From the NCBI RefSeq assembly GCF_009914755.1, contig NC_060940.1: a stretch of 64,000 nucleotides of DNA; one strand, written 5' to 3'. Of this stretch, positions 1 to 64,000 are shown piece after piece (position 1 is the stretch's first letter; each line of letters starts with the position of its first letter). The notes under the pieces were generated by a model. It worked only from the letters and a program-made list of their open reading frames with translations, had not been told where the DNA came from and made no database searches. This stretch comes from the human T2T-CHM13v2.0 reference genome, Homo sapiens. The position numbers and the translations under genes are program-made.

Positions 1-3000
1 GAGTACATTTAATGATTGCTTTGTTTTCAATTCGAAGATGATTACATTGGATTCCATTCTATGATACCATTCGATTCCATTCAATGATGATTCCACTCAA
101 ATCCATTGGATGATTCCATTCGTGTCCATTCGGTGATTTCATTAGATTCCATTCGAGGATGATTCCATTCGATTCCATTCGATGATTCCATTCAATTCCA
201 TTCGATGATGATTCCATTCCAGTCCATATGATCATTCCATTTGATTTCATTCGATGGATGATTCCATTCGATTCCATTCGATGATTCCATTCTATTCCAT
301 TCGATGATGATTCCATTCGAGTCCATTCGATGATTCCATTCGAGTCCATTTAATGATTCCATTGGGTTCAATTCAATGATGATTACATTGGATTCCGTTC
401 TATGATTCCATTCAATTCCGTTCATTGACAATTTGATTCCATTCGATGATGATTCCATTTGAGTTCATTCGATGATTCTATTCGATTCTCTTCGATGGTG
501 ATTCAATTCTATTATATTGGATGATTCCATTCGATTCCATTTGATGTTGATTCAATTCGATTCTATTCGATGATGATTCCATTGGATTTCACTTGATGAT
601 TCTATTCGATTCCATTCAATGATGATTCACTTCTCGTCCATTGGATGATTCCATTTCATTCCATTCGATGATGATTCCATTCGATTCCATTCGATGATTC
701 CATTTGATTCCATGCGTCGGTGAGCAATTCGATTCAATTCCATGATGATTCTATTTGATTCAGTTAGATGATGTTTCCATTCGAATCCATTCCATGATTA
801 TTCCATTGGAATCCATTCGGCGATGATTCCATATGAGTCAATTCAATGATGATTCCATATGGGTCCGTTTGATGATAATTCCATTTGATTTCATTCGGTG
901 CTTCTATTCAATTCCAGTCGATGATGATTCCGCTGGAGTCCATACGATGATTCCATTTGATTTCATTTGATGATGATTCCATTCGATGATGATTACATTG
1001 GATTCCATTCTATGATTCCATTCAATTCCATTCGTTGATGATTCGATTCCATTCAATGATGATTCCATTTGAGTTCATTCGATGATTCTATTCGATTCCG
1101 TTCGATGGTGATTCAATTCTCTTATATTGGATGAATCCACTCGATTCCATTTGATGATTATTCCATTGGAGTCCACTTAGTGAATCCTTCAGATTCTACT
1201 CGAAGATGATTCCATTCCAGTCCATTCGATGATACCATTCAATTCCATTCGTTGATGCTTCCATTCAAGTGCATTCGATGATATCATTCGATTCCATTTG
1301 ATGATAATTCCATTTGATTCCATGCGATGATTCTATTCGATTCCATTCAATGATAATTCCATTCAGTTCAGTGATTCCTCTGGATTCCATTTGATGATGA
1401 TTCCATTCAATGATTCCATTCGATTCTATTCGAAAATGTTTCCATTTGAATCCATTTGATGATGATTCCATTAGATTCCATTTGATGATTCCATTCGATT
1501 CCATGCGACGATGATTCCATTCGAATCCATTTGATGATTCCATTCTATTCTATTCGATGATGATTCCATTCGATTCCATTCGATGATGATTGGATTTGAT
1601 TCCATTTGATGATTTCATTTGATTCCATTCGTTAATGATTTCGATCAATTCCATTCGATGATTCCATTCGATTCCATTCGATGATGATTGGATTTGATTC
1701 CATTTGATGATTTCATTTGATTCCATTCGTTAATGATTTTGATCAATTCCATTCGATGATTCCATTCGATTCCATTCGATAATGATTACATCCGAGTCCA
1801 TTCGATGATTCCATTTGAGCCTGTTCGATAATTCCTTTTGAGTCCAACCAATGATTCCATTCATTTCCATTCAATGATTCCATTCGAGTCCATTTGATCA
1901 TTCCGGTAGGGTCCATTCGATGTTGATTCCATTGGAGTGCATTCGATGATTCCATTCGAGTCCATTTTACGATTTGATTCGAGTCCTTTCGATGATTCCA
2001 TTCGATTCCACTCGATGATGATTTCATTCGAGTCCATTCGACACTTCCAATCGATTCCATTTGATGTTTCCATTCGAGTCCAATTGATGATTCCATTCAA
2101 TTCCATTCGATGATGATTCCGTACGATTCCATTCTGTGATGATTCCATGTGATTGCATTCAATGATGATTCCTTTAGATTGCATTCGATTGTGATTCATT
2201 TCGTCTTCATTCTATGGTTCCACAGGTTTCCATTCGTGTCCATTCCATTATTCCATTCTATTCCATTTGATGATGATTCCATTCGATTCCATTCATTGGT
2301 GATTCCACTCAATTCCATTCAATGATTCCATTCCATTTCTTTCAACAATGATTCCATTAGTTTCTATTCGGTGATCCACTTGATTCCATTTGACGACGAT
2401 TCCATTCGTGTCCATTCGATGATTCCATTTGATTCCATATGATGATGATTCCATTCGATTCCATACGATGATGATTCCATTCGAGTCCATTCAATGGTGA
2501 TTCCATTCAATTCCATTCGATGATTCCTTTCGATTCCATTCGATGATGATGGCATTCGATTCCTTTCAATCATTCCCTTTGATTCCATTCAAAGGTGATT
2601 TCATTCAAGTCCATTCGATAATTGCATTCGATTCCATTCTATGATGATTCCATTCGAGTCCATTTGATGATTCCATTCAATTCAAGTCAATGATGATTCC
2701 ATTCGATTCCATTCGATGATTCCATTGGATTCCATTCGATGATGATTCCATTCAAATCCATTCGATAATTCAATTCAAGTCCATTCGATGATGATTAAAA
2801 TCGAATCCATTCAAAGATTCCATTCAGTTCCATTCGATGATTCCCTTAGATTCCATTCGATGATTCCACTTGATTTCATTTACGATGATTCCATTCGATT
2901 CCATGTGATGATTCCATTCAATTCTATTCAATGCTGTTTCCATTTCTTTCCATTCGACCATGATTGCCTTTGATTCCATTCAATGACTCCATTCGGTTCC

Positions 3001-6000
3001 TTTTGATGATGATTCCGTTCGATTCCATTTCATTATTCCATTTGATTCCATTGGATGAGTCCATTCGATTACATTCGATGATTATTCCATTCGAGTGCAT
3101 TAGATGATTCCATTCGAGTCCATTCGATGATTCCATTCGATTCCATTCGATGTTGATTCTGTTCAAATCCATTCGATGATTCCACTCGATTCCATTCGAT
3201 GACTCCAGTTGATCCCATTCGATGATTTCCTTTGATTCCCTTTGATGATCATTCCATTTGATTCAATTCGGTGATTTCATTTGATTCCATTCAGTGATGT
3301 TTCCATTCGACTCCATTCGATGATGATTCCATTCGACTCCATTCGATTATGATTTCATTCAATTCCATTCGATAATGATTCCCTTCGAGTCCATTCGATG
3401 ATTCCATTCGATTCCATTCAACGATGATTTGATTCGTGTCCATTCGATGATTCCATTTGATTCCACTTGATGATGATTCCATTCGAGTCCATTTGATGAT
3501 TCCATTCAATTCCATTCTCCGATGATTTCTTTTGAGCCCATTCAATGCTTCCACTCGATTCCATATGATGATGACTCCATTCGATGAAATTCGATGATGA
3601 TTCCATTCGCTTGCATTCGATGATGATTCCACTTGAGTCCATTAGAAGATTCTATTCAATTACATTCCATGACGATTCCGTTCGAGTCCATTTGATGATT
3701 CCATTAGACTCCATTCGACGATGATTCCATTCGATGTTATTCGATGATTCCATTCGATCTCATTCGATGATGATTCCATTCAACTCCATTCGATGTTTCC
3801 ATTCGAGTTCATTCTATTATTCCATTAGATTCCATTCGATGATGATTCCATTCGATTCCATTTGATGATTGCATTCTATTTCATTTGATGATGATTCCAT
3901 TCGAGTCCACTCGATGATTCCATTCGAGTCCATTTAATGAATCCATTGGTTTCAATTCTATGATGATTACATTGGATTCCATTCGTTGATGATTTCATTC
4001 GGTTCCATTCAATGATGATTCCATTCAATTCCTTTCAATGTTTCCATTCAATTCCATACGATGATGATTCCATTTGATTTGATTCGACAGTGAGCCATTC
4101 GATTCAATTCCATGATGATTCTATTTGATTCCATTGGTTGACATTTCCATTCGATTCCATTCGATGATGATTCCCTTTGATTCCATTCAAAGATGATTCC
4201 ATTCTAGCCCATTCAATCATTCCATTCGAATCTATTCAATGATGATTCCATTCATGTCGATTTGGTGATTCCATTTGACTTCATTTGATGATGATTCCTT
4301 TCAAGTTCATTAGATGATTCCATTCGATTCCATTTGATGATGATCCCATTCGAGTCCATTCAGTGATTCCACTCGTTTCCATTCCATGATGATTCCATTC
4401 CATTCCATGCAATGATTCCATTCGATTCCGTTTGATGATGATTTCATTCGAGTCCATTTGATGATTCCATTTGATTCCATTCGATGATGATTCCATTCGA
4501 GTCCATTCGATGATTCTATTCGAATCCATTTGATGATTTCTTTTGATTATAGTTGGTGATGATTCCATTGGAGTCCATTCAATGATTCCATTCGATTCCA
4601 ATCGATGGTGATTCCATTAGAGTCCATTTAATGATTCCATTTGATTCCAGTCTCTGATGATTACATTCGAGTCCATACGATGATTCCACTCAATTCCATA
4701 TGATGATGATTCCATTCGATTCCATTCGATGATTCCATTCTATTCTATTCAATGGTGATTCCATTCGAGTACATTAGATGATTCCATTCGATTCCATTCA
4801 ATGATGATTCTATTTGTGTCCCTTAGATGATTCCACATGATTCCATTAGATGATGATACTATTTGAGCCCATCCAATGATTCCCTTCGATTCCATTCGAT
4901 GAGGATTCCATTCGATTCAATTCATTGGTGATTCTATTCAATTCAATTCTTTGATTCCATTCCATTCCATTCGACAATGATTCCATTCGATTTCTTTCGA
5001 TGATTCCACTCGATTCCACTTGACATTGATTCCCTTCGATTCCATTCAATGATTCCATTTGATTCCAGTGGATGATGATTGCCATCGATTCCATTTGATC
5101 ACTCCATTCTATTCCACTTGATGATGATTACATTCGATTCCATTTGACGATTCCATCTGATTCTATTCGAGGATTCCATTTGATTCCATTCGATGATGAT
5201 TCCATTCGAGTCCATTCGATGATATCATTCGAATACATCCAATGATTCCATTCGAGTCCATTTGATGATTCCATTTGATTCCATTTGATAATGATTCTAC
5301 TAGAGTCCATTCAATGACTCCATTGGAGTCCATTCAACAATTCCATTCGACTCCATTTGATGATTCCATTGGATTCCATTTGATGATTCCATTCGAGTCC
5401 ATTTAATCATTACAGTCGAGTCCATTTGGTGATTCCACCGGATTTCTTTTGATAATGATACCATTCAATTACATTTGATGATGATCCCATTCAATTTCAT
5501 TTGATGATGATTCCATTAGAGTCTATTCGATGATTTCATTCGAGTCCCTTCATTGATTCCATCCGATTTCATTGGATGATGACTCCATTCGAGTCCATTC
5601 GATGATTCCACTCGATTCCATTAGATGATTCCATTGGAGTCCATTTCATTGTTCCATTCGATTCCATTCGATTCCTTTCGAAGATTATTCCATTTGAGTC
5701 CATTCGATGATGATTCCATTCCATTCCATTCGATGATTCCGTTTGATTCCATTCGATGATTCCCTTCGATTCCTTTCTTTGATGATTCCATTCCATTCCA
5801 TTCAATGATTCCATTCGAATCTATTCCATGATGATTCCTTTCGATTCCATTCGCTGATGTTTCCGTTCAATTCCATTCGATGATGATTCCATTCGATTCC
5901 ATTCATTGAGGATTCCATTTGATTCCATTCAATGATGATTCCGTTCTATTCCATTCAATGATTGCATTCAATTCCATTCAGTGATTATCCCCTTAGAGTA

Positions 6001-6211
6001 AACTCAACGATTCCATTCAATACCATTCGATGATGATTCCTTTTGAGTCCATTCAATGATTTCATTCAAGTCCATTTGATGATTCCTTTCAATTCCATTC
6101 TATGATGATTCCATTCGAGTCCATTCGATGATTCCATTCGATTGCATTTGATGATTACATTATATTCCAGTCAACGATGATTCCATTCGAGTCCATTCGA
6201 TGATTCCATTA
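1..6211 (+). repeat. 6.1-kb higher-order unit copy 1 (6,211 bp = 6,112 + 98-bp duplication + 1-bp insertion)
   Basis: Landmark GAGTACATTTAATGATTGCTTTGTTTTCAATTCGAAG at 1 and 6212. Unit phase is defined arbitrarily by this landmark. Confidence 0.95.
1585..1780 (+). repeat. 98-bp tandem duplication within unit 1
   Basis: TGGATTTGATTCCATTTGATGATTTCATTTGATTCCATTCGTTAATGATTT at 1591 and 1689; single copy in units 2, 3 and 5. Confidence 0.93.
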
Positions 6212-9200
6212 GAGTACATTTAATGATTGCTTTGTTTTCAATTCGAAGATGATTACATTGGATTCCATTCTATGATACCATTCGATTCCATTCAATGATG
6301 ATTCCACTCAAATCCATTGGATGATTCCATTCGTGTCCATTCGGTGATTTCATTAGATTCCATTCGAGGATGATTCCATTCGATTCCATTCGATGATTCC
6401 ATTCAATTCCATTCGAGGATGATTCCATTCCAGTCCATATGATCATTCCATTTGATTTCATTCGATGATGATTCCATTCGATTCCATTCGATGATTCCAT
6501 TCTATTCCATTCGATGATGATTCCATTCGAGTCCATTCGATGATTCCATTCGAGTCCATTTAATGATTCCATTGGGTTCAATTCAATGATGATTACATTG
6601 GATTCCGTTCTATGATTCCATTCAATTCCGTTCATTGACAATTTGATTCCATTCGATGATGATTCCATTTGAGTTCATTCGATGATTCTATTCGATTCTC
6701 TTCGATGGTGATTCAATTCTATTATATTGGATGATTCCATTCGATTCCATTTGATGTTGATTCAATTCGATTCTATTCGATGATGATTCCATTGGATTTC
6801 ACTTGATGATTCTATTCGATTCCATTCAATGATGATTCACTTCTCGTCCATTGGATGATTCCATTTCATTCCATTCGATGATGATTCCATTCGATTCCAT
6901 TCGATGATTCCATTTGATTCCATGCGTTGGTGAGCAATTCGATTCAATTCCATGATGATTCTATTTGATTCAATTAGATGATGTTTCCATTCGAATCCAT
7001 TCCGTGATTATTCCATTGGAATCCATTCGGCGATGATTCCATATGAGTCAATTCAATGATGATTCCATATGGGTCCGTTCGATGATAATTCCATTAGATT
7101 TCATTCGGTGCTTCTATTCAATTCCAGTCGATGATGATTCCGTTGGAGTCCATACGATGATTCCATTTGATTTCATTTGATGATGATTCCATTCGATGAT
7201 GATTACATTGGATTCCATTCTATGATTCCATTCAATTCCATTCGTTGATGATTCGATTCCATTCAATGATGATTCCATTTGAGTTCATTCGATGATTCTA
7301 TTCGATTCCGTTCGATGGTGATTCAATTCTCTTATATTGGATGAATCCACTCGATTCCATTTGATGATTATTCCATTGGAGTCCACTTAGTGAATCCTTC
7401 AGATTCTACTCGAAGATGATTCCATTCAAGTCCATTCGATGATACCATTCAATTCCATTCGTTGATGCTTCCATTCAAGTGCATTCGATGATATCATTCG
7501 ATTCCATTTGATGATAATTCCATTTGATTCCATGCGATGATTCTATTCGATTCCATTCAATGATAATTCCATTCAGTTCAGTGATTCCTCTGGACTCCAT
7601 TTGATGATGATTCCATTCAATGATTCCATTCGATTCTATTCGAAAGTGATTCCATTTGAATCCATTTGATGATGATTCCATTAGATTCCATTTGATGATT
7701 CCATTCGATTCCATGCGACGATGATTCCATTCGATTCCATGTGATGATTCCATTCTATTCTATTCGATGATGATTCCATTCGATTCCATTCGATGATGAT
7801 TGGATTCGATTCCATTTGATGATATCATTTGATTCCATTCGTTAATGATTTCGATCAATTCCATTCGATGATTCCATTCGATTCCATTCGATAATGATTA
7901 CATCCGTGTCCATTCAGTGATTCCATTTGAGCCTGTTCGATAATTCCATTTGAGTCCAACCAATGATTCCATTCATTTCCATTCAATGATTCCATTCGAG
8001 TCCATTTGATCATTCCGGTAGGGTCCATTCGATGTTGATTCCATTGGAGTGCATTCGATGATTCCATTCGAGTCCATTTTACGATTTGATTCGAGTCCTT
8101 TCGATGATTCCATTCGATTCCACTCGATGATGATTTCATTCGAGTCCATTCGACACTTCCAATCGATTCCATTTGATGTTTCCATTCGAGTCCAATTGAT
8201 GATTCCATTCAATTCCATTCGATGATGATTCCGTACGATTCCATTCTGTGATGATTCCATGTGATTGCATTCAATGATGATTCCTTTAGATTGCATTCGA
8301 TTGTGATTCATTTCGTCTTCATTCTATGGTTCCACAGGTTTCCATTCGTGTCCATTCCATTATTCCATTCTATTCCATTTGATGATGATTCCATTCGATT
8401 CCATTCATTGGTGATTCCACTCAATTCCATTCAATGATTCCATTCCATTTCTTTCAACAATGATTCCATTAGTTTCTATTCGGTGATCCACTTGATTCCA
8501 TTTGACGACGATTCCATTCGTGTCCATTCGATGATTCCATTTGATTCCATATGATGATGATTCCATTCGATTCCATACGATGATGATTCCATTCGAGTCC
8601 ATTCAATGGTGATTCCATTCAATTCCATTCGATGATTCCTTTCGATTCCATTCGATGATGATGGCATTCGATTCCTTTCAATCATTCCCTTTGATTCCAT
8701 TCAAAGGTGATTTCATTCAAGTCCATTCGATAATTGCATTCGATTCCATTCTATGATGATTCCATTCGAGTCCATTTGATGATTCCATTCAATTCAAGTC
8801 AATGATGATTCCATTCGATTCCATTCGATGATTCCATTGGATTCCATTCGATGATGATTCCATTCAAATCCATTCGATAATTCAATTCAAGTCCATTCGA
8901 TGATGATTAAAATCGAATCCATTCAAAGATTCCATTCAGTTCCATTCGATGATTCCCTTAGATTCCATTCGATGATTCCACTTGATTTCATTTACGATGA
9001 TTCCATTCGATTCCATGTGATGATTCCATTCAATTCTATTCAATGCTGTTTCCATTTCTTTCCATTCGACCATGATTGCCTTTGATTCCATTCAATGACT
9101 CCATTCGGTTCCTTTTGATGATGATTCCGTTCGATTCCATTTCATTATTCCATTTGATTCCATTGGATGAGTCCATTCGATTACATTCGATGATTATTCC

Positions 9201-12200
9201 ATTCGAGTGCATTAGATGATTCCATTCGAGTCCATTCGATGATTCCATTCGATTCCATTCGATGTTGATTCTGTTCAAATCCATTCGATGATTCCACTCG
9301 ATTCCATTCGATGACTCCAGTTGATCCCATTCGATGATTTCCTTTGATTCCCTTTGATGATCATTCCATTTGATTCAATTCGGTGATTTCATTTGATTCC
9401 ATTCAGTGATGTTTCCATTCGACTCCATTCGATGATGATTCCATTCGACTCCATTCGATTATGATTTCATTCAATTCCATTCGATAATGATTCCCTTCGA
9501 GTCCATTCGATGATTCCATTCGATTCCATTCAACGATGATTTCATTCGTGTCCATTCGATGATTCCATTTGATTCCACTTGATGATGATTCCATTCGAGT
9601 CCATTTGATGATTCCATTCAATTCCATTCTCCGATGATTTCTTTTGAGCCCATTCAATGCTTCCACTCGATTCCATATGATGATGACTCCATTCGATGAA
9701 ATTCGATGATGATTCCATTCGCTTGCATTCGATGATGATTCCACTTGAGTCCATTAGAAGATTCTATTCAATTACATTCCATGACGATTCCGTTCGAGTC
9801 CATTTGATGATTCCATTAGACTCCATTCGACGATGATTCCATTCGATGTTATTCGATGATTCCATTTGATCTCATTCGATGATGATTCCATTCAACTCCA
9901 TTCGATGTTTCCATTCGAGTTCATTCTATTATTCCATTAGATTCCATTCGATGATGATTCCATTCGATTCCATTTGATGATTGCATTCTATTTCATTTGA
10001 TGATGATTCCATTCGAGTCCACTCGATGATTCCATTCGAGTCCATTTAATGAATCCATTGGTTTCAATTCTATGATGATTACATTGGATTCCATTCGTTG
10101 ATGATTTCATTCGGTTCCATTCAATGATGATTCCATTCAATTCCTTTCAATGTTTCCATTCAATTCCATACGATGATGATTCCATTTGATTTGATTCGAC
10201 AGTGAGCCATTCGATTCAATTCCATGATGATTCTATTTGATTCCATTGGTTGACATTTCCATTCGATTCCATTCGATGATGATTCCCTTTGATTCCATTC
10301 AAAGATGATTCCATTCTAGCCCATTCAATCATTCCATTCGAATCTATTCAATGATGATTCCATTCATGTCGATTTGGTGATTCCATTTGACTTCATTTGA
10401 TGATGATTCCTTTCAAGTTCATTAGATGATTCCATTCGATTCCATTTGATGATGATCCCATTCGAGTCCATTCAGTGATTCCACTCGTTTCCATTCCATG
10501 ATGATTCCATTCCATTCCATGCAATGATTCCATTCGATTCCGTTTGATGATGATTTCATTCGAGTCCATTTGATGATTCCATTTGATTCCATTCGATGAT
10601 GATTCCATTCGAGTCCATTCGATGATTCTATTCGAATCCATTTGATGATTTCTTTTGATTATAGTTGGTGATGATTCCATTGGAGTCCATTCAATGATTC
10701 CATTCGATTCCAATCGATGGTGATTCCATTAGAGTCCATTTAATGATTCCATTTGATTCCAGTCTCTGATGATTACATTCGAGTCCATACGATGATTCCA
10801 CTCAATTCCATATGATGATGATTCCATTCGATTCCATTCGATGATTCCATTCTATTCTATTCAATGGTGATTCCATTCGAGTACATTAGATGATTCCATT
10901 CGATTCCATTCAATGATGATTCTATTTGTGTCCCTTAGATGATTCCACATGATTCCATTAGATGATGATACTATTTGAGCCCATCCAATGATTCCCTTCG
11001 ATTCCATTCGATGAGGATTCCATTCGATTCAATTCATTGGTGATTCTATTCAATTCAATTCTTTGATTCCATTCCATTCCATTCGACAATGATTCCATTC
11101 GATTTCTTTCGATGATTCCACTCGATTCCACTTGACATTGATTCCCTTCGATTCCATTCAATGATTCCATTTGATTCCAGTGGATGATGATTGCCATCGA
11201 TTCCATTTGATCACTCCATTCTATTCCACTTGATGATGATTACATTCGATACCATTTGACGATTCCATCTGATTCTATTCGAGGATTCCATTTGATTCCA
11301 TTCGATGATGATTCCATTCGAGTCCATTCGATGATATCATTCGAATACATCCAATGATTCCATTCGAGTCCATTTGATGATTCCATTTGATTCCATTTGA
11401 TAATGATTCTACTAGAGTCCATTCAATGACTCCATTGGAGTCCATTCAACAATTCCATTCGACTCCATTTGATGATTCCATTGGATTCCATTTGATGATT
11501 CCATTCGAGTCCATTTAATCATTACAGTCGAGTCCATTTGGTGATTCCACCGGATTTCTTTTGATAATGATACCATTCAATTACATTTGATGATGATCCC
11601 ATTCAATTTCATTTGATGATGATTCCATTAGAGTCTATTCGATGATTTCATTCGAGTCCCTTCATTGATTCCATCCGATTTCATTGGATGATGACTCCAT
11701 TCGAGTCCATTCGATGATTCCACTCGATTCCATTAGATGATTCCATTGGAGTCCATTTCATTGTTCCATTCGATTCCATTCGATTCCTTTCGAAGATTAT
11801 TCCATTTGAGTCCATTCGATGATGATTCCATTCCATTCCATTCGATGATTCCGTTTGATTCCATTCGATGATTCCCTTCGATTCCTTTCTTTGATGATTC
11901 CATTCCATTCCATTCAATGATTCCATTCGAATCTATTCCATGATGATTCCTTTCGATTCCATTCGCTGATGTTTCCGTTCAATTCCATTCGATGATGATT
12001 CCATTCGATTCCATTCATTGAGGATTCCATTTGATTCCATTCAATGATGATTCCGTTCTATTCCATTCAATGATTGCATTCAATTCCATTCAGTGATTAT
12101 CCCCTTAGAGTAAACTCAACGATTCCATTCAATACCATTCGATGATGATTCCTTTTGAGTCCATTCAATGATTTCATTCAAGTCCATTTGATGATTCCTT

Positions 12201-12323
12201 TCAATTCCATTCTATGATGATTCCATTCGAGTCCATTCGATGATTCCATTCGATTGCATTTGATGATTACATTATATTCCAGTCAACGATGATTCCATTC
12301 GAGTCCATTCGATGATTCCATTA
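6212..12323 (+). repeat. 6.1-kb higher-order unit copy 2 (canonical 6,112 bp)
   Basis: Landmark at 6212 and 12324; ORF-track entries recur at +6,112 (e.g. 6270/12382, 7475/13587). Confidence 0.96.
6966..6976 (-). promoter_or_regulatory. DUX4-type motif TAATTGAATCA (representative; recurs at the same position in each unit)
   Basis: + strand TGATTCAATTA is the reverse complement of a match to TAAYBBAATCA. DUX4 binding to HSATII is established, but occupancy of this site is not shown. Confidence 0.4.
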
Positions 12324-15300
12324 GAGTACATTTAATGATTGCTTTGTTTTCAATTCGAAGATGATTACATTGGATTCCATTCTATGATACCATTCGATTC
12401 CATTCAATGATGATTCCACTCAAATCCATTGGATGATTCCATTCGTGTCCATTCGGTGATTTCATTAGATTCCATTCGAGGATGATTCCATTCGATTCCA
12501 TTCGATGATTCCATTCAATTCCATTCGAGGATGATTCCATTCCAGTCCATATGATCATTCCATTTGATTTCATTCGATGATGATTCCATTCGATTCCATT
12601 CGATGATTCCATTCTATTCCATTCGATGATGATTCCATTCGAGTCCATTCGATGATTCCATTCGAGTCCATTTAATGATTCCATTGGGTTCAATTCAATG
12701 ATGATTACATTGGATTCCGTTCTATGATTCCATTCAATTCCGTTCATTGACAATTTGATTCCATTCGATGATGATTCCATTTGAGTTCATTCGATGATTC
12801 TATTCGATTCTCTTCGATGGTGATTCAATTCTATTATATTGGATGATTCCATTCGATTCCATTTGATGTTGATTCAATTCGATTCTATTCGATGATGATT
12901 CCATTGGATTTCACTTGATGATTCTATTCGATTCCATTCAATGATGATTCACTTCTCGTCCATTGGATGATTCCATTTCATTCCATTCGATGATGATTCC
13001 ATTCGATTCCATTCGATGATTCCATTTGATTCCATGCGTTGGTGAGCAATTCGATTCAATTCCATGATGATTCTATTTGATTCAATTAGATGATGTTTCC
13101 ATTCGAATCCATTCCATGATTATTCCATTGGAATCCATTCGGCGATGATTCCATATGAGTCAATTCAATGATGATTCCATATGGGTCCGTTCGATGATAA
13201 TTCCATTAGATTTCATTCGGTGCTTCTATTCAATTCCAGTCGATGATGATTCCGTTGGAGTCCATACGATGATTCCATTTGATTTCATTTGATGATGATT
13301 CCATTCGATGATGATTACATTGGATTCCATTCTATGATTCCATTCAATTCCATTCGTTGATGATTCGATTCCATTCAATGATGATTCCATTTGAGTTCAT
13401 TCGATGATTCTATTCGATTCCGTTCGATGGTGATTCAATTCTCTTATATTGGATGAATCCACTCGATTCCATTTGATGATTATTCCATTGGAGTCCACTT
13501 AGTGAATCCTTCAGATTCTACTCGAAGATGATTCCATTCAAGTCCATTCGATGATACCATTCAATTCCATTCGTTGATGCTTCCATTCAAGTGCATTCGA
13601 TGATATCATTCGATTCCATTTGATGATAATTCCATTTGATTCCATGCGATGATTCTATTCGATTCCATTCAATGATAATTCCATTCAGTTCAGTGATTCC
13701 TCTGGACTCCATTTGATGATGATTCCATTCAATGATTCCATTCGATTCTATTCGAAAGTGATTCCATTTGAATCCATTTGATGATGATTCCATTAGATTC
13801 CATTTGATGATTCCATTCGATTCCATGCGACGATGATTCCATTCGATTCCATGTGATGATTCCATTCTATTCTATTCGATGATGATTCCATTCGATTCCA
13901 TTCGATGATGATTGGATTCGATTCCATTTGATGATATCATTTGATTCCATTCGTTAATGATTTCGATCAATTCCATTCGATGATTCCATTCGATTCCATT
14001 CGATAATGATTACATCCGTGTCCATTCAGTGATTCCATTTGAGCCTGTTCGATAATTCCATTTGAGTCCAACCAATGATTCCATTCATTTCCATTCAATG
14101 ATTCCATTCGAGTCCATTTGATCATTCCGGTAGGGTCCATTCGATGTTGATTCCATTGGAGTGCATTCGATGATTCCATTCGAGTCCATTTTACGATTTG
14201 ATTCGAGTCCTTTCGATGATTCCATTCGATTCCACTCGATGATGATTTCATTCGAGTCCATTCGACACTTCCAATCGATTCCATTTGATGTTTCCATTCG
14301 AGTCCAATTGATGATTCCATTCAATTCCATTCGATGATGATTCCGTACGATTCCATTCTGTGATGATTCCATGTGATTGCATTCAATGATGATTCCTTTA
14401 GATTGCATTCGATTGTGATTCATTTCGTCTTCATTCTATGGTTCCACAGGTTTCCATTCGTGTCCATTCCATTATTCCATTCTATTCTATTTGATGATGA
14501 TTCCATTCGATTCCATTCATTGGTGATTCCACTCAATTCCATTCAATGATTCCATTCCATTTCTTTCAACAATGATTCCATTAGTTTCTAATCGATGATC
14601 CACTTGATTCCATTTGACGACGATTCCATTCTTGTCCATTCGATGATTCCATTTGATTCCATATGATGATGATTCCATTCGATTCCATACGATGATGATT
14701 CCATTCGAGTCCATTCAATGGTGATTCCATTCAATTCCATTCGATGATTCCTTTCGATTCCATTCGATGATGATGGCATTCGATTCCTTTCAATCATTCC
14801 CTTTGATTGCATTCAAAGGTGATTTCATTCAAGTCCATTCGATAATTGCATTCGATTCCATTCTATGATGATTCCATTCGAGTCCATTTGATGATTCCAT
14901 TCAATTCAAGTCAATGATGATTCCATTCGATTCCATTCGATGATTCCATTGGATTCCATTCGATGATGATTCCATTCAAATCCATTCGATAATTCAATTC
15001 AAGTCCATTCGATGATGATTAAAATCGAATCCATTCAAAGATTCCATTCAGTTGCATTCGATGATTCCCTTAGATTCCATTCGATGATTCCACTTGATTT
15101 CATTTACGATGATTCCATTCGATTCCATGTGATGATTCCATTCAATTCTATTCAATGCTGTTTCCATTTGATTCCATTCGACCATGATTGCCTTTGATTC
15201 CATTCAATGACTCCATTCGGTTCCTTTTGATGATGATTCCGTTCGATTCCATTTCATTATTCCATTTGATTCCATTGGATGAGTCCATTCGATTACATTC

Positions 15301-18300
15301 GATGATTATTCCATTCGAGTGCATTAGATGATTCCATTCGAGTCCATTCGATGATTCCATTCGATTCCATTCGATGTTGATTCTGTTCAAATCCATTCGA
15401 TGATTCCACTCGATTCCATTCGATGACTCCAGTTGATCCCATTCGATGATTTCCTTTGATTCCCTTTGATGATCATTCCATTTGATTCAATTCGGTGATT
15501 TCATTTGATTCCATTCAGTGATGTTTCCATTCGACTCCATTCGATGATGATTCCATTCGACTCCATTCGATTATGATTTCATTCAATTCCATTCGATAAT
15601 GATTCCCTTCGAGTCCATTCGATGATTCCATTCGTTTCCATTCAACGATGATTTGATTCGTGTCCATTCGATGATTCCATTTGATTCCACTTGATGATGA
15701 TTCCATTCGAGTCCATTTGATGATTCCATTCAATTCCATTCTCCGATGATTTCTTTTGAGCCCATTCAATGCTTCCACTCGATTCCATATGATGATGACT
15801 CCATTCGATGAAATTCGATGATGATTCCATTCGCTTGCATTCGATGATGATTCCACTTGAGTCCATTAGAAGATTCTATTCAATTACATTCCATGACGAT
15901 TCCGTTCGAGTCCATTTGATGATTCCATTAGACTCCATTCGACGATGATTCCATTCGATGTTATTCGATGATTCCATTCGATCTCATTCGATGATGATTC
16001 CATTCAACTCCATTCGATGTTTCCATTCGAGTTCATTCTATTATTCCATTAGATTCCATTCGATGATGATTCCATTCGATTCCATTTGATGATTGCATTC
16101 TATTTCATTTGATGATGATTCCATTCGAGTCCACTCGATGATTCCATTCGAGTCCATTTAATGAATCCATTGGTTTCAATTCTATGATGATTACATTGGA
16201 TTCCATTCGTTGATGATTTCATTCGGTTCCATTCAATGATGATTCAATTCAATTCCTTTCAATGTTTCCATTCAATTCCATACGATGATGATTCCATTTG
16301 ATTTGATTCGACAATGAGCCATTCGATTCAATTCCATGATGATTCTATTTGATTCCATTGGTTGACATTTCCATTCGATTCCATTCGATGATGATTCCCT
16401 TTGATTCCATTCAAAGATGATTCCATTCTAGCCCATTCAATCATTCCATTCGAATCTATTCAATGATGATTCCATTCATGTCGATTTCGTGATTCCATTT
16501 GACTTCATTTGATGATGATTCCTTTCAAGTTCATTAGATGATTCCATTCGATTCCATTTGATGATGATCCCATTCGAGTCCATTCAGTGATTCCACTCGT
16601 TTCCATTCCATGATGATTCCATTCCATTCCATGCAATGATTCCATTCGATTCCGTTTGATGATGATTTCATTCGAGTCCATTTGATGATTCCATTTGATT
16701 CCATTCGATGATGATTCCATTCGAGTCCATTCGATGATTCTATTCGAATCCATTTGATGATTTCTTTTGATTATAGTTGGTGATGATTCCATTGGAGTCC
16801 ATTCAATGATTCCATTCGATTCCAATCGATGGTGATTCCATTAGAGTCCATTTAATGATTCCATTTGATTCCAGTCTCTGATGATTACATTCGAGTCCAT
16901 ACGATGATTCCACTCAATTCCATATCATGATGATTCCATTCGATTCCATTCGATGATTCCATTCTATTCTATTCAATGGTGATTCCATTCGAGTACATTA
17001 GATGATTCCATTCGATTCCATTCAATGATGATTCTATTTGTGTCCCTTAGATGATTCCACATGATTCCATTAGATGATGATACTATTTGAGCCCATCCAA
17101 TGATTCCCTTCGATTCCATTCGATGAGGATTCCATTCGATTCAATTCATTGGTGATTCTATTCAATTCAATTCTTTGATTCCATTCCATTCCATTCGACA
17201 ATGATTCCATTCGATTTCTTTCGATGATTCCACTCGATTCCACTTGACATTGATTCCCTTCGTTTCCATTCAATGATTCCATTTGATTCCAGTGGATGAT
17301 GATTGCCATCGATTCCATTTGATCACTCCATTCTATTCCACTTGATGATGATTACATTCGATTCCATTTGACGATTCCATCTGATTCTATTCGAGGATTC
17401 CATTTGATTCCATTCGATGATGATTCCATTCGAGTCCATTCGATGATATCATTCGAGTACATCCAATGATTCCATTCGAGTCCATTTGATGATTCCATTT
17501 GATTCCATTTGATAATGATTCTACTAGAGTCCATTCAATGACTCCATTGGAGTCCATTCAACAATTCCATTCGACTCCATTTGATGATTCCATTGGATTC
17601 CATTTGATGATTCCATTCGAGTCCATTTAATCATTACAGTCGAGTCCATTTGGTGATTCCACCGGATTTCTTTTGATAATGATACCATTCAATTACATTT
17701 GATGATGATCCCATTCAATTTCATTTGATGATGATTCCATTAGAGTCCATTCGATGATTTCATTCGAGTCCCTTCATTGATTCCATCCGATTTCATTGGA
17801 TGATGACTCCATTCGAGTCCATTCGATGATTCCACTCGATTCCATTAGATGATTCCATTGGAGTCCATTTGATTGTTCCATTCGATTCCATTCGATTCCT
17901 TTCGAAGATTATTCCATTTGAGTCCATTCGATGATGATTCCATTCCATTCCATTCGATGATTCCGTTTGATTCCATTTGATGATTCCCTTCGATTCCTTT
18001 CTTTGATGATTCCATTCCATTCCATTCAATGATTCCATTCGAATCTATTCCATGATGATTCCTTTCGATTCCATTCGCTGATGTTTCCGTTCAATTCCAT
18101 TCGATGATGATTCCATTCGATTCCATTCATTGAGGATTCCATTTGATTCCATTCAATGATGATTCCGTTCTATTCCATTCAATGATTGCATTCAATTCCA
18201 TTCAGTGATTATCCCCTTAGAGTAAACTCAACGATTCCATTCAATACCATTCGATGATGATTCCTTTTGAGTCCATTCAATGATTTCATTCAAGTCCATT

Positions 18301-18435
18301 TGATGATTCCTTTCAATTCCATTCTATGATGATTCCATTCGAGTCCATTCGATGATTCCATTCGATTGCATTCGATTATTCCATTATATTCCAGTCAACG
18401 ATGATTCCATTCGAGTCCATTCGATGATTCCATTA
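12324..18435 (+). repeat. 6.1-kb higher-order unit copy 3 (canonical 6,112 bp)
   Basis: Landmark at 12324 and 18436. Confidence 0.96.
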
Positions 18436-21400
18436 GAGTACATTTAATGATTGCTTTGTTTTCAATTCGAAGATGATTACATTGGATTCCATTCTATGAT
18501 ACCATTCGATTCCATTCAATGATGATTCCACTCAAATCCATTGGATGATTCCATTCGTGTCCATTCGGTGATTTCCTTAGATTCCATTCGAGGATGATTC
18601 CATTCGATTCCATTCGATGATTCCATTCAATTCCATTCGAGGATGATTCCATTCCAGTCCATATGATCATTCCATTTGATTTCATTCGATGATGATTCCA
18701 TTCGATTCCATTCGATGATTCCATTCTATTCCATTCGATGATGATTCCATTCGAGTCCATTCGATGATTCCATTCGAGTCCATTTAATGATTCCATTGGG
18801 TTCAATTCAATGATGATTACATTGGATTCCGTTCTATGATTCCATTCAATTCCGTTCATTGACAATTTGATTCCATTCGATGATGATTCCATTTGAGTTC
18901 ATTCGATGATTCTATTCGATTCTCTTCGATGGTGATTCAATTCTATTATGTTGGATGATTCCATTCGATTCCATTCGATGATTCCATTTGATTTCATGCG
19001 TCGGTGAGCAATTCGATTCAATTCCATGATGATTCTATTTGATTCAATTAGATGATGTTTCCATTCGAATCCATTCCATGATTATTCCATTGGAATCCAT
19101 TCGGCGATGATTCCATATGAGTCAATTCAATGATGATTCCATATGGGTCCGTTCGATGATAATTCCATTTGATTTCATTCGGTGCTTCTATTCAATTCCA
19201 GTCGATGATGATTCCGTTGGAGTCCATACGATGATTCCATTTGATTTCATTTGATGATGATTCCATTCGATGATGATTACATTGGATTCCATTCTATGAT
19301 TCCATTCAATTCCATTCGTTGATGATTCGATTCCATTCAATGATGATTCCATTTGAGTTCATTCGATGATTCTATTCGATTCCGTTCGATGGTGATTCAA
19401 TTCTCTTATATTGGATGAATCCACTCGATTCCATTTGATGATTATTCCATTGGAGTCCACTTAGTGAATCCTTCAGATTCTACTCGAAGATGATTCCATT
19501 CAAGTCCATTCGATGATACCATTCAATTCCATTCGTTGATGCTTCCATTCAAGTGCATTCGATGATATCATTCGATTCCATTTGATGATAATTCCATTTG
19601 ATTCCATGCGATGATTCTATTCGATTCCATTCAATGATAATTCCATTCAGTTCAGTGATTCCTCTGGACTCCATTTGATGATGATTCCATTCAATGATTC
19701 CATTCGATTCTATTCGAAAGTGATTCCATTTGAATCCATTTGATGATGATTCCATTAGATTCCATTTGATGATTCCATTCGATTCCATGCGACGATGGTT
19801 CCATTCGATTCCATGTGATGATTCCATTCTATTCTATTCGATGATGATTCCATTCGATTCCATTCGATGATGATTGGATTCGATTCCATTTGATGATATC
19901 ATTTGATTCCATTCGTTAATGATTTCGATCAATTCCATTCGATGATTCCATTCGATTCCATTCGATGATGATTGGATTTGATTCCATTTGATGATTTCAT
20001 TTGATTCCATTCGTTAATGATTTCGATCAGTTCCATTCGATGATTCCATTCGATTCCATTCGATAATGATTACATCCGTGTCCATTCAATGATTCCATTT
20101 GAGACTGTTCGATAATTCCATTTGAGTCCAACCAATGATTCCATTCATTTCCATTCAATGATTCCATTCGAGTCCATTTGATCATTCCGGTAGGGTCCAT
20201 TCGATGTTCATTCCATTGGAGTGCATTCGATGATTCCATTCGAGTCCATTTTATGATTTGATTCGAGTCCTTTCGATGATTCCATTCGATTCCACTCGAT
20301 GATGATTTCATTCGAGTCCATTCGACACTTCCAATCGATTCCATTTGATGTTTCCATTCGAGTCCAATTGATGATTCCATTCAATTCCATTCGATGATGA
20401 TTCCGTACGATTCCATTCTGTGATGATTCCATGTGATTGCATTCAATGATGATTCCTTTAGATTGCATTCGATTGTGATTCATTTCGTCTTCATTCTATG
20501 GTTCCACAGGTTTCCATTCGTGTCCATTCCATTATTCCATTCTATTCCATTTGATGATGATTCCATTCGATTCCATTCATTGGTGATTCCACTCAATTCC
20601 ATTCAATGATTCCATTCCATTTCTTTCAACAATGATTCCATTAGTTTCTATTCGATGATCCACTTGATTCCACTTGACGACGATTCCATTCGTGTCCATT
20701 CGATGATTCCATTTGATTCCATATGATGATGATTCCATTCGATTCCATACGATGATGATTCCATTCGAGTCCATTCAATGGTGATTCCATTCAATTCCAT
20801 TCGATGATTCCTTTCGATTCCATTCGATGATGATGGCATTCGATTCCTTTCAATCATTCCCTTTGATTGCATTCAAAGGTGATTTCACTCAAGTCCATTC
20901 GATAATTGCATTCGATTCCATTTTATGATGATTCCATTCGAGTCCATTTGATGATTCCATTCAATTCAAGTCAATGATGATTCCATTCGATTCCATTCGA
21001 TGATTCCATTGGATTCCATTCGATGATGATTCCATTCAAATCCATTCGATAATTCAATTCAAGTCCATTCGATGATGATTAAAATCGAATCCATTCAAAG
21101 ATTCCATTCAGTTCCATTCGATGATTCCCTTAGATTCCATTCGATGATTCCACTTGATTTCATTTACGATGATTCCATTCGATTCCATGTGATGATTCCA
21201 TTCAATTCTATTCAATGCTGTTTCCATTTCTTTCCATTCGACCATGATTGCCTTTGATTCCATTCAATGACTCCATTCGGTTCCTTTTGATGATGATTCC
21301 GTTCGATTCCATTTCATTATTCCATTTGATTCCATTGGATGAGTCCATTCGATTACATTCGATGATTATTCCATTCGAGTGCATTAGATGATTCCATTCG

Positions 21401-24400
21401 AGTCCATTCGATGATTCCATTCGATTCCATTCGATGTTGATTCTGTTCAAATCCATTCGATGATTCCACTCGATTCCATTCGATGACTCCAGTTGATCCC
21501 ATTCGATGATTTCCTTTGATTCCCTTTGATGATCATTCCATTTGATTCAATTCGGTGATTTCATTTGATTCCATTCAGTGATGTTTCCATTCGACTCCAT
21601 TCGATGATGATTCCATTCGACTCCATTCGAGTATGATTTCATTCAATTCCATTCGATAATGATTCCCTTCGAGTCCATTCGATGATTCCATTCGATTCCA
21701 TTCAACGATGATTTGATTCGTGTCCATTCGATGATTCCATTTGATTCCACTTGATGATGATTCCATTCGAGTCCATTTGATGATTCCATTCAATTCCATT
21801 CTCCGATGATTTCTTTTGAGCCCATTCAATGCTTCCACTCGATTCCATATGATGATGACTCCATTCGATGAAATTCGATGATGATTCCATTCGCTTGCTT
21901 TCGATGATGATTCCACTTGAGTCCATTAGAAGATTCTATTCAATTACATTCCATGACGATTCCGTTCGAGTCCATTTGATGATTCCATTAGACTCCATTC
22001 GACGATGATTCCATTCGATGTTATTCGATGATTCCATTCGATCTCATTCGATGATGATTCCATTCAACTCCATTCGATGTTTCCATTCGAGTTCATTCTA
22101 TTATTCCATTAGATTCCATTCGATGATGATTCCATTCGATTCCATTTGATGATTGCATTCTATTTCATTTGATGATGATTCCATTCGAGTCCACTCGATG
22201 ATTCCATTCGAGTCCATTTAATGAATCCATTGGTTTCAATTCTATGATGATTACATTGGATTCCATTCGTTGATGATTTCATTCGGTTCCATTCAATGAT
22301 GATTCAATTCAATTCCTTTCAATGTTTCCATTCAATTCCATACGATGATTATTCCATTTGATTTGATTCGACAGTGAGCCATTCGATTCAATTCCATGAT
22401 GATTCTATTTGATTCCATTGGTTGACATTTCCATTCGATTCCATTCGATGATGATTCCCTTTGATTCCATTCAAAGATGATTCCATTCTAGCCCATTCAA
22501 TCATTCCATTCGATTCTATTCAATGATGATTCCATTCATGTCGATTTGGTGATTCCATTTGACTTCATTTGATGATGATTCCTTTCAAGTTCATTAGATG
22601 ATTCCATTCGATTCCATTTGATGATGATCCCATTCGAGTCCATTCAGTGATTCCACTCGTTTCCATTCCATGATGATTCCATTCCATTCCATGCAATGAT
22701 TCCATTCGATTCCGTTTGATGATGATTTCATTCGAGTCCATTTGATGATTCCATTTGATTCCATTCGATGATGATTCCATTCGAGTCCATTCGATGATTC
22801 TATTCGAATCCATTTGATGATTTCTTTTGATTATAGTTGGTGATGATTCCATTGGAGTCCATTCAATGATTCCATTCGATTCCAATCGATGGTGATTCCA
22901 TTAGAGTCCATTTAATGATTCCATTTGATTCCAGTCTCTGATGATTACATTTGAGTCCATACGATGATTCCACTCAATTCCATATGATGATGATTCCATT
23001 CGATTCCATTCGATGATTCCATTCTATTCTATTCAATGGTGATTCCATTCGAGTACATTAGATGATTCCATTCGATTCCATTCAATGATGATTCTATTTG
23101 TGTCCCTTAGATGATTCCACATGATTCCATTAGATGATGATACTATTTGAGCCCATCCAATGATTCCCTTCGATTCCATTCGATGAGGATTCCATTCGAT
23201 TCAATTCATTGGTGATTCTATTCAATTCAATTCTTTGATTCCATTCCATTCCATTCGACAATGATTCCATTCGATTTCTTTCGATGATTCCACTCGATTC
23301 CACTTGACATTGATTCCCTTCGATTCCATTCAATGATTCCATTTGATTCCAGTGGATGATGATTGCCATCGATTCCATTCGATCACTCCATTCTATTCCA
23401 CTTGATGATGATTACATTCGATTCCATTTGACGATTCCATCTGATTCTATTCGAGGATTCCATTTGATTCCATTCGATGATGATTCCATTCGAGTCCATT
23501 CGATGATATCATTCGAGTACATCCAATGATTCCATTCGAGTCCATTTGATGATTCCATTTGATTCCATTTGATAATGATTCTACTAGAGTCCATTCAATG
23601 ACTCCATTGGAGTCCATTCAACAATTCCATTCGACTCCATTTGATGATTCCATTGGATTCCATTTGATGATTCCATTCGAGTCCATTTAATCATTACAGT
23701 CGAGTCCATTTGGTGATTCCACCGGATTTCTTTTGATAATGATACCATTCAATTACATTTGATGATGATCCCATTCAATTTCATTTGATGATGATTCCAT
23801 TAGAGTCCATTCGATGATTTCATTCGAGTCCCTTCATTGATTCCATCCGATTTTATTGGATGATGACTCCATTCGAGTCCATTCGATGATTCCACTCGAT
23901 TCCATTAGATGATTCCATTGGAGTCCATTTGATTGTTCCATTCGATTCCATTCGATTCCTTTCGAAGATTATTCCATTTGAGTCCATTCGATGATGATTC
24001 CATTCCATTCCATTCGATGATTCCGTTTGATTCCATTCGATGATTCCCTTCGATTCCTTTCTTTGATGATTCCATTCCATTCCATTCAATGATTCCATTC
24101 GAATCTATTCCATGATGATTCCTTTCGATTCCATTCGCTGATGTTTCCGTTCAATTCCATTCGATGATGATTCCATTCGATTCCATTCATTGAGGATTCC
24201 ATTTGATTCCATTCAATGATGATTCCGTTCTATTCCATTCAATGATTGCATTCAATTCCATTCAGTGATTATCCCCTTAGAGTAAACTCAACGATTCCAT
24301 TCAATACCATTCGATGATGATTCCTTTTGAGTCCATTCAATGATTTCATTCAAGTCCATTTGATGATTCCTTTCAATTCCATTCTATGATGATTCCATTC

Positions 24401-24495
24401 GAGTCCATTCGATGATTCCATTCGATTGCATTCGATGATTCCATTATATTCCAGTCAACAATGAATCCATTCGAGTCCATTCGATGATTCCATTA
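18436..24495 (+). repeat. 6.1-kb higher-order unit copy 4 (6,060 bp = 6,112 - 150 + 98)
   Basis: Landmark at 18436 and 24496; 150-bp deletion junction near 18955-18976; 98-bp duplication (TGGATT at 19875 and 19973). Confidence 0.94.
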
Positions 24496-27400
24496 GAGTA
24501 CATTTAATGATTGCTTTGTTTTCAATTCGAAGATGATTACATTGGATTCCATTCTATGATACCATTCGATTCCATTCAATGATGATTCCACTCAAATCCA
24601 TTGGATGATTCCATTCGTGTCCATTCGGTGATTTCCTTAGATTCCATTCGAGGATGATTCCATTCGATTCCATTCGATGATTCCATTCAATTCCATTCGA
24701 GGATGATTCCATTCCAGTCCATATGATCATTCCATTTGATTTCATTCGATGATGATTCCATTCGATTCCATTCGATGATTCCATTCTATTCCATTCGATG
24801 ATGATTCCATTCGAGTCCATTCGATGATTCCATTCGAGTCCATTTAATGATTCCATTGGGTTCAATTCAATGATGATTACATTGGATTCCGTTCTATGAT
24901 TCCATTCAATTCCGTTCATTGACAATTTGATTCCATTCGATGATGATTCCATTTGAGTTCATTCGATGATTCTATTCGATTCTCTTCGATGGTGATTCAA
25001 TTCTATTATATTGGATGATTCCATTCGATTCCATTTGATGTTGATTCAATTCGATTCTATTCGATGATGATTCCATTGGATTTCACTTGATGATTCTATT
25101 CGATTCCATTCAATGATGATTCACTTCTCGTCCATTGGATGATTCCATTTCATTCCATTCGATGATGATTCCATTCGATTCCATTCGATGATTCCATTTG
25201 ATTCCATGCGTCGGTGAGCAATTCGATTCAATTCCATGATGATTCTATTTGATTCAATTAGATGATGTTTCCATTCGAATCCATTCCATGATTATTCCAT
25301 TGGAATCCATTCGGCGATGATTCCATATGAGTCAATTCAATGATGATTCCATATGGGTCCGTTCGATGATAATTCCATTTGATTTCATTCGGTGCTTCTA
25401 TTCAATTCCAGTCGATGATGATTCCGTTGGAGTCCATACGATGATTCCATTTGATTTCATTTGATGATGATTCCATTCGATGATGATTACATTGGATTCC
25501 ATTCTATGATTCCATTCAATTCCATTCGTTGATGATTCGATTCCATTCAATGATGATTCCATTTGAGTTCATTCGATGATTCTATTCGATTCCGTTCGAT
25601 GGTGATTCAATTCTCTTATATTGGATGATTCCACTCGATTCCATTTGATGATTATTCCATTGGAGTCCACTTAGGGAATCCTTCAGATTCTTCTCGAAGA
25701 TGAATCCATTCAAGTCCATTCAATCATACCATTCAATTTCATTCGTTGATGCTTCCATTCAAGTGCATTCGATGATATCATTCGATTCCATTTGATGATA
25801 ATTCCATTTGATTCCATGCGATGATTCTATTCGATTCCATTCAATGATAATTCCATTCAGTTCAGTGATTCCTCTGAACTCCATTTGATGATGATTCCAT
25901 TCAATGATTCCATTCGATTCTATTCCAAAATGATTCCATTTGAATCCATTTGATGATGATTCCATTAGATTCCATTTGATGATTCCATTCGATTCCATGC
26001 GACGATGATTCCATTCAATTCCATGTGATGATTCCATTCTATTCTATTCGATGATGATTCCATTCGATTCCATTCGATGATGATTGGATTCGATTCCATT
26101 TGATGATTTCATTTGATTCCATTCGTTAATGATTTCGATCAATTCCATTCGATGATTCCATTCGATTCCATTCGATAATGATTACATCCGTGTCCATTCA
26201 ATGATTCCATTTGAGCCTGTTCGATAATTCCATTTGAGTCCAACCAATGATTCCATTCATTTCCCTTCAATGATTCCATTCGAGTCCATTTGATCATTCC
26301 GGTAGGGTCCATTCGATGTTGATTCCATTGGAGTGCATTCGATGATTCCATTCGAGTCCATTTTAGGATTTGATTCGAGTCCTTTCGATGATTCCATTCG
26401 ATTCCACTCGATGATGATTTCATTCGAGTCCATTCGACACTTCCAATCGATTCCATTTGATGTTTCCATTCGAGTCCAATTGATGATTCCATTCAATTCC
26501 ATTCGATGATGATTCCGTACGATTCCATTCTGTGATGATTCCATGTGATTGCATTCAATGATGATTCCTTTAGATTGCATTCGATTGTGATTCATTTCGT
26601 CTTCATTCTATGGTTCCACTGGTTTCCATTCGTGTCCATTCCATTATTCCATTCTATTCCATTTGATGATGATTCCATTCGATTCCATTCATTGGTGATT
26701 CCACTCAATTCCATTCAATGATTCCATTCCATTTCTTTCAACAATGATTCCATTACTTTCTAATCGATGATCCACTTGATTCCATTTGACGACGATTCCA
26801 TTCTTGTCCATTCGATGATTCCATTTGATTCCATATGATGATGATTCCATTCGATTCCATACCATGATGATTCCATTCGAGTCCATTCAATGGTGATTCC
26901 ATTCAATTCCATTCGATGATTCCTTTTGATTCCATTCGATGATGATGGCATTCGATTCCTTTCAATCATACCCTTTGATTCCATTGAAAGGTGATTTCAT
27001 TCAAGTCCATTCGATAATTGCATTCGATTCCATTCTATGATGATTCCATTCGAGTCCATTTGATGATTCCATTCAATTCAAGTCAATGATGATTCCATTC
27101 GATTCCATTCGATGATTCCATTGGATTCCATTCGATGATGATTCCATTCAAATCCATTCGATAATTCAATTCAAGTCCATTCGATGATGATTAAAATCGA
27201 ATCCATTCAAAGATTCCATTCAGTTCCATTCGATGATTCCCTTAGATTCCATTCGATGATTCCACTTGATTTCATTTACGATGATTCCATTTGATTCCAT
27301 GTGATGATTCCATTCAATTCTATTCAATGCTGTTTCCGTTTGATTCCATTCGACCATGATTGCCTTTGATTCCATTCAATGACTCCATTCGGTTCCTTTT

Positions 27401-27593
27401 GATGATGATTCCGTTCGATTCCATTTCATTATTCCATTTGATTCCATTGGATGAGTCCATTCGATTACATTCGATGATTATTCCATTCGAGTGCATAAGA
27501 TGATTCCATTCGAGTCCATTCGATGATTCCATTCGATTCCATTCGATGTTGATTCTGTTCAAATCCATTCGATGATTCCACTCGATTCCATTC
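24496..27593 (+). repeat. Truncated 6.1-kb unit copy 5 (first ~3.1 kb)
   Basis: Collinear with unit 2 until ...CCACTCGATTCCATTC, then continues AGTGATGATTCC instead of GATGACTCCAGTTG. Confidence 0.92.
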
Positions 27594-30500
27594 AGTGATG
27601 ATTCCATTTGATTCCATCTGATGATGATTTCATTTGATTCCATTCGATGATGATTCCATTGTAGTCCATTGAATGATTCAATTCAATTCCATTCCATGTG
27701 GATTCCATTCGAATTCATTCGATTATTCCATTCAAATCCCTTCGTTGATTCCATCTGATTCCACTTGACGATGATTCCATTCAAGTCCAATCGATGATTC
27801 CATTCGGTTCCATTCAGTGATTCCATTCGAGTCCATTTATGTATTATATTCGTGTCCACTTGATGACTCACTCCATTCAATTCCATTTAATGATGATTCC
27901 ATTTGATTCCATTTGATGATTCAGTTCGATTCCTTACAATGATTCCCTACGATTCCTTTCTATGATGATTCCATTCGATTCCATTCATTGATGATTCCAT
28001 TCGACTCCATTCGATGATGATTCCTTTCGATTCCATTTGACGATGTTTCCATTTGAGTCCATTCGATGATGATTCAATTCAGTTCTGTTCTATTATGAAT
28101 CCATTCGATTTCATTCAATGCTTCTATTTGATTCCATTCGACGATGATTCCATCTCTTTCCCTTCGATGTTTCCATTTGATTCCATTCAGTGATGATTCC
28201 ATTTGATTCCATCTGATGATGATTTCACTTGATTCATTTCAATGATGATTCCATTCAAGTCCATTCGATGATTCCATTGGAGTCCAAACGATCATTCCAT
28301 TCGATTCCATTCAATGATGATTCCATTCATGTCCATTCAATGAATCCTTTCAATTCCATTCGATGATGACTCCATTCGAGTACATTCGATGATTCCATTT
28401 GATTCCATTTGATGATGATTACATTCAATTCCATTCGAAGATGATTCCATTCAATTCCACTTGATGATGATTCCGTATGAATCCATTCGCTGATTATTCC
28501 ATTCGATTCCATTCATTGACGATTCCATTCGATTCCATTCAATGATGATGCTCTTCTATTCCATTCGATGATTCCGGTCGATTCCATTCGATGATGATTC
28601 CATTAGATTCCATTCGATTGTTGCATTCGATTCCCTTCGATGATGATTCCTTTGAATTCCATTCGATTATGATTCCGTATGAATCCATTTGATGATTATT
28701 CCATTGGATTCCTTTCGATGATGATTCCATTCGATTCCATTTGATGATGTTTCTCATGTATTCCATTTGATAATTCCTTTCAATTCCCTTCGATGATGAT
28801 TCTTTCGAGTCAATTCGATGATTCTATTCCATTCCCTTCGATGATGATTCCATTTCACTCCATTCGATGATTCCATTCGATTCAATTTGGTGATGATTCA
28901 ATTCGATGACATTCGATGACTCCATTCAATTTCATTTGATGATGATTACATTCGAGTCCATTTGATGATTGTATTCCTTTCCTTTTGATGAATATTCCAT
29001 TCGTGTCTATTCAAAGATTCCATTCTATTCCATTCAATGATGATTCCAATTGATTCCATTCAATGATTATGGCTATCGATTCCACTCGTTGATTCCATTT
29101 GATTCCATTCGATGATTATTCCGTTAGATTCCATTAGGAGATTCCATTCGATTTTATTCAATGATTCCAATTGATTCCATTCAATGATGATTCCATTCGA
29201 CTCCATTCAGTGATTCCATTTGAGTCCATTTGATGATTCCATTCGAGTCCATTTGATGATTCCATTCTTTTCCATTTGATGATGATTCCATTAGGGTCCA
29301 TTCAATGATTCCATTCGAGTCCATTCGTTAATGCCTTTCGAGTCCTTTTGATCACTACATTCGAGTCCATTCAATGATTCTATTCGATTCCATTCCATGA
29401 TGATTCCATTCGAGTTCATTCGATGATTGCATTCGAGTCCATTTGATGATTCCATAAGATTCCATTCGACAATGATTCCATTCGAGTCCATTTGATGATT
29501 CCATTCATTTCCTATCGATGAAGATTCCATTCGAGTGTATTCGATGATTCCATTCAAATCCATTCGATGATGATTCCATTCCAGTCCATTCGATCATTCC
29601 ACTTGATTCCATTTGATGACTATTCCATTCAAATCCATTTGATGATTCCATTCGATTCCATTCGATGTTACCATTCCAGTATATACGATGATTCCACTCG
29701 ATTCCATTTGATGATTATTCCATTGGAGTCGACTTAGTGAATCCTTTAGATTCTACTCGAAGATGATTCCATTCGAGTCCATTCGATGATACCATTCAAT
29801 TCCATTCGTTGATGCTTCCATTCAAGTGCATTCGATGATATCATTCGATTCCATTTGATGATAATTCCATTTGATTCCATGTGATGATTCTATTCCATTC
29901 CATTCAATGATAATTCCATTCAATTCAGTGATTCCTCTGGACTCCATTTGATGATGATTCCATTCAATGATTCCATTCGATTCTATTCGAAAATGATTCC
30001 ATTTGAATCCATTTGATGATGATTCCATTCGATTCCATTTGATGATTCCATTCGATTCCATTCGACGATGATTCCATTCGATTCCATTTGATGATTCCAT
30101 TCTATTCTATTCGATGATGATTCCATTCGATTCCATTCGATGATGATTGGATTCGATTCCATTTGATGATTTCATTTGATTCCATTCGATGATGATTTCG
30201 ATCAATTCCATTCGATGATTCCATTCGATTCCATTTGATAATGATTACATCCGAGTCCATTCGATGATTCCATTTGAGCCCGTTCGATAATTCCATTTGA
30301 GTCCAATCAATGATTCCATTCATTTCCATTCAATGATTCCATTCGAGTCCATTTGATCATTCCGGTAGGGTCCGTTCGATGTTGATTCCATTGGAGTGCA
30401 TTCGATGATTCCATTCGAGTCCATTTTAGGATTTGATTCGAGTCCTTTCGATGATTCCATTCGATTCCACTCGATGCGATGATGATTTCATTCGAGTCCA

Positions 30501-33500
30501 TTCGACACTTCCAATCGATTCCATTTGATGTTTCCATTCGAGTCCAATTGATGATTCCATTCAATTCCATTCGATGATGATTCCGTACGATTCCATTCTG
30601 TGATGATTCCATGTGATTGCATTCAATGATGATTCCTTTCGATTGCATTCGATTATGATTCATTTCGTGTTCATTCTATGGTTCCACAGGTTTCACATCG
30701 TGTCCATTCCATTATTCCATTCTATTCCATTTGATGATGATTCCATTCGATTCCATTCATTGGTGATTCCACTCAATTCCATTCAATGATTCCATTCCAT
30801 TTCTTTCAACAATGATTCCATTAGTTTCTAATCGATGATCCACTTGATTCCATTTGACGATGATTCCATTCTTGTCCATTCGATGATTCCATTTGATTCC
30901 ATATGATGATGATTCCATTCGATTCCATACGATGATGATTCCATTCGAGTCCATTCAATGGTGATTCCATTCAATTCCATTCGATGATTCCTTTCGATTC
31001 CATTTGATGATGATGGCATTCGATTCCTTTCAATCATTCCCTTTGATTCCACTCAAAGGTGATTTCATTCAAGTCCATTCGATAATTGCATTCGATTCCA
31101 TTCTATGATGATTCCATTCGAGTCCATTTGATGATTCCATTCAATTCAAGTCAATGATGATTCCATTCGATTCCATTCGATGATTCCATTGGATTCCATT
31201 CGATGATGATTCCATTCAAATCCATTCGATAATTCAATTCACGTCCATTCGATGATGATTCCAATCGAATCCATTCAAAGATTCCATTCAATTCCATTCG
31301 ATGATTCCCTTAGATTCCATTCGATGATTCCACTTGATTCCATTTACGATGATTCCATTCGATTCCATGTGATGATTCCATTCAATTCTATTCAATGATG
31401 TTTCCATTTGATTCCATTCGACCATGATTGCCTTTGATTCCATTCAATGATTCCATTCGGTTCCGTTTGATGATGATTCCGTTCGATTCCATTTGATGAT
31501 TCCATTTGATTCCATTGGATGAGTCCATTCGATTACATTCGATGATTATTCCATTCGAGTGCATTAGATGATTCCATTCGAGTCCATTCGATGATTCCAT
31601 TCGAGTCCATTCGATGATTCCATTCGATTCCATTCGATGTTGATTCTGTTCAAATCCATTCGATGATTCCACTCGATTCCATTCGTTGACTCCATTTGAT
31701 CCCATTCGATGATTTCCTTTGATTCCCTTTGATGATCATTCCATTTGATTCAATTCGGTGATTTCATTGGATTCCATTCAGTGATGTTTCCATTCGACTC
31801 CATTCGATGATGATTCCATTCGACTACATTCGATTATGATTTCATTCAATTCCATTCGATAAAGATTCCCTTCGAGTCCAATCGATGATTCCATTCGATT
31901 CCATTCAACGATGATTTGATTCGTGTCCATTCGATGATTCCATTTGATTCCACTTGATGAGGATTCCATTCGAGTCCATTTGATGATTCCATTCAATTCC
32001 ATTCTCCGATGATTTCTTTTGAGCCCATTCAATGCTTCCACTCGATTACATATGATGATGACTCCATTCGATGAAACTCGATGATGATTCCATTCGCTTG
32101 CATTCGATGATGATTCCACTTGAGTCCGTTAGAAGATTCTATTCAATTACATTCCATGACGATTCCGTTCGAGTCCATTTGATGATTCCATTAGACTCCA
32201 TTCCACGATGATTCCATTCGATGTTATTCGATGATTCCATTCGATCTCATTCGTTGATGATTCCATTCAACTCCATTCGATGTTTCCATTCGAGTTCATT
32301 CTATTATTCCATTAGATTCCATTCGATGATGATTCCATTCGATTCCATTTGATGATTGCATTCTATTTCATTTGATGATGATTCCATTCGAGTCCACTCG
32401 ATGATTCCATTCGAGTCCATTTAATGAATCCATTGGTTTCAATTCTATGATGATTACATTGGATTCCATTCGTTGATGATTTCATTCGGTTCCATTCAAT
32501 GATGATTCCATTCAATTCCTTTCAATGTTTCCATTCAATTCCATACGATGATGATTCCATTTGATTTGATTCGACAGTGAGCCATTCGATTCAATTCCAT
32601 GATGATTCTATTTGATTCACTTGGTTGACATTTCCATTCGATTCCATTCGATGATGATTCCATTTGATTCCATTCAAAGATGATTCCATTCTAGCCCATT
32701 CAATCATTCCATTCGATTCTATTCAATGATGATTCCATTCATGTCGATTTGGTGATTCAATTTGACTTCATTTGATGATGATTCCTTTCAAGTTCATTAG
32801 ATGATTCCATTCGATTCCATTTGATGATGATCCCATTCGAGTCCATTCAGTGATTCCACTCGTTTCCATTCCATGATGATTCCATTCCATTCCATTCAAT
32901 GATTCCATTCGATTCCGTTTGATGATGATTTCATTCGAGTCCATTTGATGATTCCATTTGATTCCATTCGATGATGATTCCATTCGAGTCCATTCGATGA
33001 TTCTATTCGAATCCATTTGATGATTTCTTTTGATTATATTTGGTGATGATTCCATTGGAGTCCATTCAATGATTCCATTCGATTCCAATCGATGGTGGTT
33101 CCATTAGAGTCCATTTAATGATTCTATTTGATTCCAGTCTCTGATGTTTACATTCGAGTCCATACGATGATTCCACTCAATTCCATATGATGATGATTCC
33201 ATTCGATTCCATTCGATGATTCCATTCTATTCTATTCAATGGTGATTCCATTCGAGTACATTAGATGATTCCATTCGATTCCATTCAATGATGATTCTAT
33301 TTGTGTCCCTTAGATGATTCCACATGATTCCATTAGATGATGATACTATTTGAGCCCATCCTATGATTCCCTTCGATTCCATTCGATGAGGATTCCATTC
33401 GATTCAATTCATTGGTGATTCTATTCAATTCAATTCTTTGATTCCATTCCATTCCATTCGACAATGATTCCATTCGATTTCTTTCGATGATTCCACTCAA

Positions 33501-34759
33501 TTTCACTTGACATTGATTCCATTCGATTCCATTCAATGATTCCATTTGATTCCAGTGGATGATGATTGCCGTCGATTCCATTCGATCACTCCATTCTGTT
33601 CCATTTGATGATGATTACATTCGATTCCATTTGATGATTCCATCTGACTCTATTCGAGGATTCCATTTGATTCCATTCGATGATGATTCCATTCGAGTCC
33701 ATTCGATGATTTCATTCGAGTACATCCAATGATTCCATTCGAGTCCATTTGATGATTCCATTTCATTCCATTTGATTATGATTCTACTAGAGTCCATTCA
33801 ATGACTCCATTCGAGTCCATTCAACAGTTCCATCCGAGTCCATTCGATGATTCCATTCGATTCCATTTGATGATTCCATTTGAGTCCATTTAATCATTAC
33901 AGTCGAGTCCATTTGGTGATTCCACTGGATTTCTTTTGATAATGATACCATTCAATTACATTTGATGATGATCCCATTCAATTTCATTTGATGATGATTC
34001 CATTAGAGTCCATTCCATGATTTCATTCGAGTCCCTTCATTGATTCCATCCGATTTCATTTCATGATGACTCCATTCGAGTCCATTCGATGATTCCACTC
34101 GATTCCATTAGATGATTCCATTGGAGTCCATTTGATTGTTCCATTCGATTCCATTCGATTCCTTTCGAAGATTATTCCATTTGAGTCCATTCGATGATGA
34201 TTCCATTCCATTCCATTCGATGATTCCGTTTGATTCCATTCGATGATTCCCTGCGATTCCTTTCTATGATGATTCCATTCCATTCCATTCAATGATTCCA
34301 TTCGAATCTATTCCATGATGATTCCTTTCGATTCCATTCGCTGATGTTTCCGTTCAATTCCATTCGATGATGATTCCATTCGATTCCATTCATTGAGGAT
34401 TCCATTGGATTCCATTCAATGATGATTCCATTCTATTCCATTCAATGATTGCATTCAATTCCATTCAATGATTATGCCATTAGAGTAAATTCAACGATTC
34501 CATTCAATACCATTCGATGATGATTCCTTTTGAGTCCATTCAATGATTTCATTCAAGTCCATTTGATGATTCCTTTCAATTCCATTCCATGATGATTCCA
34601 TTCGAGTCCATTCGATGATTCCATTCGATTGCATTCGATGATTCCATTATATTCCATTCAACGATGATTCCATTCGAGTCCATTCGATGATTCCATTAGA
34701 GTACATTTAATGATTGCTTTGTTTTCAATTCGAAGATGATTACATTGGATTCCATTCTG

Positions 34760-35517
34760 TGATTCCATTCGATTGCATTCATTGGTGATTCCACCCAATT
34801 CCATTCGATGATGATTCCATTCGATTTCAATGATTCTACTCGATTCCATTCAATGATGATTCAATTCTATTCCGTTTGATGATTCCACTAGATTCCATTC
34901 TATGATGATTCCATTCGAGTCCATTCGAAGATTTCATTCGATTACATTCCATGACGATTCCATTCGAGTCCATTCGATGATTCCATTTGAATCCATTCGA
35001 CGATGATTCCATTTGATGCTATTCGATGATTCCATTGGATTCCATTCGATGATGATTCCATTCGACTTGATTTGATGTTTCTATTTGAGTCCATTCGGTT
35101 ATTTTATTAGACTACATTCGATGATGATTCCATTCGATGCCATTCAATGATTCCATTTGATTCCACTCAATGATGATTGCATTCGTGTCCATTCGATGAT
35201 TCCATTTGGTTCCATTTGATGATGATTCCATTCGAGTCCATTCGATGATACCATTCAATTCCATTCGATGATCATTCCATTCGAATCCATTTGATGATTC
35301 CACTCAATTCCATTTGATGACTCCTTTCATTCCCATTCGATGATTCCCTTCAGTTCCAATTGGATGATCTTTCCATTTGATTCAATATGGTGACTCCATT
35401 CTATTATATTCAATGATGATTCCATTCGACTCCATTAGATGATGACTCCATTCCATTCCATTCGATTGTGATTTCATTCGATTCCATTCGAAGATGATTC
35501 CATTCGAGTCCATTTGA
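34760..35517 (+). repeat. HSat2 block (~758 bp) absent from the 6,112-bp unit (extra block 1)
   Basis: Distance from landmark to ACTCAAATCC is 95 in standard units but 853 here (34699 to 35551). Confidence 0.87.
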
Positions 35518-35613
35518 TGATTCCATTCGATTCCATTCAATGATGATTCCACTCAAATCCATTGGATGATTCCATTCGTTTCCAATTGGTGATTTCATTA
35601 GATTCCATTCGAG

Positions 35614-37626
35614 GATGATTCTATTCGAGTCCATTCAATGATTCCATTGGATTCCGTTTGATAATGATTCCATTAGAGTTCATTCGATGATTCCCTTCGA
35701 GTCCATTCGATTATTTCTTTTGATTCCATTTGATGATGATTCCATTCGATTCCATTCAATGATTCCATTCCATTCCATTCGATGATGATTCCATTCGATA
35801 ATGATTACATTCGAGCCCATGTGATGATTCCATTAGATTCTATTCAATGATGATTCCATTCGACCACATTCGATGATGGCATTCGAGTCCATTCGATGAT
35901 TTCACTCGATTCCACTTGATGATGATTCCTTTTGAGTCCATTTGATGATTACATTCGAGTCCATGAGATGACTCCATTCGATTCCATTTCATGATGATGC
36001 AATTCGAGGCTATTCGATCATCCCATTTTAGTGCATTCGGTGATTCTCTTTTATTACATTCGATGAGGGCTCCATTCGAGTCCATTCAATGATTCCATTA
36101 GATTCCACTCGATGATGATTCCATTTGAGTCCATTCAAAGATTCCTTTCGAGTCCATTCGATAATTCTATTGGATTCCACTAGGTGATGATTCCTTTCGA
36201 GTCAATTCGATGATTCCTTTCAAGTGCCTTCAATGATTCCATTCGATTCCATTCGATGACGATTCATTTCAAGTCCATTCAATGGTTCCATTCTGTTGAA
36301 TTTGATGGTTCCATTTGATTCCATTCGATGATGATTCCATTCGTGTCCATTGGATGATTCCATTCGATTCCTTTCGAGGAAGATTCCATTCGACTCCATT
36401 CGATGATTCCGTTCGATTCCATTCCATGATGATTCCATTTGATTCCATTCCATGATTCCATTCGATACCATTCGATGATGATTCCATTCGACTCCATTTG
36501 ATGAATCCATTCAATGCTTCCATTCGAGTCCATTCGATGATTCCATTCGATTCCATTCCATGAAGATTCCATTCGAGTACATTTGATGATTCCATTTAAT
36601 TCCATAGGATGATGATTCTATTAGGGTCCGTTGACTATTCCATTCAATTCCATTCGAAGATTCCATTCGAGTCCACTCGATGATTCTATTTGATTCCATT
36701 TGATAATTCCATTCGATTCCATTTGATGTTGATTCCATTCGAGTCCATTCGATCATTATTACATTTGATTCTATTCGATGATTCCATTCGATTCCATTTG
36801 ATGAGGATTCCATTCGAGACCATTTGATGATTCCATTCAATTCCATTGGATGATTCCAATATTTTCCATTAGATGATGATTCCATTCGATTCCATTCAAT
36901 GATGATTCCATCAGAATCCATTCGATGATGACTCCTTTTGCTTCCATTCAATGATCATTACATTCGGTTCCATTCGATGATGATTCCTTTGGATTCCATT
37001 CGATGATGCTTCCATTCGATTCCATTTGATGATGATTCTTTTCGATTCCATTTGATGATGATTCCATTTGATTCCATTCGATGGTGATTCCATTTGATGA
37101 TTCCATTCGATTGTATTCGATGATGATTCCACTCGATTCTATTTGATGATGACTGCATTCGATTCCATTTGATGATTCCATTTGATTCCATTCGATGATG
37201 ATTCTGATCAATTGCATTCGATGATCCATTCGATTCCATTTGATGGTTCCATTTGATTCCATTTGATAATGATTCCTTTCGAGTCCATTCGATGATTCCA
37301 TTTGCGGATATTCGATAATTCCATTTGAGTCCAACCGATGATTCCATTCGAGGCCATTCAATCATTCTTTTTGAGTCCTTTCGATAAAGATTCCATTTTA
37401 GTCCATTCAATAATTCCACTGGAGTCCATTCGATGATTGCTTTTAATTCCATTCGATGATATTCCATTCGAGTCCATTCGATGATTCCATTCGTTGCTAT
37501 TAGATGATGATTCCATTCATGACCATTTGGTGATTCCATTCGATTTCATTCGTTGATGATTCCATTCGAGTCCATTCCATGATTCCATTCAAGTCCATTT
37601 GATGATTTCTTTGAATTCAATTCGAT
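35614..37626 (+). repeat. HSat2 block (~2,013 bp) absent from the 6,112-bp unit (extra block 2)
   Basis: After GAGGATGATT (35611) the standard unit resumes only at ~37624. CCATATGAT is at 37693 versus unit offset 224. Confidence 0.87.
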
Positions 37627-38424
37627 GATGATTCCATTCGAGTCCATTCGATGATTCCATTCAGTTCCATTCGATGATGATTCCTTTCGAGACCATATGA
37701 TGATTCCATTTGATTTCATTCGATGATGATTCCATTCGATTCCATTCGATGATTCCATTCTATTCCATTCGATGATGATTCCATTCGAGTCCATTTAATG
37801 ATTCCATTGGGTTCAATTCAATGATGATTACATTGGATTCTCTTCTATGATACCATTCAATTCCGTTCATTGACAATTTGATTCCATTCGATGATGATTC
37901 CATTTGAGTTCATTCGATGATTCTATTCGATTCTCTTCGATGGTGATTCAATTCTATTATATTGGATGATTCCATTCGATTCCATTTGATGTTGATTCAA
38001 TTCGATTCTATTCGATGATGATTCCATTGGATTTCATTTGATGATTCTATTCGATTCCATTCAATGATGATTCACTTCTCGTCCATTGGATGATTCCATT
38101 TCATTCCATTCGATGATGATTCCATTCGATTCCATTCGATGATTCCATTTGATTCCATTCGACGGTGAGCAATTCGATTCAATTCCATGATGATTCTATT
38201 TGATTCAGTTAGATGATGTTTCCATTCGAATCCATTCCATGATTATTCCATTGGAATCCATTCGGCGATGATTCCATATGAGTCAATTCAATGATGATTC
38301 CATATGGGTCAGTTCGATGATAATTCCATTTGATTTCATTCGATGCTTCTATTCAATTCCAGTCGATGATGATTCCGTTGGAGTCCATACGATGACTCCA
38401 TTTGATTTCATTTGATGATGATTC

Positions 38425-38530
38425 CTTTCGATTCCATTCGATGACTCCATTCTGTTCCATTCGATGATGATTCCATTCGAGTCCATTCGATGATTCCATT
38501 CGAGTCCATTTCATGATTCCATTGGGTTCA
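38425..38530 (+). repeat. HSat2 block (~105 bp) absent from the 6,112-bp unit (extra block 3)
   Basis: GGAGTCCATACG to GATTACA spacing is 56 bp in unit 2 (7145 to 7201) and 161 bp here (38380 to 38541). Confidence 0.87.
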
Positions 38531-38680
38531 ATTCGATGATGATTACACTGGATTCCATTCTATGATTCCATTCAATTCCATTCGTTGATGATTCGATTCC
38601 ATTCAATGATGATTCCATTTGAGTTCATTCGATGATTCTATTCGATTCCGTTCGATGGTGATTCAATTCTATTATATTGG

Positions 38681-41600
38681 ATGATTCCATTCGATTCCAT
38701 TTGATGATGATTCCATTCGATTCCATTCGATGATGATTCCATTTGATTCCATTTGATGTTGATTCTATTCGATTCTATTCAATGATGATTCCATTCGATT
38801 TCATTTGATGATTCTATTCGATTCCTTTCGATGATTCTATTCCATTCCATTCGATGATGATTCAATTCTCTTCCATTGGATGATTCCATTTTATTCCATT
38901 CGACGATGACTCCATTTGATTCCATTCAATGATGATTCCATTCGATTCCATTCGGTGATTCCATTTGATTCCATTCGACGGTGAGCAATTTGATTCAATT
39001 CCATAATGATTCTATTTGATTCAATTAGATGATGTTTCCATTCGAATCCATTCGGTGATGATTCCATTGGTATCCATTCGACCATGATTCCATATGAGTC
39101 AATTCGATGATGATTCCATACGAGTCCGTTGGATGATAATTCCATTTGATTTCATTCAATCCTTCTATTCGATTCCATTTGATGATGATTCCATCTGAAT
39201 CCATTCTCCGATTCCATTCGATTTCATTCGATGCTTCTATTTGATTTCATTCGAAGATGATTCCTTTCAATTCCGTTCATTAATTCCATTTGATTCCATT
39301 CGATGATGATTCCATCCGATTCCATTGGATGATGATTCCATTCGAGTCCATTCGATGATTCCGTTCTAATCCATTCTATGATTCCATTCGAGTCCATTCG
39401 ATGATTCCATTCGATTCCATTCAGTGATGATTCCATTTGATTCCATCTGATGATGATTTCATTTGATTCCATTCGATGATGATTCCATTGGAGTCCATTG
39501 AATGATTCAATTCAATTCCATTCCATGTGGATTCCATTCGAATTCATTCGATTATTCCCTTCAAATCCCTTCGTTGATTCCATCTGATTCCACTTGACGA
39601 TGATTCCATTCAAGTCCAATCGATGATTCCATTCGGTTCCATTCAATGATTCCATTCGAGTCCATTTATGTATTATATTCGTGTCCACTTGATGACTCCA
39701 TTCAATTCCATTTAATGATGATTCCATTTGATTCCATTTGATGATTCAGTTCGATTCCTTACAATGATTCCCTACGATTCCTTTCTATGATGATTCCATT
39801 CGATTCCATTCATTGATGATTCCATTCGACTCCATTCGATGATGATTCCTTTCGATTCCATTTGACGATGTTTCCATTTGAGTCCATTCGATGATGATTC
39901 CATTGGTATCCATTCGACGATGATTCCATATGAGTCAATTCGATGATGATTCCATACGAGTCCGTTGGATGATAATTCCATTTGATTTCATTCAATCCTT
40001 CTATTCGATTCCATTTGATGATGATTCCATCTGAATCCATTCTCCGATTCCATTCGATTTCATTCGATGCTTCTATTTGATTTCATTCGAAGATGATTCC
40101 TTTCAATTCCATTCATTAATTCCATTTGATTCCATTCGATGATGATTCCATCCGATTCCATTGGATGATGATTCCATTCGAGTCCATTCGATGATTCCGT
40201 TCTAATCCATTCTATGATTCCATTCGAGTCCATTCGATGATTCCATTCGATTCCATTCAGTGATGATTCCATTTGATTCCATCTGATGATGATTTCATTT
40301 GATTCCATTCGATGATGATTCCATTGGAGTCCATTGAATGATTCAATTCAATTCCATTCCATGTGGATTCCATTCGAATTCATTCGATTATTCCATTCAA
40401 ATCCCTTCGTTGATTCCATCTGATTCCACTTGACGATGATTCCATTCAAGTCCAATCGATGATTCCATTCGGTTCCATTCAATGATTCGATTCGAGTCCA
40501 TTTATGTATTATATTCGTGTCCACTTGATGACTCACTCCATTCAATTCCATTTAATGATGATTCCATTTGATTCCATTTGATGATTCAGTTCGATTCCTT
40601 ACAATGATTCCCTACGATTCCTTTCTATGATGATTCCATTCGATTCCATTCATTGATGATTCCATTCGACTCCATTCGATGATGATTCCTTTCGATTCCA
40701 TTTGACGATGTTTCCATTTGAGTCCATTCGATGATGATTCAATTCAGTTCTGTTCTATTGTGAATCCATTCGATTTCATTCAATGCTTCTATTTGATTCC
40801 ATTCGACGATGATTCCATCTCTTTCCCTTCGATGATTCCATTTGATTCCATTCAGTGATGATTCCATTTGATTCCATCTGATGATGATTTCACTTGATTC
40901 ATTTCAGTGATGATTCCATTCAAGTCCATTCGATGATTCCATTGGAGTCCAAACGATCATTCCATTCGATTCCATTCAATGATGATTCCATTCATGTCCA
41001 TTCAATGAATCCTTTCAATTCCATTCGATGATGACTCCATTCGAGTACATTCGATGATTCCATTTGATTCCATTTGATGATGATTACATTCAATTCCATT
41101 CGAAGATGATTCCATTCAATTCCACTTGATGATGATTCCGTATGAATCCATTCGCTGATTATTCCATTCGATTCCATTCATTGACGATTCCATTCGATTC
41201 CATTCAATGATGATTCTCTTCTATTGCATTCGATGATTCCGTTCGATTCCATTCGATGATGATTCCATTAGATTCCATTCGATTGTTGCATTCGATTCCC
41301 TTCGATGATGATTCCTTTGAATTCCATTCGATTATGATTCCGTATGAATCCATTTGATGATTATTCCATTGGATTCCTTTCGATGATGATTCCATTCGAT
41401 TCCATTTGATGATGTTTCTCATGTATTCCATTTGATAATTCCTTTCAATTCCCTTCGATGATGATTCTTTCGAGTCAATTCGATGATTCTATTCCATTCC
41501 CTTCGATGATGATTCCATTTCACTCCATTCGATGATTCCATTCGATTCAATTTGGTGATGATTCAATTCGATGACATTCGATGACTCCATTCAATTTCAT

Positions 41601-42352
41601 TTGATGATGATTACATTCGAGTCCATTTGATGATTGTATTCCTTTCCTTTTGATGATTATTCCATTCGTGTCTATTCAAAGATTCCATTCTATTCCATTC
41701 AATGATGATTCCAATTGATTCCATTCAATGATTATGGCTATCGATTCCACTCGTTGATTCCATTTGATTCCATTCGATGATTATTCCGTTAGATTCCATT
41801 AGGAGATTCCATTCGATTTTATTCAATGATTCCAATTGATTCCATTCAATGATGATTCCATTCCACTCCGTTCAGTGATTCCATTTGAGTCCATTTGAGG
41901 ATTCCATTCGAGTCCATTTGATGATTCCATTCTTTTCCATTTGATGATGATTCCATTAGGGTCCATTCAATGATTCCATTCGAGTCCATTCGTTAATGCC
42001 TTTCGAGTCCTTTTGATCACTACATTCGAGTCCATTCAATGATTCTATTCGATTCCATTCCATGATGATTCCATTCGAGTTCATTCGATGATTGCATTCG
42101 AGTCCATTTGATGATTCCATATGATTCCATTCGACAATGATTCCATTCGTGTCCATTTGATGATTCCATTCATTTCCTATCGATGAAGATTCCATTCGAG
42201 TGTATTCGATGACTCCATTCAAATCCATTCGATGATGATTCCATTCCAGTCCATTCGATCATTCCACTTGATTCCATTTGATGACTATTCCATTCAAATC
42301 CATTTGATGATTCGATTCGATTCCATTCGATGTTACCATTCCAGTATATACG
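38681..42352 (+). repeat. HSat2 block (~3,672 bp, including an 836-bp duplication) absent from the 6,112-bp unit (extra block 4)
   Basis: Standard unit joins TTATATTGGATGA directly to CCACTCGATTCCATTTGATGATTATTCCATTGGAGTC; here these lie at ~38672 and 42359. Confidence 0.87.
39057..40740 (+). repeat. 836/840-bp tandem duplication
   Basis: ATTCCATTGGTATCCATTCG at 39061 and 39897; identical ORF translations at 39224 and 40060 (+836); second copy has a 4-bp ACTC duplication near 40531. Confidence 0.92.
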
Positions 42353-45300
42353 ATGATTCCACTCGATTCCATTTGATGATTATTCCATTGGAGTCGACTT
42401 AGTGAATCCTTTAGATTCTACTCGAAGATGATTCCATTCGAGTCCATTCGATGATACCATTCAATTCCATTCGTTGATGCTTCCATTCAAGTGCATTCGA
42501 TGATATCATTCGATTCCATTTGATGATAATTCCATTTGATTCCATGTGATGATTCTATTCCATTCCATTCAATGATAATTCCATTCAATTCAGTGATTCC
42601 TCTGGACTCCATTTGATGATGATTCCATTCAATGATTCCATTCGATTCTATTCGAAAATGATTCCATTTGAATCCATTTGATGATGATTCCATTCGATTC
42701 CATTTGATGATTCCATTCGATTCCATTCGACGATGATTCCATTCGATTCCATTTGATGATTCCATTCTATTCTATTCGATGATGATTCCATTCGATTCCA
42801 TTCGATGATGATTGGATTCGATTCCATTTGATGATTTCATTTGATTCCATTCGATGATGATTTCGATCAATTCCATTCGATGATTCCATTCGATTCCATT
42901 TGATAATGATTACATCCGAGTCCATTCGATGATTCCATTTGAGCCCGTTCGATAATTCCATTTGAGTCCAATCAATGATTCCATTCATTTCCATTCAATG
43001 ATTCCATTCGAGTCCATTTGATCATTCCGGTAGGGTCCGTTCGATGTTGATTCCATTGGAGTGCATTCGATGATTCCATTCGAGTCCATTTTAGGATTTG
43101 ATTCGAGTCCTTTCGATGATTCCATTCGATTCCACTCGATGCGATGATGATTTCATTCGAGTCCATTCGACACTTCCAATCGATTCCATTTGATGTTTCC
43201 ATTCGAGTCCAATTGATGATTCCATTCAATTCCATTCGATGATGATTCCGTACGATTCCATTCTGTGATGATTCCATGTGATTGCATTCAATGATGATTC
43301 CTTTCGATTGCATTCGATTATGATTCATTTCGTGTTCATTCTATGGTTCCACAGGTTTCACATCGTGTCCATTCCATTATTCCATTCTATTCCATTTGAT
43401 GATGATTCCATTCGATTCCATTCATTGGTGATTCCACTCAATTCCATTCAATGATTCCATTCCATTTCTTTCAACAATGATTCCATTAGTTTCTAATCGA
43501 TGATCCACTTGATTCCATTTGACGATGATTCCATTCTTGTCCATTCGATGATTCCATTTGATTCCATATGATGATGATTCCATTCGATTCCATATGATGA
43601 TGATGCCATTCGAGTCCATTCAATGGTGATTCCATTCAATTCCATTCGGTGATTCCTTTCGATTCCATTTGATGATGATGGCATTCGATTCCTTTCAATC
43701 ATTCCCTTTGATTCCACTCAAAGTTGATTTCATTCAAGTCCATTCGATAATTGCATTCGATTCCATTCTATGATGATTCCATTCGAGTCCATTTGATGAT
43801 TCCATTCAATTCAAGTCAATGATGATTCCATTCGATTCCATTCGATGATTCCATTGGATTCCATTCGATGATGATTCCATTCAAATCCATTCGATAATTC
43901 AATTCACGTCCATTCGATGATGATTCCAATCGAATCCATTCAAAGATTCCATTCAATTCCATTCGATGATTCCCTTAGATTCCATTCGATGATTCCACTT
44001 GATTCCATTTACGATGATTCCATTCGATTCCATGTGATGATTCCATTCAATTCTATTCAATGATGTTTCCATTTGATTCCATTCGACCATGATTGCCTTT
44101 GATTCCATTCAATGATTCCATTCGGTTCCGTTTGATGATGATTCCGTTCGATTCCATTTGATGATTCCATTTGATTCCATTGGATGAGTCCATTCGATTA
44201 CATTCGATGATTATTCCATTCGAGTGCATTAGATGATTCCATTCGAGTCCATTCGATGATTCCATTCGAGTCCATTCGATGATTCCATTCGATTCCATTC
44301 GATGTTGATTCTGTTCAAATCCATTCGATGATTCCACTCGATTCCATTCGATGACTCCATTTGATCCCATTCGATGATTTCCTTTGATTCCCTTTGATGA
44401 TCATTCCATTTGATTCAATTCGGTGATTTCATTGGATTCCATTCAGTGATGTTTCCATTCGACTCCATTCGATGATGATTCCATTCGACTACATTCGATT
44501 ATGATTTCATTCAATTCCATTCGATAAAGATTCCCTTCGAGTCCAATCGATGATTCCATTCGATTCCATTCAACGATGATTTGATTCGTGTCCATTCGAT
44601 GATTCCATTTGATTCCACTTGATGAGGATTCCATTCGAGTCCATTTGATGATTCCATTCAATTCCATTCTCCGATGATTTCTTTTGAGCCCACTCAATGC
44701 TTCCACTCGATTCCATATGATGATGACTCCATTCGATGAAATTCGATGATGATTCCATTCGCTTGCATTCGATGATGATTCCACTTGAGTCCATTAGAAG
44801 ATTCTATTCAATTACATTCCATGACGATTCCGTTCGAGTCCATTTGATGATTCCATTAGACTCCATTCGACGATGATTCCATTCGATGTTATTCGATGAT
44901 TCCATTCGATCTCATTCGATGATGATTCCATTCAACTCCATTCGATGTTTCCATTCGAGTTCATTCTATTATTCCATTAGATTCCATTCGATGATGATTC
45001 CATTCGATTCCATTTGATGATTGCATTCTATTTCATTTGATGATGATTCCATTCGAGTCCACTCGATGATTCCATTCGAGTCCATTTAATGAATCCATTG
45101 GTTTCAATTCTATGATGATTACATTGGATTCCATTCGTTGATGATTTCATTCGGTTCCATTCAATGATGATTCCATTCAATTCCTTTCAATGTTTCCATT
45201 CAATTCCATACGATGATGATTCCATTTGATTTGATTCGACAGTGAGCCATTCGATTCAATTCCATGATGATTCTATTTGATTCCATTGGTTGACATTTCC

Positions 45301-45917
45301 ATTCGATTCCATTCGATGATGATTCCCTTTGATTCCATTCAAAGATGATTCCATTCTAGCCCATTCAATCATTCCATTCGATTCTATTCAATGATGATTC
45401 CATTCATGTCGATTTGGTGATTCCATTTGACTTCATTTGATGATGATTCCTTTCAAGTTCATTAGATGATTCCATTCGATTCCATTTGATGATGATCCCA
45501 TTCGAGTCCATTCAGTGATTCCACTCGTTTCCATTCCATGATGATTCCATTCCATTCCATTCAATGATTCCATTCGATTCCGTTTGATGATGATTTCATT
45601 CGAGTCCATTTGATGATTCCATTTGATTCCATTCGATGATGATTCCATTCGAGTCCATTCGATGATTGTATTCGAATCCATTTGATGATTTCTTTTGATT
45701 ATAGTTGGTGATGATTCCATTGGAGTCCATTCAATGATTCCATTCGATTCCAATCGATGGTGATTCCATTAGAGTCCATTTAATGATTCCATTTGATTCC
45801 AGTCTCTGATGATTACATTCGAGTCCATACAATGATTCCACTCAATTCCATATGATGATGATTCAATTCGATTCCATTCGATGATTCCATTCTATTCTAT
45901 TCAATGGTGATTCCATT
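40259..45917 (+). repeat. Second, partial (~5.66 kb) copy of the long unit, matching 27594-33252
   Basis: Shared private variants (GAGTCGACTTAG 29727/42392, TCGATGCGATGATG ~30472/43137, GGTTTCACATCG ~30689/43354); identity ends after GGTGATTCCATTC at 33241/45906. Confidence 0.92.
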
Positions 45918-48900
45918 CAAATCCATTCGATAATTCAATTCAAGTCCATTCGATGATGATTAAAATCGAATCCATTCAAAGATTCCATTCAGTTCCATTC
46001 GATGATTCCCTTAGATTCCATTCGATGATTCCACTTGATTCCATTTACGATGATTCCATTCGATTCCATGTCATGATTCCATTCAATTCTATTCAATGCT
46101 GTTTCCATTTGATTCCATTCGACCATGATTGCCTTTGATTCCATTCAATGATTATGGCTATCGATTCCACTCGTTGATTCCATTTGATTCCGTTCGATGA
46201 TTATTCCGTTAGATTCCATTAGAAGATTCCATTCGATTTTATTCAATGATTCCAATGGATTCCATTCAATGATGATTCCATTCGACTCCATTCAGTGATT
46301 CCATTCGAGTCCATTTGATGATTCCATTCTTTTCCATTTGATGATGATTCCATTAGGGTCCATTCAATGATTCCATTCGAGTCCATTCGTTAATGCCTTT
46401 CGAGTCCTTTTGATCACTACATTCGAGTCCATTCAATGATTCTATTCGATTCCATTCCATGATGATTCCATTCGAGTTCATTCGATGATTGCATTCGAGT
46501 CCATTTGATGATTCCATATGATTCCCTTCGACAATGATTCCATTCGTGTCCATTTGATGATTCCATTCATTTCCTATCGATGAAGATTCCATTCAAGTGT
46601 ATTCGATGATTCCATTCAAATCCATTCGATGATGATTCCATTCCAGTCCATTCGATCATTCCACTTGATTCCATTTGATGACTATTCCATTCAAATCCAT
46701 TTGATGATTCCATTCGAATCCATTCGATGTTACCATTCGAGTATATACGATGATTCCACTCGATTCCATTTGATGATTATTCCATTGGAGTCCACTTAGT
46801 GAATCCTTTAGATTCTACTGGAAGATGATTCCATTCGAGTCCATTCGATGATACCATTCAATTCCATTCGTTGATGCTTCCATTCAAGTGCATTCGATGA
46901 TATCATTCGATTCCATTTGATGATAATTCCATTTGATTCCATGCGATGATTCTATTCGATTCCATTCAATGATAATTCCATTCAATTCAGTGATTCCTCT
47001 GGACTCCATTTGATGATGATTCCATTCAATGATTCCATTCGATTCTATTCGAAAATGATTCCATTTGAATCCATTTGATGATGATTCCATTGGATTCCAT
47101 TTGATGATTCCATTCGATTCCATTCGATGATGATTCCATTCGATTCCTTTTGATGATTCCATTCTATTGTATTCGATGATGATTCCATTCGATTCCATTC
47201 GATGATGATTGGATTCGATTCCATTTGATGATTTCATTTGATTCCATTCGATAATGATTTCGATCAATTCCATTCGATGATTCCATTCGATTCCATTCGA
47301 TAATGATTACATCCGAGTCCATTCGATGATTCCATTTGAGCCCGTTCGATAATTCCATTTGAGTCCAATCAATGATTCCATTCATTTCCATTCAATGATT
47401 CCATTCGAGTCCATTTGATCATTCCGGTAGGGTCCGTTCGATGTTGATTCCATTGGAGTGCATTCGATGATTCCATTCGAGTCCATTTTAGGATTTGATT
47501 CGAGTCCTTTCGATGATTCCATTCGATTCCACTCGATGATTTCATTCGAGTCCATTCGACACTTCCAATCGATTCCATTTGATGATTCCATTCGAGTCCA
47601 ATTGATGATTCCATTCAATTCCATTCGATGATGATTCCGTACGATTCCATTCTGTGATGATTCCATGTGATTGCATTCAATGATGATTCCTTTCGATTGC
47701 ATTCGATTATGATTCATTTCGTGTTCATTCTATGGTTCCACAGGTTTCCATTCGATGATGTTTCCATTCGTGTCCATTCCATTATTCCATTCTATTCCAT
47801 TTGAAGATGATTCCATTCGATTCCATTCATTGGTGATTCCACTCAATTCCATTCAATGATTCCATTCCATTTCTTTCAACAATGATTCCATTAGTTTCTA
47901 TTCGATGATCCACTTGATTCCATTTGACGATGATTCCATTCGTGTCCATTCGATGATTCCATTTGATTCCATATGATGATGATTCCATTCGATTCCATAC
48001 GATGATGATTCCATTCGAGTCCATTCAATGGTGATTCCATTCAATTCCATTCGATGATTCCTTTTGATTCCATTCAATGATGATGGCATTCGATTCCTTT
48101 CGATCATTCCCTTTGATTCCATTCAAAGGTGATTTCATTCAAGTCCATTCGATGATGATTCCGTATGAATCCATTCTCTGATTATTCCATTCGATTCCAT
48201 TCATTGACGATTCCATTCAATTCCATTCAATGATGATTCTCTTCTATTCCATTCGATGATTCCGGTCGATTCCATTCGATGATGATTCCATTAGATTCCA
48301 TTCGATTGTTGCATTCGATTCCCTTCGATGATGATTCCTTTGAATTCCATTCGATTATCATTCTGTATGAATCCATTTGATGATTATTCCATTGGATTCC
48401 TTTCGATGATGATTCCATTCGAGTCCATTCGATGATTCTATTCGAATCCATTTGATGATTTCTTTTGATTATAGTTGTTGATGATTCCTTTGGAGTCCAT
48501 TCCATGATTCCATTCGATTCCAATCGATGATGATTCCATTAGTGTCCATTTAATGATTCCATTTGATTCCAGTCTCTGATGATTACATTCGAGTCCATAC
48601 GATGATTCCACTCAATTCCATATGATGATGATTCCATTCGATTCCATTCGATGATTCCATTCTATTCTATTCAATGGTGATTCCATTCGAGTACATTAGA
48701 TGATTCCATTCGATTCCATTCAATGATGATTCTATTTGTGTCCCTTACATGGTTCCACATGATTTCATTAGATGATGATACTATTTGAGCCCATCCAATG
48801 ATTCCCTTCGATTCCATTCGATGAGGATTCCATTCGATTCAATTCATTGGTGATTCTATTCAATTCAATTCTTTGATTCCATTCCATTCCATTCGACAAT

Positions 48901-50128
48901 GATTCCATTCGATTTCTTTCGATGATTCCACTCGATTCCACTTGACATTGATTCCATTCGATTCCATTCAATGATTCCACTTGATTCCAGTGGATGATGA
49001 TTGCCATCGATTCCATTCGATCACTCCATTCTATTCCATTTGATGATGATTACATTCGATTCCATTTGATGATTCCATCTGATTCTATTCGAGGATTCCA
49101 TTTGATTCCATTCGATGATGATTCCATTTGAGTCCATTCGATGATTTCATTCGAGTACATCCAATGATTCCATTCGAGTCCATTTGATGATTCCATTTGA
49201 TTCCATTTGATTATGATTCTACTAGAGTCCATTCAATGACTCCATTCGAATCCATTCAACAATTCCATTCGAGTCCATTCGAAGATTCCATTTCATGATT
49301 CCATTCCAGTCCATTTAATCATTACAGTCGAGTCCATTTGGTGATTCCACTGGATTTCTTTTGATACTGATACCATTCCATTACATTTGATGATGATCCC
49401 ATTCAATTTCATTAGATGATGATTCCATTAGAGTCCATTCAATGATTTCATTCGAGTCCCTTCGTTGATTCCATACGATTTCATTGGATGATGACTCCAT
49501 TCGAGTCCATTCGATGATTCCACTCGATTCCATTAGATGATTCCATTGGAGTCCATTTGATTGTTCCATTCGATTCCATTCGATTCCTTTCGAAGATTAT
49601 TCCATTTGAGTACATTCGATGATGTTTCCATTCCATTCCATTCCATTCGATGATTCCGTTTGATTCCATTCGATGATTCCCTTTGATTCCTTTCTATGAT
49701 GATTCCATTCCATTCCATTCAATGATTCCATTCGAATCTATTCCATGATGATTCCTTTCGATTCCATTCGCTGATGTTTCCGTTCAATTCCATTCGATGA
49801 TGATTCCATTCGATTCCATTCATTGAGGATTCCATTGGATTCCATTCAATGATGATTCCATTCTATTCCATTCAATGATTGCATTCAATTCCATTCAATG
49901 ATTATCCCCTTAGAGTAAACTCAACGATTCCATTCAATACCATTCGATGATGATTCCTTTTGAGTCCATTCAATGATTTCATTCAAGTCCATTTGATGAT
50001 TCCTTTCAATTCCATTCTATGATGATTCCATTCGAGTCCATTCGATGATTCCATTCGATTGCATTCGACGATTCCCTTATATTCCATTCAATGATGATTC
50101 CATTCGAGTCCATTCGATGATTCCATTA
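45918..50128 (+). repeat. Rearranged mosaic of four out-of-order HSat2 fragments
   Basis: 45918-46150 matches 8865-9097; 46151-48152 matches ~29066-31083; 48153-48420 matches ~28465-28732; 48421-50128 matches ~32986-34698. Confidence 0.85.
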
Positions 50129-53100
50129 GAGTACATTTAATGATTGCTTTGTTTTCAATTCGAAGATGATTACGTTGGATTCCATTCTTTGATACCATTC
50201 GATTCCATTCAATGATGATTCCACTCAAATCCATTGGATGATTCCATTCGTGTCCATTCGGTGATTTCATTAGATTCCATTCGAGGATGATTCCATTCGA
50301 TGATTCCATTCAATTCCATTCGATGATGATTCCATTCCAGTCCATATGATCATTCCATTTGATTTCATTCGATGATGATTCCATTCGATTCCATTCGACG
50401 ATTCCATTCTATTCCATTCGATGATGATTCCATTCGAGTCCATTCGATGATTCCATTCGAGTCCATTTAATGATTCCATTGGGTTCAATTCAATGATGAT
50501 TACATTGGATTCCGTTCTATGATTCCATTCAATTCCGTTCATTGACAATTTGATTCCATTCGATGATGATTCCATTTGAGTTCATTCGATGATTCTATTC
50601 GATTCTCTTCGATGGTGATTCAATTCTATTATATTGGATGATTCCATTCGATTCCATTTGATGTTGATTCAATTCGATTCTATTCGATGATGATTCCATT
50701 GGATTTCACTTGATGATTCTATTCGATTCCATTCAATGATGATTCACTTCTCGTCCATTGGATGATTCCATTTCATTCCATTCGATGATGATTCCATTCG
50801 ATTCCATTCGATGATTCCATTTGATTCCATGCGACGGTGAGCAATTCGATTCAATTCCATGATGATTCTATTTGATTCAATTAGATGATGTTTCCATTCG
50901 AATCCATTCCATGATTATTCCATTGGAATCCATTCGGCGATGATTCCATATGAGTCAATTCAATGATGATTCCATATGGGTCCGTTCGATGATAATTCCA
51001 TTTGATTTCATTCGATGCTTCTATTCAATTCCAGTTGATGATGATTCCGTTGGAGTCCATACGATGATTCCATTTGATTTCATTTGATGATGATTCCAAT
51101 CGATTCCATTCGATGATGATTACATTGGATTCCATTCTATGATTCCATTCAATTCCATTCGTTGATGATTCGATTCCCTTGAATGATGATTCCACTTGAG
51201 TTCATTCAATGATTCTATTCGATTCCGTTCGATGGTGATTCAATTCTCTTATATTGGATGATTCCACTCGATTCCATTTGATGATTATTCCATTGGAGTC
51301 CACTTAGTGAATCCTTTAGATTCTACTCGAAGATGATTCCATTCGAGTCCATTCTTTGATACCATTCAATTCCATTCGTTGATGCTTCCATTCAAGTGCA
51401 TTCGATGATATCATTCGATTCCATTTGATGATAATTCCATTTGATTCCATGCGATGATTCTATTCGATTCCATTCAATGATAATTCCATTCACTTCAGTG
51501 GTTCCTCTGGACTCCATTTGATGATGATTCCATTCAATGATTCCATTCGATTCTATTCCAAAATGATTCCATTTGAATCCATTTGATGATGATTCCATTA
51601 GATTCCATTTCATGATTCCATTCGATTCCATTCGACGATGATTCCATTCGATTCCATTTGATGATTCCATTCTATTCTATTCGATGATGATTCCATTCGA
51701 TTCCATTCGATGATGATTGGATTCGATTCCATTTGATGACTTCATTTGATTCCATTCGTTAATGATTTCGATCAATTCCATTCGATGATTCCATTCGATT
51801 CCATTCGATAATGATTACATCCGAGTCCATTCGATGATTCCATTTGAGCCCGTTCGATAATTCCATTTGAGTCCAATCAATGATTCCATTCATTTCCATT
51901 CAATGATTCCATTCGAGTCCATTTGATCATTCCGGTAGGGTCCATTCGATGTTGATTCCATTGGAGTGCATTCGATGATTCCATTCTAGTCCATTTTTGG
52001 ATTTGATTCGAGTCCTTTCGATGATTCCATTCGACTCCACTCGATGATGATTTCATTCGAGTCCATTCGACACTTCCAATCGATTCCATTTGTTGTTTCC
52101 TTTCGAGTCCAATTGATGATTCCATTCAATTCCATTCGATGATGATTCCGTACGGTTCCATTCTGTGATGATTCCATGTGATTGCATTCAATGATGATTA
52201 CTTTCGATTGCATTCGATTATGATTCATTTCGTGTTCATTCTATGGTTCCACAGGTTTCCATTCGTGTCCATTCCATTATTCCATTCTATTCCATTTGAT
52301 GATGATTCCATTCGATTCCATTCATTGGTGATTCCACTCAATTCCATTCAATGATTCCATTCCATATCTTTCAACATTGATTCCATTAGTTTCTAATAGA
52401 TGATCCACTTGATTCCATTTGACGACGATTCCATTCTTGTCCATTCGATGATTCCATTTGATTCCATATGATGATGATTCCATTCGATTCCATACGATGA
52501 TGATTCCATTCGAGTCCATTCAATGGTGATTCCATTCAATTCCATTCGATGATTCCTTTCGATTCCATTTGTTGATGATGGCATTCGATTCCTTTCAATC
52601 ATTCCCTTTGATTCCATTCAAAGGTGATTTCATTCAAGTCCATTTGATAATTGCATTCGATTCCATTCTATGATGATTCCATTCGAGTCCATTTGATGAT
52701 TCCATTCGATTCAAGTCAATGATGATTCCATTCGATTCCATTCGATGATTCCATTGGATTCCATTCGATGATGATTCCATTCAAATCCATTCGATAATTC
52801 AATTCAAGTCCATTCGATGATGATTCCAATCGAATCCATTCAAAGATTCCATTCAGTTCCATTCGATGATTCCCTTAGATTCCATTCGATGATTCCACTT
52901 GATTGCATTTACGATGATTCCATTCGATTCCATGTGATGATTCCATTCAATTCTATTCAATGATGTGTCCATTTGATTCCATTCGACCATGATTGCCTTT
53001 GATTCCATTCAATGATTCCATTCGGTTCCTTTTGAGGATGATTCCGTTCGATTCCATTTGATGATTCCATTTGATTCCATTGGATGAGTCCATTCCATTA

Positions 53101-56100
53101 CATTCGATGATAATTCCATTCGAGTGCATTAGATGATTCCATTCGAGTCCATTCGATGATTCCATTCGATTCCATTCGATGTTGATTCTGTTCAAATCCA
53201 TTCGATGATTCCACTCGATTCCATTCGATGACTCCATTTGATCCCATTCGATGATTTCCTTTGATTCCCTTTGATGATCATTCCATTTGATTCAATTCGG
53301 TGATTTCATTTGATTCCATTCAGTGATGTTTCCATTCGACTCCATTCGATGATGATTCCATTCGACTCCATTCGATTATGATTTCATTCAATTCCATTCG
53401 ATAATGATTCCCTTCGAGTCCATTCGATGATTCCATTCGATTCCATTCAACGATGTTTTGATTCGTGTCCATTCGATGATTCCATTTGATTCCACTTGAT
53501 GATGATTCCATTCGATTCCACTTGATGATGATTCCATTCGAGTCCATTTGATGATTCCATTCAATTCCATACTCCGATGATTTCTTTTGAGCCCACTCAA
53601 TGCTTCCACTCGATTCCATATGATGATGACTCCATTCGATGAAATTCGATGATGATTCCATTCGCTTGCTTTCGATGATGATTCCACTTGAGTCCGTTAG
53701 AAGCTTCTATTCAATTACATTCCATGACGATTCCGTTCGAGTCCATTTGATGATTCCATTAGACTCCATTCGACGATGATTCCATTCGATGTTATTCGAT
53801 GATTCCATTCGATCTCATTCGATGATGATTCCATTCAACTCCATTCGATGTTTCCATTCGAGTTTATTCTATTATTCCATTAGATTCCATTCGATGATGA
53901 TTCCATTCGATTTCATTTGATGATTGCATTCTATTTCATTTGATGATGATTCCATTCGAGTCTACTCGATGATTCCATTCGAGTCCATTTAATGAATCCA
54001 TTGGTTTCAATTCTATGATGATTACATTGGATTCCATTCGTTGATGATTTCATTCGGTTCCATTCAATGATGATTCTATTCAATTCCTTTCAATGTTTCC
54101 ATTCAATTCCATACGATGATGATTCCATTTGATTTGTTTCGACAGTGAGCCATTCGATTCAATTCCATGATGATTCTATTTGATTCAATTGGTTGACATT
54201 TCCATTCGATTCCATTCGATGATGATTCCCTTTGATTCCATTCAAAGATGATTCCATTCTAGCCCATTCAATCATTCCATTCGATTCTATTCAATGATGA
54301 TTCCATTCATGTCGATTTGGTGATTCCATTTGACTTCATTTGATGATGATTCCTTTCAAGTTCATTAGATGATTCCATTCGATTCCATTTTATGATGATC
54401 CCATTCGAGTCCATTCAGTGATTCCATTCGTTTCCATTCCATGATGATTCCATTCCATTCCATGCAATGATTCCATTCGATTCCGTTTGATGATGATTTC
54501 ATTCGAGTCCATTTGATGATTCCATTTGATTCCATTCGATGATGATTCCATTCGAGTCCATTCGATGATTCTATTCGAATCCATTTGATGATTTCTTTTG
54601 ATTATATTTGGTGATGATTCCATTGGAGTCCATTCAATGATTCCATTCTATTCCAATCGATGATGATTCCATTAGAGTCCATTTAATGATTCCATTTGAT
54701 TCCAGTCTCTGATGATTACATTCGAGTCCATACGATGATTCCACTCAATTCCATATGATGATGATTCCATTCGATTCCATTCGATGATTCCATTCTATTC
54801 TATTCAATGGTGATTCCATTCGATTCCATTCAATGATGATTCTATTTGTGTCCCTTAGATGATTCCACATGATTCCATTAGATGATGATACTATTTGAGC
54901 CCATCCAATGATTCCCTTCGATTCCATTCGATGAGGATTCCATTCGATTCAATTCATTGGTGATTCTATTCAATTCAATTCTTTGATTCCATTCCATTCC
55001 ATTCGACAATGATTCCATTCGATTTCTTTCGATGATTCCACTCGATTCCACTTGACATTGATTCCATTCGATTCCATTCAATGATTCCATTTGATTCCAG
55101 TGGATGATGATTGCCATCGATTCCATTCGATTACTCCATTCTATTCCATTTGATGATGATTACATTCGATTCCATTTGATGATTCCATCTGATTCTATTC
55201 GAGGATTCCATTTGATTCCATTCGATGATGATTCCATTCGAGTCCATTCGATGATTTCATTCGAGTACATCCAATGATTCCATTCGAGTCCATTTGATGA
55301 TTCCATATGATTCCATTTGATTATGATTCTACTAGAGTCCATTCAATGACTCCATTCGAGTCCATTCAACAATTCCATTCGACTCCATTCGATGATTCCA
55401 TTCGATTCCATTTGATGATTCCATTCGAGTCCATTTAATCATTACAGTCGAGTCCATTTGGTGATTCCACTGGATTTCTTTTGATAATGATACCATTCAA
55501 TTACATTTGATGATGATCCCATTCAATTTCATTTGATGGTGATTCCATTAGAGTCCATTCGATGATTTCATTCGAGTCCCTTCATTGATTCCATCCGATT
55601 TCATTTGATGATGACTCCATTCGAGTCCATTCGATGATTCCACTCGATTCCATTAGATGATTCCATTGGAGTCCATTTGATTGTTCCATTCGATTCTATT
55701 CGATTCCTTTCGAAGATTATTCCATTTGAGTCCATTCGATGATGATTCCATTCCATTCCATTCGATGATTCCGTTTGATTCCATTCGATGATTCCCTTCG
55801 ATTCCTTTCTTTGATGATTCCATTCCATTCCATTCAATGATTCCATTCGAATCTATTCCATGATGATTCCTTTCGATTCCATTCGCTGATGTTTCCGTTC
55901 AATTCCATTCGATGATGATTCCATTCGATTCCATTCATTGAGGATTCCATTTGATTCCATTCAATGATGATTCCATTCTATTCCATTCAATGATTGCATT
56001 CAATTCCTTTCAATGATTATCCCATTAGAGTAAACTCAAAGATTCCATTCAATACCATTCGATGATGATTCCTTTTGAGTCCATTCAATGATTTCATTCA

Positions 56101-56243
56101 AGTCCATTTGATGATTCCTTTCAATTCCATTCTATGATGATTCCATTCGAGTCCATTCGATGATTCCATTCGATTGCATTCGATGATTCCATTATATTCC
56201 ATTCAACGATGATTCCATTCGAGTCCATTCGATGATTCCATTA
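50129..56243 (+). repeat. Diverged 6.1-kb unit (6,115 bp = 6,112 - 10 + 10 + 26 - 23)
   Basis: Landmark at 50129 and 56244; indels near 50295 (-10), 51100 (+10), 53510 (+26) and 54820 (-23) sum to +3. Confidence 0.92.
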
Positions 56244-59200
56244 GAGTACATTTAATGATTGCTTTGTTTTCAATTCGAAGATGATTACATTGGATTCCAT
56301 TCTATGATACCATTCGATTCCATTCAATGATGATTCCACTCAAATCCATTGGATGATTCCATTCGTGTCCATTCGGTGATTTCATTAGATTCCATTCGAG
56401 GATGATTCCATTTGATTCCATTCGATGATTCCATTCAATTCCATTCGATGATGATTCCATTCCAGTCCATATGATCATTCCATTTGATTTCATTCGATGA
56501 TGATTCCATTCGATTCCATTCGATGATTCCATTCTATTCCATTCGATGATGATTCCATTCGAGTCCATTCGATGATTCCATTCGAGTCCATTTAATGATT
56601 CCATTGGGTTCAATTCAATGATGATTACATTGGATTCCGTTCTATGATTCCATTCAATTCCCTTCATTGACAATTTGATTCCATTCGATGATGATTCCAT
56701 TTGAGTTCATTCGATGATTCTATTCGATTCTCTTCGATGGTGATTCAATTCTATTATATTGGATGATTCCATTCGATTCCATTTGATGTTGATTCAATTC
56801 GATTCTATTCGATGATGATTCCATTGGATTTCACTTGATGATTCTATTCGATTCCATTCAATGATGATTCACTTCTCGTCCATTGGATGATTCCATTTCA
56901 TTCCATTCGATGATGATTCCATTCGATTCCATTCGATGATTCCATTTGATTCCATGCGTCGGTGAGCAATTCGATTCAATTCCATGATGATTCTATTTGA
57001 TTCAATTAGATGATGTTTCCATTCGAATCCATTCCATGATTATTCCATTGGAATCCATTCGGCGATGATTCCATATGAGTCAATTCAATGATGATTCCAT
57101 ATGGGTCCGTTCGATGATAATTCCATTTGATTTCATTCGGTGCTTCTATTCAATTCCAGTCGATGATGATTCCGTTGGAGTCCATACGATGATTCCATTT
57201 GATTTCATTTGATGATGATTCCATTCGATGATGATTACATTGGATTCCATTCTATGATTCCATTCAATTCCATTCGTTGATGATTCGATTCCATTCAATG
57301 ATGATTCCATTTGAGTTCATTCGATGATTCTATTCGATTCCGTTCGATGGTGATTCAATTCTCTTATATTGGATGATTCCACTCGATTCCATTTGACGAT
57401 AATTCCATTGGAGTCCACTTAGTGAATCCTTTAGATTCTACTCGAAGATGATTCCATTCGAGTCCATTCGATGATACCATTCAATTCCATTCGTTGATGC
57501 TTCCATTCAAGTGCATTCGATGATATCATTCGATTCCATTTGATGATAATTCCATTTGATTCCATGCGATGATTCTATTCGATTCCATTCAACGATAATT
57601 CCATTCAATTCAGTGATTCCTCTGGACTCCATTTGATGATGATTCCATTCAATGATTCCATTCGATTCTATTCGAAAATGATTCCATTTGAATCCATTTG
57701 ATGATGATTCCATTAGATTCCATTTGATGATTCCATTCGATTCCATTCGATGATGATTCCATTCGATTCCGTTTGATGATTCCATTCTATTCTATTCGAT
57801 GATGATTCCATTCGATTCCATTCGATGATGATTGGATTCGATTCCATTTGATGATTTCATTTGATTCCATTCGTTAATGATTTCGATCAATTCCATTCGA
57901 TGATTCCATTCGATTCCATTCGATAATGATTACATCCGAGTCCATTCGATGATTCCCTTTGAGCCTGTTCGATAAATCCATTTGAGTCCAACCAATGATT
58001 CCATTCATTTCCATTCAATGATTCCATTCGAGTCCATTTGATCATTCCGGTAGGGTCCATTCGATGTTGATTCCATTGGAGTGCATTCGATGATTCCATT
58101 CGAGTCCATTTTAGGATTTGATTCGAGTCCTTTCGATGATTCCATTCGATTCCACTCGATGATGATTTCATTCGAGTCCATTCGACACTTCCAATCGATT
58201 CCATTTGATGATTCCATTCGAGTCCAATTGATGATTCCATTCAATTCCATTCGATGATGATTCCGTACGATTCCATTCTGTGATGATTCCATGTGATTGC
58301 ATTCAATGATGATTCCTTTCGATTGCATTCGATTATGATTCATTTCGTGTTCATTCTATGGTTCCACAGGTTTCCATTCGTGTCCATTCCATTATTCCAT
58401 TCTATTCCATTTGATGATGATTCCATTCGATTCCATTCATTGGTGATTCCACTCAATTCCATTCAATGATTCCATTCCATTTCTTTCAACAATGATTCCA
58501 TTAGTTTCTAATCGATGATCCACTTGATTCCATTTGACGACGATTCCATTCTTGTCCATTCGATGATTCCATTTGATTCCATATGATGATGATTCCATTC
58601 GATTCCATACCATGATGATTCCATTCGAGTCCATTCAATGGTGATTCCATTCAATTCCATTCGATGATTCCTTTTGATTCCATTCGATGATGATGGCATT
58701 CGATTCCTTTCAATCATTCCCTTTGATTCCATTCAAAGGTGATTTCATTCAAGTCCATTCGATAATTGCATTCGATTCCATTCTATGATGATTCCATTCG
58801 AGTCCATTTGATGATTCCTTTCAATTCAAGTCAATGATGATTCCATTCGATTCCATTCGATGATTCCATTGGATTCCATTCGATGATGATTCCATTCAAA
58901 TCCATTCGATAATTCAATTCAAGTTCACTCGATGATGATTAAAATCGAATCCATTCAAAGATTCCATTCAGTTCCATTCGATGGTTCCCTTAGATTCCAT
59001 TCGATGATTCCACTTGATTCCATTTACGATGATTCCATTCGATTCCATGTGATGATTCCATTCAATTCTATTCAATGATGTCTCCATTTGATTCCATTCG
59101 ACCATGATTGCCTTTGATTCCATTCAATGACTCCATTCGGTTCCTTTTGATGATGATTCCGTTCGATTCCATTTGATGATTCCATTTGATTCCATTGGAT

Positions 59201-62200
59201 GAGTCCATTCGATTACATTCGATGATTATTCCATTCGAGTGCATTAGATGATTCCATTCGAGTCCATTCGATGATTCCATTCGATTCCATTCGATGTTGA
59301 TTCTGTTCAAATCCATTCGATGATTCCACTGGATTCCATTCGATGACTCCAGTTGATCCCATTCGATGATTTCCTTTGATTCCCTTTGATGATCATTCCA
59401 TTTGATTCAATTCGGTGATTTCATTTGATTCCATTCAGTGATGTTTCCATTCGACTCCATTCGATGATGATTCCATTCGACTCCATTCGATTATGATTTC
59501 ATTCAATTCCATTCGATAATGATTCCCTTCGAGTCCATTCGATGATTCCATTCGATTCCATTCAACGATGATTTGATTCGTGTCCATTCGATGATTCCAT
59601 TTGATTCCACTTGATGATGATTCCATTCGAGTCCATTTGATGATTCCATTCAAATCCATTCTCCGATGATTTCTTTTGAGCCCATTCAATGCTTCCACTC
59701 GATTCCATATGATGATGACTCCATTCGATGAAATTCGATGATGATTCCATTCGCTTACATTCGATGATGATTCCACTTGAGTCCATTAGAAGATTCTATT
59801 CAATTACATTCCATGACGATTCCGTTCGAGTCCATTTGATGATTCCATTAGACTCCATTCGACGATGATTCCATTCGATGTTATTCGATGATTCCATTCG
59901 ATCTCATTCGATGATGATTCCATTCAACTCCATTCGATGTTTCCATTCGAGTTCATTCTATTATTCCATTAGATTCCATTCGATGATGATTCCATTCGAT
60001 TCCATTTGATGATTGCATTCTATTTCATTTGATGATGATTCCATTCGAGTCCACTCGATGATTCCATTCGAGTCCATTTAATGAATCCATTGGTTTCAAT
60101 TCTATGATGATTACATTGGATTCCATTCGTTGATGATTTCATTCGGTTCCATTCAATGATGATTCCATTCAATTCCTTTCAATGTTTCCATTCAATTACA
60201 TACGATGATGATTCCATTTGATTTGATTCGACAGTGAGCCATTCGATTCAATTCCATGATGATTCTATTTGATTCAATTGGTTGACATTTCCATTCGATT
60301 CCATTCGATGATGATTCCCTTTGATTCCATTCAAAGATGATTCCATTCTAGCCCATTCAATCATTCCATTCGATTCTATTCAATGATGATTCCATTCATG
60401 TCGATTTGGTGATTCCATTTGACTTCATTTGATGATGATTCCTTTCAAGTTCATTAGATGATTCCATTCGATTCCATTTGATGATGATCCCATTGGAGTC
60501 CATTCAGTGATTCCACTCGTTTCCATTCCATGATGATTCCATTCCATTCCATTCAATGATTCCATTCGATTCCGTTTGATGATGATTTCATTCGAGTCCA
60601 TTTGATGATTCCATTGGATTCCATTCGATGATGATTCCATTCGAGTCCATTCGATGATTCTATTCGAATCCATTTGATGATTTCTTTTGATTATATTTGG
60701 TGATGATTCCATTGGAGTCCATTCAATGATTCCATTCGATTCCAATCGATGGTGATTCCATTAAAGTCCATTTAATGATTCCATTTGATTCCAGTCTCTG
60801 ATGATTACATTCGAGTCCATACAATGATTCCACTCAATTCCATATGATGATGATTCCATTCGATTCCATTCGATGATTCCATTCTATTCTATTCAATGGT
60901 GATTCCATTCGAGTACATTAGATGATTCCATTCGATTCCATTCAATGATGATTCTATTTGTGTCCCTTAGATGATTCCACATGATTCCATTAGATGATGA
61001 TACTATTTGAGCCCATCCAATGATTCCCTTCGATTCCATTCGATGAGGATTCCATTCGATTCAATTCATTGGTGATTCTATTCAATTCAATTCTTTGATT
61101 CCATTCCATTCCATTCGACAATGATTCCATTCGATTTCTTTCGATGATTCCACTCGATTCCACTTGACATTGATTCCATTCGATTCCATTCAATGATTCC
61201 ATTTGATTCCAGTGGATGATGATTGCCATCGATTCCATTCGATCACTCCATTCTATTCCATTTGATGATGATTACATTCGATTCCATTTGACGATTCCAT
61301 CTGATTCTATTCGAGGATTCCATTTGATTCCATTCGATGATGATTCCATTCGAGTCCATTCGATGATTTCATTCGAGTACATCCAATGATTCCATTCGAG
61401 TCCATTTGATGATTCCATTTGATTCCATTTGATTATGATTCTACTAGAGTCCATTCAATGACTCCATTCGAGTCCATTCAACAATTCCATTCGACTCCAT
61501 TCGATGATTCCATTCGATTCCATTTGATGATTCCATTCGAGTCCATTTAATCATTACAGTCGAGTCCATTTGGTGATTCCGCTGGATTTCCTTTGATAAT
61601 GATACCATTCAATTACATTTGATGATGATCCCATTCAATTTCATTTGATGATGATTCCATTAGAGTCCATTCGATGATTTTATTCGAGTCCCTTCATTGA
61701 TTCCATCCGATTTCATTGGATGATGACTCCATTCGAGTCCATTCGATGATTCCACTCGATTCCATGAGATGATTCCATTGGAGTCCATTTGATTGTTCCA
61801 TTCGATTCCATTCGATTCCTTTCGAAGATTATTCCATTTGAGTCCATTCGATGATGATTCCATTCCATTCCATTCGATGATTCCGTTTGATTCCATTCGA
61901 TGATTCCCTTCGATTCCTTTCTTTGATGATTCCATTCCATTCCATTCAATGATTCCATTCGAATCTATTCCATGATGATTCCTTTCGATTCCATTCACTG
62001 ATGTTTCCTTTCAATTCCATTCGATGATGATTCCATTCGATTCCATTCATTGAGGATTCCATTTGATTCCATTCAATGATGATTCCATTCTATTCCATTC
62101 AAAGATTGCATTCAATTCCATTCAATGATTATCCCATTAGTGTAAACTCAACGATTCCATTCAATACCATTCGATGATGATTCCTTTTGAGTCCATTCAA

Positions 62201-62355
62201 TGATTTCATTCAAGTCCATTTGATGATTCCTTTCAATTCCATTCTATGATGATTCCATTCGAGTCCATTCGATGATTCCATTCGATTGCATTCGATGATT
62301 CCATTATATTCCAGTCAACGATGATTCCATTCGAGTCCATTCGATGATTCCATTA
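56244..62355 (+). repeat. 6.1-kb higher-order unit (canonical 6,112 bp)
   Basis: Landmark at 56244 and 62356; ORFs 56302/62414 and 57507/63619 differ by 6,112. Confidence 0.96.
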
Positions 62356-64000
62356 GAGTACATTTAAGGATTGCTTTGTTTTCAATTCGAAGATGATTAC
62401 ATTCGATTCCATTCTATGATACCATTCGATTCCATTCAATGATGACTCCACTCAAATGCATTGGATGATTCCATTCGTGTCCATTCGGTGATTTCATTAG
62501 ATTCCATTCGAGGATGATTCTATTCGATTCCATTCGATGATTCCATTCAATTCCATTCGATGATGATTCCATTCGAGTCCATATGATCATTCCATTTGAT
62601 TTCATTTGATGATGATTCCATTCGATTCCATTCGACGATTCCATTCTATTCCATTCGATGATGATTCCATTCGAGTCCATTCGATGATTCCATTCGAGTC
62701 CATTTAATGATTCCATTGGGTTCAATTCAATGATGATTACATTGGATTCCGTTCTATGATTCCATTCAATTCCGTTCATTGACAATTTGATTCCATTCGA
62801 TGATGATTCCATTTGAGTTCATTCGATGATTCTATTCGATTCTCTTCGATGGTGATTCAATTCTATTATATTGGATGATTCCATTCGATTCCATTTGATG
62901 TTGATTCAATTCGATTCTATTCGATGACGATACCATTGGATTTCACTTGATGATTCTATTCGATTCCATTCAATGATGATTCACTTCTCGTCCATTGGAT
63001 GATTCCATTTCATTCCATTCGATGATGATTCCATTCGATTCCATTCGATGATTCCATTTGATTCCATGCGACGGTGAGCAATTCGATTCAATTCCATGAT
63101 GATTCTATTTGATTCAATTAGATGATGTTTCCATTCGAATCCATTCCATGATTATTCCATTGGAATCCATTCGGCGATGATTCCATATGAGTCAATTCAA
63201 TGATGATTCCATATGGGTCCGTTCGATGATAATTCCATTTGATTTCATTCGATGCTTCTATTCTATTCCAGTCGATGATGATTCCGTTGGAGTCCATACG
63301 ATGATTCCATTTGATTTCATTTCATGATGATTCCATTCGATGACGATTACATTGGATTCCATTCTATGATTCCATTCAATTCCATTCGTTGATGATTCGA
63401 TTCCATTCAATGATGATTCCATTTGAGTTCATTCGATGATTCTATTCGATTCCGTTCGATGGTGATTCAATTCTATTATATTGGATGATTCCACTCGATT
63501 CCATTTGATGATTATTCCATTGGAGTCCACTTAGTGAATCCTTTAGATTCTACTCGACGATGATTCCATTCGAGTCCATTCGATGATACCATTCAATTCC
63601 ATTCGTTGATGCTTCCATTCAAGTGCATTCGATGATATCATTCGATTCCATTTGATGATAATTCCATTTGATTCCATGCGATGATTCTCTTCGATTCCAT
63701 TCAATGATAATTCCATTCAATTCAGTGATTCCTCTGGACTCCATTTGATGATGATTCCATTCAATGATTCCATTCGATTCTATTCGAAAATGATTCCATT
63801 TGAATCCATTTGATGATGATTCCATTAGATTCCATTTGATGATTCCATTCGATTCCATTCGACGATGATTCCATTCGATTCCGTTTGATGATTCCATTCT
63901 ATTCTATTCGATGATGATTCCATTCGATTCCATTCGATGATGATTGGATTCGATTCCATTGGATGATTTCATTTGATTCCATTCGTTAATGATTTCGATC
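62356..64000 (+). repeat. Partial 6.1-kb unit running off the window end
   Basis: Landmark variant GAGTACATTTAAGGATTGC at 62356, collinear with the first ~1.64 kb of the unit. Confidence 0.94.

What the first reader, a model, noticed from the sequence alone, without database searches (positions are those of the whole stretch)
27594..45917. A 12,665-bp long unit that contains the entire 6,112-bp unit: candidate fossil ancestor of the 6.1-kb HSat2 repeat
Seen: between standard units the period switches to 12,665 bp. One cycle contains every landmark of the 6,112-bp unit, in order, interrupted by four blocks (758, 2,013, 105, 3,672 bp) that all map to the first ~1.14 kb of the short unit. The arithmetic closes exactly: 6,112+758+2,013+105+3,672 plus small indels (-23, +5, +23) = 12,665. 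Removing the internal 836/840-bp duplication gives ~11.83 kb. Inference: the dominant 6.1-kb unit is a deletion derivative of an ~11.8-kb ancestral unit that survives here as a relic island. I do not know whether this has been described.
Basis: partly seen in the sequence, partly recalled or inferred. Interest (0 to 1): 0.8.

Follow-up and report, generated by a model that had tools for sequence, protein, structure and literature searches.

The report
Long and short chr16 HSat2 repeat units
The 12.7-kb repeat unit is real and holds the whole common 6.1-kb unit of the chromosome 16 satellite 2 array, which most likely arose from it by deletions, but the long form is a recurring, still-amplified minor unit and not a lone fossil.

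Summary
Observation confirmed. Window 29693-42357 is one complete 12,665-bp unit. It contains the 6,112-bp HSat2 unit in order, interrupted by blocks of exactly 758, 2,013, 105 and 3,672 bp. The 12,665 period covers only 1.45 cycles here.

It is not a unique island. An exact 30-mer from the 2,013-bp block occurs 99 times, all on chr16 39.5-52.2 Mb, in runs of 1-6 units. A short-junction 30-mer occurs 1,538 times. Six full long units lie in tandem at 48.5 Mb; the five aligned in full are 97.9-99.6% identical to the window's. The predicted 11,829-bp form exists at 48.8 Mb.

The extra blocks are only 76-84% like any part of the short unit, so they cannot derive from it. A diverged, inverted HSat2 block at chr16:39.40 Mb is equally distant from both forms (about 86%). 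It carries the long-type joins B2|c and B4|R. This supports deletion as the direction for those two blocks. The 758-bp block has no outgroup test.

The "fossil/relic" reading is not supported. I found no paper describing these units, but the supplement of Altemose et al. could not be read. Interest is modest.

The parts
6212..12323 (+). Reference short unit (6,112 bp), used as the coordinate system 'ref'
   Evidence: Period 6,112 holds over 1657-12863. The next unit, 12324-18435, is 99.6% identical.
24496..27593 (+). Short unit cut off at ref 3098. This is the left edge of the variant region.
   Evidence: Anchor map. The join 27593|27594 recurs full length at 99-100% at 14 other places on chr16.
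27594..29692 (+). Partial long unit: the last ~2.1 kb of block B4
   Evidence: 99% identical to 40259-42357 at offset 12,665.
29693..34758 (+). Long unit, shared part R plus a (ref 1135-6112 and ref 1-60)
   Evidence: 5,066 bp against 5,038 bp, 97.3% identical, with +5 and +23 bp indels.
34759..35516 (+). Extra block B1 (758 bp)
   Evidence: Gap in the global alignment. Tiles are 81-83% to the short unit. A 30-mer marker has 105 exact copies; the 100 listed are all on chr16.
35517..35613 (+). Shared piece b (ref 61-157)
   Evidence: 97 bp, 95.9% identical.
35614..37626 (+). Extra block B2 (2,013 bp)
   Evidence: Gap in the global alignment. Tiles are 76-82% to the short unit. A 30-mer marker has 99 exact copies, all on chr16. 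All 34 scored copies of the 2,085-bp stretch 35619-37703 are 100% identical. The 3' part is present in outgroup L033.
37627..38425 (+). Shared piece c (ref 158-979)
   Evidence: 799 bp against 822 bp, 94.8% identical, -23 bp.
38426..38530 (+). Extra block B3 (105 bp)
   Evidence: Gap in the global alignment. No flank homology at the join. It lies in a locally duplicated zone, so its direction of change is unclear.
38531..38685 (+). Shared piece d (ref 980-1134)
   Evidence: 155 bp, 98.1% identical.
38686..42357 (+). Extra block B4 (3,672 bp). It holds the internal ~836-bp duplication (38932-39900 and 39763-40740).
   Evidence: Gap in the global alignment. Tiles are 78-84% to the short unit. 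The duplication is 96.2% identical. A marker in its 3' end has 338 exact copies. B4 is present in outgroup L033 and runs on into R there.
42358..45917 (+). Start of a further long unit (R, long-unit positions 1-3556), cut off at 45907/45908
   Evidence: Offset 12,665 to 29693-33253.
45908..50128 (+). Rearranged variant unit: a mosaic of R pieces and two B4 pieces (46142-46708 matches long-unit 12030-12619; 48151-48416 matches long-unit 11436-11701)
   Evidence: Anchor map to the long unit and tiles.

Best explanation
The window lies in the 12.7-Mb HSat2 (subfamily B) array of chr16. The array has two related multi-kilobase units of the kind called nested tandem repeats.

The dominant 6,112-bp unit (about 1,500 copies) is contained in order within a 12,665-bp unit (about 100 copies). 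A sister form of 11,829 bp lacks one copy of an internal 836-bp duplication. The long unit carries 6.5 kb of extra, old HSat2 sequence in four blocks, all within the first 1.14 kb of the short unit.

The most likely history has four steps:
1. A long-type unit came first.
2. Three or four deletions between similar, in-register sub-repeats (unequal exchange or replication slippage) produced the 6.1-kb unit.
3. That unit was then amplified to about three quarters of the array.
4. The long form was not left to decay. It kept being homogenised and copied, both as tandem runs of up to six and as part of larger duplicated modules. The 1.45-cycle stretch in this window is one such module.

Shown: the anatomy, the copy numbers, the age of the extra blocks, and the long-type state of two joins in an outgroup. 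Inferred: the deletion mechanism, the number and order of events, and the direction of change for blocks B1 and B3.
For: Anatomy:
- Exact collinear alignment with gaps of 758, 2,013, 105 and 3,672 bp (anchors).
- All 20 tiles of 300 bp lying wholly inside the extra blocks have a best match to the short unit of only 75.8-84.3%.
- The blocks have the same HSat2 motif density as the shared part.

Copy numbers (exact 30-mers over the whole assembly):
- B2 marker: 99, all on chr16 39.54-52.19 Mb.
- B1 marker: 105.
- B4 3'-end marker: 338.
- Short-junction marker: 1,538.
- For the last three only the first 100 places are listed, all on chr16.

Arrangement of the long units:
- Of 96 spacings between plus-strand B2 markers, 40 are 12.60-12.70 kb and 6 are 11.80-11.85 kb.
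- There are 47 runs of 1-6 units, 25 of them singletons.
- Six consecutive full long units lie at 48.515-48.589 Mb. Four align to the window's unit over all 12,665 bp at 99.5-99.6% and one at 97.9%.
- Units of 11,829 bp lie at 48.83-48.88 Mb.
- All 34 scored copies of the 2,085-bp stretch 35619-37703 (B2 and flanking bases) are 100% identical, out of 15,387 candidates.
- The island's left edge recurs full length at 99-100% at 14 other places; 40 of 6,305 candidates were scored.

Direction of change, from locus L033 (chr16:39,400,001-39,410,000, minus orientation):
- 37 of the 78 tiles of 250 bp printed match the long unit at 86% or more, in long-unit order: positions 7343 to 11724, then 11885, 12614, 72 and on to 1358.
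- Its stretch across B4|R is 86.2% to the long join (1,427 columns, 1,721 bits) against 77.6% to the short join (1,180 bits).
- Its stretch across B2|c is 87.8% to the long form against 80.8% to the short form.
- Its R part is equally far from the long unit (85.9%) and from four short units (85.4-85.9%).
- A gapless 300-column alignment crosses the B4|R join with about 274 matches, worked out from its score of 470.
- In a tree rooted on L033, L033 sits about 0.10 changes per site from every long and short copy, while those copies differ from each other by 0.02 or less.

Joins: the flanks of B1, B2 and B4 are in-register similar sub-repeats.
Against: - The outgroup is a single 10-kb sample. Its own unit is rearranged (about 8.2 kb, lacking most of R, a, B1, b and the 5' part of B2), so it says nothing about B1 or the 5' end of B2.
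- A second flank sample (L034) was uninformative.
- Trees of the shared sequence do not place short units inside long-unit diversity. The long and short copies fall into mostly separate clades that meet in an unresolved base.
- No clean intermediate carrying only some of the four blocks was found. The two B1-without-B2 units examined are a different rearrangement: long-unit position 5803 joined to 2210.
- B3 shows no flank homology and lies in a locally duplicated zone.
- No ape genome, other human haplotype or raw reads could be examined.
- 89 of the 189 near matches (up to 3 mismatches) of the B2 marker were not listed. One search placed one of them, so 88 have unknown locations.
Confidence: 0.75

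Rival explanations
1. The long and short units are sister derivatives of a lost ancestor that differed from both. Some of the four differences (B1, the 5' part of B2, B3) are gains or rearrangements in the long lineage, not losses in the short one.
For: The outgroup gives no information on B1, the 5' part of B2, or pieces a and b. B3 has no flank homology. The long unit has at least one derived feature of its own, the 836-bp duplication. The trees show two mostly separate clades and no nesting.
Against: B1 and B2 are only 76-83% like any short-unit sequence, so they cannot have been made from it. No separate array type made of these blocks appeared among the marker places. Edge copies at 52.17 and 52.19 Mb branch near the base of the tree and carry B1 and B2.
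Confidence: 0.15
2. The short unit is ancestral. The long unit arose by insertion of foreign HSat2 from a donor array at four sites.
For: Block-like sequence does exist in a neighbouring HSat2 block (L033), which could in principle be a donor.
Against: In L033 the blocks and the shared segments are equally diverged from the long unit (about 86-91%). A recent donor would be much closer in the blocks than in the shared segments. In L033 the blocks are contiguous with c and R, just as in the long unit. The model also needs four separate insertions within 1.14 kb, each keeping register.
Confidence: 0.07
3. The 12,665-bp arrangement is an assembly artefact of T2T-CHM13.
For: Reads could not be checked. 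Satellite arrays are hard to assemble.
Against: The same unit is found 99 times with consistent spacing. Five full-length copies 6.7 Mb away are 97.9-99.6% identical to it. The same edge join is found at 15 places, the window's own included.
Confidence: 0.03

Closest known systems
Nested tandem repeats (NTRs) of HSat2/HSat3, as defined by Altemose et al. (bioRxiv 10.1101/2021.07.12.452052; passages read)
   Same: Both are multi-kilobase repeat units built from diverged (CATTC)n-derived sequence without discrete monomers. The paper states that periodicity varies along an array and that NTRs expand locally.
   Different: The passages I read give no unit lengths for chr16 and no ancestor-derivative relation between units. 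The paper's Fig. S10 and supplement could not be seen and may show the chr16 periods.
Structural variants of alpha-satellite higher-order repeats (deleted or duplicated monomers inside a canonical unit), described in the same paper (passages)
   Same: A canonical unit and variant units differing by internal deletions or duplications coexist in one array and are spread by unequal exchange.
   Different: Here the rarer, longer form appears to be the older one and the deleted form dominates. There are no discrete monomers, and the deletions are 0.1-3.7 kb.
Layered expansion of centromeric arrays, with older diverged layers on the flanks (named as a section of the same paper; the model's content is recalled)
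   Same: A diverged, inverted HSat2 block flanking the main array keeps the older arrangement, and its junction 30-mer is unique in the genome.
   Different: Only one flank sample was informative. Inside the main array the long form is interspersed throughout and is not confined to the edges.

Membership tests
Human satellite 2 (HSat2), subfamily B | Diverged (CATTC)n-derived sequence rich in ATTCCATTCG decamers with ATG/GATGAT spacers | tested here: met
   Per kb, CATTC occurs 37-49 times, ATTCCATTCG 14-20 times and GATGAT 30-32 times, in the shared part and in each of B1, B2 and B4 alike. The 23/26-bp consensus is quoted from PMC10138405 (passage).
Human satellite 2 (HSat2), subfamily B | Assignment of the chr16 array to subfamily B by subfamily-specific k-mers | not tested
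   Taken from print: chr16 is annotated as homogeneous for HSat2B in CHM13 (PMC11622622, passages; PMC10138405 table). I ran no k-mer classification.
Nested tandem repeat (NTR) | Multi-kilobase period of near-identical units within a simple-repeat-derived satellite | tested here: met
   Period 6,112 in the window. Period 12,665-12,669 over six consecutive units at 48.5 Mb and 11,829 at 48.8 Mb. 40 of 96 marker spacings are 12.60-12.70 kb.
Nested tandem repeat (NTR) | No discrete monomers of similar length, which sets it apart from a higher-order repeat | not tested
   No monomer decomposition was done. Off-register similarity is a flat 74-76% at every register, which fits but does not test the point.
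   99 copies over 12.6 Mb. All 34 scored copies of the 2,085-bp stretch holding B2 are 100% identical. Tandem runs reach six units. The edge join recurs at 14 other places.
Ancestral arrangement relative to the 6.1-kb unit | An outgroup that split before the long and short forms did shares the long-type state at the joins | tested here: inconclusive
   Met for B2|c and B4|R in one outgroup sample that is equidistant from both forms. No outgroup data for a|B1, B1|b or b|B2. B3 is ambiguous.

The most novel reading that the evidence does not exclude
A recent deletion derivative of an 11.8-kb unit has taken over about three quarters of the 12.7-Mb chr16 HSat2 array. The older long form persists as about 100 homogenised copies embedded in larger duplicated modules. 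If so, the long-to-short ratio and the module pattern would be a readable record of how a megabase satellite array was rebuilt. They could also serve as markers of chr16 pericentromeric haplotypes across human pangenomes and apes.
Probability: 0.5. Interest if true: 0.45.

Novelty: new member of a known kind. Interest (0 to 1): 0.35.

Why it matters
This is a worked example of how the unit of a classical human satellite changes. [quoted passage not shown]

That supplies concrete markers for tracing array turnover in other complete human genomes and in apes: four deletion joins, three block-specific sequences and the 836-bp duplication.

It does not change how satellite evolution is understood. 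Unequal exchange, unit variants and local expansion are established ideas.

Tried and rejected
1. Ancient dimer idea (the extra 6.5 kb as a diverged second copy of the 6.1-kb unit). Rejected: the best short-unit hits of the extra-block tiles are scattered and not collinear.

2. Search for clean intermediates. B1 markers without a B2 marker looked promising. The two examined (41.889 and 42.650 Mb) are a different rearrangement, long-unit position 5803 joined to 2210.

3. Trees to give the direction of change. The 1.77-kb tree has 31 rows. One row spans a rearrangement join and was kept in the tree but put in no group. The 1.57-kb tree rooted on L033 has 26 rows. Both leave the base unresolved.

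4. Locating the extra near matches of the B2 marker (121 plus-strand and 68 minus-strand at up to 3 mismatches). The listing is filled by the exact copies. A one-base variant search placed only two, at 39.5465 and 52.1814 Mb. The rest are unplaced, so homologues on other chromosomes are neither shown nor excluded.

5. A second flank sample, L034 (39.470-39.478 Mb): 5.8 kb without HSat2 similarity plus about 2 kb of generic HSat2. Uninformative.

8. Literature. Four searches found no paper naming a 6.1-kb or 12.7-kb chr16 HSat2 unit:
- HSat2 + chr16 + higher-order
- HSat2 / nested tandem repeat / periodicity
- HSat2 / chromosome 16 / repeat unit / unequal crossing
- HSat2 / '6.1 kb' / '6.1-kb' / 6112

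Passages read held nothing on this either. A title search for the Altemose review 'A classical revival' returned only papers that cite it, so I did not read it.
Full report
WHAT IS IN THE WINDOW

The window (T2T-CHM13 chr16:41,788,001-41,852,000) is uniform HSat2: GC is 0.35-0.37 and the + strand is T-rich throughout. Nearest-spacing counts of repeated 24-mers peak at 6,112 (11,813), 6,060 (3,763) and 12,665 (3,754). Smaller peaks lie at 836/840 and 11,825/11,829. Off-register HSat2 similarity is a flat 74-76%, so units in register at 93-100% stand far above background.

Offset 12,665 holds for one stretch only, 27582-33253 against 40247-45918. That stretch is 5,672 bp, ungapped, 99.31% identical, and ends abruptly at 33253/45918. 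The window therefore holds 1.45 cycles of the long period.

ANATOMY OF THE LONG UNIT

I aligned 29693-42357 globally with the short unit 6212-12323, rotated to start at its base 1135. This gives four collinear shared pieces (97.3, 95.9, 94.8 and 98.1% identical). It also gives four gaps of exactly 758, 2,013, 105 and 3,672 bp, at short-unit positions 60/61, 157/158, 979/980 and 1134/1135 (unique-anchor map). The small indels (+5, +23, -23) close the sum to 12,665.

The internal duplication lies at 38932-39900 and 39763-40740 and is 96.2% identical.

WHAT THE EXTRA BLOCKS ARE

- They are HSat2 with the same motif density as the shared part.
- The 20 tiles of 300 bp that lie wholly inside them reach only 75.8-84.3% against any part of the short unit.
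- Their best hits are scattered, not collinear.

So they are neither recent copies of the short unit nor a diverged second copy of it.

THE LONG UNIT IS NOT A LONE ISLAND

Marker and copy searches over the whole assembly:

| Query | Copies found |
|---|---|
| B2 stretch 35619-37703 (2,085 bp) | 34 full-length at 100% identity, chr16 39.70-47.91 Mb (all 34 scored, of 15,387 candidates) |
| B2 30-mer | 99 (97 plus, 2 minus), all on chr16 39.54-52.19 Mb |
| B1 30-mer | 105 |
| B4 3'-end 30-mer | 338 |
| Short-junction 30-mer (ref 56-85) | 1,538 |

For the last three only the first 100 places are listed, and all of those are on chr16.

Of the 96 spacings between plus-strand B2 markers, 40 are 12.60-12.70 kb and 6 are 11.80-11.85 kb. 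The markers form 47 runs of 1 to 6 units, 25 of them singletons like the window's.

I fetched two of the runs.
- At 48.515-48.589 Mb there are six consecutive full long units. Four align to the window's unit over all 12,665 bp at 99.5-99.6% and one at 97.9%.
- At 48.83-48.88 Mb there are units of 11,829 bp that lack one copy of the 836-bp duplication.

The left edge of the window's island is a short unit cut at ref 3098 and joined to the interior of B4. It recurs over the full 300 bp at 99-100% at 14 other places between 42.62 and 49.76 Mb, one of them just upstream of the six-unit run (40 of 6,305 candidates scored).

By these counts the short unit makes up about 9.4 Mb and the long unit about 1.25 Mb of an array given as 12.7 Mb in print (Altemose et al., passage). 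The extra roughly 240 copies of the B4 3' end belong to other rearranged units, such as 45908-50128 in the window.

WHICH FORM CAME FIRST

The blocks cannot be made from the short unit, so they must predate the split of the two forms. The question is whether they sat in the common ancestor or came from elsewhere.

A 10-kb sample 140 kb proximal of the main array answers part of this. It is L033, chr16:39,400,001-39,410,000, in minus orientation.
- Read as reverse complement, 37 of the 78 tiles of 250 bp printed match the long unit at 86% or more.
- They fall in long-unit order: positions 7343 to 11724 (3' part of B2, then c, d and B4), then 11885, 12614, 72 and on to 1358 (3' end of B4 running on into R). 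Many tiles score 50-125 bits above the next-best place.
- By BLAST, its stretch across B4|R is 86.2% to the long join over 1,427 columns, against 77.6% to the short join.
- Its stretch across B2|c is 87.8% to the long form against 80.8% to the short form.
- Its R part is equally far from the long unit (85.9%) and from four short units (85.4-85.9%).
- A gapless 300-column alignment crosses the B4|R join.
- Rooted on L033, all long and short copies lie within about 0.02 changes per site of each other and about 0.10 from L033.

L033's junction 30-mer is unique in the genome even with one mismatch allowed, as expected of an old sequence that is no longer homogenised.

So a lineage that split off well before the long and short forms diverged has the long-type state at two of the four sites. 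The blocks are no closer to L033 than the shared segments are, which argues against recent import from such a donor.

The flanks of B1, B2 and B4 in the long unit are similar, in-register sub-repeats. That is what deletion by unequal exchange or slippage would use.

LIMITS

- There is one informative outgroup sample. Its own unit is rearranged (about 8.2 kb) and lacks B1, the 5' part of B2, and pieces a and b.
- A second sample, L034, was uninformative.
- B3 lies in a locally duplicated zone and has no flank homology.
- Trees of shared sequence separate the long copies (17 rows, SH-aLRT 99) from most short copies (9 of 11). They leave the base unresolved and do not nest the short units within the long ones.
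- The B1-without-B2 units I examined are another rearrangement, not intermediates.
- The places of 88 near matches of the B2 marker were never seen: 89 were unlisted and one search placed one of them. Homologues on other chromosomes are therefore neither shown nor excluded.
- Reads, other human haplotypes and apes could not be examined.

COMPARISON WITH WHAT IS KNOWN

chr16 is annotated as HSat2 subfamily B in CHM13 (PMC11622622, passages). Altemose et al. (bioRxiv 10.1101/2021.07.12.452052, passages) define nested tandem repeats in HSat2/3. They state that periodicity varies along arrays and that such units expand locally. The present case is an instance of that.

Four searches and the passages read found no paper naming the 6.1-kb or 12.7-kb chr16 units or their relation. 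The Altemose supplement and Fig. S10 could not be seen, and I did not read the Altemose review.

VERDICT

- The deletion-derivative reading is supported for B2 and B4 and is parsimonious for the rest.
- The 'fossil island' reading is not supported.
- This is an informative but ordinary example of satellite unit turnover.

Noticed in passing
G000:C16 41.88, 42.97, 44.25, 46.47 and 47.91 Mb (places listed): The B1 and B2 marker places repeat the same spacing pattern at five sites 1.1-2.2 Mb apart: about 23.38 kb, then 12.66 kb two or three times, with a B1-only unit 9.90 kb after the first. Large multi-unit modules appear to have been duplicated within the array.
   Followed up: partly
L026, G000:C16:39,548,553-39,548,594; also minus-strand marker hits at 52.181 and 52.193 Mb: There is an orientation switch at the proximal edge of the main array: long-type units are minus-oriented proximal to it and plus-oriented distal. 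Minus-oriented long-type copies also sit at the distal edge.
   Followed up: partly
L034, G000:C16:39,472,100-39,478,000 (approximate): About 5.8 kb with no similarity to HSat2 lies between the flank block and the main array. The rest of the locus is generic HSat2. I did not identify it.
   Followed up: no
G000:C16:41,861,361 / 41,865,491 / 41,869,621 and 41,950,038 / 41,951,069 / 41,952,100: The B4 3'-end marker also recurs at spacings of 4,130 bp and 1,031 bp. Much shorter derivative units that keep the end of B4 are therefore tandemly repeated just downstream of the window.
   Followed up: no
window 12992-18975, 257-1682 and 18954-19966, 21387-24555: Short-unit length variants are present: period 6,060 over 13881-18975, 5,962 over 12992-14004, 6,210 (a 98-bp shift near ref 1614-1660) and 10,203.
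   Followed up: no
window 38401-38700 against ref 240-539; long-unit 8012-8310 against 8709-9008: There is a local paralogy of about 700 bp period inside the first 1.2 kb of the unit, 94.7% identical. It overlaps the 105-bp block B3 and may explain that difference by unequal exchange.
   Followed up: no
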